A stretch of DNA of 56,812 nucleotides, the filler included, from Catajapyx aquilonaris (Eukaryota), in the NCBI GenBank assembly GCA_000934665.2. It is 2 parts of 2 records of this genome, joined end to end, with 100 filler letters (N's around TTAATTAATTAA, not from the genome) between each part and the next. Parts side by side here need not be neighbours in the genome. Positions count along the whole stretch, not along the records: positions 28,469 to 56,812 come from KZ539252.1; 1 more part is not named here. One strand, given 5' to 3'. Positions 1-56,812 of this stretch are shown here, one piece after another. Numbering within the stretch: position 1 is the first letter of the stretch; every line of letters starts with the position of its first letter. The translations under genes were made by a program, and so were the position numbers. Under the pieces are notes generated by a model, which had not been told where the DNA came from, made no database searches, and worked only from the letters and a program-made list of their open reading frames with translations.

Positions 1-652
1 GGTAAAAGCTGGGCGCAGGGCGGCGCAGGGGCGGGAAACACAAGTACTGTACACAACTACCGTGAGATTTTCTTTGTGCATTATTTCCTCCAATCCTCCT
101 TCCCAGTACCCCGCTGAACCTCTGAACCATAGGTAGTGCGACCAATTGAAGGGTTGCCCCGAATAATGTTGTAAGTGGCACCGAAGTGGCATCGCTTGCG
201 GTTGCGGACAAGATCCAGGCCTGCTTTTTTCTATTTTTTCATATTTTCCTAATATCCCTAGATTTCGGCCGTTTCTGCTCAGTTGTCCCTAAATCCCTAA
301 GGGCATGCCGAAATCCCTAAATCTAGGGACATATCCCTGTGTCTGGCAACGCTGTTACAGCCTTACAGGCCCCAACAAGCTGTGCTCTTCTGTGCCAGCA
401 CCTCCAGTACCACTGGACCGCGCCATCTTGTTCTGACGTCACGCTTATGACGTCCTCGACTAGCGGCCAATCCTGGAACTCGTAGCATCAGCGGTAGGGA
501 AAACACAGAATTGGCCCGGATTTGTTTATTCGGCCGGAAAACTTGGAAGCGGTGCAACGCTTGCACCGGAATTATTAATGTTTCCGGCTTGTCAGCCGAA
601 CGGGATATTCTACTTTTCGACTACTTTTTCGAGAGCCGGTGCAACCCGCCCT

Positions 653-2360
653 ATGACGTGTCCTTCATATGGCAATGAATTTTTCTTTACTTTTACGCTG
701 AATTACTGGTGCAAAAAGGGGTCTGGTGCAGTGGTGCTGCTGTAACGTACACATGCCCACGAATACAGTCCAGGGTTCGATTCCAAGCACGGGACTTCCC
801 CCGTTGCATCTCCGACGTCACCTCGGATGAGCTTACGCTATATAGACTAGCCGCCAGGGGGAATGCACAAATGAGTTTTAAAAAATTAATATTACTACTG
901 TAGTTACTCTTACTCATAGGATGCTGCTATGCATGTGATGATGTGATGATGGTGGTGATGATTCCACGATGAAGCCAAGCCCTCACCAGTGAACAAATGA
1001 GGTGTGACGTACTTTTTAAAACAAAGATGCAGATAGGACTTGACAGTGGAATAATAACATTGGACTATGTCGTTTGGTATCAAAATAATATGCAGTAAAT
1101 AAATAGAGAGGTAAATGTGACTTTACATTTTATATGCGTCTCCGCATAAAGTACAATATAATTACAATTTTCCTGTATCCGTCATTTATTGCAGGGTCTC
1201 GACAAAAACGATAAATCGATTTCATCGCATTCGCAATATATGGTAACACGAGTCTCAGTATGGGGAAAAAATCGAGTACAAGAATTGAGTTTATTATTGC
1301 GCCAGGGTCGTGTTTCAGGAAAACAAGGTCGTAAAACGACACCAAATTGTAATCTACAAGTATAATACCCATAATACCTATGGCGTGTTTGGACTCACAG
1401 ATGTTGCAACGATGTGTTACTTCCTCGACTTTCGTGTGCTATTTTCAAGATTTACAGGAAATTTTTCAAATGATTAATTCAAGGTCATCAATATGAAACG
1501 TGGTAAGATAGACCGCCACAAAACGTGGGCTACTTGTAGAGCAAATAGCTTGACACATACACCTGCTTCAAATTAGCGTAGCGTAGTTAAGACACTTCCG
1601 AGAAATTCATGCACTATTAAATATTTGATGCAACGATGGATGATTAAACTTCAAGGGTCAAAAAACATTATTCACCTGGCAAGCCAAGTTTCTTTCTAAC
1701 TAGACTGAATGAAGTCCTTCTTAGGCCTACCTGTTTAATAATTGTAATGTACAATCACCATCATAATGATGAGGACAGGCTTGGGCAGGAGCACGAATGA
1801 ACGAATTCAGCTCTATCCGTCATTTATTGCAGGGTCTCGACAAAAACGATGTATCGATTTCATCTCATATGCGATAAGGTAACACGAGTCTAGGGAAAAA
1901 AATCGAGCACAAGAATTGAGTTTATTATTGAAGTTGCAGAGAGTCCCCGTTTTGCGACGGGGTCATGTTTCAGGAAAACAGGGTCGTAAAATTAAAAGTC
2001 GTAAACTACACCAAATTGTAATGTGACTATCTACAAGTATAATACCTATGGTGTGTTTGGACTCACAGATGTTGCAACGATGGGTTACTTCCTTGACTGT
2101 CGTGTGCTATTTTCAAGATTTATATGAAATTTGTTCAAACTATTAATTCAAGGTCATCAATGTGAAACGTCGTAAGAGAGACCGTTGCAAAGCGTGGTCT
2201 ACCTGTAGACCAAATAGCTTGACAAATCTTACTCCTGCTTCAAATTAGCGTAGTTAACACACTTCCGAGAAATTCATGCACTATTAAATATTTGATGTAA
2301 CGATGGTGATAAAATTTTAAGGGTTCACTAGATGGAAAATAAAATGTCACATGTCATCTC
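653..2360. repeat. Duplicated block, near-identical to 5879-7640, with an internal second copy (1815-2360 resembles 1176-1660)
   Basis: Direct comparison by eye: 653-950 matches 5879-6170; 945-1650 matches 6570-7290; 1726-1810 matches 7562-7640; 1815-2360 matches 6797-7320. Confidence 0.85.
718..905 (+). mobile_element. tRNA-derived SINE (family 1), copy 1
   Basis: Pol III A-box-like TGGTGCAGTGG and B-box GGTTCGATTCC, followed by a non-tRNA body and an AT-rich tail. Near-identical copy at ~5946-6135 and diverged inverted copy at ~46240-46421. Confidence 0.7.
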
Positions 2361-2894
2361 ACAACGATTTTTTTTGAAGCACCTTAATGGCCTTAATATT
2401 TAGGAGCTGTATGTTGTTGATGCATAAAAGAGATATCTAGAAGTTACTAACGAATCGAAACCTTTTGTAGTTTTGTGAAGGCGTCAAACAAAAATTAAGC
2501 TGCTTTTATACAGTTCTTGGCATTGCCTTTTGTAAAGGGGGGACAACATCAAAACGCAGTGTGTTGTAATTATTCTAGTTTGAGGACGTCGATGAGAGTA
2601 ATTAATGAGGTTTTGGTTGGTGGTTCGTGTATGTTAGGTCTGGTTGTACTATCCCTAATGTTTTCTAGGCGGAAAAGATCCAGAAAATGTTGATAACAAG
2701 GGTGATTAGTACATGCCATTTCATGCTTATTAATATGCTTGTATGACCATAATTTTGCAGAGGTTTGTGGGAACCGCTTCTAGTGTAATTGAAACCTACT
2801 TCACCTCCTGCATTTGTGTTGCGTTTTGGGAGGAGGGGTGGGAGGCGGGACAATTATCACAGGCAGATTTTGGGGGCACACCATAAACACAAGT

Positions 2895-3960
2895 GTGGTG
2901 CTGTTGTATACCTATATAGTATTTTGAGAACCCTAGTATTAGTATCACAGCTGTTTTCCAGCTATTTTATTACGTTACTACTTTTGTAAACATGCTGTAC
3001 TGGCTATGTGGCAGGTTACATGATAGGGGGTTCAGCAGTTTTCATGCAGTTTTCACATGTCATATATTTGGGTGGAACAATATTAGGCCGCAAGCTTCTG
3101 AGGGCTTACCTTGTGAAACAGTGTTGCGTCCATTTGATGTACAGTGTTGTTGCAACTAATTTATTGGACAGCGTGTAGGACATCAGGATGTACAAGGTGT
3201 TCCATGTTCACTCTCCGATACAGTTAGGATTTTATGTGAATGATAAAGCAGCTGCTATAGCTGATCAATTTTCTTACGTTACAGTAGCATGTACGCGTAC
3301 ATGAAAAATGTTCAACGGTACAGTAACGCACACTTGATTTTCACCTCTATCCAGAAATCCAGCTTCTTTAAAACTACAACGTGTTTTTACGTATGTACAG
3401 TAGATTTAGTACGAATTGCATGTTCCGTACGTGTAGGGCTATGGTACGTGACAACTGTTTAGTTGGTGTTGTATGCCTACACTATTTTGAGTATTAGAGT
3501 AGTATCACATCTGTTGGCGCTATTTCGCTACATTACTACATTTGTGAACATGTTGTACTCAATATATGGCAGGTTATGTGATATGGGGTTCAGCGCAGTA
3601 AATGTACACGCATGTTACCTTGTGGAACAGTGTTTGTAAGCTGCTATAACTTAGTTTCGTGCATTTCATCTAGTTGATGTGCAGTGGTAATTTTAGTGGA
3701 CAGATAGTGTGGCAACAGGTTCTTTGGATTAGTGGAAGAAGGCATTATTCCAACCAATCTTCAACACCTTGCACGTGCGAGCTACGGTAACCTACGTGTA
3801 CTGTCAATCATTCAGGCTGCACAAGAACAGCTTTAACCTTGCTCAATGATGTGAATTTATGGAAAGCAGCTGTTATTAGCTGATTAGCATTCACACATTA
3901 CAGATGCGTATACATGAAAAATGTTCCACATACAGTAGCGAGCCCTTGACTTTCACCTCT
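2895..3960. repeat. Degenerate tandem duplication (~560-bp offset)
   Basis: Shared segments occur in both 2895-3350 and 3460-3960, e.g. gtagtatcaca, atggcaggtta..tgatagggg(g)ttcagc, aaagcagctg, tacatgaaaaatgttc, tttcacctcta. Confidence 0.65.
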
Positions 3961-4828
3961 AGCAAGAATTGAAGCTATATATTTTGGTCAAGTTGACACA
4001 TTCAAATTCAATTTTTTCTGGCAATACCCACATCCGTAAATTTACACAAGGTCACATACAATGCGTTTGTAACACTTTATTTGTGCCTTTATGATAATAT
4101 ATACACATATTGTTGGTTATGCTGGAAGATGTCCCTCCTTGCAGCAGTCTATAAGATTTACAGTAGATCACAGTGAGACTAAGATTGAAATCAGGCAGGT
4201 ACAGGTAATACGAACATATAGATAAAGCCATGCTGTATTGGTAACATTGAGTTTTATTCACACCTGAGTGATCACTTGACACATTTTTTCTTTTAGATAT
4301 TACGTACATAATGCATAATTTAAAAAATAAAGCCAGCGAATTGGTTTTGAAATAGTGTTATTAAAGTGCTGCGTGTCAAAATAGGGCAAATTAAAATTTA
4401 ATTCCTGGATGAAACCTGCTGTCCAAGATCAAGGCGCTAATGCGTTCATATTATTAACAAGTAACCAATTAAATGGGAAACAGTGAACGTAAGTCAGTAA
4501 ATGTATGTGACATTTTTTGACAATTATTCTCAATCAGCACTTAACTTAAAGTAATGAGAGGTCATGTCCAACTTGACCGATGGATCCTTCGAGGAATTCG
4601 TCACTTCTCTCCTGTTTGGTACTCTGTTACGTAGGTGTGTCCAGCTTGAGTTAGAAGATATCAGATGGTGTCGGATGGTAGCAGTCAATTACGAGTCATC
4701 TGGGAGGAAATGAGATTGACATTTCAAAAATGATATCGTTAGGTTCATCACTCTCGGTATACAGTACCTGTTCCACTTACTGTTACTGATGTTGCTGGCT
4801 TAGGCCCAAAAGATATTACCCATTACCA

Positions 4829-5264
4829 TCAGACCACACGAACATTTAAGCGTGCGTCGACTTGGCCATTTAAATCCGCTATAAAAGACGAATAAAAATA
4901 TTGCCATGTATTATGATGTACAATGTAGGTGATTACTTAAAAACGAAAATATGAAATCTTACCTTTGAGTTCCACATCCTGTCCTACATCATCCGAAGAA
5001 AAGAAAACCAAATTAAAATAGTCGACGGACCCTTTGATTATTCGTAGAATAACCTACCGGCTGCGATTTACTTCATGATACTGGTACTCACATATATACG
5101 CAGCACAAACGTTCCAAACTGATTTTCAATATATTACCTACTCCACATAAAATAGGCTGTTTTCCTGGTAGTCACATAATAGCAAGAATAGACACGGTAC
5201 CTGCTGTTCTTTCCACAAAGACCATGAAAAGCACGATAAGGACCAAGAGGCTCAGGAGAGTCAT
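4829..5264 (-). CDS. Small secreted micro-exon peptide 1 (44 aa as written; possibly a truncated allele or pseudogene of a ~68-aa peptide)
   Basis: Exons 5264-5201, 4983-4963 (21 nt) and 4878-4829, all GT-AG phase 1. Translation: MTLLSLLVLIVLFMVFVERTAG-QDVELKADLNGQVDARLNVRVV*. It has a signal-peptide-like N-terminus. A further donor (4767) and a strong acceptor (4700, terminal exon DDS*) lie downstream. Confidence 0.65.
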
Positions 5265-5878
5265 CTTCGACACTTCTGTTCTAGTTGCTGTACAGGAGAA
5301 GCACTAGCTGATCACTATGGCCGAGTCTGCAGAAGGCTCAACTCTTTTCATATGCAAATGTGGTTGATTATACACAGATGTCGTGAATATTAGTGAATAG
5401 TTTTCTCTCAAGGGGCAATGGTGAACACGTGAACATCAGTGAGTCAGTTTTATAGGAATTGTTCTTTTGTGTTTATTAAAAGTTGAAAATGGGAAAATTA
5501 TCATTTTAACATGCAGTTAACTTGAAATGATGATTGGAGAGATGACTGTTGGGAGGTATGGCTGGATGAATCTCCAGCGATTCATTCATCTCTATATCAC
5601 AAAATGCTATTGGAAAGTCTACACATACTGCCTTACAATGACTTCTAGTTTTTTTTGGCTGTCACATAATTTTATTTAACGTTAATAGTAGTTCAATGCT
5701 GAGATGAAGGCACGTTGTACCGCACCTACAGTTGCTAACTCCTGGCAGTACATGTAAATTTCATGTAAATGAGATGAAATGATGCAGTGAAAAGTGAAAG
5801 GTACTTCAGTAAAATTGCTTTTTCTTTTAAAACCTTCAGAGATTTATGTGGCATTGCTTAATCTTGTTATTTATTCCA

Positions 5879-7640
5879 TTATGACGTGTCCTTCAGATGA
5901 AAATGAATTTTTCTTTACTTCTACGCTGAATTACTGGTGCAAAAAGAGGTCTGGTGCAGTGGTGCTGCTGTAACGTACACATGCCCACGAATACAGTCCA
6001 GGGTTCGATTCCAAGCACGGGACTTCCCCCGTTGCATCTCCGACGTCACCTCGGATGAGCTTACGCTATATAGACTAGCCGCCAGGGGGAATGCACAAAT
6101 GAGTTAAAAATTAATATTATTACTATTGTAGTTACTCTTACTCATAGGATGCTGCTATGCATGTGATGATTGTTTCCCTGATTTATTTGAATGCAATGTT
6201 GTTCACAGACATAGAAACCGCTGAATTTGTATTAAAATTGTTGTCACATCAATTTCGGGTTTTTTCTTCTTCGAAATTTACCATTGATAGGGTAGTATAG
6301 AAACGATACTGCTAAAACGTCAGAATTTATTTGCTCATATACTGTAGGTACACTACAGTATTTAGTACGATTATCATGTAACGTGGCGAATGGTTTTGTG
6401 AAAGCAGATGTTGCGTAGGCTACATTGTTACCAGACTATTAATACCTATATGGTGTAAGAAGGTTAGGCCATGGTGGCATAAAACCTTCACTCTCCCAGA
6501 ATCTGATACATTTTACAATATAGTGCATCCTCGATATACTGTCCCCGGATGTTTTCCTGGTTCCCGGATGACGGTGGTGATGATTCCACGATGAAGCCAA
6601 GCCCTCACCCGTGAACAAATGAGGTGTGACGATCTTTTTAAAACAAAGATGCAGATAGGACTTGACAGTGGAATAATAACATTGGACTATGTCGTTTGGT
6701 ATCAAAATAGTATGCAGTAAACAAATAGAGAGGTAAATGTGACTTTACATTTTATATGCGTCCCCGCATAAAGTACAATATAATTATAATTTTCCTGTAT
6801 CCGTCATTTATTGCAGGGTCTCGACAAAAACGATGAATCGATTTCATCGCATTCGCAATATATGGTAACACGAGTCTCAGTACAGGGGGAAAAAATCGAG
6901 TACAAGAATTGAGTTTATTATTGCGACAGGGTCGTGTTTCAGGAAAACAGGGTTCGTAAAATTAAAAGTCGTAAAACGACACCAAATTGTAATCTACAAG
7001 TATAATACCTATGGCGTGTTTGAACTCGCAGATGTTGCAACGATGTGTTACTTCCTTGACTTTCGTGTGCTATTTTCAAGATTTATATGAAATTTTGTCA
7101 AACTATTAATTCAAGGTCATCAATATGAAACGTGGTAAGATAGACCGCCACAAAACGTGGGCTACTTGTAGAGCAAATAGCTTGACACATACACCTGCTT
7201 CAAATTAGCGTAGTTAGCACACTTCCGAGAAATTCATGCACTATTAAATATTTGATGCAACGATGGATGATTAAATTTTAAGGGTTCACTAGATGGAAAA
7301 TAAAATGGCACATGTCATCTTGTCACTTAACCATATCGACATAAATGAGGTAACGTGCTCGAAAAGAGCTATGAATAGTGCAGCGACTCCAATTGGGAAC
7401 ACTGCCAAGGTTATAAGACGATCTGGCAACGTCGCTAACTATCTTACTCTTGACGAATAAGGCTATAATTCGTTGCTTGCCCTGAGAAATAATATTCAAC
7501 AAATAATGCAACAATGGGCGTCATAATGACATATTTAAGAAATGTCAACTAGGAAATTCATTACCTGTTTAATTATTGTAATGTACAATCACCATCATAA
7601 TGCTGAGGATAGACTTGGGCAGGAGCACGAACGATTTCAG
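5879..7640. repeat. Second copy of the duplicated block (includes SINE copy 5946-6135)
   Basis: High identity to 653-2360 by direct comparison. It contains ~400 bp (6170-6570) absent from the first copy. Confidence 0.85.
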
Positions 7641-7982
7641 CATAACACTGGCGGTATTGTTATTAATATTATTCAAAGGCTATAAACGTATGTTGCATCA
7701 AGTTCGACATTTAGTTTTATTCACAGCTATAAAGCACAGTTACTGTTATTTACAAAATGACAGCGTTAGTACACATTACTGACACTATCACGAAATTCTT
7801 GCACTGCTAGATATTTAATCGAATATGAAAAGTCACTGGATCGAAAATGAAGCAGTGCACATATGATAATTTTCCAACTTCCACTGAAAGGTTTGTTTTG
7901 GGTTTTTGTCATCAGGTTCCTAGTTAATAGTTTTGTCGAAAATATGGGGGCTGGAGTTTTGAAAATAATTACACTTTGCCGA

Positions 7983-8720
7983 TTACACAGCGCCATCTGA
8001 AAAAAGGAATCAGATATCAAAAATGTGTAAATCGATTCAACTAGCGGCACTCTTTTTCTGTGTTTTTGGTTGTCTGTCTCACCAAGTGGTTGAGGTATGG
8101 GTACCACGACTTCCACATCTAAAAACTTAGCTGGGCCGGCACCTACACCTGTATGGAATGGTGATTGAAACCATTGTAAATTAAGAATATTATGGAATAC
8201 CCAAGGCAGTTTATGCTCTTATGATAGATTGACTTGCCTGCTGCAAGATCGACTTCACCATCTACGCCTGTGGAAGATAAAGAAATAATAACACAATCAT
8301 GTTATATTTTGTATTAATGTTCCATCCTTACCGCCATGTACGATGAAACCAACTGGGCCAATATTTGCCTGGCGATCTAATACAACATCTGCGTGATAAA
8401 AATATGTAAAATATTTTAGACACATTTCATTAGTACGTATTTAACTGTGCAAGTAGGACCTTATCTGCACGCATGTTTCTTCGGATATGTAGCGATATGC
8501 ACAAATACAAGTGCGAGGTTTTGAATGTTACAAGACATAATACAGTGGGTTCGAACTGATAATTGAAAATGTTTAGCGAATAGATTTATCGGCTATCAAA
8601 GACAGTTATAGACTGTTAATCTTCAGTTGCAAATATTAGGAGCAAATAAAAATTGCACACATTACCTGCTTGAACATTGCTCACAAAAAGAAGAGCAAGC
8701 AAAAAGTAGAGGAGTTTCAT
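7983..8720 (-). CDS. Small secreted micro-exon peptide 2 (73 aa)
   Basis: Exons 8720-8666 (55 nt), 8388-8332 (57), 8267-8238 (30), 8148-8083 (66) and 7996-7983 (14), all introns phase 1; intron 3 uses a GC donor (CAG|gcaagt). Translation: MKLLYFLLALLFVSNVQA-DVVLDRQANIGPVGFIVHGGVDGEVDLAAGVGAGPAKFLDVEVVVPIPQPLDGAV*. Classical signal peptide ending V-Q-A. Confidence 0.75.
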
Positions 8721-9615
8721 CTTCGTGCTGTCGTTACCGCTGGTTGCTACTGGAGTACTGGCCTCTCACTATCTCTACCAGCCGTCTTTCGCTGTCCGTA
8801 TGCAGATGAGGTTGGATATGGAGGCACGTGGAACCTTGCGTGGAACGTATTGGTCAGTCTCAGTAGAATAATTATTTTACACATGTTCGAATCCAGACAT
8901 TATGATGTGTTAAGATCCCATCAATATGCAGATTTACTCATATGGTCTTTACGTAAAACGATAAGTACGAAAGAACATTTGTGACATATTCACTCAATTT
9001 AGTGCACAGGACTCAACTGTACGAGTACATTATCCTTGGAGAAAATTCAAAAATTCTTGCACGAAGCCAGCAAGGTGTTTGGACAATAGGCCGAAATGTG
9101 TTTCAAAATATCTCAGGTACTGTGTAATTGCCCAAATTTGCCAACTTCATGTTCTCGCGAGTTGGCGATAACTGCATTTTCTTGGCACCATAAAGTCAGG
9201 CAATTTGGCCAAGTTTTCGTAAACTTTGTCATGTAACATTTGTGCTAAAAAGAATAGAAACCTGTAAAAGCGCCATAGAGTGTGCACGCGAATCTATTTT
9301 GGGAATGTCATTCAGAATTTATTTATTTTCACAAGTTAATCAAAAACCAAGCACAAAATGTCCTGCCGAACTTAGTTTCAATTCTACAGGTTAGTTACGT
9401 CGATCATTTCTTGCAAAATGGCTGAGCAGTCCCTGAACACTGCTCTTCTGCCCTTGAAATTATAACATATGTTATAACATATGTTGAGATATTAATAAGG
9501 CTTTTAAAATGAAGGCTGCACATGTTAACATCGTGGCATGACTTAGCAATTTTTTTCATCAATTTTACTCTTACAATATTATTAGAGAAATTATCTTGTA
9601 AGACCAGAACAGAAG

Positions 9616-9670
9616 AATCTGATACGAGGAATTAATTGCAATAATTGCAATTAATTCCTCGTATCAGATT
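9616..9670. repeat. Perfect palindrome (27-bp arms, 1-nt loop)
   Basis: aatctgatacgaggaattaattgcaat-a-attgcaattaattcctcgtatcagatt. Confidence 0.95.
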
Positions 9671-11274
9671 ACTAATTATTAGTACACTTGTACATGTGTT
9701 TCACCGTTAAGGTTCACCTGAATGCGTTGACACCCAAATGAGATTAGGGTGGTGCAAAATCGGGTTGACAATGGCCCGTCGTCCCTTTTGAAATGGTGTC
9801 AACTCAGAGGGAAAGAGATATGAAAAGGGCCTCTCATTTATTTCCTCCACACCGCCTCCTACATATATACATATCCACGTATATACAGCAAAGGCCGCTA
9901 GGGGATATCTAAGGCCAAGAATGGTAATTTCCATGTCAAAAGACATCATCTTTGTGATGTTGCGAATAGCTTGAGTTGGGTTGGGGTGTTGGTTGGGTGG
10001 GGGGGTCTTTTTCGGGGAATGTTTCGGGTGGGCTTTTGGGGGTCTACCCAACTTTCCCACAATTTCCGGGAGTGGAAGGGGTGTAGGGGGCAAAAGGGGG
10101 TATGGAACCTAGGGGGGATAAATTGATTCGAGGCAATTTCAAACATTGCCTTTCCCCCCTATAGGCCGTAAGTGATCTGGATCATCCCGATTTCCCATCA
10201 GATCTGACGAACAGCTATTGATTTAACCAAAAGTCACTTGACTTTTGCACAAAAAAATGTTGTAAGAAACTACATTAAATATGAGGGCCAATAGCGGAAA
10301 TGATTGAACCTGCATAGCTGACATAGTGGAAGTGTTAACGATAATCAATTCAATAACCGTACGGTATGTCAGGGTTTGGTGAGCTGCAATGCAATTTGCA
10401 CCCCTTGGCCAACTATGTGAAACTAGCCATATTTATAGAAGCGGTGTAACACTTTTCCTACCGGTATCTCCTTTCTCTTCCAAGTCAAAGCGCTTTATAA
10501 TTCACGGATCATGTGCAGCTGTCTTTCCTCCGCCGAGAGTAATGGGGTCCGAAATTCAATTTTGGGAACCGGCGTTTGTTCTTCAGGTTGTCAAGTGGTT
10601 TCCAAAGTGCAAGAGCATATTTCTGGAGTCCATGAAAACTGTAACGGATTTTTTTTGACCGTTATTTTTTTTCTTCTCCAGAGAGCGCTGCAATCGAGTT
10701 ACTCCCTTTAATTCGACAATGGCGTCTTTATGTATCATTTGTGTCCTTTACGAGCCAAAATGCTAATTATCGCTGTGTTATTTTATGACAGAGGGAGTAA
10801 TTATGGTCCTAGAAGATAAAGAGGTGTAACGGTCACAATGCAAGCAGGACGTACCGTGTATGATGCCACTGCCGACCATTATGAATTTAGTACTTCAATT
10901 AAAGGGGTATGAAAGTATGATTTTTTGCGGCGTTAACAAAGGTAACGAGCTCTGATACAGTACAAATTGATTTATCTTAACAGGGTTAAAATTGTTATTT
11001 GATAGCTAGACCACGACGCAATTTTTTGTTAATTTTAATAGGATCGATCGCTATGATTTTGGATTAATTTTAGCTCCAGTCGTGTTGGGAATATAGTTCA
11101 CAACATACTCTAACTTATTCATATAAAAATTTGGCCACTTGAGTACACATCAAACTTTCACAAAAATTGCTTATTATTGCAATGAATATTTGAATGAATA
11201 TTACATATCTGAATNNNTTCCCCCCCCCCCCCCAAAGCCATCCTCATTCTTAGGCATAATCCCCATTGATATAC

Positions 11275-11341
11275 ATAGCTTGCTTCACGTTACCTTATAG
11301 CTTGCTTCACGTTACCTTATAGCTTTCTTCACGTTACCTTA
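11275..11341. repeat. Minisatellite, 3 x 22 bp
   Basis: atagcttgcttcacgttacctt repeated three times. Confidence 0.9.
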
Positions 11342-14062
11342 CAGAACTCGGTCCCCTTTTTGTTCACCGAGGCCAAAAATGGCACAAAAAGATACCAAAC
11401 CTCGCAAAGGCGTTGTTGGAATCACATCGATGTTTCTTTTCTCGCCTAGAATCGCATCTGTGCATAGCTAGAACCCTACCCCCCCTTTTTTTTTTGAGAA
11501 ACTCGAATCAATAAGCGGTCCTACTTTTGCCCTTACACCTTCCCCAAGTTTCCGATATGGAAGAAAGATTTGGCAATATCACCTCGCAGGCCGATTGTGG
11601 GCGCTTCGTAACAGTACGCGTTTGCGTGGGAATCTGAGTCTCAGATATTGGAACAGAGAAGGCTTGAAAGGGATTCCTCGATTGGGAAGAAAACCAGCTT
11701 ATTGAAACTCAATCCTGGAGAGCATAGGGAGTTGGAGATAAAGTTACCCACGGGCGTGTGTTTTTTTTGGGAAATAACCTCCAGCGATGTGATTCCTATG
11801 ACTCTATCAATATTTGCATAGGGGTTTCAGTATATCTGGTATCCATTAAAAAGATTGTGGTATATTTTTATGAAGACTTGAGGGGGATCCGAATTTAGAA
11901 GGAAGCATGTGGCTACTCTTGAAAGTTTTAATTTTATCTGGCCACCAACATAAGCGTCATAAGGCCATTTTGTAGAGGGCTTTTTTCCAAGCCTCATCAA
12001 GGTCTCTAGATGAAGCCTGAAAATGACAAATGGTTGGCAGGAAGGAAGGGCATAGTTTGGACTAAGGGGGGGTAGGGTCCTTCCACTTTTGGGGAATGCA
12101 AGGCATTATATCATCACTCGCAATTTCCACGGCGACCCCACGGCTTGAGGTCTGGCCACCACTTTTCGGCTCTAACAGCTTGCTACGAATTGTCCCACAT
12201 TCGTCTGGCTACAATGGCCGCGGCACACGGATTATTGTGGACTGGAGGTTTTTGAAATATTGCGGAAAGGATCGACGTTTACTCTGGTGTCAGGATTTCG
12301 GAGCAACAGATGGAGACAGTTATGTGCATGATTATTTTCACTGCTGCTCATTTCCAGCCACCAGATGGCAAAGTTTTTTCCCCTCCAGTATCTTGTGGGG
12401 TGCATAAGAATGGGTCCATTACTATCTTGAGAATAGAAACCAGTTGCGCAATGTCACGTGACTTGCCTCCCATTCGGATCAACAGATGGCGACAGCTACT
12501 CGCATATTTTACGCTCCTGTTGGCAGATGGCGGGAGAGACGTACGCGTTCCATTACTGTCGCCATCTATTGCTGCTGGGGGAGAAACCAGGCACGTAGCA
12601 CGCACCTTGCCGTCTAGTAATGAATATCGCGTTACTTGCCAAAGAAATAACAGCATTTGTCACATGCCAACGGTCCGTACTTAACTGATGCCTTTCCTCG
12701 CACATTTTGATAACTGGATGAAAAGAACTTGGCAGCTTTATTTCTGGAAGGAGAAACCTTTTGAGGGCAGGGCGCCCTATTCTAACACTGTTCCAGCCAC
12801 ACTCCTAATCGCTTCTTCATAAATCACCATCATTGTCGTTTCAAGCGAAACTGCGGGGGCTTCCCCTCAAAAACTTGTAAAGACTCTCGCTTCAAACTGA
12901 AAGACTTTTGTCCTCACTTGGTAACGCTTCCTCATAACGGTTGCCACAACTCGGGAAGATTTATAGGTTATAGGGCGTGGATGGTATTTCGGACTGTGAT
13001 GAACTGATAATTAGAGCAGATGGTGGTTAGATACGTCGAAACGAAGAAATTTTGACCTAGATTTTTTTGGTGGCCAATAGAGGGTTTGAGGTTGTCTGGG
13101 AACGATCCTCAGGGTCAGATATGATGACTTAGAGGAGGTCATGAGTTACAAATCTAAGTACTGCGATAACATGGGCTAAAGTTCTGAAAATCTTTCTCCA
13201 CTTGCTGCAGGTAGTTTTCAAGTAGGTCATAGAGCTCGTTGCATCTGCGTGTAATGTAATCTTCGGCTCCGGGTGGTAACGAACTTCTAATTGGATATCG
13301 TTGTAAGGTCAGGGTGGGATTTGTAGGTCGACCCATAACCGCCGGCAAGGTAATTAGCAAGCCTCACCATTTTGTGCCTTGTAAAGTAATGATCCAGAAG
13401 GTGAAATGGGATCCGAGGGTGACAAGAGAGAGGGGTTGGAAACAAAGTTTCCAAACCCCGTGCCCTCCGGCCTTGTTGGAAACTTGGTAAGACTTACATA
13501 CCAAATCATTATTGAAGCTGACGTAGCTGATGCGATTTTAGAAGGGTCATACCGGGTGTCGTCACGCACAATTTATTGACGTTAACTGTACAAACGAAAG
13601 TAGTGATTTATTAATGACGCTTTAATTTGCCCCCCTTTGTTATTCTCAAAGGACCGCAAAACATGTATTGCTTTTATGGATTGTGAATGTTCGCATTTGT
13701 GTGTAGCCATATCGAAAACAGATGAATGCCGGATCAGACAATGCGCCACAAAACAAAAGCTCTACACGACAGGATCTGCCAAAAAGTCAAAAACGTAAAC
13801 CAGCTCTATCAGCAGGGACTAGGCCCTCGACTGGTTAGTGTATAACTCAGTATGTTTTCCGCAACCCTATTGCCTCATCTATCACGGATGGTGAGAATTT
13901 ATTGTCGATAGCGAGTCCCATAAGGGGCCGGGGTTATTTCCCGGTGCCAACTTCCAGATGAAATAAATCAGGGAAAAGGCGTCAGCTTCTTTCCACTTCA
14001 CTTGCCAGTCTCTAGACGCCGAAATCCCGAAAGAGCCAGCCCGCCATGATGACCACGCTGGA

Positions 14063-14175
14063 ATAGGGCTGACCACCCCACGTATAGGGCTGACCACCCC
14101 ACGTGAGGGCTGACCACCCCATGTGTAGGGCTGACCACCCCACGTGTAGGGCTGACCACCACGTGTAGGGTTGAC
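14063..14175. repeat. Minisatellite, ~5 x 20-22 bp
   Basis: tagggctgaccaccccacgtg-type units in tandem. These explain the repetitive ORFs at 13882-14187. Confidence 0.9.
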
Positions 14176-17100
14176 TCCAACTTCCACTATTAATATTTAG
14201 CGTGAAAGAATGCTTTAACGACAGGTTATGAACCCGACGGCTTCAAAAGGGGGTTTGATCAGTCTCCTGGAGGGCAAAAATTGGACACAAGGGAAAAAAC
14301 CTGGTCGCGGGAGGTAGGAATTTGCAATCGGCTTTGAATTTTCGCCATAGATGTTGCCGCCCGCTCGATTTTGAATGGGCTGGCGGTTTCCACAACACGA
14401 TTTGGTCGGTGCCGATAGTTCGTTTACACTCGAATTAACCCTAGGAAAAACGGTATAGGTAGGTAAGAGAAGCTTGTCACTCTTTGCACGACTGACTTTT
14501 CAAAATGTCAATTTTGTACGACTTAGTAACATCAGGAGCCCCTTAATTATTTCTAAGGACCTACCCTTCCGGATCTGTGCTTTTATCGGCTTATATGTGT
14601 AGCATAAACAGAATGTACCTTACATTTCAGGTTTTGTTTCCACAAAGTAAACTTGGAGAGCTTCCGCTTTTATCTCTGCAAAAGTTAGACGTCACGATTT
14701 GTTCTGAAATCACCTTTGGCAACGCGTGCAGTTGGCAATATAATACAAACTGCTTTAACTTGCTCTGTGCAGTATGTAACTTTTTTTTGTGTAGCCATGT
14801 TAACTACACGCGGGGGCTAGAGTGGAACACGCAAAAAAGTGGAGAAATAGCAATCTGCTGATGACATCCTGATCGTGCAGTTGAATCGAGTAGGGCTCTT
14901 GGCAACTGTCTTGGCTTGACACGTCTCAGGATGAAAAGAAGACCCAAGAAAAAAAAAGTAAGAGGATATATAAACGCACGCAACTGATAGTCTCAGGACT
15001 ACCACAACCTTACTTCAAAGGGAAGAGGTGTGAAAAGTGATATAATCAGGATGTGTGTGGAAGTCTGCCAACAATTTCGTTTATAATGGATGATACGTCA
15101 AATGTAATTGAGGTTTTTCAACTATTCGTGGAGGTGAGGGTGAAAGGTATCATTTAATGATTGTGCGGTCGTGATCTGGCAATTTAACGATTAAAATGTG
15201 TGGAATAGTTTCGATCGTTTATTCTGTTGGTTATAAACATTTGATGATTTTGGTGCTTCATCATCTATCATACATATCGTGTATGTAGCGTATTTCCAGT
15301 TGAAATTATTTGCAGTTCAGGAAAATTCCAACACTGTTTAGAATATTTTTTTAAAATTCCAGCTACCTGTTACAAGCCTTAGGCCGCTACATAAAATACG
15401 CACGTCATTGATATTGCATCCGCATTTTTACAGTCCGCTTACAGTAGTGCATAGCAGCAAAAAAAATAAAATCTGAAATATTAAAATCCCAAAAGTATGC
15501 CCAGAACCGTCATTAAATCGAGTTAGATATTGCACCAGCTTCGAATCGGATATAACTTGGGGCTATTTTAGCCGCAACGTGCAGCCCCCGTATAATTCGA
15601 CGCCAACGGTCACCTTCCTTAATACAACCTGACATCCCGCTTTGTACAGTACTCGGAATTTAATAACCTTTACAAATGATATACGTTTGCTGTCTATTTC
15701 CTCCCAAGTGCTACCACTTAATCTGGGACTCTAATGAAAATACTTTTGACATACCGTATCCCTGGATACCGGATCGAACAATACGCTTCAAAATTATCTA
15801 ATTCTAGGTAACACCTTGATTTTATTGAAATTGATATGAAATTATTTTTTAGCTAATTTTGCAGTGAGTCGGCCCTAGGCAACCCAGGCGTTGGTGACGT
15901 CACATACCCCCCCNCCCCCCCCCCCCCCCCAAAAAAAAAACATAGGAAGCTGCATGTTTCCGCTGACACTTCATGATGGGCTGTATGTGGGGTGGAGAGA
16001 CATTATCTCTTGACAAGTGCACTGTAAACGAGGACGTGCTCACTCTCATCCGGAATTTTTTTTAGTCATTGTTGTGTAGGCTGTAATCTGGCGTGTGTTT
16101 CGTGACAAAAACTCTAACTTGATAAGTGCAAATGAAAGGAAACGGTACAATTAGAGGCTTTGATAGGATAGGATCTCATTAGGTTCAGTTTTTTTTTAAT
16201 GTGGGAGGAACATAGTTCCCTGAGAGGATAAAGTTAAACCAGACCCAACCCCGTTATTTTATTCAGGGATATTGGATTATTCATAAGTGGTCGAGTGGAA
16301 TCGATCCCACAACTTGACCCTATCCGTATACATTGGGACTAGAATTTTCCGCCTGTAGCTTTTTCGCTTTAAAGTAATTCCCAAAACGTCTGAACACGCC
16401 CCATTTTTTTTGGAGTCACTAAAAAAACGGGTTTCAGGTTTCCTTTATGTTACGATTGAGCTGGAAAACAAAAGAGAGAACCTCTATTGTTACATCTCAG
16501 CGGTAATGAGACCGCGACAAATATGGAAAGTCATTTGTTCTCGTGTCGTTTAAAGTTGGGGGAATAGTTTGTGCTAAAGCTAGTACCTAATATCTGCTCC
16601 CGCTGCGATTTTTTGAGGGGGGGGGGTATGAAAAACAAGCATATTTGCACATGCGCAATATGGTTGTAAAGTATATCTCATGCGGTGGTTTTCCGGCAGT
16701 GGACCTGCGGTTTGTTAATGAAGTCCGGTTTTGTGCCTAGTTTTTATGCTGAAAAAGGCTGTTGTGGTGTATGGTCGGTTTTTGATATTATGTGGACTAA
16801 GTTAGGTCCTCATAGGAACGTTATAGGTCATTTTGAAGTGCAGTTTTTTACTACCTTGAAATTGTCCAGTGACTGATGAGAACTTACCTAGAGAATGATC
16901 CAATTCAAATTTCGTGGGTTAAAGCGATAAGTTATTTATATTTTAATTGCTGCTCATTATTGCTATGTTCGATAAACCCATCTGATTGACTGAAAAAAAG
17001 GAAATGTTCATACTTCATATTAAATGTGGCATTAAATCTACAACGCAGATAGACCAATTTTTCCTGGAATGTAAATATCTCTCGGTACAATGCACATTGA

Positions 17101-18147
17101 ATCAACGTATGCATAATGAGGCACAGTCCATGACTTGCGAATTTATAATTGGAATGGCTGCGGTGGCTTTGTCCATACACTGCAAAAAAAACTCGGATCT
17201 ATTTTCAGCTATGAGAATGTCCATAGTTGTATAGAGTAAGCTGAATGATTCTCTATAGTATAATCGATGTAATTATAACCGTCGAAGGCATGAACGTTAT
17301 CAATATAGGCATCACGCCTTCAGTCAGTAATGGAAGTGTAACATTACGCAGATTAATTACGATAACCCCCACTGTACTAACAGACTTTTTCACCAATATC
17401 CTCCGAGGCCTCATCTAACTGATGCGATAACAATCATCCAATCCAAAAGTTGAGAAATTGGACACGATTTTTCTGGAGAGAGTTATTTTTTTTTTGGTCT
17501 GAAATTTTTCAGCATCCATCTCTGTGATAATGGCAGTCCGGAGTTTGTCCATTGAATTTGGAATTCATCAGAAAAGACGATTCCTTCCCGTCAGTGGAAT
17601 TGACAACCACTCTAGCCTCCTGATGTTTATGGATCTGTGCTTCCATCGACCAGAAACCCTCTTCGGGTTTCCACCCCCCAAAAAATTGCCCTTCTCTATT
17701 CAAACTCACGTCTCACACTGACTCTTATGATGGAAGGGTCGAGGACCAAATGACTCAAGCAGGCTCTAAGAAAGGACCTGAATGGAGAAACAGAAGACTT
17801 AAGTAGTGGCCTACATAACAACTCTCCTATTCATAACACGGTTAATTTTTTTGCTGCCATAACTGGCTGTAAACACGTTGAAAACCCTGTTGGCTATCAT
17901 AATAAGCAGACTAAAATGGCGGGGGCATCTCCGGAACGGTTGAAACTAAATCTGTCGTTTCCCGGCACCAAATGGTTTGCTGAAGCTGTACTAAAAACCG
18001 CGTTTCCGGCAGAAAGATGGTCGGTTTTTAGTGAAAAGGGCAGGGTTGTATTTCACAGGCTTGGCTTCGGGCGCGTGGATTGACCGTTAACAACAGGTAG
18101 TAGGCGGAAGTGAACCCGCCATATTTGGGTCTCAGTCTGTATTTTAG

Positions 18148-21100
18148 GAACATAATGTGGTAACAGAAACTGTTCATTACAGAAGGAGACGTTGGTGCAG
18201 AAGCAGCGTGTCACTCCGTGATCTGCTCTTGGTGGTGGGATCCTTCTCCGTCCTATCCCTGTATATCTCCTACAACGTGACCCCTAACCCCTCGTCACCA
18301 TGGAGGTCCACCAAGTCTCAGGTCTTCTTCAAGACATCTGAAAAGGAGCAGCCTCTCTCGCTTACTCACCTAAGGCACTTGCTAAGAGAGGTGAGTAGGA
18401 AATCTTGTCTTTTTTCCGCCCCCGGAAGTAACGTTTTCAAGCAATCCAATAGCAGCCCGAGACTTCTTGAAAGACTGAAAAAAAAGAAGTTGGCAGTGAC
18501 TAAGACCCACATTTCTTTTTCCAGCTACTTCATTACCTATTAACCTATTCGAACCCCCAAAAGTTTTTTCACTTATCCGGACTTTTGAAATAGAAAAAAA
18601 AGCGTAACTGTTGATAAGATTGCAGTCTGAATGGAGTCGATCATGCTCAGATGTGGCGCCTTTTCAAATGGTGAGCCCCAGAGGGTATCGATGCAAAAAG
18701 ACGGAAAAAGATCGATCAGGTTTAGGATTAAGTGCTAGACATTGCTCAGTAACAGAAACCGGTATTGTTGTGTAGGTGTGGCATAGGCTTGTTTACTCTC
18801 AGCCGACGGAGGAAAGAAGGGAAATGAAGCGGAGACCGGTTAACCTTTGAGGTCGCGCCCACTGGAAATGTTTATGGAGCATTCACACGCGGTTTGGGGA
18901 TTAGACGCAGGCGGCCCAGGGGATATTGCTGGGATTTGCGGCGAATAGGGCCTAGATAGAGGCACTGGCCAGGACACCCACAGTTGCCAACGCCGCACGC
19001 CTTTACCTCAAATACCCTCGGACGTTGCATCGCTAAGCACAGCGGAATTAGGGCTATATGTGTGTGTACATCGTACTTCCCCCTCCATATGTTTGAAAAA
19101 AAACAAAACAAAAGGGGTTTTGAGCTAATAATGCAACTTTAATTACAAATCGCGGCCTCTTTTCATCTAGGGGACAATGTTGTGGAGGGGGTCGGTATGA
19201 ATGTGCAGGCTCTGTTGGAGGACTGGAGAATGGGTACGATTGTGTATGGTACGACGGATGGCTGAACCGATGTTTTCATGAGCTCGGTGGCAAGATCATG
19301 AAGCGGATAAATACAATGGGCGCAATTAAACTCGATAGTTGTTGCCTATTTATATGGGCTGTGTGCATTCGCGGGGATTTGATTGGCTGTGCAGATTCTG
19401 CGTCTTATAATGTACGTTGTTTCTGAATATTACATGATATCATTTTTAGATATGTCGATAGGCGTAATGGCGTGGGCCAGCCAGCCCGTGTTTGTATAGT
19501 GAATACCATATTTTTATTTACTCTACAGAGGAGCCCATATTCAACTTCTTTTTTCTAGTATGTGCAGGGCTAACCATTATGTACACTGTAGGACTGTAGA
19601 TCAATTAATGCAATTTTGACCTACTTATTAACAGTGACCTATGCAAAAAATATCACATACTGTATTTATCCAACCTAGTTAGCCGGCAGAGTCATATATT
19701 CACTTTTATGCGAATATGAAATGTATCAATTTCAAGTAAGTCAGAACCATATAGAGGCTGGTGCCTCCCACTATCTTCAAAGAGGCCGTCAAAGTTAGAT
19801 CTTAATGGAGAAGGAAAGTCGGTGAAGTGATGTCGTGGGCGTGTTATTGATAAGAGGGACATTTCCAATCAGAGATTTACCGCCGGCCCCAAGTTAAGTT
19901 CAGGGGAGCGGCCGGGAGTTCCAGAGGACAGAAGGAATCCTTTCCTCCGTCATAAATCGGCGAGGGACAGGCTTGATGGGCGACTCGCCAGGTCATTGGA
20001 ATCGGGAATCGGCCCCGCGAAACTTGGCCTCAAGAGTCTCCCCGAGAAGAATTCTTCTCTTTTTTGGAAGTGATTCTTCAGTTTAGATGCTCATTTGAGC
20101 TCCACTGATCGATGTCGAGCAGGAGCTGCGAACTTTGTGGTCCATACAGGGTGAGCCGGCATAGGGAAGGGTGTAAATAACACTTTCTGTTGTCGGCTAC
20201 TGTTGACGATCGGGCGTGATCAAGCCTGGGCATAACGCATGACCGTTAACGGTCGGGCGGCCATATTTGGGTCACCTACTATTTGGCTGTTTTTGAACAT
20301 TATGAATGGATTTTTGAAGGTGAATTGTTTCCGGTTCACCCTATATAGGTGCTTGAGAAGTGAGAGAGCGAAAAAGAACTGGATCGGGAGGTTGAAGTGG
20401 AAGAAAAAATATGATGTGCCTGGGACAGGCACCTTGAGGGATTCTCGTATTCTGGGTGTACCACCCCACCCCACCCCCGACGGGCATCGAATTGGCGCCG
20501 GCTTCAGAATGAGACCAGAGAAAAAAAAAAATCGAGTCCCAATTTTTTGGAGAATACTTCATTACCGGGGGGTTTGGGCTGGGGCTTGAATTCTTAATAA
20601 TCGCGTGATGGATCGTTCTTGAATTTTTTCGCATAGTGCAAAAGAAGTAGAGAGAAAAAGTTTTTATTCAGAAGCTGCGGCATACCAGCTCACTCGCATA
20701 AATCCCCATTAGGAAAAACGCGTGTTGATAATTTGACTCTGGCTTCGGGTACAGAAAAGCTCTGGATTACATGCTCCTCCGCTTCTAAAGCTGGTGCTAT
20801 AACTTGATAAATGGAAACACATTATAGAAGAAACTTACTTTTGTGTCATATTTTGCTACTGTACAACGTACAGTCTTAAAATAATTAATTAACTATTAAT
20901 TGCAACCAACCCTCAGGGAAAGCACGTACCCACACAAACAAACAAAAATTTCGCACACCCTGTACAGTTGTCGAAAAGTTCGCCATTAAAGCCGGACCTG
21001 TAAAGTCCCACCGCAGACCCCACAAAGTCCTCCGGGTAATCCGGGGGATGAACAGAGACCCTTGTCGTCCAACCTGTCACGTCCCCCAGCAAGGGATTGT

Positions 21101-24100
21101 GTAGCTTTTTGCCCGTGGCCCCCTCTTTTTTGGCGGGGACCCACGGGTAGGGGGATCGGGTGGGATCGTCCCGATCCGTAGTCCTCTCCACCACAATCAT
21201 TGACATTCGGACTCGATCCCCACCGAAAAAAGTCCAGGTCATCCCAATCAACCTTTTTTTGCCCCCCCATGTCCCCTCCAGGCCTTGCGCACGTTTCTAG
21301 TTACGTGTTTGGGCTTGCATCGCTAAGAAATAGAGCCAGGGAGCAGCTTGCTTCCAGGCACAAAGTAGAGCCTTAATGAGTTTATAATTTCGGCGACTTA
21401 GCAGTTAACGGGCTCACGGTGTTTACAGTAAGCTGAGCCCGGATTGTGACATCTTTTTAGGCTTGCCTTAGGGACAGTATGCAGTACACTCGACTTCAAA
21501 GTTCGCTCCTGAGGAATTTTCATGGAAAATATTGCAATGGACCAGAACCGGACCTTTGTCAACCAGGCTTGGTCCAGCCGAGTACTAAACACCAATATTG
21601 ACAACAAGTGAAGCATCATTAGAAGGTTGTTTGCTGCGACACTCAGCACCAAACAAAAGTGATTTGTGATGCGCATCGAATAGTCGTTAGCAGATATCTC
21701 TGCATGCTGGGGGTTAGGGACTGTGCGAATAATTTAAGCTCAGAAACTAAGCCTGAATTCCGCATGACATGACCCAGTTACATTCTGTCATCGAGGCAGA
21801 AGTTTATGCACTGCTGCTACTCCACACCAATCCGCGGACGACTTTTTTGCCGAAAGATGTCAGACCCCCTGTAGTAGAACATATTTTTTAAAATGTAAAA
21901 ATGTTACACCGGACCACCTCCCTCTTGCGTTTCCGGATCCGAAAAACGAGATTCCGCTAACGACGTTACCCCTTCGCGCTTCAAGCTGTCGGAAGTGCCA
22001 TTAGATTAAGTTTGCAGCCTAACTGATCAAGACTTATCCGTTTAGTCTAGTTCGAAGCTTCCGAGCGACCTTTTCTCTCGATCAATTTAATCCTCTTGAA
22101 GACACTGTACAATATTTTCCATCCCCAAAAAAACAAGATGCACGAGACGGTTAATTAGCTGCTACTGCTACTGCATTTCCATACAAACACCAGGCCCTGA
22201 ATATCGAATCGCAGGCCAAAATTGTGGCCAGATCTCCTTTCCCCTCAAGGAGACTCTTCTCATTCCGAACATCCCGCCAAGGAAACGTGTCCAACCTCCC
22301 ACTGGTGCAGCTCCTCTAAAGGGAAACCCTCCTCTGAAAACAAATACAAGGTTCGAAGAAGCCCTTAATTATTTATCCAGGCCCGAATGTCTCCTTTCGG
22401 AAACGAGCTGAACTCCAATAAGACGGAGTGAATCTGGTCCGAGAGATCGAGTGAGAAAAAGGGGAGTCTTAGGATCTCGATAAGCAGCTATTCACTTGAC
22501 TTTCTGATGGAGACGCATTTTCTTTTGGAGGCTTTGCAGATGGTATTGCCGCCATGACATTTTTCGCCTCGCTGGAACGTTCGGGACGTTAAGCGCTATA
22601 TTTAACGTATTTTTTGGCCAAGAGCGTTATTTTTAACGTATTTTTGTTCGAAAGCGTTATTTTTAACGACATTTTGTTCGAAGCGTTTATTTTTGTTTGG
22701 TGTCAATTTTGAGGTGAAGTAGGGTCATTCTTGAAGGGTTTTTAACCTCACGACCGCCCCCCGTATGCGGCAGAGTCGTATGAATGCGCTCCACGTCAAT
22801 TGTGTGAGCGAGAGGGGGGTTCCCGTAGAGGGCGCTCTATTATTAATGCCCTGATACCCCCCAAAGGTACGTGTGTTTTGTGCGATACTTACCCAAATTG
22901 CACGGCGGTCCCCTTTCTGGGTAGCACGATATAAATCAGACAGCAACCGACATCAAAAGTCGCAATATTCTACGCCATTGTTGAACGGAACAAAGCGGGT
23001 GCGTTTTGCGTCTGATAATTCATTTCGAGCTGCGGCTACATGACACCCGCCATTTTTCTACGCCCACCTTGGAAGGATTGTCAAGGAAAAATGAACTGCT
23101 TTGTCTTTGGGAGACTCAGCCTGATTGTGTATCCGCATGCGATTTCCTTCAAACTCGCAACCGGTTCTAATAAGTTACGTAGAGCCAAGGGTGATTGATG
23201 ACCGTTAACGGCCCGGATACAATGTGGGGCACCCGTCCCAAAAAGGGTTCCACTTGTACGTTTCTCTAAGCCTCTGTCTTTTTAAACCGGGAGATAAAGG
23301 AGGGTGGGTTCTCCCAGACACTTCGATCAATGCCGCGAAGATTAAGTCCGAGGGATCAAGTACGATACACCTGTAAGGTTTCCATCGGGTTTTCAAGAGC
23401 GATAGTATCGTCATGGTCTAACAACCTTACAATTCTTTGGGGGTGGTTGTAGCATAATCCGGGCCAAGACTTTGGGGGTGACATCTTTCTTTCATCCGGG
23501 ATCACAATCCGTCACATCCGGGACAAAGCGACGCCATTTGCCACCCACTAGCCCACCCTCAAATTGGTTTCTAGCCGCGTCTAGTGACAGATGAGGAATG
23601 ATTCGACGGCGACCTCCTCCGTATTTGTTCCGGGAGAATGGATAGCAATAGTCTCTTCACCGTTTCGCGGGGTGCTATTGTCTTAGGAGGTCACTTTCCT
23701 ACTGTTTGTTAGAGCCAAATGGGATCCTACTGCGGCGTGTTTCCCGCACTAAACCACTGCTTTGTTGATTGAATAACTGGCGTAACATCACAATGGTGTG
23801 TACACAAAAGGTCCATGTGAATGAAAATGTAACCGTTTTGTATGGCCAAGGGCAACATGATGGAGCACCAGACATTTCATTTTTAAGCACAACTGCTGCC
23901 AGAATATTCGGCAAAACAATATGTGTTATTGAAATCGGAAATATCGTTTGTAAATCCAGTTGTGTCTGGACGGTGTAAATATTTGTTTACGAGATTTATT
24001 TACGCTTCTCTGGGCTGATAATACAGTTATATTGACACTGCCTGCGATTTTATGAAAATAATGAATGATCTTATTTTCAGCTGGAAGAGGAGCAGTTGTT

Positions 24101-26593
24101 GCAGCTAACCCCACCATGGGCGCTAGTTCGGGGTCAAAGCAGTGCCATCAACCGCGACCTCCTCATGTATGCCCAAGTCCTGGAAGAGATGGGTTGGACA
24201 TGGAAGGTGGACCGCAACCCTTCCTCAGCGTACCTCCGCAAGAGCAACACCACCAGACAAGACGGCTGGTCACTCCTCCTGTGCCTGGCATTCACCGATG
24301 GGGACAAAGGCGAGTGCTTCAACCAGGAGGACCTCTTCCAACTTAACCCTCGCCAGAAGGTGGGTTGACCATGGTTGGACAGGGCATTGTCTCACTCTTT
24401 GCTCCAACAGGTGAGCAAGATCCCTGGTATCCGCAACATGCTCTGGCGTAAGGACGGATTGTGTAGGACCCTGGAGAGGGCATCCAACCCTCTGGGACCA
24501 CTCTGCTTCCCTCTTCCTCACCGCTTCGAGGATCTGCTCAACGAGGCCGACGGAAGAGCCTCTTCCACTTCTTGGGTCCTCAAACCCACGCTTCCAGGAG
24601 CCCGCCTCCAGCACTTCTCCACAACAGACTTCTTTCAGAGAGTCAGACTTAAACAGTGAGTGGCTGGTAGATGGCAGTAAGGCTGACCTTGACCTCTGCC
24701 TCCTCCAACTTTGCAGGTTTCCTCTCAACGAGGAGAGTGTAGTGCAAGAGTTCATTCCTAACCAGCTCAGGGTCTTGGGGTACCCAGTCAGCGTCCAAGT
24801 TTACGTGCTTATTACCTCCATTTCCCCGCTCCGTGCCTATGTTTACAACGATGGACTGGTGCATTTTAGATACAATGCTAGTAAAGGGTTCAAAAAGGTA
24901 CAGGACAGCCCCATTTTCGGGCGCATTTGGTACTCAAACTTGGTGCAGATTTCAGGAAAAACATGGCTGACCTCGCAGTTGTGGCAGGCAATGTCGGAAC
25001 TGCAAGGACCCGATGCTATACGAGAATCGTCGGAAAGGACCGACTCCCTCCTGATGAACCTCCTTCTGGTTGTAGACTCCATGTTAGCCGAGTCATATGC
25101 CCCAAACTGCTTCCAGCTGTTGGGAATAGAGCTATTCTACAACTCCTCCCTGCACCCTTTTGTCATGGAGGTCACAGGTCAACCTAGCATGCAGGAGAGT
25201 CCCATCCCAGCTGATGGATTGAGGAAGAGTCTACTGAAAGACGTCCATGGAATTGTCTTCTCACCGGAGCCAATTCATCAACACGTCCATTCTGCTCTCA
25301 CTCATCTTACCCAATCCCGAGATTTAGGTGAGTGCTGGCATTCTTGAGGTCATATCCAGGTCAGTGATTGTGATGGATCATTGCAGGTGTTACCGGACTT
25401 AGCTGCCTTCTGGCTCATGATTTCTGCTTGACTCAAGAGGACCTGAAGTTCATGCTGGAGTCCAGACGCGAATTTTCATCTATTGGTGGATTCAGAAGGC
25501 TGTATCCAACACCTGAAGGAAATTCAGTGTCTGATGCTGTGGAGAGGTTGCAGAATAAAATGGAGCGTCCTCATGCCCACAAAGTGTCTAGGTACTGTTC
25601 AAAAGTGTACTAATATGCTCAATGTACTTAAAGGGATATTGTTTCAGAAATAAATACAGGCACTCAACAGCAGACATGCACTACGTACTGACAGACATTG
25701 AGAGTTACTTTTCAAGTCAGCAGATCAGAGAGAAGGAGAATGAAGAGGACAACGAAGACGACTATCCGATAGCCATGTCTAACGATATTCACAGGTGGGT
25801 TCAAATCTGGCGGTTTGGTGGTCGATGTTCAAATTCCGTCAGTAGATGGGAGGGTTGCAATGGGGGAGAAGCTCAATGGATGCCACATGGCCTCATAGAT
25901 GGCAGTGCACGCAGGATTTCTGTTAAATTCTATTGTCGATACCGCCTTTTACAATTCGACCAGACACTTAATTTGAATATAAAATTGGGTCGTTACACGT
26001 ACGCAGGTTCCAAGTACGTAATATGCAGTACAAGGGACAGAGGGATGACGACGAGAAGGAAGTTGAGAGGAGCGACTGTCTTACAGGTAAAATCTACTCT
26101 GGTGTATAGGGCACTGAGCAACTATTAACCAAGGTGTTTTGTTCCAGACATGTCGACGGCAGCGTACCTCCAAAAATTGGTGATTGAACCTCGTGTAGTC
26201 ATTCATCCAGCTTTTAATGCCTTATGGGCTGACTACACAGCTCATGTGCCATATGATCTCACTATGATCAGGATTGGTGGGATACCGACTAGATGCGGTG
26301 TTGAATTACGTCTGGATGACAAGTTTGGAGTCACACTGTTAGTTCTTTTTTTTTTGGTCGTTTAAGGCACTAATCAGTGAATAGGCACTTATGTTCTGAT
26401 ATTAAATTCCAGGCCAACCAACGTAACATTAGGACTGGGTACTACTAAGCTGTCCCTGCTAGTCGTCTCAACTACCTCAAGCGACACCTGGGTCCTGGCC
26501 AGCTACACGTTGACTGTCAAAAGAAAGTACCTGAGCTCTGGAGAGCAACCTTTCGACCCTTCCACACCACATCAAGTCTGCGGCCTGAAGCAG
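18148..26593 (+). CDS. CPED1: Cadherin-like and PC-esterase domain-containing protein 1 homolog (partial: start codon unresolved, C-terminal PC-esterase exons absent)
   Basis: Phase-consistent GT-AG exons: 18148-18390, 24081-24359, 24411-24655, 24717-24897, 24949-25327, 25387-25591, 25648-25794, 26007-26086, 26148-26337, 26413-26593. N-terminus RRRRWC plus a signal anchor. Motifs recalled from vertebrate CPED1: WSLLLCL, LWRKDGLC, VYVLITSISPLRAYV, CFQLLG, and the cadherin-like segment YTAHVPYD..LGLGTTKL..YTLTVKR..VCGLKQ. Confidence 0.85.
22590..22695. repeat. Short tandem repeat, ~3.5 x 29-30 bp (in CPED1 intron 1)
   Basis: aagcgttatttttaacgtatttttgttcg-type units. Confidence 0.8.
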
Positions 26594-28193
26594 GTTTGTC
26601 TTATATCATTATCATTAATTAACAACAAGGTTGAGAAAGATGGGTGATCAATTTAATGCGGGGAAAATGGAGATGGTATGATATTTAGTGGACTATCTGA
26701 TAGATATTTAATTATAATTCTATAGCCTTGGATTTTTGGTCACGATAATGGAGCTCATTTGCCTCAGGGGTATAACCATTTCTTATGGGTGTGGGCATAT
26801 TGATCTGATATGATCTGCACAATAATAGCATGTTAATTAACTAAAACACATGCAACTCATTTATGCAGCACAAGATAGTGTTAATTTATTAAATTGTTTT
26901 GACGATAACAGCAGCAAATGTCTTGCAAATATTATCATGTCGATTATGAAGCCGGATGTGATTATAATTGCCTTTAATATACTGTATATGACATTGGCAT
27001 TCATTTAAAGATTATTGTATGGTTTTGAGGACCCAGTCCGTAACAAATATGTAAGGATGAGCAACTGCGATTATTGTGTCCTTTTGAGTTGTCGTTGGAG
27101 TCAACAGTCCATCGCCGGAGGAGGTAAAACCTGAGGCTTCCATGTGATTCCCAGTACTATATAATATGGTAGGCTATTAGATTTGAAATGCCCAGCCTTT
27201 ATATATTTTTGGTATCAACTCATTACTCTATTGTAATCCTGTTACTTTAAAACAGTTACTTTTAAGGGTTCTCAGATATATTGGCGGAATATAAAACTGG
27301 ACACACACAGTAGGCCTATATGAGGCCTATACGTCATGGTCTCAGATAGTCTTTTTCAGCCCGAGAAGAGAGGAAATGACTCAGTAACTTGCCGTAACTG
27401 GACTTCGAAAACTAAGAGACCACGTTTACCACTGATGTCAACCTAGATTTTGTTGCATTCATCATGAAACACCCTGTACATTCAGGCCAAGGTTGAGACA
27501 AGATTTCATTATAGGCTGCTGGTGTGTTAAACTTGAATACCGCTGTAACTGATGGCATGGTTTAATCAAATTTTCTTTCAAGTCCAAACAGTATGTAGTT
27601 TATAGATTCCAATAAGCTATAGTACGTCTTGCACCGCACTCCCTATTATCCGGGCTAATGACTGACTGCACGGGTGTCGCCGGATAATCGGAAAACACGG
27701 ATAATCGGAAGATGTCCTCAGTATAATTCGGACATATCGCTTCAGTTTGTGGCGCTTTTGTCCCGTTTGTTTATAGTGCTCTGCTCTAGAGCACTTCATC
27801 TTGTAAGCCAGTGGGGGAGGTGGGGGAGTGGGGACATCCACGTTCTCATATGACCAGTTCTCCATTAATACAGTAGTAATATCACAAAAACTAATTCCCT
27901 ACGGAATTGTAAAAAAAGGAAAGTAAGATCCAAGTAACGGATAGAAATTACTGAAACAAGACTGGGCTGCGTAAGATCTTCAACCTTATGGATAAATGTA
28001 ACCCAGAGATCTTACTTCCGCATTTTACACAATAATTAGATTTGTATCATGGTGATGATCAAAGCGTCTTTGTCCATCAGCCATCCTAATGCTAATAAGC
28101 CAATCTGTGGACCATTAAACATTCAAGCTACTCAGTAAATCGATGAACAAATTAATTAATTCAAGGATTATATTTATCCTTTATCCTTATTAA

Positions 28194-28368
28194 ATATATT
28201 ATATTGTATTATATATTATGTTATATTATATTGTATATTATATTGTATTGTATGTTAGATTGTATTATATGTTATATTATATTACATATTATATATTATA
28301 TATTATATATTATATAGTATTGTATGTTATATTGTGTTATATATTATATTATATTATATTATTATATG
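28194..28368. repeat. AT-rich low-complexity (TATAT-type) repeat at contig end
   Basis: Degenerate tatat/tgtat repeats running into an N gap. Confidence 0.9.
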
Positions 28369-28468
28369 NNNNNNNNNNNNNNNNNNNNNNNNNNNNNNNN
28401 NNNNNNNNNNNNTTAATTAATTAANNNNNNNNNNNNNNNNNNNNNNNNNNNNNNNNNNNNNNNNNNNN
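28369..28468. other. Artificial contig-joining spacer (N44-TTAATTAATTAA-N44, 100 nt)
   Basis: Exactly 44 N, then the 12-mer TTAATTAATTAA (stop codons in all six frames, a well-known pseudomolecule linker), then 44 N. Confidence 0.9.
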
Positions 28469-28548
28469 CCACGCTCATTCTGACAGTAATATACTGTGTG
28501 AAATACAAGTAATTTCTACTGAAATAGACTACCGAATGATTGTTTCAG

Positions 28549-30128
28549 GAGTGCTATGTGGTTGTTGAAGGCGGAAAGGAAGAATCAGAAAAACTGCTGC
28601 AGCAGCGCTTTGACTACATCTTGTACACTGGTTCGGCTAATGTTGGCCGATTGGTTCATGCTGCTGCCACTAAACATCTTACGCCTACTACTCTGGAGTT
28701 GGGAGGAAAGAGGTTGGAAATGTTGTGTACTATCATAAGCCCAAAATCACGAGCACTGATATTTTATTTCAGTCACTTCACCTTTTGCCAATATGCGCTG
28801 AAAAAGTAATTTGTCACTGTCATAATGGACAGGGTTCCATTCACGATTGCAATGGCACTGTTTCTTTACCTTGCATTATTGAAGCTTCTTCCCACACGTA
28901 ATAAGTTAGACTATGACTAACGATGATGAACTTGTACAGCCCTGTATACATTGACGACTCAGCGGATTTAGAAGTAGCAGCTCGCCGACTGCTGTGGGCC
29001 AAATGTGTGAATTTGGGCCAGATATGCATCGCACCTGACTACGTTATGTGCAGTACCAAAGTGGAAAAACGCCTCGTAGAGCTAGCCCCCAAAATATTAA
29101 CTTCCATGTATGGACAGGAGCTGTCGAAATCTCCAGATCTCTGCAGGATAGTTTCTGACCCTCATTTCAAGTAAGAATATGTTTTTAAACACCTACAAAA
29201 TTATTATTTACGTCTTCTGAAGATATATGCTAAGCCTTAATTATTGATCATCATAATTATTATGGTATGAATACAGTTACTGCACACTCTTCTGTTTCAT
29301 AAAAGCATGTTTCAAATTCAAAATTGCAGGAGGGTAACAAATCTCCTGCAGAGCACCAAGGGTCAAGTGGCATTTGGAGGCAAGAGCGAACCGAACCAAC
29401 GGTGGGTGGAACCAACCATAGTTGTGGATGTCAAGGAAGACGATGCCCTTATGAAAGGTGAAATCTTCGGGCCGATTCTGCCCATAATGCGTGCCAATTC
29501 ACCCCAAGAAGCCATCCAGTTTATATCTAAAAGGTGCCTCATTGATTTATACGCACTTTCTTTCCTATATTTGTATCGAAAACGCTCTAAATTATTTTAT
29601 ATGCTTAAACTGATATAGTGAGACAGATGTTCAAAGTATGGGTAAATGATGAAACACCATAAGATTTTTTTAAATGCACGTTCTCTGTATTCATTTAGAG
29701 AGAAGCCACTGTGTATCTACGTGATGAGCGAATCAAACGATGTGCTGAAGTGCTTTGAGAATGGTACGTCTTCTGGACAGCTTTGCGTGAATGAGCTACT
29801 CCCTCAATTTTTGGTGGAACAGCTTCCATTTGGAGGTGTTGGCGAGAGTGGAATGGGAAGTTACCATGGACACCAATCATTCTTGACCTTCTCGCACCAG
29901 CGTCCTGTGGTCAAGAGAGACCTGTCTAAAATAGGAGAAGCCTTGGTCAAGGCTCGGTACCCGCCTTACCAGGACAAATCAAGGTTTAAGACTCTGCGTC
30001 GAATGGTGGCTTCTGCATGGCTGCTGGATTGGTCGAAAGTACCTCGTGCAATCATGATCGCTCTGGCAGCTGCATTTCTGTTTGCTGCTGGGTTCCTTCT
30101 ACGTCACTATGCTGGAAGCTTGTGGTAG
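28549..30128 (+). CDS. ALDH3: Aldehyde dehydrogenase family 3, membrane-anchored fatty aldehyde dehydrogenase (ALDH3A2-like); 5' exons missing
   Basis: Exons 28549-28712, 28940-29170, 29330-29533 and 29699-30128. Motifs [17 protein letters not shown] (general base Glu), GQICIAPDY (catalytic Cys), EIFGPILP and [17 protein letters not shown]-terminal hydrophobic anchor [24 protein letters not shown] at ~30286. Confidence 0.95.
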
Positions 30129-30338
30129 ATTTTTGCCATTGGCCCACATTATGGTTTTCATTTCATATTCAAGTGGGGATAATAATTCACAATGGGCAAT
30201 CCAAGGATATTTGACGGCAACACTGATATAAGAGGTATAATTGCCTAGAGGGGTATTTTCATTGTTAAATAATATGTAAGGATGGAATAAATATGTATTT
30301 CTGCAAAGAATGATTTCTTATACTTAAAAACACTATGG

Positions 30339-32073
30339 CTAATTACATGGTAATTGTCTGAAAAGAATGGCGAATCCTCTATTGGCTGTATCTGGACCAC
30401 TTTCTTCTGAGGAATCTGTGACGACAGTCAGAACGTCAGGTTTAGAGTTGGCTAGAAATTATGCAACATGTAATGAAGACAAATTACTCAGCTTTAAATA
30501 CTGCTGGAGCAAGGAAGCTGTGACCCCAACACGATGCTTTTACATCACTGAATATAACGCATCAGTCCTGCCTAGTGATTAACGGCCCCCCCCCCAAAAA
30601 AAAAAGCCGGAGAAATTATTGGACTTTAGTTTTTTCTAATTTAAAAGATGCATTTTCTCCAGCTATATTATCAAGGAACTTTTCATTATTGATCAAATTT
30701 AGTGTAACCAATGACAAAAGGTTACCTGGTGTTGTTTCATTCAAAACACATATACTATCATCAGAAACTGCATGATTCGTTTTAAATTAATCGGTTTTGA
30801 ACTCCGACGTGGGCCTATACTGATAACATTTTTCATAATTAAGTTGAATAACTTCTAACATAGGCTCGAAAAATTATTGCAATATTATTTTGCCTCGTGT
30901 CTGCCTGAATTACTCGATGAATCCTTGCAGAAATATGTTGCAATGATTGGCTCCGTGTGAATTCCCCAGAAAATCGCTGACAACGACATGTTCATTTCCT
31001 GGATATTTGGTTGTTGACAATAAGATCTGAATTTTTTAAAGAAGCGCAGTAATATAATACAGGTAGTTCCCGGTCTACGAACGGGGTTACGTTACTGAAA
31101 ATGTCCATTAGTTAAGTCTGATATATAATTATATACGTACAGCGTAACGATTCTGCTCCAACGAATCATTAACGTCATGTGTGTCTGCTTACATGCTCGA
31201 AGACCCAATTTCTTGTTAGGCCTACTTAAAAATACAGTATTATTATATGGAACTTGGTGTCGGTCAACGTATCGCAGAAGTGATTAAAAGTGGAGGAATC
31301 ATCATAAATTTTCCTTCCGTGGAGCATTGGCCGTTATAATACCGTTCGTAAGTATACGGATCGCAGTAACTCGGGTCGTTCGTAAACCGGGGGCTACCTG
31401 TGACTTCATAAGAGGAAAAAAAAAATGCCAAATAATTTGTGGAAAAATTGATTTGTAGGGGGGGGGGGGGGGGGNGGGGGGGAGGTTTCCCGGCAGAGAT
31501 TTCCGGCCGTTTTTGTGCAACACTAGTCCTGCCCACTTATGCCATGAGGGAAGAACAACATTGGTAAGTTGTTATGGGCAGGTCTGATGATTATATTCAT
31601 TGCTGAAGTGTATTATTATCATCAAGGACTCACAATTTCATTTCGCCAGCAGTAGGCTCTACTTCTGTCGTAAAGACCCGACTTACTGAGGAGACTAGGC
31701 AGCCCATTTCCGCAAAAACGATCAGCACTTGCTGAAGATAATCCACTAGATGAGAGCCGGGCGTCTGGAATAATTACAAAATCAGCCGTGCAGTCCGAAC
31801 CGTTGATGGAAGCTGCAGCCGTGCCTACATGTAAACAAAGATCTTTACTTATGAGACATACAGGATACCGCGTGTTTCTTACCTAACTGAGACGGGGGAA
31901 CAGTTTCCGTATTTCCAGACACGGAAAAAGTGTAAGGGTTATCCGGCATTGGTGACCACTCTGTCAGGCAGTAACCCTGGATTGTGTCCAGGCAGGCTCC
32001 ATAATGCATACCGCTTAATTCGTTGGTTCCGGTTCTACCCGCTGCAAAATGTTCAGTGGATGATGATCGGGAC

Positions 32074-32138
<65 letters not shown>

Positions 32139-33491
32139 AGGGGAAGGAGGATGCCTATATTTATTGTAAAATAACATCTTACATTCAGTTCTTGCTGCGG
32201 AGGCTTCTCGGTGATAGTTGAAGCTTCGTATTACACCTGAAGTCTGCCCGTGGTACCATTGGAGGCAGCCAGACGGGGCTGTTTAATTTAATGTAGTGTA
32301 CAGGACATTATGCATTTTTAAAAATCACATTCCGACCGCTTTTAAAATGTTATTGCTCTGCATCAACAATCTTTATAATAGTCCTATACTTACCCTGGAG
32401 CTGACCAGGGCAGGCAATTTGAGTAATCTGAATATTCCAACGGCGTCCAACAGACGTGCCTGCTCCAACATCTACAGTCAGTATCAAAGGACCTCCATCC
32501 CGCTCAAGTGCTACATAAACTGCATAACCAGGAATGAGACCCTAATACGTGCAGAATAACTTTGTGATTTAATTTTAGACAAAATGGAGCAGGTTAATTT
32601 TATTTTTGAATACCTAATCATTACTTGTTGACTTACGATGTTGTCCACTGTTGAGTCCGCAGAGGCGAGGCACAGGGGAAGGTGTCCCAGATACCGTAAA
32701 AATATCGGTCCGGCAATTTCCCTCAGCATCTGGTGGAGCTATTACAAACACGTCCAGGTCCAATCGAACCTACTTGACAAAATGTGAAAAATCTGTCACC
32801 TGACTTTTGTGAGTTGGCCACATGCACACAATGGCTAAGCTATACTCACTTGACATACGGACGAAGAGCATGGCTGTATGGTTACCTTACATCGTTTCGC
32901 TCCTGTGAAGGTCTCCGGAAAGCCAGGGCTTGAAAAATAGGTGCTATTTACCTTGGTCTCCTGACCGCAAGTCACACTCACTGCAAATATACCCAACTTG
33001 TGTAAGGACATACAGTATTTGCATATTGTGGCTTACGAAGACAGCAGACTCCAGAAGCACACGCATGATGCCCAGAAGAAATTCCACCAAATTCGGAGCA
33101 ATCTTTGGCAGACAAACAAGTTCCTTTGCGATCAGAGCTAGCTTCACAAGGTTCTCGGGAATGACGGCGATGTTTGTGATGGTAGTGATATCTCCGGAAC
33201 AACCCTAGGACTACATGTAGAAGGCAGGGTTTTATACCATGTTTCAGAATAATATTGAGCTCATATACGGAAGCACATTGAGGGAAGCGCAACCCATCCC
33301 TTCCCCCAATACGAATGGGGTGACAAATTGACAATGTACCCCGATGTACCCATCTCCCCAGTTGCAGCCCCCCTGCTACAGTACTTACATCTTGGTTGAT
33401 GAAGTGTACTATCCGCGGCTACAGTCTGAGGGACTAGAAACACAGCAAATGCCAAAAAGGAAAGCCCCCAAATGAGCTGACCCATCTTCAT
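30339..33491 (-). CDS. Secreted arthropod CUB-domain protein (N-terminal Cys-rich module + CUB + CUB-like domain), ~390 aa
   Basis: Nine phase-consistent exons: 33491-33389, 33210-33037, 32980-32850, 32769-32637, 32519-32394, 32278-32183, 32041-31883, 31824-31687, 30451-30339. Signal peptide present. Motifs GTCLSAKDC..GVCC, STYFSSPGFP, VCQVRLD, PRLCGLNSGQHLY, RRWNIQITQIAC, APSGCLQWY, IRSFN, DCTADFVIIP, DRFCG, NRGFAILFRQLPC. An alternative upstream ATG is at 33551. Confidence 0.9.
32075..32138. repeat. (TAG)n microsatellite in CUB gene intron
   Basis: Direct observation; source of the spurious poly-L and poly-V ORFs. Confidence 0.95.
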
Positions 33492-33873
33492 TCCCAGACT
33501 TTTCTCGAGTAGGAGCAACAACTTGGGCACCACAACTTGCACCGTGGCCATCTAATACTCACATCTAATTTGCACCCAAACAAAACGTGAGTAACGGGTC
33601 TGCTTCTCCCTCACCTTTTCGGGAAGTCATACGGCTCCATTTGCACTCCAACCGTGTGGAATATCTTTGCATAACTTATACAGTATAATTACCTCAGGGT
33701 TAGTTGTGATGAGGTCTGACGGTCAGATACATTCATGAATATATTAGCCTTGTTCTCGTATTTACTGTATATATGGTTTTTCCAACTAGAAGAAAACCCC
33801 GCCAGCAGCGTATTCGTTGGCCCAAAACAAGAAGTCAAAAATATATAGTGTTAAGAAAATAATGTTAATAAAG

Positions 33874-33917
<44 letters not shown>

Positions 33918-33977
33918 CCCCCCTCTCTCTCGGGGTCAAATATATTAATATTTACCATATGTTAAAATTGTTGTGCA

Positions 33978-34201
33978 GGGCGAAGTGGCGCAGTGGTTAG
34001 CGCAGCAGCCTTCCCATCTCTGAGGTCCCGAGTTCGATCCCCGGGTCGGACAGAGGATAAGTATGTGGATACGGATAGAGTTTCGATGGGTTCTCTCCGT
34101 GTTCGCGTTGGTTTTCTCGGGGTTCTCCCGTTTCCTCCCACAATCAATATCCACTAAGAGAGGCCCTAAGAGGCCCAAGGAGGCCTATCACTGGGTATCC
34201 A

Positions 34202-34267
<66 letters not shown>
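33978..34267 (+). mobile_element. tRNA-derived SINE with V-domain-like core and (TAT)n tail
   Basis: A box GTGGCGCAGTGG and B box GAGTTCGATCCC. The core gttctctccgtgttcgcgttggttttctcggggttctcccgtttcctcccaca resembles the V-SINE central domain. 3' (tat)n tail. Confidence 0.8.
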
Positions 34268-34303
34268 TAGTAATAAATTATTAATAAATTTGTAATGATT
34301 GGG

Positions 34304-34415
34304 TGGAATTTTCGTCTCACTGATAGTTACTGCTAACTTAGCAGTACCGCAGTGTTGGCATCAATGGTACTGCTAAGTTACTACAACTGGTACAACTACA
34401 AGTGGTACGAAAATT
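34304..34415. mobile_element. Small palindromic MITE-like repeat (second copy at ~46895-47001)
   Basis: gtggaattttcg...taacttagcagtacc..ggtactgctaagtta...cgaaaatt is self-complementary and present twice in the window. Confidence 0.65.
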
Positions 34416-34693
34416 AATTACTATTTGAATATGACAATAATTTTGGGACAGAAATCGAGGGAGAGAAGTGGCAAATAAATATATTCTTGCCGTGTCGTAG
34501 AGGAAGCAACCTCACCCAGGAATCGTCCTGGAAGTGACCGCCGGGGGTAGCACACGGGGTGTGTGTGTCCCAAGCAAGTCCCAGTCAGCTAGGTCGATCC
34601 CAGGGTCAGGCCCTGGGAATCTCCCGATTAATTGATTTCAGTATTATAATTTTTTTTAGAATCAGCAGATGTCATGATCTCATGAATATAGTA

Positions 34694-34980
34694 TTGTTGT
34701 TGGTTGGTTGGTAGGAAGGGTTACCCAGCTTGTATGGCTCTGTCTGAGTCGAGCCTTGGCAGCCGGGGGTAGGAGAGGAAGGTGTGGGATTGCAAGGTAG
34801 GGGTGGGTGAGAAGGGTGGGGGAGAGGAGGGCTGGCCCCGGCTGTACTGCAATGCCGGGTCCAACCCAGGGACGGGGGTGGGATATTCTCCCAAGCACCC
34901 CGTCCAACCAAGAAATGCGAGTCAGGTCCGAGGACCGCTCGAGGAAGAGAGTACCGTCGCTGGCGAACCAGCCGGGCCTC
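34694..34980 (-). mobile_element. GC-rich structured retroposon-like insertion with (AACC/AAC)n 3' tail
   Basis: Sharp GC-rich boundary at 34980, multiple hairpins, and a simple-repeat tail ccaaccaaccaacaacaa on the minus strand. Confidence 0.45.
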
Positions 34981-34999
34981 ATACAACCATTGTAATATT

Positions 35000-35078
35000 G
35001 ATATGAATGAATTGATATGAATGATATGAATGAAATGATATGAATGAAATGAAATGAATATGTGATATGATAATAATG

Positions 35079-35132
<54 letters not shown>

Positions 35133-35240
35133 ATATTATATATATATATATATATTATTATTATATATATTCATAATGATATGAATGAATGAAATGATAT
35201 GAATGAAATGAAATGAATGATATGAATGAATTGATATGAA
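35000..35240. repeat. (ATGAA)-type and (TA)n low-complexity repeat
   Basis: Direct observation. Confidence 0.9.
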
Positions 35241-35289
35241 TATAGTAGGTTATGATGGCTCTCTTCTCCACCTGGGCAGACATTCCCGT

Positions 35290-36125
35290 CTGCGGCATTT
35301 CAGTGCGGCAACATTTGCTGACAATATACAAGGCGATTTGTGTTCAGGCGAAGAAATGCGAGGTCAGCCATCAGCCTATCAGCTACTACATAGCCTATAC
35401 ATTATTGTTTTAACTAGATCAGTGTTGCCAACCTCAACAATCAGTACATGGGCTCTGATTCAGATGCGCCACAATGCCGACTTTGTGTAAATACTTTTTG
35501 AGCTTGACGCGCGTGATTAATCCCCACCAGGGATGGAAAAAGTACCGCTTCCTTCCAAGAAGCGCTTCTTTTTTCCATGTGCAGGGATAGAAAAAGAACC
35601 GCTTACCGCCCAAAGAAGCGGTTCTTTTTCCATCCCTGATCCCCACTCTTCGTCACGATTGGCTCGTCATGTTACATGGACACCAAAGCTTCGAAATTTG
35701 CGTTTACAGACTAGGCAATTTAAAAAAAAATGGAATCTGGGAAAGGGATGTAACAGCGTGATATGCAGTCCTTTTTTATTATTTGAAAAAGTTGTTCTTA
35801 TCCGTTATCGCCCACAAGAATTGGAAACACCAGGACAGGATGGCACTAACTTCTGGACCTGGATAGGCATTTCAGCGCGGCAACTTTTTCTGCTGTTATA
35901 ACGCGATTTATGTTCAGGCGAAGGAATGCGAAATCAGCCATCAGCCCATCAACTGCACATTGTGTATGACCTCCCTCAACAATGAGTAATGAGCTCTGAT
36001 TCGTGAATAGCACTATCAGATGCGCCACAATGCCGACTATGTTATGTAAAGCCTTTTTGAGCTTGACGTGCGTGATTAATCTCCACTCTTCGACACGATT
36101 GGCTGGTCATGTTACTTGGACACCT
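35290..36125. repeat. Diverged direct duplication (35290-35685 vs 35865-36125)
   Basis: Shared ggcatttcag..gcgattt.tgttcaggcgaag..tcagccatcagcc..tcagatgcgccacaatgccgact..tttttgagcttgacg..ccactcttcg..gattggct..tggacacc. Confidence 0.8.
35528..35638. mobile_element. hAT-type MITE, 111 bp, perfect 8-bp TSD
   Basis: TIR CAGGGATGGAAAAAG...CTTTTTCCATCCCTG. TSD atccccac at 35520-35527 and 35639-35646. The empty site is visible in the paralogous copy (~36079 atctccac). Confidence 0.9.
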
Positions 36126-37099
36126 TTTTTGGATTGAAGATTTTCCTTTACGTACGGTACTAGAAAAGAAAGTTAAGTTAGAAATAAAAGTCCAAAAAAT
36201 GTCAATATGTCTCGAAAACGCACGAAATACCAAATCCTGACAGCCTAACATCTTATATTTATGACAGAGGGTATCATTAATAATTATATTGGATCCGATC
36301 ATCGTAAACTACTGAAAAGAAAATTTATTTTTTGAGAACCAAATCACCATTGACCTTCACCTCACTACAGGTTGTTAAAGAAGGATAGGAAGTGCTCCCA
36401 GAGTGGTTAATTACTATGCTACATGTTTTGAATTCTTGTTATTTAACTTCTTCCATAGGCGGTCATAAATTGGGCGAGAAAAAAAGGGGGGAGGCACAAA
36501 TTGGCCGTGGATTTACACCTTAGTACTTTTTGAATGATCATAGGCCTAATCAAGATATATGGACAGGTGAAAAGGATTGCGCAGTTTCAGTGCAAAGGCA
36601 TGAAGCTAACCTACTTTATGGGCACTACCGCACGGAAATTACCTGCCTCCGGTCGTAATGATATTTCCGGATCATTACATAACATGTGTCTATAGCATAG
36701 AAACGGACAGCACAATATTGTTCTTCGATCATCCCACTTCAAGGTATAGAGCATCGATCGTTCCTTGCTCATCAGTGTCATCACATACCCTAAACGTGTA
36801 GTCTGCAACATGAATAGGATCTAATGATTCTTTTCATGCTACCATATAAGTAATACATAATATGCAGAAATGGGAGTTTGGCCTTCAATGGAACTCCGAC
36901 GCCCTTTTGATAACCTTGCATGGGAAGAAGTCCAGATGTAGCTTTGTTTGGGAGTAGCACCGGAACCACAAACCACGTTACACCCAGAGAATCATGCAAT
37001 GCCACAAAATAAATGATGACCTCAAAAGAGAATCGGAGAAGATCGTGACAACTATAAAAATTGCCTCTCCTCTGGATCCAGGGCTCTGGCATGCGGCAG

Positions 37100-37105
37100 T
37101 ATAAA
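37100..37105 (+). promoter_or_regulatory. Candidate TATA box of 4-Cys secreted protein gene A
   Basis: TATAAA ~130 bp upstream of the ATG; supported by position only. Confidence 0.35.
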
Positions 37106-37230
37106 GCAATATCACCTTGGCAGTGAATCGGCATTTTGCACTCGAGTTCATTTTAAAATTAACGAAATATACTGAATATTAGCAGGTTTTTTTCTGCTAA
37201 CTATTGTAGTGGAAATCTAGGTGCACAGTC

Positions 37231-38498
37231 ATGTACAAGGTGGCCGTAACTGCAGCTGTGCCTCTTCTATTGCTCCTCTTGTTATGTTCAGGTAGGTTCA
37301 TGTTCATTTTGAGTCACATACAATTGGCAGTTTTCTGTCGATATTACTTCACTACATACTAGAACTAACAGCAAAATGGTTGATGGAAGGTTGATTTTTA
37401 TCGGTGTGATCGTGTGGTGTGATTTATGGCCGTTTTCTCGAACAGTGGTTCAAATGTAAACCCGGTTCAAAGCCGGTTTAAACCCTTGACAACAGCCTAA
37501 CAACAATCAAATCAGGGATTAAACTGGCTTTGAACCCGGTTTACATTTGAACCACTGTTCGAGAAAACGGCCCTTAATCATTCAGTATGAATTATTCAGA
37601 CATCGATTTACTGCACTATTTTCATACCGTGTATAAATTATGTCAGTAATGTTTTATCAGCATAATACAGTCACACGGTGATATTTTCGTGTTTAATTTC
37701 AGCAACAAAAAGTTCCGAGATTGACGATCTTGAGGTGTCTGAAAGAGAATGCGAACGCAAATTTAAAGATGCCCTGTTGGAGATCAGCAAGGAAAAGACT
37801 GCAGCTGGAAAACTCAAATTATTCTGTCCGTAAGTAAAGATTCGGGCATTCAATAGCTTGCGAATTCGTGCTTGATATTTTACATCTTTGATCTTACAAA
37901 ATGTGTTGAGGGAAGGCAAAAAAAAAAAATCCTTGAGCAGAAGCATAATATAGTTATTGGTTAATATTATTCATGTTCGGGACAGGTATAATGCACAGAG
38001 TGATCCAAAATATTTTTCGCCGGTAAGCAGTTTACTTTTGCACGGTTACTCTTTTAATGTTTATCAAAAGTATTAGCTACTAATATTACGCCGAACTGAA
38101 TCATCCATTCAAGCTCTGGAGTGCTTAGTAGCATATACAGTACCGGTACTACTGTGTATATTATGGAATTTAACCATAATGAATGTTTCCACTTGATATC
38201 GCCTAGTAGGCCTATAAGTAGACTATGTCAATTATAGAATCAGCAGAGCGATGTATCTGTAAACCTGCTCTTTTGCCTTGCAGTGCGGCTTGGGAATTAC
38301 AAATGTGCATTAATAGCATAGTCTTCCTCCACCATGATATGAGATCATATGCCGACAAAATATTTCAAGATGCTAAGGTCAGTGTTATATTGCATATCAC
38401 ATAGCCTACAACTTCATAATAATTGATGTTTTTCTCCAACGTTATTTTCTACTTTACAGGCTCCATGTTCCGAAATCTGGTTTGGAAATAGCAACTAA
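37231..38498 (+). CDS. Small secreted 4-Cys protein, copy A (106 aa, complete)
   Basis: Exons 37231-37291, 37703-37829, 38284-38377 and 38460-38498 (intron phases 1,2,0; all GT-AG). Translation: MYKVAVTAAVPLLLLLLLCSATKSSEIDDLEVSERECERKFKDALLEISKEKTAAGKLKLFCPAAWELQMCINSIVFLHHDMRSYADKIFQDAKAPCSEIWFGNSN*. Supported by paralogs B and C. Confidence 0.88.
37428..37572. mobile_element. PIF/Harbinger-type MITE in gene A intron 1
   Basis: ~55-bp TIRs GGCCGTTTTCTCGAACAGTGGTTCAAATGTAAAC...GTTTACATTTGAACCACTGTTCGAGAAAACGGCC, flanked by TTA-like triplets. Confidence 0.8.
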
Positions 38499-40397
38499 GT
38501 GATTGTTATTATTTTGATTTTACCTGTAAATCCTGATAATTATCTTCCTGCTTTGCAGTATACAAAAATGATTGGTAGTTATGGTGTTCGTAATTATTAC
38601 ACCAGTAACTAGTAGGCGTACAGGATATAAATCCATTCCAGTGCAGGCTTGTTCCTTCCAGTTAGGAAATCAGAATTAATCAGAATTAATCAATCATGAT
38701 AGCATTCATATAATGTAGCGTGACAAGCACGTATAAGGTGTAGGTTCCGTGAACATTACTCCGTATATAATTTTTTCGAATGCTTTAAATGCGACGTTGT
38801 TTTAGTCTGCAAGTTTCATTATGCTTTATGAAGACGTGAAAGTCAGAACCACCAAAGTCATATTTTAGTCAAAAATGAGTTAGGCATTGTTTAATGCCCC
38901 CCTTGAAGTCGGCTATTTTATCATGGTCTGGTCAGAGGTTTGACATTTTAAAAACTTTACCGCCCCATATATAAAATTTTAATAGATCATCCCATAATAA
39001 ATAATGCAATAATGTGACTGATAGTTCTGCATTTCTGGTTTTCATTTGGTATACCATATATGCCTACTGCAAGACTAGTGTAAGAGTGTAGGCTACTGTA
39101 TGATTTCCCCTGGCAGACACCCGCAATGATTGAATGACAAACAATGCCACACCCAACACGTGTGGGTAGTAGACTATTAATGGCAATATACGAGTATAAG
39201 GATTGATTTGAACTGCACCAATGGTATTAGGATGGATGTGGTCTTCAGTAAATCGGAGGCCAAAGCAAAGTTCAGGAAAATCCTAAACATAACACAGCAT
39301 TATTGGCATGCATAACAGAGGCAAGGTGTGAATAGAGGAAAGAAAATTCTAACACCACTACTATTGAAGGTCTGACATAAAAATTGCGATTAAATTTATT
39401 AACCAATTTTAACGGCCTAACAGGAACGCCACACAATTATTAAATAATCAATTGAATTCTCCCCAGATAGAGTATAAGAAACTTCACTGTATATTCCATT
39501 TTCTCTTTCTTTCCCTCCCTACTAATTATCTCAGCTACGTCTTAAAATATTTTGCATGTTAAAGTTGCACAAGATTGTCTATTATTATTTTGCCATTCTA
39601 CCCGTTCTCACATCAACTAGCACTACCGTTAAGTGTGCTTGTGTGTGACGACCAATGTGACCTTCATCGGAAATTCTCCTTACATTATTGCTGATGCAAT
39701 AGTACAAAAATTATACTTCTCAAAATTTTGTCACCTCTCGATGTACTGTACGCTTTTCCTCTGTATGGACAAATAGCAGATTCCGAATAAATTACATTAG
39801 CAGGCATTATTGCGCGTACATTCAATGATTATGATGTTTGAACATTTTTTGGGGTGTTTTTCTTCATCAATATCATACTCCACCCCTGTAGTTCCTTTTC
39901 AACCCCTCCATCTTGTTACACTTGTGCCTTTCAATGCATATGGTATACATGTGTAGATCTTATAATTTGTGAACCTTACGTAATCCATTATCATGCGTAC
40001 ATAGAGGAGGTGCCCTTTAGCATACCAATAAAAAACAAGCTTGAGAAATGCCCGTGGAAAAAATGTTGCGTGAGTTTCCCTATAGCTGCAATAGATTCCT
40101 ACAGTCATACAGCTTATTTTATAACTGCCTGACGTGTTTGAAGAAATGCCCGTCCTTGGAAATGGCAGGACGATGGAATTTCTTGCAAGCAAGTGAAGCA
40201 TCACACACTATCGTACATTTGCCTCCGGATATCGGATCTTACGTGGATTGCTATTTTTCCAGCAGCCCAAATTGGATTCAATTAAAGGTAGGATTACTGG
40301 ATGTGTGTGCCTATATCATTTTGTTGAATCTGAACATCTCCATTCTTTTTCGTAGGTTATAATATTGATTTGCTTTTCTATTGCCGTTTGCCTAAAC

Positions 40398-42429
40398 ATG
40401 CTGGACATGAGAATTCTTCTGCTTGCCAGCTTCTTACTAACAGGTAGTATATGATTCACCAGTGTTTTTAAAATATGATTTTATGACTGTTAAAACTTAC
40501 CTGCTATTTTAGCTCAATGTCTTTGGTAATACAGGGTGGTCCAAGTTCAAGTGTCGTTTTATAACGGCGATTATTAGAAGCGCTTAACGATGACGTAGCA
40601 GCGACGTGTAAAATTGCCCACTTCGATGGCGCCGAAGATGCGCCGAAGTGGGACATTTTACGCGTCGCTACTACGTCATCGCAAAATCACTGCCATTAAT
40701 CGCCGTTATAAAACGACACTTGAACTTGGACCACCCTGTATATGTGTGTCAAAAGTTCTGAAAGTTTTATTACACTAAATATACCAATAAAAACATAATA
40801 TGATAATTAGATCATGCCTTATAGTAGTGCTGCACATAATTGTTAAGTTGTATCCATTAGTGTTTTATTATACAGTAATACTGCACAAAATAACTTAACG
40901 GGCATGTCACTACGGTATATAAATAGCGTACGATTTATTTTCAACAGCAATTCCAACATCTGAGTGCCAGGTGGATGAATTATCGGCTCTGGACGCCTGC
41001 AAAGTGGCATTCCAAACTGCTACTGGCCAATTTCTAGCTGAAAGTGATGCTGTCCAGAAAGCCAAGATTATTTGCCCGTAAGTTTTGCTATTTTTGAGGC
41101 CTTTAACCCTTTCGCCCCCAGCCACCTATAGAATCTATCGGCGATGAGAACTCGATCGCGCAGTATCAGCTAATACCCGACATCGCCTATAGTTTTCCGC
41201 TTCCTCTTAGCCGTGTGCTGAAGATACGAACAAGATCTTTTACAAATAATAACAGCCGTTCGTGGAAAACAATATGAATGTGTTGAAAACCTCCCATCAT
41301 AGAAGTCCCTAAATTAATTATTTCCAAAAATATCGCTGTAAAAACTCGAAATTATAGAGTACCGGTACTGCCGGCCGCGATGTTAGGCTCATTTAATTAT
41401 GAAATACGTTAAAATATACGGAATAACAATCTTGAGAAGCGTGGCAGATGAATTTGCTGACATTGTCGTACTTATCGAGAAACAAGTAAATTTTGTAGTT
41501 ATCCGAAGTGACAACAATTCAACAAAGTCTTCTGGCATATGGTTCTCAAGATTGTTACTGATTCCGTATATTTTAACGTATTACATAATTAAATCCTCCT
41601 AACAGTTAGTTAGTTAGTTTTAAAACTGATTGCTAAGGCAAACAATCCATATAGCTTCTTCGCTTACCCTCTCTTTAACCGTCTAGATTTGGACTTTTCA
41701 CCTGTAGGAACATTTTTCTAGGACCTCTTCTACTGTCAAAAGTGTGTTAATTCCTGGTTCACAGAAATCAACTCAATGTTAAATTCATATTTCCAATGTA
41801 TGGAATATACGATTCTTCACCTCGGGTCCACGTCCCTATGGGCAAGGTCCCCGGGCCATGAAATTACTCACTCAATCTGGAAACTGGAATTCCTGTTTTT
41901 TGAAGGATTCTTACCAAAGAAGATAGCCTGTTTTTGATAATGACCTATGCACATATATCAGTACAATATTTTCGAACAGGACATACATATACTCCGTGTA
42001 AATTATACTGTATACGACGAGTTCATGTATACTGTATATATGACATTAAACTGACACATTATTTTCATAATTTTAATGGGATCATTTACGATATGATATG
42101 AATCCATACATATTCCGCGTATGTAAAATAAAACCAACTGGCAATAATACGTAGTAAGTTATTGTGCTTAGCAAAATCAGTCAATAGCGATCTCGAGCAT
42201 TTTAAAGTTTAAAAAAATCACGGCCTCAAATGTCATGTTCCCTACTAACAATACGGTACCTCTACCAAATGAACTACTATACAACATTCCTGAAGTACAG
42301 TACGTGAATTTATTAAAGCATCTTAATTTTTAAAGGGCGGTAGAAGCTCTGAAGAACTGCATCGACAATGTTCCCGATCTCATACCCGGAGCAAAAGATC
42401 TGTCCATAGCTCTCTACGATCAAGTTAAG
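40398..42429 (+). CDS. Small secreted 4-Cys protein, copy B (last exon uncertain)
   Basis: Exons 40398-40443, 40948-41077 and 42336-42429 (same phases as A; exon 3 is again 94 nt). Translation: MLDMRILLLASFLLTAIPTSEC-QVDELSALDACKVAFQTATGQFLAESDAVQKAKIICPAVEALKNCIDNVPDLIPGAKDLSIALYDQVK. Candidate exon 4 at 42586-42630 (WCDQRHWIDGHILV*) has a weak acceptor. Confidence 0.82.
40532..40738. mobile_element. Tc1/mariner-type MITE in gene B intron 1
   Basis: TA-flanked long TIRs CAGGGTGGTCCAAGTTCAAGTGTCGTTTTATAACGGCGATTA...TAATCGCCGTTATAAAACGACACTTGAACTTGGACCACCCTG. Confidence 0.88.
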
Positions 42430-42853
42430 GTCAGTAATTATTCATTATATTTTCCATTGTTAAAGTATCATATAATTATATACCATAACATTATAGACTT
42501 TTTCATATGCCATGCCTTCCTTCAATTCTTGCTTTTTAAAACCATCTTATCACTTGACCATGTGGGTGAATTGCATTTTAAAAAGTGGTGCGATCAAAGA
42601 CACTGGATCGACGGTCATATTCTAGTGTAATATGATACATCACATCTTTTAGCACTTCAATCTCACAGTGCCCTAGTCCTTTTACATGGTCCTCAAATTT
42701 TTGCCATCAATGGTTGCATAGATTGAGAGAAAGGAGGTATATCCACGACTTATGGCATTCTTCTGATATTCACTTGATACAGCTTCAGCTTTTCCTGATG
42801 CAAATTGAAATTTAATTTGTCCTCAAATTAATTCAGGGTTTCTCTGTAAAGGT

Positions 42854-42965
42854 GTGTTCAGAAGCACGCGAGAACCTGTGTTTAGCGTCACGAGCGGTCG
42901 AATTGGGTGCGAGAAGATTAGCTTCTCGTTCTCGCTACTACCGATTCTCGCGAGCTTGTGAACAC
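42854..42965. mobile_element. Short MITE-like inverted repeat element
   Basis: gtgttcagaagcacgcgagaa ... ttctcgcgagcttgtgaacac; partial copy at ~49947-50035. Confidence 0.55.
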
Positions 42966-44352
42966 GTCTTAATACGATTTTCACTTGCTCTTCAGGAGGC
43001 GTGCGCTCCTCATTTCTGATGCCGGTCTTTCCCGAAAAGAAAAAGTGTCGCAACATCTGTACTAGTCGAATTAAGAGAAAAATAAAAATATTATAACCTA
43101 TATATGGCGAGAATGAATATGCATTTATTTTATTCAAACCAGTACCGAATATATTTCAGCCCTGTTCTATTTTTAGTGAGTAATCATGTCGCTATTTTGT
43201 GGACCATAATATGGTCATTAATGGAAACTATTACAATGAGAAAAACTAGATATCCTCCATGTAGGCCTACTCGTATATTTCCCAGTGCTACAGAATAATT
43301 TGCTATTACTAACCTTGAGGATAGTGATATACACTATGCTACTTGATGGACTGCCATCACTTGAATCATGTTACTGGTTGACAAGTGAAATCAGTGCCCA
43401 AGCCCAAGGTAACCTAGAAGAACAAGTGGCGACGAGTTGGGTATGCCAATTTTTTTATATGTCCACATAGAGGCAATAAAAACGGTAGGTGAGTCTACAC
43501 CAATTACGACGTAATGACGGACATAAGTAGCCTGCGGAAAAACTGCTTCGTTCCCGATGCATGCTCTGGCGCCTCTGCAGTCTGCTGCCTTTCTCTCTAA
43601 GGTCTTCAATTGGTCTTCGAGATTCACTTCATACAGGTCGACATCTTCCTCTCTAATTACATCAGTCCATCCTTCTCCCAGAATTGTTCGTGAGTTGATT
43701 TTATATAGACGTATAGTGAATATGTAATAATCCAGCCATAACTATAGTGTATATTCAGAACACCAGAAGTGATTAAACGCCATTAGACGCACTGTAGGCC
43801 TATACAATAATACGAACTTATTACTGATGCGACATACTGGATATTGTGTACTTAACTGATTTGGATAATGCTTACACTCTGTATAATAACACCAGTAGTA
43901 GAATATACTTTAATGAATGGCCTTTTACGAGCTCGTAAGTAACTTGATCTTAATATTCCGTAAGTTATATGTGTGTGCGCATTTTTCTTCTTTTGCTTTC
44001 CAGTAGTCCTGCTGTAGCCGAGTTTGCATTACCCGGATAAGCACAGAGCCCTTTATAATGCGCAATATGATACTCAAGAAGGCTCTCGTTATTCTGGCTG
44101 CTTTTATTCTAACAGCAGGTAAGTGACTCAAGACAAGAAGAGACCTTGAATTCATTTAGGCGTCATCACTCCCTCCTTATAAAGTCCATAATATAAGTAG
44201 TATACAAGTATGATCTTGCTGCAGAGTGGGCTATCTATATTTTTGAGTGACAAATTCTGGGAATTTTATAGACTATAATTAGGCTATAATTAGATCCTGT
44301 GCATTTGGTTCATTAGCCCACTTAAATATTACATGCTTTAAACTTGCTTTTT

Positions 44353-44423
<71 letters not shown>

Positions 44424-44425
44424 TA
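42880..44425. repeat. Recent duplication unit (upstream region + exon 1 of gene C), copied at ~49947-51395
   Basis: Long colinear high-identity match including an identical 61-nt exon 1 and the (CAT)n microsatellite (44353-44423 vs 51318-51393). Confidence 0.92.
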
Positions 44426-47400
44426 TTATTAAATTATTAATATATCATAGTTGTTAGTCCTATCCGTACCATTGTATACCTACTCAAGGCATGCTGAGAA
44501 GGACCATGCAATATTATTACGTAAGCACAGCACTTGATGAGGAGGAAAAGTTTTGTCTACTGTGTGTCAAGTCATACTGTATAACCACGTAAGCATGTGT
44601 TTGATGTTTGCATTTTTTGTAGCATTCTCGCTACAATATTATCTGCTTTCCACCAACATTATTTTTCATCGCTTCGATCGCAAAAATAATAGTAGGGTAG
44701 GAAATCTAAAAATATGTGTTTTGTGCATACCATTATAGGCTATATTAGTGTTTTCAAAACATGACGCTGTGTGTTTCAGAATTGAGCCCACATTCGCATA
44801 GATAGAAATGTTACAGATACACCTGTGAACTCACCTTCAGATGTGCCATGGAAATCATACAATATGCCTTAGGAAAGGCCATTTAATTGGCTTTCCAAGG
44901 GTGCATGTATGATGGTGTCATACCACTTCGCCCAAACCATTTTTGTCAAAAAAAAGAAAGAAAAAAAATCGTCCAAAGTAAAAAAAAACAACACCAAAAT
45001 ACAAAAGGTCGAGTTTCAGCACTGAAAGAAGACTACAGTATAAGACCTGGCTTTTAAGACCTGGCTGGGTTATAAGACTACAGTACAAGTATTGGAGGAT
45101 TTATGCTTGTTGTTATGTATGTTACTGATGACAACACTCAACTTAAAAAGGCTAGCACAAAATATCCAGCCGCTGGACCTTTGGATTTTGGACAAATATT
45201 TTTGGATGAAGTGTGGTTTGGACGATAATGTATAGGCTACTGGATGTAAATTCGAGTATACAAAAATGGTCTGGGAGCAGTGTTATGTAACCATAATGCA
45301 ACTAACTGCCAAAATTTAAGGTGAAGAGACAGGAGCGAGCGGAAATGAGCTTTCGCAAAAATTTTACTAATTTGGATGTGAGTTCATTATGAAATTCACC
45401 GTATGTCATGAATCAGTTTCAGTTGTCTCTGCGAAAAGCTTAGAAATCGATGATGTCCAGCCATCGGACGAAGTCTGCTTACGGGAATATAAAGAGGAAA
45501 TTGCTGGAGTTGATAAGGAATGTGACCCTGCCAGGAAGCTCCTAATAACCTGCCCGTGAGTATGGTAGTATGTTGTGGTGTACACACGCAATGTATGCAA
45601 AATACTCCCTATATGATCTAATATTAATACATGGTGATTCACTAGGTGGTCTCTCCAAAGAATCGACCATATTTTTCTTACCACTGTACCTAGAAACGTG
45701 ATGTTTGGTTTAATAGTTACCTTAGTTCATGGGAATGTAGCACCATTTGCAATAAATGCTGGAAATGACCTTCAACGACCTCCATACGCACTCGAACGCG
45801 ACTCAACTCAACGCTCCCTATTATCGAATATCCTAATCAGCATAATTATTATCCTCATAAATGGTCAGCATTGCTGCATTTATGTTGCTGTCCAAGTCTT
45901 CTGACATCGAGGCTCATTGTTGTAAGCACAACCTTTCAAATATCCCCATTCGGCGCTCTTTTGACACGTGGAAACAGGATACCTAGTTTCTTAATGTGAT
46001 AAACGTCAGTGACTTTTTCGGTCATTCCAGCAGCCTGTGCTTCCCTTTTAGATTTTTAAAATTCCTCGAAAGGAGATCATCTATTCATTTTTTATTTTTT
46101 TAAATTGTACCCCGTTCTCGGACCTTGGGCCCTTTTTAGGGGAGTGGGATACCACCATTTGTTGGAACCATATACTGATATATTTTTAGTTGTTCCAAGG
46201 GTAAGTAGGAGGGGATGTGCAATGTGCAAGTGCAATGTCGTATATTGGTCATTTTGTGAACTCCCCCGGGTGGATTAGTCTAGCGGTAATTTCCACCCGA
46301 GACGAAGCCAGAGGTGGCCCAACTCTGCACGAGATGAAGAGGGGAACCCCGGGCTGGGATCGAACCCGGGACCTTAACATCCGTGGGCGCGTGCGTTGCC
46401 GCAGCACCACTCCGCCTCCCCGGAGATCATATACTATTATACTATGGTATCGGTCAAAAACACTTGGTGCAGAAATCGTGACTATTAATGTCGATATGCT
46501 GTGGAGGGCCTTCGATAATAAGAAGTGTCGCGTCGAGTCACGTTCGAGTGCTCATAGAGGTCGTTGAAGGTCAATCACAGCATTTATTGCGAATGGTGCT
46601 ACATTTCAATGAATTAAGGTAATTTTTAAAACAAACATTACGTTTATAGGTAGAGCGGTGAGAAAAATATAGTCGATACTTTCGGGGAACTACCTAGTGA
46701 AATACCCCTCACTTGGGCCTGTATTAATTGCACCCTCATCCCAGGGCTGTCATCAAACTGCAAGTGTGTGTAAGCAGCGTCGCTTTCCTACATTCGGATA
46801 TTAAGACCTTTACCACTGAAACCTACAATCAAGCAAAGGTAGGGCTATTACATATTTTGAATCAAGTGTTACCCATGGCCTATAAATACAGGGAGTGGAA
46901 TTTTCGCCGTGCTACTAGTTATTACTTCTAACTTAGCAGTACCAGTGTAGTGCAATGGTACTGCTAAGTTAGCAGTAACTAGTAGTACGACGAAAATTCC
47001 AGCCAGTGTGTTTCCTATTAGTATGGTATGTCATCCGGTCGGCAGCATACATGTTGGCCCAAAACAAGTCGAAAGTGTAGGGGTTAAAAATGTGGAGGAA
47101 CCAAGTAGCTAGAGAACCAGACACATTGGCCTTCCCAGAGGCACATGCGAAAACACACTCGACATCTCATTGTGGGGAGATCGCCTGGCAGAAGGACTCA
47201 CTCCCCTTACAATAGTTGTCTAGGGAGCAGGATATGAGCGTGATAATCCCTACTGCAAAAGAAACGACCTCGTAAAATCCCACCAAGAATAATTAATTAT
47301 TATGAATACATGAGCATCACTGATGTCACTAAAAATACAACATCCACAACGAAAGTCGCTGAGCTTCACCAATTTGTGAACAACCTGGGACTGCACCACA

Positions 47401-49686
47401 AGACATTCACCATCAACATCTGGACACATCTTAGGTGTCCAGATGTTGATGATGAATGTTGGTGAAAGAAACAGATTTTAGAAAAGATTGGGAAGCATGG
47501 CTCTGTAATGACAGAGCCATGCTTCCCAAATCTTTTTCGGATAGATGCGTAAAATTCGCGACCACCACTTCCAATTCAACCCTACCCCTTTCCTTTGGTG
47601 GTAGTTAATTATTACAATAATCGCTAAATTAACACATTTCGTTTACGGGGAAATTTTCTAGAGAGGTAGAATCAATCTGCACAAATAACTACGTAGTTAA
47701 CCTTCCTCGCGACCCCAAAACGGAAAAGAACACAACAGCGGCGGATTTCCCATTAGGCACAGTATAGGCAGTGGCCTATAGGGGCGGCAGCGAGTTGCAA
47801 TAAATATATTTCTCAAATACAATAATAGTAAATTAACTAATTAAGGCGAGATCACAAAGAAAATCGATTTTTTGAGAGCTTGATTTGCCACTACAGGCAG
47901 AAAAGGTACCGTAATTGCCGAAGGGCGGCCGCCCTCTGGGCCCTGTAGGGGCGGCCGCGAGTTGCAATAAATAATATTTCTCAAATACAATTTCGATATT
48001 AAGGCTAGATCACAAAGAAAATCGAATTTTTGAGAGCTTGAATTTACCACTAGAGGCAGAAAAGGTAATTGCCGAAGGCGGCCGCCCTCTAGTCGGCCAT
48101 AACATTCAATATAATATTTTAAAATAAAATAACATTAAGGTATATAGTCTGGTGACCCCGGGTAGCTTGCCCCCTGGGGTAACTTGTTGTTTACTGCTAT
48201 CCTTTTACATATGTTTGCATTTTTAAGCGTCAGGCCGCGGCCGGGGGGGAGGGGCGGCCGTGTCTCACGTGCCTGAGGGCGGCCGGAGGGGTAAATCCGG
48301 AGCTGCACACAGAACAGTGCAATGTGCATGTGACAAGAAGTTCATTTCCAGGGACAAGACATGCCGCCCCCACCTTCTTGCCGCCCGGGGCAGGTGCCCC
48401 CGTTTGCCCCCCCCCTCCCCCCCCCCCCTAGATCCGGCCCTGCACACTGACCCAAGCAACGGAAAGTGTAAGCGTAGTCCGATTTCACCCCATGCGTCTG
48501 AAGTCGCCTCATTCTAGGGTACATTGCCGCCCAGATGACAATACGTTAATGAGAAACACATACCCTGTCTAAGCATTCTGGTTTGTTGCTCTATAACTAT
48601 TGTCCTGCCCGAGAAAAAAAGGATGTTATGCTGTTTCATCCTGTCTTCTACAAAATAATTAAACACCAATAAGTTTTAGTACAGTGTGAAAATTTCTAAT
48701 TCCTTCCTGATTTTGAAACACAAACTTTAAAATCAATTTATATTTGGCACTTTCTTTCTGCACAGTAACCTGATGGGATAGAAACACCTGAATCATATCA
48801 GAANNNNNNNNNNNNNNNNNNNNNNNNNNNNNNNNNNNNNNNNNNNNNNNNNNNNNNNNNNNNNNNNNNNNNNNNNNNNNNNNNNNNNNNNNNNNNNNNN
48901 NNNNNNNNNNNNNNNNNNNNNNNNNNNNNNNNNNNNNNNNNNNNNNTTAATGAGAAACACATACCCTGTCTAAGCATTCTGGTTTGTTGCTCTATAACTA
49001 TTGTCCTGCCCGAGAAAAAAAGGATGTTATGCTGTTTCATCCTGTCTTCTACAAAATAATTAAACACCAATAAGTTTTAGTACAGTGTGAAAATTTCTAA
49101 TTCCTTCCTGATTTTGAAACACAAACATTAAAATCAATTTATATTTGGCACTTTCTTTCTGCACAGTAACCTGATGGGATAGAAACACCTGAATCATATC
49201 AGAAGGATGCCTTCATACACTTTACTGTACAAATAATCGCAATTCATGTAAACTATTCCATTATAGGAACATTGCCTGAACCACTGGTATTCGTGAATCG
49301 TCATCGCCATCTACTGCAGCGCTGGACCTGTTACTGATTAGTTCCAATATCAATATTAGATAATTATGTTATGATAGCATTGCAAAATAATTGCAAAATA
49401 ATGACTCAATAAATCAGCAATTATTTGATTGTGATGCCTGCATCATAGATTAATGTGAGTATAAGTGCAATTATACAATAACTTCTTACTAAGAACAGCT
49501 GTGATTATTTTTCTTCATGAAGTCACCTTCGCATCCTGAAAGAAATATGTAGAAAGTTCATGAACATATGCCATGACCTATTGCAGTATGCCTGTATCAG
49601 CACATGCGTAAATGCAACTAATAACAGAAATATTACTGATTCACAGTTTGCATCTTATATTATCATAGGCGTGTGTCAAGCTGTAA
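44058..49686 (+). CDS. Small secreted 4-Cys protein, copy C
   Basis: Exons 44058-44118, 45417-45555 (alternative acceptor 45423), 46745-46838 (94 nt) and probable exon 4 at 49669-49686 (ACVKL*). Translation: MRNMILKKALVILAAFILTAVSVVSAKSLEIDDVQPSDEVCLREYKEEIAGVDKECDPARKLLITCPAVIKLQVCVSSVAFLHSDIKTFTTETYNQAKACVKL*. 27/71 ungapped identities with copy A over exons 2-3 (manual count). Confidence 0.82.
45638..46701. mobile_element. Non-autonomous DNA transposon with ~190-bp imperfect TIRs (CACTA-like termini) in gene C intron 2
   Basis: ttcactaggt..aatcgaccatatttttc..gtagcaccatttgcaataaatgctg..gaccttcaacgacctc..gcactcgaacg is mirrored at 46510-46701. No clear TSD. Confidence 0.75.
46240..46421 (-). 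mobile_element. tRNA-derived SINE (family 1), nested inside the TIR element
   Basis: Reverse complement gggaggcggagtggtgctgc..cccacgg..cgggttcgatcccagc..tagacta..ggggga..cacaaaatga is homologous to 718-905. Confidence 0.7.
47736..48442. mobile_element. hAT-like MITE(s), composite, with internal ~140-bp tandem duplication
   Basis: CAGCGGCGGATTT start; ends AAATCCGGAGCTG (48305) and AGATCCGGCCCTG (48442); 47780-47945 is repeated at 47945-48095. Confidence 0.5.
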
Positions 49687-51026
49687 CCAGGTAAGTGCAT
49701 AATAATACAGCACATGTCCTCTGAAACCCTGTGAGCTGAATGTATTTAGAATTAATGTTACAACTGATATGCAATCTACTCCTCAGGAGCAATTTTGTTT
49801 TAGATCACGCCTGTTCATATTAATATTTTCAGGAAAAATTAGGATCAACGTAACTGACGCAACAAACCTTGCGAAGTTGCGTCAGTTACAACTATTATAT
49901 CTCCACTATTCCATGGCTCTGCTGCTATCTCGAATTCGAGAAATATTAGCCTTACGAGCGGTCGAATGGAGTGCGAGAAGATTAGCTTCTCGTTCTTGCT
50001 ACGACACGACCTATTCTCGAGAACTTGTGAACATATCTTAATACGACTTCCACTTGAGGCGTGCGCTCCTCACTTCTGATGCCGGTATTTCCCGAAAAGA
50101 ACAAGTGGCGCAACATCTAGCTGCACTAGTCGAATTAAGAGAGAAATACAAATAAACATATTATAACCTATGTTCACAATATATGGCGAAAATGAATATG
50201 CAACTATTATAGGGGCTACAATGAGAAAAACTTGATTTCCTCCTATGTACTCGTATATTGCCCAGTGCTACAGAATAATTTGCTATTACTAACCTTGAGG
50301 ATAGTGATATACAGTATGCTACTTGATGGACTGCCAGCACTTGAATCATATTACTGGTTGACAAGTGAAATTAGTACCCAATCCCAAGGTAACCTAGAAG
50401 AACAAGTGGCGACGAGTTCGGTATGACAATTTTTTAAAATATGTCCACATGTATAGAGGCAATAAAAACAGTTGGTGAGTCTACACCAATTACGACGTAA
50501 TGACGGACACAAGTAATCTGCGGAAAAACTGTTTCGTTCCGAATGCATGCTCAGAAGCCTCTGCAGTCTGCTGCCTTTCTCTCCAAGGTCTTCAATTGGT
50601 CTTCGAGATTCACTTCATACAGGTCGACATCTTCCTCTCTAATCACATCTGTCCATCCTTCTCCCAGAATTGTTCGTGAGTTGATTTTATATAGACGTAT
50701 AGTGAATATGTAATAATCCAGCCATAACTATAGTGTATATTCAGAACACCAGAAGTGATTAAACGCCATTAGACGCACTGTATACAATAATACGAACTTA
50801 TTACTGCGACATACTGGATATTGTGCACTTAACTGATTTGGATAATGCTTTCACTCTGTATAATAACACCAGCAGTATACTTTAATGAATGGCCTTTTAC
50901 GAGCTCGCAAACTTGATCTTAATATTCCGTAAGTTATATGTGTGTGTGCATTTTTCTTCTTTTGCTTTCCAGTAGTCCTGCTGTAGTCGAGTTTGCATTA
51001 CCCGGATAAGCACAGAGCCCTTTATA

Positions 51027-51087
51027 ATGCGCAATATGATACTCAAGAAGGCTCTCGTTATTCTGGCTGCTTTTATTCTAACAGCAG
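51027..51087 (+). CDS. Small secreted 4-Cys protein, copy D: signal-peptide exon only (remaining exons beyond the window or lost)
   Basis: Identical to exon 1 of copy C with an intact gtaagt donor. Intron-1 homologous segments follow at 53640-53793, 56048-56120 and 56153-56277. Confidence 0.7.
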
Positions 51088-51317
51088 GTAAGTGACTCAA
51101 GACAAGAAGAGACCTTGAATTTATTCATTTAGGCGTCATCACTCCCTCCTTATAAAGTCCATAATACAAGTAGTATACAAGTATGACCTTGCTGCCGAGT
51201 GGGCTACGATCTGTATTTTTGAGTGACAAATTCTGGGAATTTTATAGGCAATAATTAGATCCTGTGTATTTGGTTCATTAGCCCACTTAAACATGGCATG
51301 CCTTAAATTGGATTCTT

Positions 51318-51385
<68 letters not shown>

Positions 51386-51690
51386 TATCATCATAATGAT
51401 GCTAGCGAGAGTGCTACAAAAAATGCGAACATCAAACACATATGGGTAAATAGTGAAAAGACTTGCAATATCATATATCTCAGCTAATTTCTGGACCTAA
51501 TATAACATCTGAAAACCAGACAACATGCAAAGAAATAAGATTGCAACTTGCGGAATATGGGGCACATAACAAATATGTAATGAAAAAATTCTTTCATATT
51601 TTTTTTAGGTCACAAGAGTGACATGTCACGTCCGTGGCTTGTCCCAACCTCACTACCGTAGTTTTGTCAATTTTTATGCAAGGCGTAAGG

Positions 51691-51926
51691 CAGTGGTTTC
51701 CAACCGGGGGGTCGCGACCCCCAGAGGGTTAGCGAGCCTCGACTCGACGGTTTTCCTTCCTTTTTTTCTTTTTCTTTTTTCTTTTTGAAATTTCTGTCAA
51801 TTGAACCATTTTCGTACAGAGTGTATGTTTTCTGGAAAGGAGGCAGTTTTAGAAGGGGCCGGGGGGGGGGGGCGCCATTTATGGCAACATGTGGGGTCAC
51901 TGTTGGTAAAAGGTTGGAAACCACTG
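51691..51926. mobile_element. hAT-type MITE (nested)
   Basis: TIR CAGTGGTTTCCAACC...GGTTGGAAACCACTG with a ggggtcgcgacccc subterminal motif. Confidence 0.8.
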
Positions 51927-52752
51927 GCGATGGCGTAAGGTGTTATTTCACTTTTTATATTAGAGTAATGGAGAAAGGAATACTGAAGGTAAAGGCTAGT
52001 GCATTCTTTGTCCTGAAGTTTCAAATTGAATCGATTTTATTGCAAGAGTAATTTTGTCCCAAGGTTTCTCGTCACGTCCGTGAACAAAAACAAACACTGT
52101 TATAAAATCATCCAGGAAGCAGCAATATGCAGGATTTTTGTCTTTTTGCTTGCTGACGCAGCCATATTGAGAAGCTGAATTAAAAACCTGTTGGGTTGGG
52201 TGCTTGAAGACGTGATTTCTGCTCTAAACGTCAGATTTAGTCAAGTGTGGAGATCAGTTCGTCACGTCTGTGGCACCTGGTAAATGTAGGTAGGCAGTTC
52301 AAATTTCAATTTTTGCTCAAGTACGTGTGCTATTAGGTACAAAGAGCTTACTTTCAACTAAAAGTTTGTAACCTAAACTTACCACGTTTTACGTGGAATA
52401 AACAGAGAGTTTGTCACGTCCGTGGACACTATACCGTACCCGTCCACAGGCGGGGTCAGATGTTCAAGGACATGATTTTAATAACCTATTTGAATGGTTT
52501 AGACCATCTATACCATGTTTCTAATGCACTCATAGCTGTACACTACTTTATTGTCAGATGTAAGCATAAGGATAGGTCTCGAGTATACTCTGAATTTCCA
52601 CATTTCTTGTTTCATTGCATTTGAAGCGATTTGAAGTAGGCTATTACATTTATATTGCGAACTGTGCTAGCCACTTGGTTCGGTTCTACACCCTGTGCCA
52701 CACTTAGTTCGTCAAGGTCAAGTAGACTCTGTATTCTTAACTGTGTGTTATA

Positions 52753-53182
52753 CAGGGTGTTCATGAAAAACACCGACACACCTATACCACCCCCTAGGAC
52801 CACATTATGTAGAGGAGTGATTATGTCTGCACCGCCTCATTACTTAGATAATTGACTCGTTGCTGATTAGCGATTTTTGTCTAATCGCTCCTTCTGACTT
52901 TTAAATAGAATTTACAGGTGTAACTAGGCATAGAGGCCTTACCACCTGTGGGCAACAAACCAACAAAGTCCGGCCCCCAGACCTTCCAGACCCTTCTGAC
53001 AGGGGAAGGGTTCGTTGGGTGGCCTAACTTCCAGGATATTTTATACTACCTATACCTGTTTGAAGGCAATTTGCGCGGTAATGAGGCGGCCCCAGGAATA
53101 ATCACTCATCTACATAATGTGATCGTCTGGTCCCTAGGTAGGGGGTGGTATAGGTGTGTCGGTGTTTTTCATGAACACCCTG
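52753..53182. mobile_element. Tc1/mariner-type MITE (nested)
   Basis: TA-flanked TIRs CAGGGTGTTCATGAAAAACACCGACACACCTATACCACCCCCTA mirrored at the right end. Confidence 0.88.
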
Positions 53183-53477
53183 TATATACAGCTGTAGATA
53201 CAGCATTTTTATAAATTATAAAAAAATGTGAAATATAAGTCCACGACTCTACTGGTTTCTCCACCAAGTGGCAGGTAATGTTTTCCGGAGATTTTGGTCA
53301 AAGCTACCATCCAGCGGTCAATGTTACCCCATCTGACGGTAATAACTATTTTTATTTTAAAAAAATCTTTAAAGCACCTTTACATTTTTTATTTTTTTGA
53401 AATGAAATTACACATTTTTTCACTATTGACCCATATGCTTACGTGGTTATGCAGTACCGGTAGTCTATGACTTGACA

Positions 53478-53753
53478 CACAGTAGACAAAACTTTTCCTT
53501 CTCATCAAGTGCTTACGTAATAATATTGAATGGACCTTCTCAGCATGCCTTGAGTACAATGGTACGGGTAGGACTAACAACTATATTTAATCATTTCATC
53601 ATCATCATTATGATAGCCTATGATGATGATTGTGAAATGATTAAATATAGTTGTTAGTCCTACCCGTACCATTGTACTCAAGGCATGCTGAGAAGGTCCA
53701 TTCAATATTATTACGTAAGCAATTGATGAGAAGGAAAAGTTTTGTCTACTGTG
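53478..53753. repeat. Near-perfect ~130-bp-arm palindrome made by inverted duplication of intron sequence
   Basis: 53478-53610 is the reverse complement of 53621-53753. The same sequence is single-copy and in forward orientation at ~44445-44565. Confidence 0.92.
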
Positions 53754-53793
53754 CACGGAGGAGTGTACTGTGTGTCAAGCCATACTGTATAAC

Positions 53794-56047
53794 CATGTCC
53801 ATATTTCCCAATAGGCAAAGTAGGCAACTGCCTAGCTAGAGCGGCAAATTTGGGAGCGAAACTGTCTCTGGTACTGCGAAAAAAAATTGTGGAAGTTGTA
53901 CCTTAGTTTGTATGTACAGTATACAGTAAAAAATATGCAATTTAAAAATCATTCAATTAGTGTAAGGGTTTTATTTCCATAAATACCGTCACACGTGGTG
54001 ACATTGTGCAGCGCAATTTTTTGGGCAGCAGTTTACTTGGAGCAGTCGTAAACTATCATTTAGGCATGTTTCACTACATTGCGGGATGGTCAAGGTTGGC
54101 GATGACAAGCACGTGACGAGTAAAATTCGCCGTTTGTTCTGATAAGGCCCGTAAAATAAATCTTTGTTAATGTTTTTATTTTCGCCAAGTGTTGCATTGG
54201 TATAGCGTTGGTTGGTGTGATTGGATGATTGTTTCTCGTGAGCAGTAGGTCCAATAGAAAGGTGGCGTTTGGTAAATGTATTTTATATACTGTATATTAA
54301 AAACTGCATTCACTTGAGCTCTTGCCTGTCTTGTAAGCACAGGCAAAGTAGAGCGTTTTATTTTATTTCACTTTTGTAAAAATTGGCAGCGACTTTTTTT
54401 TTCCTGGCAATAATCTGTAAGTACTGGGTTCACAAAGAACGGGTTAAATGGGCTAGCCTACTTCGATTACGATGTTATTGAAGGTTGAAATACGACTGGG
54501 CTTTTTAAATCCGGATTTGTGCTTGAACTATGACGAAATCAGTAAAAAAAAGTGCACTTGACGGGGTGAGAGTGTGCCACTGTGTTTTCCCCACTATTTC
54601 ACTGATTTTCATGCGTACCAGTGATGGGACAAGTTTAACGAGTTTACGTGAAGAAGATCGGTCAGAAGCTTTGGCAGAAATCAATATTTTTTTGATGAAA
54701 AAAAGTGCAAAATTTAATGTAGCCAAAGCTACCAGAGGAGCTGTGGTACAGATAAGATCAGGCGAGATTGTGCCACGGAATTTTTTAAATATCCACCTTC
54801 CATTAGCACATAGAAATTATTTTCACACATGAAGTAATATGTGAGATGTGCAGCAATGTTGTGTATTATTATTAATGTATCCGGAAAGTAAGGTCCGTTT
54901 ATTTATTAGAAAACCACAATGCACCCCCAGAATTTTTATTTGTACATCTGAAATCAATAACTGTCTACTTTTTTCAAAATAGTTTCCAAACAAATCGAGG
55001 CATTTTTCATTGAGTTGCACAAGATTTTGTATGCCTATGTCATAGAGCCTGCCGGCGCAAGCCATTTCAGCGATCCCTGAAGGCTGGATTGCAACTCTTC
55101 GTCATCGTCAACCTTCTGCTTTCCAAGGATAGGTGGTAATCTCTAAGATCTAAATCCCAGGTGATCGAACAATTCGCACGTGAATTATTGCGTAGCGGCA
55201 TGTAGAGTTCCTGGTGTTTTCTTGTGCGACAATGCCCGCCTGTCTACTGCCTTGCTTACTGAAACCCAGCCACAACAATTCGAGTGCGAATTGTTCGATC
55301 TTCAGGGATTCAGAGCCTAGCGATTACCACCTGTCCATGGACAGGAAGAAATGCCTTGCAAAGTAGAAGGTTGACCATGACGAGGAGTTGCAATCCAGCG
55401 TTCAGGGATCGCGCAAATTTAATGGCTGGCGCGGCAGACCTCTATGACATAGGCATACAAAATCCTGTGAAACTCAATGAAAAATGCCTCGATTGATTTG
55501 GAAACTATTTTGAAAAAAAGGAGACAGTTGTCGATATCAGATGTGTAAAAAAACTTTTGGGGGCCCATTGTCAGTGGTTTTTCTAATAAATAACGGACCT
55601 TACTTTCCGGATGCGCTAATATAATTAGTTCCAAGATATCAATATTATTCTTGTTTGCTCGTAAGAAAAACCTCAAAATATGGGGCCGTGCAAATACCAC
55701 GTGACCGATTTTAGGCCACTTTTTGACCCCCCCTCCTCGCCCCAGTGACCGACCGTGGTATCCATTGGTACCCCCCCCCCCNNNNNNNNNNNNNNNNNNN
55801 NNNNNNNNNNNNNNNNNNNNNNNNNNNNNNNNNNNNNNNNNNNNNNNNNNNNNNNNNNNNNNNNNNNNNNNNNNNNNNNNNNNNNNNNNNNNNNNNNNNN
55901 NNNNNNNNNNNNNNNNNNNNNNNNNNNNNNNNNNNNNNNNNNNNNNNNNNNNNNNNNNNNNNNNNNNNNNAAAGGGGGGGGGGGGGGGGGGAGGCGGCGG
56001 CAGATGACCAACTGCCTACCAGCGAAGGAAGTGTACATACGGCCCTG
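53794..56047. mobile_element. hAT-like insertion (~2.2 kb) interrupting gene D intron 1
   Basis: Termini catgtccatat / atacggccctg (consensus CAGGGCCGTAT), with imperfect 8-bp TSD tgtataac/tgtatata. The empty site tgtataaccacgtaagc is at ~44578. Confidence 0.65.
54879..55612. mobile_element. Foldback element, ~310-330-bp diverged inverted arms
   Basis: atccggaaagtaaggtccgtt...gatcgaacaattcgcac is mirrored by gtgcgaattgttcgatc...aacggaccttactttccggat. Confidence 0.85.
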
Positions 56048-56319
56048 TGTATATAACCACGTAAGCGTATGTGTTTGATGTTTGCATTTTTGGTAGCACT
56101 CTCGCTACAATATTATCTGCACAAATCCACTAGTGCCATATCAGTTCTGTGCCTGGACCTTTGGATTTTGGACAAATATTTTTTGGATGAAGTGTGGTTT
56201 GGACGAGAATGTATACTGGATGTAAATTCGAGTGGACAAAAATGGCGGTCTGGGCGCAGTTTTATGTAACCATAACGTAGGCCTAATAGTCCGGACCCTA
56301 AGCGCAAAAATCAGGCCTA

Positions 56320-56812
56320 ACCTTGCATTTTGGGATAAGAAGGTGCCACTTGGCACATATGTTCCTTAGGCCTATAGGAGCAATTCCAGAGTTGCAGGCA
56401 ACTGATCGGCCCCTTAGGTCACGAGTTATGCGGTGTTGCCAACATGGCCGGGGATGACCTGAGCGCTTTTAACGTTGCATTTGGTGATAAGAAGGTGCCG
56501 CTTGGCACATATGTTCCCTAGGCCTGTAGGAGTCGTTTGAGACATGGCGGCACTTGATCGGCTCCTTAGGTCAGGAGTTATGCGGTGTTGCCAACCTGGT
56601 CCTGGACCTAAGCGTTTTGTACCATTTTTAACTTTGCATTTTGGGATAAGAAGGTGCCACTTGGCACGTATGTTCCTTAGGCCTATAGGAGCAATTTCAG
56701 AGTTGCAGGCAACTCATCGGCCCCTTAGGTCACGAGTTATGCGGTGTTGCCAACCTGATCAGGGAACTAAGCGTTTTAACTCGGCACTTTGTGATGAGAA
56801 GGTGCCACTTGG
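56320..56812. repeat. Satellite DNA, ~150-160-bp monomer, runs off the window end
   Basis: gat(a/g)agaaggtgcc(a/g)cttgg recurs at 56334, 56486, 56645 and 56793 (periods 152, 159, 148). Confidence 0.92.

Follow-up and report, generated by a model that had tools for sequence, protein, structure and literature searches.

Two candidate minus-strand genes for small secreted cysteine-free peptides in Catajapyx aquilonaris, one with a long alternating pattern

Results

Two small candidate genes on one strand

The window analysed here is a stretch of 56,812 nucleotides from Catajapyx aquilonaris (GCA_000934665.2), made of parts of two records that are joined end to end with filler and need not be neighbors in the genome. 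Two candidate genes lie on its minus strand, ~3.4 kb apart. Gene 1 (5264-4829) has three exons (64, 21 and 50 nt), and gene 2 (8720-7983) has five (55, 57, 30, 66 and 14 nt). A repeat at 5880..7641, with a second copy at 652-2359 (blastn pieces, 85-96% identity), sits between the two genes and belongs to neither. An earlier note on this DNA had proposed small spliced genes for secreted Cys-free peptides at this locus, and sequence signals support this idea strongly in the case of gene 2 and moderately in that of gene 1. On balance, we favor the reading that these are two separate small genes, each with a predicted product made up of a signal peptide and a short, acidic extracellular peptide free of Cys; both are gene predictions, not a demonstrated system.

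Known domains and structured RNAs gave no alternative assignment in the regions scanned. Pfam returned no match above the gathering score for 150 unspliced open frames of at least 45 aa from positions 1-16,550, a set that took in the frames carrying gene 2 exons 1, 2 and 4 and gene 1 exon 1; a single sub-threshold chance match fell outside the two genes. Rfam returned nothing relevant on 1-12,000, with one sub-threshold chance match at 9604-9699.

Gene 2 has clean splice sites and a single open frame

Exon 1 of gene 2 (8666..8720, minus strand, 55 nt) contains the ATG, encodes 18 residues resembling a signal peptide and stops one base into the following codon, at a phase-1 donor (G/GTAATG) scoring 3.9, within the top 1.4% of GT sites. 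The next three exons on this strand are each phase 1-1. Exon 2 (8332..8388, 57 nt) has an acceptor of 4.4 (top 1.4%) and a donor of 4.6 (top 0.7%), with a GC content of 0.46 compared to 0.33 and 0.27 in the flanking introns. Exon 3 (8238..8267, 30 nt) has an acceptor of 8.2, in the highest class in the window, and its donor is GC rather than GT (CAG/GCAAGT), with every other position fully consensus and a score of 8.7. Exon 4 (8083..8148, 66 nt, GC 0.52) has an acceptor of 4.3 (top 1.5%) and a donor of 2.8 (top 3.2%). The coding part of exon 5 (7983..7996), preceded by an acceptor of 6.0 (top 0.4%), adds four residues and then TAA. An AATAAA on the same strand (7716..7721), the likely polyadenylation signal, lies ~260 nt past this stop codon and inside the 13-mer TGTGAATAAAACT.

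All four introns, with lengths of 277, 64, 89 and 86 nt, are phase 1, and with a consensus-based splice-site matrix all eight sites fall within the top 0-3.2% of the GT or AG sites of the window. Exons range from 0.38 to 0.53 in GC content, compared to 0.27-0.36 for introns. The spliced message is open in the proposed frame only, the other two frames containing 6 and 3 stops, and an in-frame stop lies 5' of the ATG. Both strands of the window were scanned for chains of this quality following signal-like ATG exons, using thresholds derived from the two candidates themselves, and gene 2 was the only one recovered. The reversed window contained no such chain, and 30 order-3 Markov window-equivalents contained none either, also with the requirement relaxed to two introns. 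Based on these clean splice sites, the single open frame and the absence of a comparable chain from the rest of the window and from the controls, we take gene 2, as predicted, to be a real gene.

Homologue searches were conducted with read-through pieces of the genomic sequence. A 48-residue piece around gene 2 exon 4 had no counterpart among proteins of 26-84 residues in a word-indexed search of a large protein collection, and the six candidates among longer proteins included none with E <= 10. Five HMMER matches to this piece, with E-values up to 0.001, were rejected as homologues because they are repeat-inflated alignments to unrelated repetitive proteins, two of which cover intron-derived residues only. 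This absence of exon 4 from proteins of either size class in that collection, together with the lack of a Pfam match to any open frame of the region and of a TATA or Inr hexamer within 240 nt upstream of gene 2, is what would be seen if neither gene were protein-coding and the features were exons of non-coding transcripts or chance signals. We regard that explanation as very unlikely, given that nothing like the gene 2 chain turned up elsewhere in the window or in any of the controls, and that its one open frame begins with a segment of textbook signal-peptide shape and reaches its stop in the last small exon.

Gene 1 has weaker splice sites and a shorter chain

Exon 1 of gene 1 (5201..5264, minus strand, 64 nt) contains an ATG and a hydrophobic stretch of ~15 residues and ends at a phase-1 donor (CAG/GTACCG) scoring 0.6 (top 9.4%). 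On the same strand, exon 2 (4963..4983, 21 nt, phase 1-1) has an acceptor of 0.6 (top 11%) and a donor of 6.7 (top 0.1%), and exon 3 (4829..4878, 50 nt; acceptor 4.1, top 1.8%) contains 16 codons followed by TGA (4831-4829). Exon 3 holds 15 residues of an alternating pattern within a single open frame; its 8-codon halves are identical at 14 of 24 nt. The introns are 217 and 84 nt long, with GC contents of 0.37 and 0.25 compared to 0.47-0.48 in the exons. An in-frame stop lies 5' of the ATG, a TATAAA lies 190 nt upstream of it, and an AATAAA is found downstream of the gene (4253..4258, minus strand) in the same 13-mer context as at gene 2.

The exon sizes of 21, 57, 30 and 66 nt proposed previously for the two genes hold up, each being a multiple of three and phase 1-1. 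A last exon of three to four residues beginning with D had also been proposed for both genes. This stands for gene 2, where exon 5 (7996-7983) encodes four residues, D first, and then TAA, and fails for gene 1. The exon drawn there (4689..4699, minus strand) does have a strong acceptor (6.4, top 0.3% of AG sites), but it cannot be joined in frame to exon 3, which itself reads into the in-frame TGA and ends without a canonical phase-1 donor. Nearby, the sole reasonable donor lies 2 nt past the TGA, at 4826, with a score of 1.5 (top 6%). The acceptor at 4699 could possibly belong to a 3'-UTR intron starting at donor 4826, or be spliced directly to exon 2, bypassing exon 3 and giving the gene an alternative end.

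Several of these measurements would also be expected if only gene 2 were real and gene 1 were a chance hydrophobic ATG frame that happens to be followed by passable splice sites and an alternating frame. Chains of gene 1 quality occurred on average 1.0 times per simulated window, at least once in 16 of the 30 simulations; the reversed window held one such chain, and the real window a further one at +19316. Two of the four splice sites are just in the top 9-11%, a second frame of the spliced message is also open, and a 43-residue piece around the signal exon had no homologue among proteins of 23-76 residues. We nevertheless consider a chance origin of gene 1 unlikely. Its weakest sites (0.6) are equal in quality to those inferred for an aldehyde dehydrogenase gene that the window also contains (donors 0.9, 3.8 and 1.0; acceptors -1.1, -0.7 and 2.4), its exons and introns differ in GC content, and its strand and architecture are those of gene 2.

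Both candidates begin with a putative phase-1 signal exon

The two phase-1 signal exons described in the earlier note (5264-5201 and 8720-8666) were confirmed as ATG-initiated and strongly hydrophobic, each with a GT donor. In both candidates the best 10-residue hydropathy window is at least 2.5, the filter value used in the scan. By inspection, K occupies position 2 of the gene 2 N-terminus, the core spans 11 residues and V-x-A precedes the putative mature D; V at -3 and A at -1 are compatible with cleavage there. The gene 1 N-terminus has a core of ~15 residues and T-A-G ahead of Q, and is without a basic n-region. From these features we infer secretion and the approximate points of signal-peptide cleavage, and within one residue of each likely cleavage site lies the phase-1 first intron.

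Peptide 1 alternates perfectly over 20 positions

The gene 1 precursor is 44 residues long and would yield a mature peptide of ~22 residues with an N-terminal Q and a net charge of -1. Polar and non-polar residues alternate perfectly across 20 positions of this peptide, and the register is kept over the exon 2/3 junction. The earlier note had described peptide 1 as binary-patterned, and the statistics agree: only 2 of 200,000 composition-preserving shuffles matched the run of 20, and no run of at least 20 exists in the six-frame translation of the window. Two further runs of at least 15 do occur there in non-genic frames, one of 18 (8794-8847, plus strand) and one of 15 (1107-1151, plus strand), so exon 3 alone is not unique. 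These runs lend some weight to a chance origin of gene 1, against which stands the great improbability of a 20-residue alternation in register across a splice junction. The hydrophobic moment is 2.78 at 180 degrees and 0.32 at 100 degrees. The predicted peptide 1 does carry an amphipathic pattern of the beta type, and one of unusual length.

As an extended beta-strand, peptide 1 would have one aliphatic face and an opposite charged face, and because of these faces it would be expected to pair with its own copies or to rest on a hydrophobic surface. A hairpin at the central N-G was considered and is disfavored, as with a two-residue turn each face would become a mixture of polar and non-polar side chains; an uninterrupted strand, or a loop of odd length, would therefore fit better. 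The GP turn formerly suggested for both peptides does not apply to peptide 1, which is without proline in the three-exon model. Alternating polar/non-polar sequences drive amyloid-like assembly, and for this reason natural proteins generally avoid long alternation. Alternating amphipathic sequences are reported to be under negative selection in natural proteins (PMC2680634). A stronger proposal, that the animal puts the gene 1 peptide to deliberate use as a functional amyloid or adhesive, assembling by itself into a beta-sheet material or a coat on surfaces, with gene 2 as a diverged tandem partner producing cassette-exon isoforms, strikes us as quite improbable.

Peptide 2 is acidic and shows no regular pattern

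The gene 2 precursor of 73 residues would yield a mature peptide of ~55 residues with abundant V, G, A, D and P, a net charge of -6 and no regular pattern. Binary patterning had been claimed for this peptide as well, and the claim does not survive: the longest alternating run is 7, a length reached by 58,193 of 200,000 shuffles (29%). We interpret the predicted gene 2 product as an extracellular peptide restricted to its lineage, with a possible link to matrix or cuticle. Composition confirmed that both mature peptides are Cys-free. The membrane-active option raised previously is countered by the net charges of -1 and -6. With both peptides acidic, a classic cationic membrane-active role is therefore disfavored, and the net positive charge with amphipathicity of cationic antimicrobial peptides is found in neither.

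The two genes share short strings at their ends

A common family had been proposed for the two genes, and the mature peptides give it no support. A blastp comparison of the products gave E = 1.3, with the best segment within the signal peptides, and the suggested shared motif (DLNGQVD and GVDGEVD) is identical at 3 of 7 residues. DNA matches between the loci are short ones only, with E >= 0.046, and alignment of the loci and of their polyA regions revealed no extended DNA similarity. Short strings are shared at the gene ends; these were noticed post hoc and are to be read as such. The 9-mer CGAAGATGA occurs twice in the window, once at each start codon, and the 13-mer containing AATAAA also occurs twice, each time after one of the genes. 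Local alignment of the loci scores highest over 22 nt at AATAAA, a score that was met by 13 of 4,000 random window segments, and the score for the 5' 80 nt plus signal exon was met by 41 of 4,000. The signal exons alone are not significantly alike, with 1,503 of 4,000 random segments reaching their score. The shared start-codon and polyA strings speak further against a chance gene 1. The two genes may share an origin at their ends, with mature peptides that are not detectably related.

These comparisons also bear on the fuller proposal of the earlier note, in which the two genes form a paralogous micro-exon family of binary-patterned beta-fibril peptides (adhesive, silk or cuticle) or membrane-active peptides, diversified by exon skipping. 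In both genes, 3n exons come after a phase-1 signal exon, and all seven exon-skipping combinations of gene 2 preserve the frame and the natural stop. GC donors, such as that of the 30-nt exon, are often tied to alternative splicing. The alternation of peptide 1 and the identical short strings at the gene ends also agree with this proposal. We nonetheless judge it to have little chance of being correct, as the mature peptides are without significant similarity, the locus DNA is alike solely in short end strings, the alternation of peptide 2 is at chance level, and both peptides are acidic, which sets them apart from most membrane-active ones. In addition, no further copies of either gene were found in the window, the last exon of gene 1 as drawn cannot be spliced in frame, and neither exon count nor intron size resembles that of micro-exon genes (MEGs) as described in the source considered below.

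Discussion

We read these loci as probable orphan secreted-peptide genes of an ordinary kind, one of which would encode an unusual peptide. If expressed, they would add two further unannotated orphan secreted-peptide genes in an arthropod, a class that gene finders routinely miss because the exons are tiny. Peptide 1 is short enough for direct synthesis and testing.

The position of the first introns is shared with secreted-protein genes in general. Phase-1 introns are over-represented around signal-peptide cleavage sites according to PMC1626468, and both candidates follow this without difference. On that account, secreted-protein genes in general tend to have such an intron at this place, and this part of the observation is ordinary.

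An analogy to the MEGs of Schistosoma had been drawn in the earlier note, and it holds for exon symmetry and breaks down on exon number and intron size. In 10.1101/2023.06.21.545858, MEGs are described as specific to Schistosomatidae, with 10-20 exons of mostly ~15 bp (range 6-81 bp) and introns of 0.1-5 kb. Compared to that description, both candidates similarly have a putative signal peptide and, after it, short 3n exons whose skipping would preserve the frame. Their internal exons of this type (57, 30 and 66 nt in gene 2; 21 nt in gene 1) fall inside the MEG range of 6-81 bp and far over the typical 15 bp. In contrast to the MEGs so described, the candidates reside in an arthropod genome, consist of just 3 and 5 exons, and have introns no shorter than 64 nt and no longer than 277 nt.

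A closer likeness is offered by the lineage-restricted small secreted BCR and SP proteins of pea-aphid bacteriocytes (Shigenobu and Stern 2013, PMC3574423). As portrayed in that paper, these resemble the present candidates in having small frames that begin with a signal peptide (putative here), in matching no Pfam domain and in being without relatives beyond their own lineage. Their genes are often missed by annotation and sometimes clustered, and the aphid SP class is Cys-free, as are the peptides predicted here. The likeness is not sequence-based, and by the same account the BCRs have 6-8 Cys and the aphid SP proteins 108-413 residues, compared to 44 and 73 residues and no Cys here.

Finally, the predicted peptide 1 can be set beside designed binary-patterned and ionic self-complementary beta-sheet peptides, the comparators being Hecht-type alternating designs and the EAK16 and RADA16 types. 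The strict alternation of such designs is also present over the 20 residues of peptide 1, and here too one face is aliphatic (V, L, A, G) and the other carries acidic and basic residues. Peptide 2 is without this alternation. In peptide 1, unlike the designed peptides, the order of charges forms no simple repeat and the central N-G may break the strand; it would also differ from them in being natural, gene-encoded and presumably secreted. If expressed, peptide 1 would be a rare natural case of a long, perfectly alternating amphipathic sequence, a kind otherwise known mainly from designed self-assembling peptides.

Exon structure of the candidate genes

Gene 2, one of two candidate minus-strand genes for small secreted peptides, is modelled with five exons. 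Exon 1 (8720-8666, 55 nt) carries the ATG and a signal-like segment, exons 2 (8388-8332, 57 nt), 3 (8267-8238, 30 nt) and 4 (8148-8083, 66 nt) are all of phase 1-1, and exon 5 (7996-7983, 14 nt) adds four residues before a TAA. Exon 3 ends at a GC donor (CAG/GCAAGT, cut after CAG). The resulting precursor has 73 residues and its introns (277, 64, 89 and 86 nt) are all four in phase 1. In the spliced message, the proposed frame alone is open, with 6 and 3 stops in the other two, and GC content is 0.38-0.53 in exons versus 0.27-0.36 in introns. When every GT or AG in the window is ranked, the eight splice sites fall within the top 0-3.2%. This model very probably represents a genuine small gene that is unannotated.

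Gene 1, also on the minus strand, is modelled as an exon with the ATG and a signal-like segment (5264-5201, 64 nt), a 21-nt exon of phase 1-1 (4983-4963) and a third exon (4878-4829, 50 nt) of 16 codons followed by TGA. Its precursor has 44 residues, and the two introns measure 217 and 84 nt. Two of its splice sites are strong (6.7 and 4.1) and two are weak (0.6 each, top 9-11%). An earlier note had described the exon sizes (21, 30, 57 and 66 nt), the phases and the absence of cysteine correctly, overlooking the GC donor of the 30-nt exon. Its last exon for gene 1, ending at 4689, has no usable join, as exon 3 meets the in-frame TGA, and no phase-1 donor of any quality was found among the GT/GC sites near the exon 3 end. 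An acceptor at 4699 in this locus is strong (6.4, top 0.3% of AG sites), and could belong either to a 127-nt 3'-UTR intron from a donor at 4826, 2 nt beyond the stop, or to a direct, phase-compatible splice that leads from exon 2 past exon 3 and results in a D-initial ending. Gene 1 is probably a real gene.

Controls for chance

Splice sites were scored with a simple matrix from an insect consensus and ranked against the GT/AG dinucleotides of the window. Calibration came from the aldehyde dehydrogenase gene of the window (four frames or exons, 28540-30125, plus strand, from a Pfam scan), for which three introns were inferred with ALDH3-type sequences as a guide. These introns (227, 159 and 165 nt) score only moderately, with donors of 0.9, 3.8 and 1.0 and acceptors of -1.1, -0.7 and 2.4, and the sites of gene 1 are therefore inside the working range for this genome.

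Both strands were also scanned for a hydrophobic-core ATG exon that leads, through further exons in a consistent frame, to a stop. The thresholds were drawn from the candidates themselves, so the figures flatter both genes: at gene 2 thresholds, the scan returns gene 2 only, with no chain in the reversed window or in any of 30 order-3 Markov simulations, each of two window lengths, even when the requirement is relaxed to just two introns, and at gene 1 thresholds, it returns gene 1, gene 2 and one other, with one in the reversed window and a mean of 1.0 chains per window in the simulations (16 of the 30 contained one or more). The additional low-threshold chain, a signal-like ATG exon with two introns starting at 19316 (+), is of a quality expected by chance about once per window. 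The contrast is clear: splice signals alone suffice for gene 2, but not for gene 1.

Sequence patterns of the mature peptides

With cleavage placed by inspection after small -3/-1 residues, the predicted mature products, peptides 1 and 2, have 22 and 55 residues. The alternation that had been proposed for peptide 1 was borne out, with polar and non-polar residues alternating perfectly over 20 positions and the register unbroken where exon 2 joins exon 3. Of 200,000 shuffles that preserve composition, only 2 matched this alternation. The hydrophobic moment at 180 degrees is 2.78, versus 0.32 at 100 degrees. Six-frame translation of the window gave 50,331 alternation runs, none of length 20 or more. 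Three runs reach at least 15, namely gene 1 exon 3 and two that are evidently non-genic, and exon 3 by itself is therefore not unique. The longest alternation in any single open frame, 18 residues at 8794-8847 (+), is found on the strand opposite gene 2, a short way upstream of the gene 2 start; it is taken as chance, and indicates that alternations of 15-18 residues are possible without a gene. The complete alternation of peptide 1, spanning the junction and preceded by a signal-like exon, is not easily put down to chance. The two 8-codon halves of exon 3 agree at 14 of their 24 nt and in 4 of their 8 residues, a likeness reached by 496 of 20,000 shuffles that keep the polar/non-polar class, which is a weak hint of internal duplication.

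Binary patterning is not supported for peptide 2, since its longest alternation, of 7, was attained in 58,193 of 200,000 shuffles. Peptide 2 is rich in a few residues (V 12, G 9, A 6, D 6, P 5) and resembles an extracellular peptide of low complexity and acidic character.

Relationship between the two genes

The proposal of one family with binary patterning was only half right. The products show no significant likeness: they align by blastp at E = 1.3, with the best segment inside the signal peptides, and the supposed shared motif (DLNGQVD/GVDGEVD) has 3 of 7 residues identical. Peptide 1 is without proline, so the GP turn said to be common to both is absent from it. Alignment found no extended DNA similarity between the two loci, and no further copy of either gene was found within the window. 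Two strings, spotted post hoc, recur at the gene ends: CGAAGATGA occurs just twice in the window, once per start codon, and TGTGAATAAAACT just twice, each time at an AATAAA downstream of a gene's stop. Compared with random window segments, the likeness score of the 5' 80 nt plus signal exon was attained 41 times in 4,000, that of the polyA region 13 times in 4,000, and that of the signal exons alone 1,503 times in 4,000. These strings are a hint of shared descent, or of signals that the two genes have in common at their ends.

Genomic setting and homologue searches

In this eukaryotic window, no Pfam family scored above cut-off in the 150 open frames (at least 45 aa) within 1-16,550, and both genes therefore lie in a stretch without recognised domains. 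Beyond 16.4 kb, 67 of 184 open frames of at least 62 aa were chosen for the Pfam scan and five matched, one under Pfam's cut-off. A tubulin-tyrosine-ligase-family frame (24415-25344, plus strand) and the aldehyde dehydrogenase are the sole recognised protein domains in the window, and are distant from genes 1 and 2. The DNA between the two genes (5880-7641) has a copy about 5 kb away at 652-2359, in several collinear pieces of 85-96% identity, and probably represents a dispersed repeat or the remnant of a transposon. Within it, a stretch at about 5940-6090 has a tRNA-derived look by eye, on which ARAGORN and Rfam made no call. Elsewhere, long tri- and dinucleotide microsatellites at 31.9-32.2, 33.9 and 34.7-35.2 kb translate as poly-V/poly-L, LS and YI repeats, and simple sequence coding for proline and glycine flanks an N run (assembly gap) at about 55.5-55.8 kb.

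Homologue queries were unbroken read-through pieces, each with one exon inside it. The gene 2 exon 4 piece had no relative among near-length or longer proteins, and none was found for the gene 1 signal-exon piece; little weight attaches to these negatives, since a query with one exon of about 20 residues picks up near-identical sequences only. Five matches from an exhaustive HMMER search (E up to 0.001) were rejected as repeat-inflated hits to unrelated repetitive proteins, two of them aligned to intron-derived residues only.

Proposed mode of action and comparison with known systems

Each gene would encode a signal-peptide precursor with its first intron in phase 1 at the predicted cleavage region, an arrangement that is usual in secreted-protein genes (PMC1626468). 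Once released, peptide 1 would be patterned like an amphipathic beta-strand, one face aliphatic and the other of mixed charge. Amyloid-like sheets are formed by designed peptides of alternating periodicity, which natural proteins reportedly avoid (PMC2680634); by this analogy, peptide 1 would most likely pair with itself or coat a hydrophobic surface. The membrane-active role also suggested earlier is argued against by the acidity of both peptides (net charges of -1 for peptide 1 and -6 for peptide 2).

The analogy drawn with the micro-exon genes (MEGs) of Schistosoma fits in exon symmetry and fails in exon number and intron size. MEGs are described as Schistosomatidae-specific, with 10-20 exons, mostly of about 15 bp, and introns of 0.1-5 kb (10.1101/2023.06.21.545858), whereas genes 1 and 2 have 3 and 5 exons and introns of 64-277 nt. 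The closest known kind is the lineage-restricted small secreted proteins of insects, for example the BCR and SP proteins of aphid bacteriocytes (PMC3574423), which differ from the gene 1 and 2 products in cysteine content or length; no homology is claimed.

Follow-up and report, generated by a model that had tools for sequence, protein, structure and literature searches.

A transcribed tandem array encoding small, putatively secreted four-cysteine proteins in Catajapyx aquilonaris

Gene organization

The window analysed here, a stretch of 56,812 nucleotides from Catajapyx aquilonaris, contains a tandem array of small genes on the + strand. Three neighbouring genes, A at 37231-38498, B at 40407-43019 and C from 44058 on, are confirmed, and they are followed by the start of a fourth, D, whose remaining exons lie past the window end (Table 1). 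A, B and C have a common architecture: exon 1 codes for the signal peptide, exon 2 ends in Cys-Pro, exon 3 has 94 nt and the last exon is short. Their intron phases are 1/2/0 in three of three. In exon 2 of gene A the terminal Pro codon is split by the phase-2 intron.

Table 1. Positions of the exons and duplicated segments of the array in the window.
Feature	Position	Strand	Description	Evidence
Gene A, coding model	37231-37291, 37703-37829, 38284-38377, 38460-38498	+	106 aa	
Gene A first exon	37035..37291	+	5'UTR from at least 37035; ATG 37231	sequence, X5 contig
Gene A first exon, coding part	37231-37291	+	putative signal peptide, 61 nt, phase-1 donor	
Gene A exon 2	37703..37829	+	127 nt; Cys1; Cys-Pro end	sequence, X5 joints
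Gene A exon 3	38284..38377	+	94 nt; Cys3	sequence, X5 joints
Gene A last exon	38460..40053	+	12 codons, Cys4; stop 38496-38498	X5 contig 38458-40053
Gene B, coding model	40407-40443, 40948-41077, 42336-42429, 42996-43019	+	94 aa	
Gene B 5'UTR exon	40136..40287	+	joint 40287>40356, GT..AG	X5 contig
Gene B exon with ATG 40407	40356..40443	+	short putative signal peptide; 37 nt coding, phase 1	sequence, X5
Gene B exon 2	40948..41077	+	130 nt; extra N-terminal Cys, then Cys1; Cys-Pro end	sequence, X5
Gene B exon 3	42336..42429	+	94 nt; Cys3	sequence, X5
Gene B last exon	42996..43111	+	7 codons (EACAPHF), Cys4; stop 43017-43019	X5 joint 42429>42996
Gene C, predicted coding model	44058-44118, 45423-45555, 46745-46838	+	last exon uncertain	sequence
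Gene C first coding exon	44004..44118	+	ATG 44058; 61 nt coding, phase 1	X5 joint 43689>44004 (or D copy)
Gene C exon 2 (predicted)	45423..45555	+	133 nt; Cys1 and extra Cys (KECDP); Cys-Pro end	sequence
Gene C exon 3 (predicted)	46745..46838	+	94 nt; Cys3	sequence
Gene C candidate last exon	50059..50079	+	ACAPHF, stop	sequence
Gene D first coding exon	50973..51087	+	ATG 51027, coding part 51027-51087; 114/115 identical to that of C	
Duplicated unit, first copy	42882..44423	+	ends at (ATC)n run	
Duplicated unit, second copy	49946..51394	+	92% identical over 1202 aligned nt	

The exon-3 scan covered the + strand from 36000 to 56700 for 94-nt exons that lie between AG and GT and are open in phase 2. 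It returns 14 candidates, three of which are exon 3 of A, B and C; these three all start with Pro-Ala, have Cys as residue 9 and end in Lys. Exon 2 was searched on both strands of the whole window, as open frames of at least 30 codons with TGY-CC and then GT at the end, and 3 of the 10 matches are exon 2 of the family. Scans of the window for tRNA genes and Rfam families give no match.

Gene C has an upstream 5'UTR exon, which ends at 43689, and its exon 2 has an alternative acceptor 6 nt upstream. Exons 2-4 of this gene are predicted from the sequence alone. The candidate last exon at 50059-50079 is a copy of the last exon of B minus 9 nt, and the lost part includes the verified acceptor of B. 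We also considered 46940-46972 as the last exon of gene C; it is less likely, since it lies inside an inverted repeat with 40-nt arms.

The original prediction, made from the sequence, was of three spliced genes and the first exon of a fourth on the + strand. It is borne out by the exon scans, by the splice joints of A and B and by exon 1 of D. The phases, the Cys-Pro end of exon 2 and the 94 nt of exon 3 likewise hold in A, B and C. Exon 2 of gene B measures 130 nt, not 127. The fourth cysteine, earlier taken as firm in A and dependent on less certain last exons in B and C, is now firm in B as well, while the last exon of C is still uncertain.

Transcription and splicing

Evidence for splicing comes from contigs of the public run X5, the kind of which is unrecorded, with the DNA run X1 as comparison. 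All eight joints seen in X5 contigs are GT..AG, and none is found in X1. The X5 contigs splice out the three introns of A, including the GT..AG joints 37291>37703 and 37829>38284, as well as the three coding introns of B and its 5'UTR intron (40288-40355). One X5 contig spans 37035-37286 and carries the joint to 37698/37703 of gene A. An intron upstream of the gene C start codon (43690-44003) is also spliced out, and the contig with this joint is equally attributable to the near-identical D copy. The comparison with X5 covered genes A and B and the 5' part of gene C, and it shows the junctions of every coding intron of A and B and that of the 5'UTR intron of C (or D).

The complete spliced mRNA of gene A is present as one X5 contig of 2072 nt (37035 to 40053), and that of gene B as one of 580 nt (40136 to 43111). 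The 3' ends of both contigs lie 26-30 nt past an AATAAA. This signal is found at 40027 in gene A, whose 3'UTR is about 1.55 kb, and at 43081 in gene B, whose 3'UTR runs to about 43111. Genes A and B are real, transcribed and spliced as modelled.

Sequence divergence and duplication

A and C are 40% identical over 42 aa of exon 2, 35% over 31 aa of exon 3 and 34/100 overall, in agreement with the 27/71 given earlier. In the three-way alignments of A, B and C, both exon-2 cysteines and the exon-3 cysteine are invariant. The pN/pS values of the three pairs are 0.41/0.83, 0.51/0.87 and 0.42/0.69. In each pair pN stays below pS, and the reading frames are thus under constraint. Since synonymous sites are saturated (pS 0.69-0.87), dN/dS is unusable as a measure, and A, B and C are therefore old paralogues. 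The family had been described as fast-diverging, which these values do not demonstrate.

A tblastn comparison of B with A is not significant (E = 4.1, in the exon-3 region); the membership of B in the family is suggested by its gene structure and cysteine register. With A, B and exon 1 of C as tblastn queries, no further copies are found in the remaining 36 kb of the window.

D is a young copy of the 5' part of C, with an identity of about 92%. The duplicated unit runs from the last exon of the previous gene through intergenic DNA, the 5'UTR exon and the first coding exon into the beginning of intron 1. Its first 218 nt are 83% identical between the two copies. More pieces of intron 1 of gene C are found again at 53466-53795 and 56052-56275.

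Protein properties and predicted structure

The N-termini look like signal peptides, which suggests secretion. The mature proteins would have 78-85 aa, a pI of 4.39-5.32 and a net charge of -3 to -6. No N-glycosylation sequons are found in the mature proteins and no dibasic processing sites in the translations. The gaps between the cysteines are 24/8/25 in A and B, and 24/8/24 in C with the candidate exon at 50059. A fifth cysteine gives both B and C an odd cysteine count. It had been noted for C (KECDP), where it is present, but it is not particular to C: in B it is found 10 residues before Cys1, near the mature N-terminus. A has no extra cysteine before Cys1. The odd cysteine could mean that B and C form covalent dimers, or bind partners, instead of being simple monomeric carriers.

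The helical character proposed for the exon peptides agrees with AlphaFold2 models of single-exon peptides, which predict four helices in total. The exon-2 alignment gives helices at residues 7-29 and 33-40 with moderate confidence (pLDDT 65), and the exon-3 alignment gives helices at 2-11 and 17-30 (pLDDT 88). When the two peptides are predicted as two chains of a complex, the score is 0.02 against a mark of 0.34, a result that bears neither way.

Searches for relatives

The homology queries were single exons of 31-47 aa, for which the power is low, and a known family could still be hidden. Six such exon peptides match no Pfam family at E up to 10, PBP_GOBP, SapB_1 and SapB_2 included. Against PDB sequence profiles, the exon-2 fragment gives only a chance match to YopX (E = 0.75) and the exon-3 fragment none. 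An hmmsearch of 1.84 billion protein representatives with the exon-2 profile yields no match at E up to 0.001. In the word-index search ('longer' lengths), exon 2 of A yields 23 candidates, of which none reaches E up to 1, and the three-sequence exon-2 alignment yields 650, of which none reaches E up to 10. Among metagenome contigs, 141 pattern matches are found, none of which is confirmed by tblastn, and an exact 30-mer of exon 2 has no match. In the ESM Atlas, exon 2 meets only unnamed and coiled-coil-type clusters at low recognition (1450), and exon 3 has no usable match. A Foldseek search of the PDB with the 31-aa exon-3 model, a hairpin, returns nothing, and a narrow full-text literature search found no description of a C-x24-C-x8-C-x25-C family.

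The original prediction of an unrecognised family stands insofar as no described family is matched by these short, low-power queries. Its distinction of the cysteine pattern from those of classic OBPs and CSPs is upheld by the 24/8/25 gaps and the absence of C-x3-C.

Possible function

We regard the chances as about even that the array encodes a lineage-restricted family of extracellular carriers or lipid-binding proteins, perhaps with a saposin-like fold. The transcribed array comprises at least three old paralogues (A, B and C) and D, a young duplicate of C, and the gene family would be lineage-restricted and animal (arthropod-type). Each gene would encode, in four coding exons, a signal peptide and an acidic protein of about 9 kDa. 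Exons 2 and 3 would each contribute two short helices to this protein, and the four conserved cysteines most likely form two disulfides that hold the four helices together as a single compact domain. OBPs, CSPs and saposin-like proteins are also small, acidic, disulfide-stapled, helical and encoded in tandem, and by analogy the proteins would act extracellularly. A likely role would be to bind or carry, as soluble proteins, small hydrophobic ligands or lipids, and the paralogues would differ in specificity. Secretion is inferred from the sequence, and the disulfides with their connectivity, the compact bundle and the ligand binding are inferred as well. The two-disulfide helical bundle of the original prediction, and its roles as pheromone or odorant carriers or as venom, salivary or seminal proteins, are likewise putative.

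A more far-reaching reading, which we hold to be rather doubtful, is that A-D are a previously undescribed family with its own four-helix, two-disulfide fold. The family would have originated in this arthropod lineage as an independent way of carrying small hydrophobic molecules outside the cell, alongside OBPs, CSPs and NPC2. Through their fifth, unpaired cysteine, B and C would be able to form covalent homo- or heterodimers between paralogues, with combinatorial binding pockets.

Alternatively, the proteins may adopt the saposin-like (SAPLIP) fold minus its outermost disulfide, with nested Cys1-Cys4 and Cys2-Cys3 bridges and an action on lipids or membranes such as lipid extraction or presentation. 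The cysteine gaps are close to those of the inner four SAPLIP cysteines, and a length of about 80 aa, a saposin-like acidity and four predicted helices would fit as well. A precedent is given by the aphid 'bicycle' proteins, whose saposin-like folds escape sequence searches (bioRxiv 10.64898/2026.03.27.712717). However, none of the six exon peptides finds a saposin B domain, and the PDB profiles offer only YopX. In addition, Cys1 is predicted in the middle of helix 1 and not at its start, and Cys3 lies seven residues into helix 3 of the model, which would make a Cys2-Cys3 bridge across the tight turn awkward. We consider this specific assignment unlikely.

It is more doubtful still that the array encodes secreted signals or effectors, such as helical ligands resembling cytokines or hormones, components of semen, saliva or venom, or antimicrobial proteins. 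The lack of dibasic processing sites speaks against this reading, as does the lack of a Pfam match to a hormone, cytokine or toxin family with single-exon queries, and the negative net charge argues against a cationic membrane-lytic antimicrobial peptide. Yet small secreted disulfide-stabilised proteins in deeply diverged tandem arrays would also fit it, the fifth cysteine, unpaired in B and C, could give covalent dimers as in some ligands, and the genes have separate promoters and transcripts with long UTRs. An extremely diverged, shortened and Minus-C-like branch of the hexapod OBP superfamily, to which acidic, helical, secreted proteins, tandem genes and a C-x8-C element would be suited, is improbable: no exon peptide matches PBP_GOBP, the models give only four helices for 78-85 aa where OBPs have six in about 120 aa, and the spacing, without C-x3-C, differs from the classic and from the Minus-C signature.

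In arthropods, small secreted carriers influence how the animals communicate chemically, handle lipids and interact with hosts, and to our knowledge only few such carrier families exist, namely OBP, CSP, NPC2 and saposin-like proteins. The present family may add to this set or be a very divergent branch of one of its members. Although expressed, it is probably missed by gene annotation, as every gene consists of tiny separate exons. It also provides a clean test of the reach of structure prediction in placing orphan secreted families. Should it prove to be yet another small secreted family that is specific to its lineage and has no assigned role, it would be ordinary, such families being common in animal genomes.

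Comparison with known protein families

The mirror-symmetric cysteine spacing resembles that of hairpin loop peptides (HLPs) and plant alpha-hairpinins and suggests antiparallel, disulfide-stapled helices. In HLPs, which have about 64 residues when mature, six mirror-symmetric cysteines sit on two long helices that a 15-residue loop connects (PMC13357843). The present family differs from this description in its four cysteines, four predicted helices, 8-residue middle gap and 78-85 aa.

Classic insect OBPs (PF01395) have C2-x3-C3 and C5-x8-C6 elements, three interlocked disulfides and six helices in about 120 aa. Minus-C OBPs keep four cysteines (C1, C3, C4 and C6) spaced roughly 30/38/18 in a six-helix domain of about 120 aa. 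The family resembles insect OBPs in being small, acidic and, as predicted, secreted, helical and disulfide-stapled, in its tandem multi-exon genes and in C-x8-C. However, it has four cysteines with gaps of 24/8/25 and lacks C-x3-C, it is about 40 residues shorter, and four helices are predicted instead of six, which departs from the Minus-C signature as well. Six conserved cysteines are the criterion for classic OBPs (PMC4145409).

CSPs (OS-D, '4CSPs') are small soluble helical secreted arthropod proteins with four conserved cysteines and two disulfides (PMC12940638, PMC4145409). Their disulfides link neighbouring cysteines into two small loops, and a typical CSP gene is made up of two exons, its single intron falling after residue 45 (PMC12940638). 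The family shares with CSPs the four conserved cysteines and the small, predicted helical, secreted arthropod protein, but it has four coding exons, and its 24/8/25 spacing rules out two small adjacent loops.

Aphid 'bicycle' proteins carry paired CYC motifs and have many micro-exons. They are fast-evolving and secreted, with saposin-like folds that are invisible to sequence searches and came to light through structure alone (bioRxiv 10.64898/2026.03.27.712717). They are larger than the proteins of the array but, as is predicted for these, secreted and helical with disulfides; both are encoded by multi-exon genes of diverged families and lack a match to known proteins by sequence.

In the SAPLIPs (saposins, NK-lysin, granulysin and amoebapores), six cysteines form three nested disulfides, the outer C-x2-C and C-x5-C pairs among them, and granulysin is a two-disulfide example. 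Their four to five helices fold back on one another so that the first is tied to the C-terminal one. In contrast, the family keeps only four inner-like cysteines, the outer C-x2-C ... C-x5-C pair is absent and Cys1 is predicted mid-helix. With SAPLIPs it nevertheless shares a predicted secreted helical domain of about 80 aa with four to five helices, a saposin-like acidity and a similar register of the inner cysteines, 24/8/25 against roughly 27/10/24.

Gene structure and transcription of the array

The sequencing data consist of four DNA runs from one sample and a further run, X5, the kind of which is not recorded. Contigs of X5 and of the DNA run X1 were compared with positions 37000-44300, a stretch that ends upstream of C exons 2-4. 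Eight GT..AG joints are observed in the X5 contigs: the three introns of gene A, the 5'UTR intron and three coding introns of gene B, and, shortly before the gene C start codon, an intron at 43690-44003. None of the eight is found in X1 over the same stretch, where two joints occur, both non-canonical. A 2072-nt X5 contig (37035-37286 + 37698-37829 + exon 3 + 38458-40053) represents the gene A mRNA and a 580-nt contig contains the five exons of gene B (40136-43111), the two ending 26-30 nt past an AATAAA. Thus, A and B are spliced as in the original prediction, which is confirmed at all their coding introns. The last exon of B, which carries its fourth Cys and had been considered less certain, is settled by an X5 joint. 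Either C or gene D, which is near-identical and has only its first coding exon in the window, may be the source of the 43689>44004 joint. The genes are closely packed (40053-40136 and 43111-43689), with the A mRNA contig ending at 40053 and B starting by 40136, only ~80 nt apart.

Coordinates of the genes in the array and of the genes upstream of it
Feature	Position	Strand	Remarks
Gene A	37231-37291 / 37703-37829 / 38284-38377 / 38460-38498	+	Model, 106 aa
Gene B	40407-40443 / 40948-41077 (130 nt) / 42336-42429 / 42996-43019	+	Model, 94 aa
Gene C	44058-44118 / 45423-45555 / 46745-46838 / candidate last exons only	+	Exons 2-4 predicted from sequence
TTL-family (tubulin-tyrosine-ligase) gene exons	24415-25347	+	Pfam TTL, E = 2e-13; upstream of array
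Aldehyde dehydrogenase gene exons	29271-30128	+	Pfam Aldedh, E = 1.9e-12; upstream of array

The three genes of the proposed structure are real, expressed and correctly modelled, on the X5 joints for A and B and as sequence-based predictions for exons 2-4 of C. All models have intron phases 1/2/0, every exon 2 ends in Cys-Pro with the Pro codon split by the intron, and exon 3 is 94 nt long in all three. A scan of 36000-56700 (+) for AG|94 nt|GT, open in phase 2, returns 14 candidates, three of which (38284, 42336, 46745) combine a Pro-Ala start, Cys at residue 9 and a final Lys. Open frames ending TGY-CC|GT number ten on both strands of the whole window, and three of them are exon 2 of A, B and C. 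When A and B are searched against the window with tblastn, on both strands, A matches exon 2 (E = 7e-8) and exon 3 (E = 5e-5) of C; these are the sole cross-matches and no additional copies are found. A, B and C are old paralogues, with pairwise identities of 34/100, 23/92 and 32/93, pS of 0.69-0.87 (saturated) and pN of 0.41-0.51.

Duplication of C and its last exon

Sequence comparison indicates that D is a young copy of C, since a unit at 42882-44423 is repeated at 49946-51394 (92% identity over 1202 nt, 83% over the first 218 nt) and pieces of C intron 1 recur downstream of D exon 1, the last being 45173-45296 = 56153-56275. The unit contains the last exon of B, intergenic DNA, the 5'UTR exon and first coding exon of C and the start of intron 1, where its boundary is an (ATC)n run. 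C exon 1 is found again at 51027-51086 (20/20 residues; tblastn, window). The D splice sites are intact as far as visible, and the window ends before the other D exons. A tandem satellite with a ~150-nt unit (56318-56812; three copies, 83-94% identity) occupies the expected place of D exon 2 and reaches the window end.

In the copy of the B last exon downstream of C, 9 nt have been lost, among them the acceptor verified in B. If a weaker AG three bases further on were used, C would have a candidate last exon ACAPHF-stop, with a Cys3-Cys4 gap of 24. With an alternative exon at 46940 the gap would be 25, but this exon lies within a near-perfect hairpin (46908-46992; 40-nt arms, 5-nt loop) 70 nt downstream of C exon 3, which encloses this one of the two candidates. 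The recurring intron 1 piece 45173-45296 / 56153-56275 holds a conserved short open frame ending EVWFG that resembles the A C-terminus (tblastn E 6.7-16); the likeness is probably chance, and the frame could also be what remains of a last exon like that of A.

Repeats and surroundings

MITE-like inverted repeats are found in introns of A and B at 37420-37580, 40529-40741 and 41381-41604, with arms of 44-67 nt and 91-93% complementarity. In the DNA run, word depth over their bins is 1,500 to 56,000 vs ~37 elsewhere, which marks them as elements of very high copy number in the genome. A G+C-rich stretch in C intron 2 (46270-46420) looks like a tRNA-derived SINE core; ARAGORN and Rfam call nothing there. 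Two 258-nt stretches, 48546-48803 and 48947-49204, are 100% identical on either side of 143 N, which looks like an assembly artefact rather than biology. The whole window is eukaryotic DNA with G+C of ~36-49%. A 146-codon open frame at 32978-33418 (-), without a Pfam match, has a cysteine-rich stretch ending GVCC and is possibly one exon of a further cysteine-rich small secreted protein.

Protein properties and predicted fold

The N-termini of A, B and C are likely signal peptides: by eye, they begin with charge, continue into a hydrophobic core and have small residues ahead of the putative cleavage site. Cut there, the predicted mature proteins have 85, 81 and 78 aa (8.6-9.8 kDa) and pI of 5.32, 4.39 and 5.00, respectively, and contain no N-glycosylation sequons. 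The expected pattern C-x24-C-x8-C-x24/25-C holds, with gaps of 24/8/25 in A and B and a last gap of 24 or 25 in C depending on its candidate last exon. The fifth Cys noted in C is present, in KECDP, and in B an extra Cys precedes Cys1 by 10 residues.

AlphaFold2 gives helices 7-29 and 33-40, separated by a break, for the exon-2 alignment (pLDDT 65) and helices 2-11 and 17-30, connected by a loop, for the exon-3 alignment (pLDDT 88). Four helices are therefore predicted, from single-exon peptides folded separately. Helix 1 would carry Cys1 at its middle, helix 2 would carry Cys2 at its end, helix 3 would contain Cys3, and Cys4 would directly follow helix 4. Antiparallel packing, with Cys1-Cys4 and Cys2-Cys3 bridges, is suggested by the similar length of the two arms (24 and 25); the alternative pairing, Cys1-Cys3 and Cys2-Cys4, would be possible too, because Cys3 is seven residues into helix 3.

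Comparison with known families

Single-exon queries (31-47 aa) found no family in Pfam and no relative in PDB sequences, word-index searches for longer proteins, metagenome contigs or the ESM Atlas, nor did an exon-2 profile against 1.84 billion representatives. This absence is weak evidence, because with single exons as queries an orthologue of ~60% identity already falls below the thresholds.

The chances are about even that A-D form a lineage-restricted family of secreted four-helix, two-disulfide proteins, probably carriers or lipid binders, whose fold may be their own or that of a hidden saposin-like or OBP-like branch. Lineage-restricted secreted families are common, yet this one is clearly delimited, transcribed and open to direct tests. 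A hidden saposin-like branch is unlikely. The nearest register is presumably that of the inner four cysteines of saposin-like proteins, among which granulysin is a two-disulfide example, but their outer cysteine pair is absent from A, B and C. According to a study on aphid bicycle proteins, saposin-like folds can hide in fast-evolving secreted insect proteins (bioRxiv 10.64898/2026.03.27.712717). Ranking next, and likewise improbable, is that A-D are signalling or effector proteins. Least probable is a diverged OBP branch, as the spacing in A, B and C is without C-x3-C and fits neither the classic nor the C-minus OBP spacing, and the domain is ~40 residues too short.

The defining cysteine patterns thus bear out the earlier view that the family is neither OBP nor CSP. 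OBPs are recognised by six cysteines that form three interlocked bridges, and four-cysteine 'C-minus' forms exist (PMC4145409). A, B and C are also unlike CSPs, whose four cysteines form two neighbour-to-neighbour bridges and whose genes are mostly two-exon (PMC12940638), and they do not fit the plan of HLPs, with six mirror-symmetric cysteines on two helices (PMC13357843).
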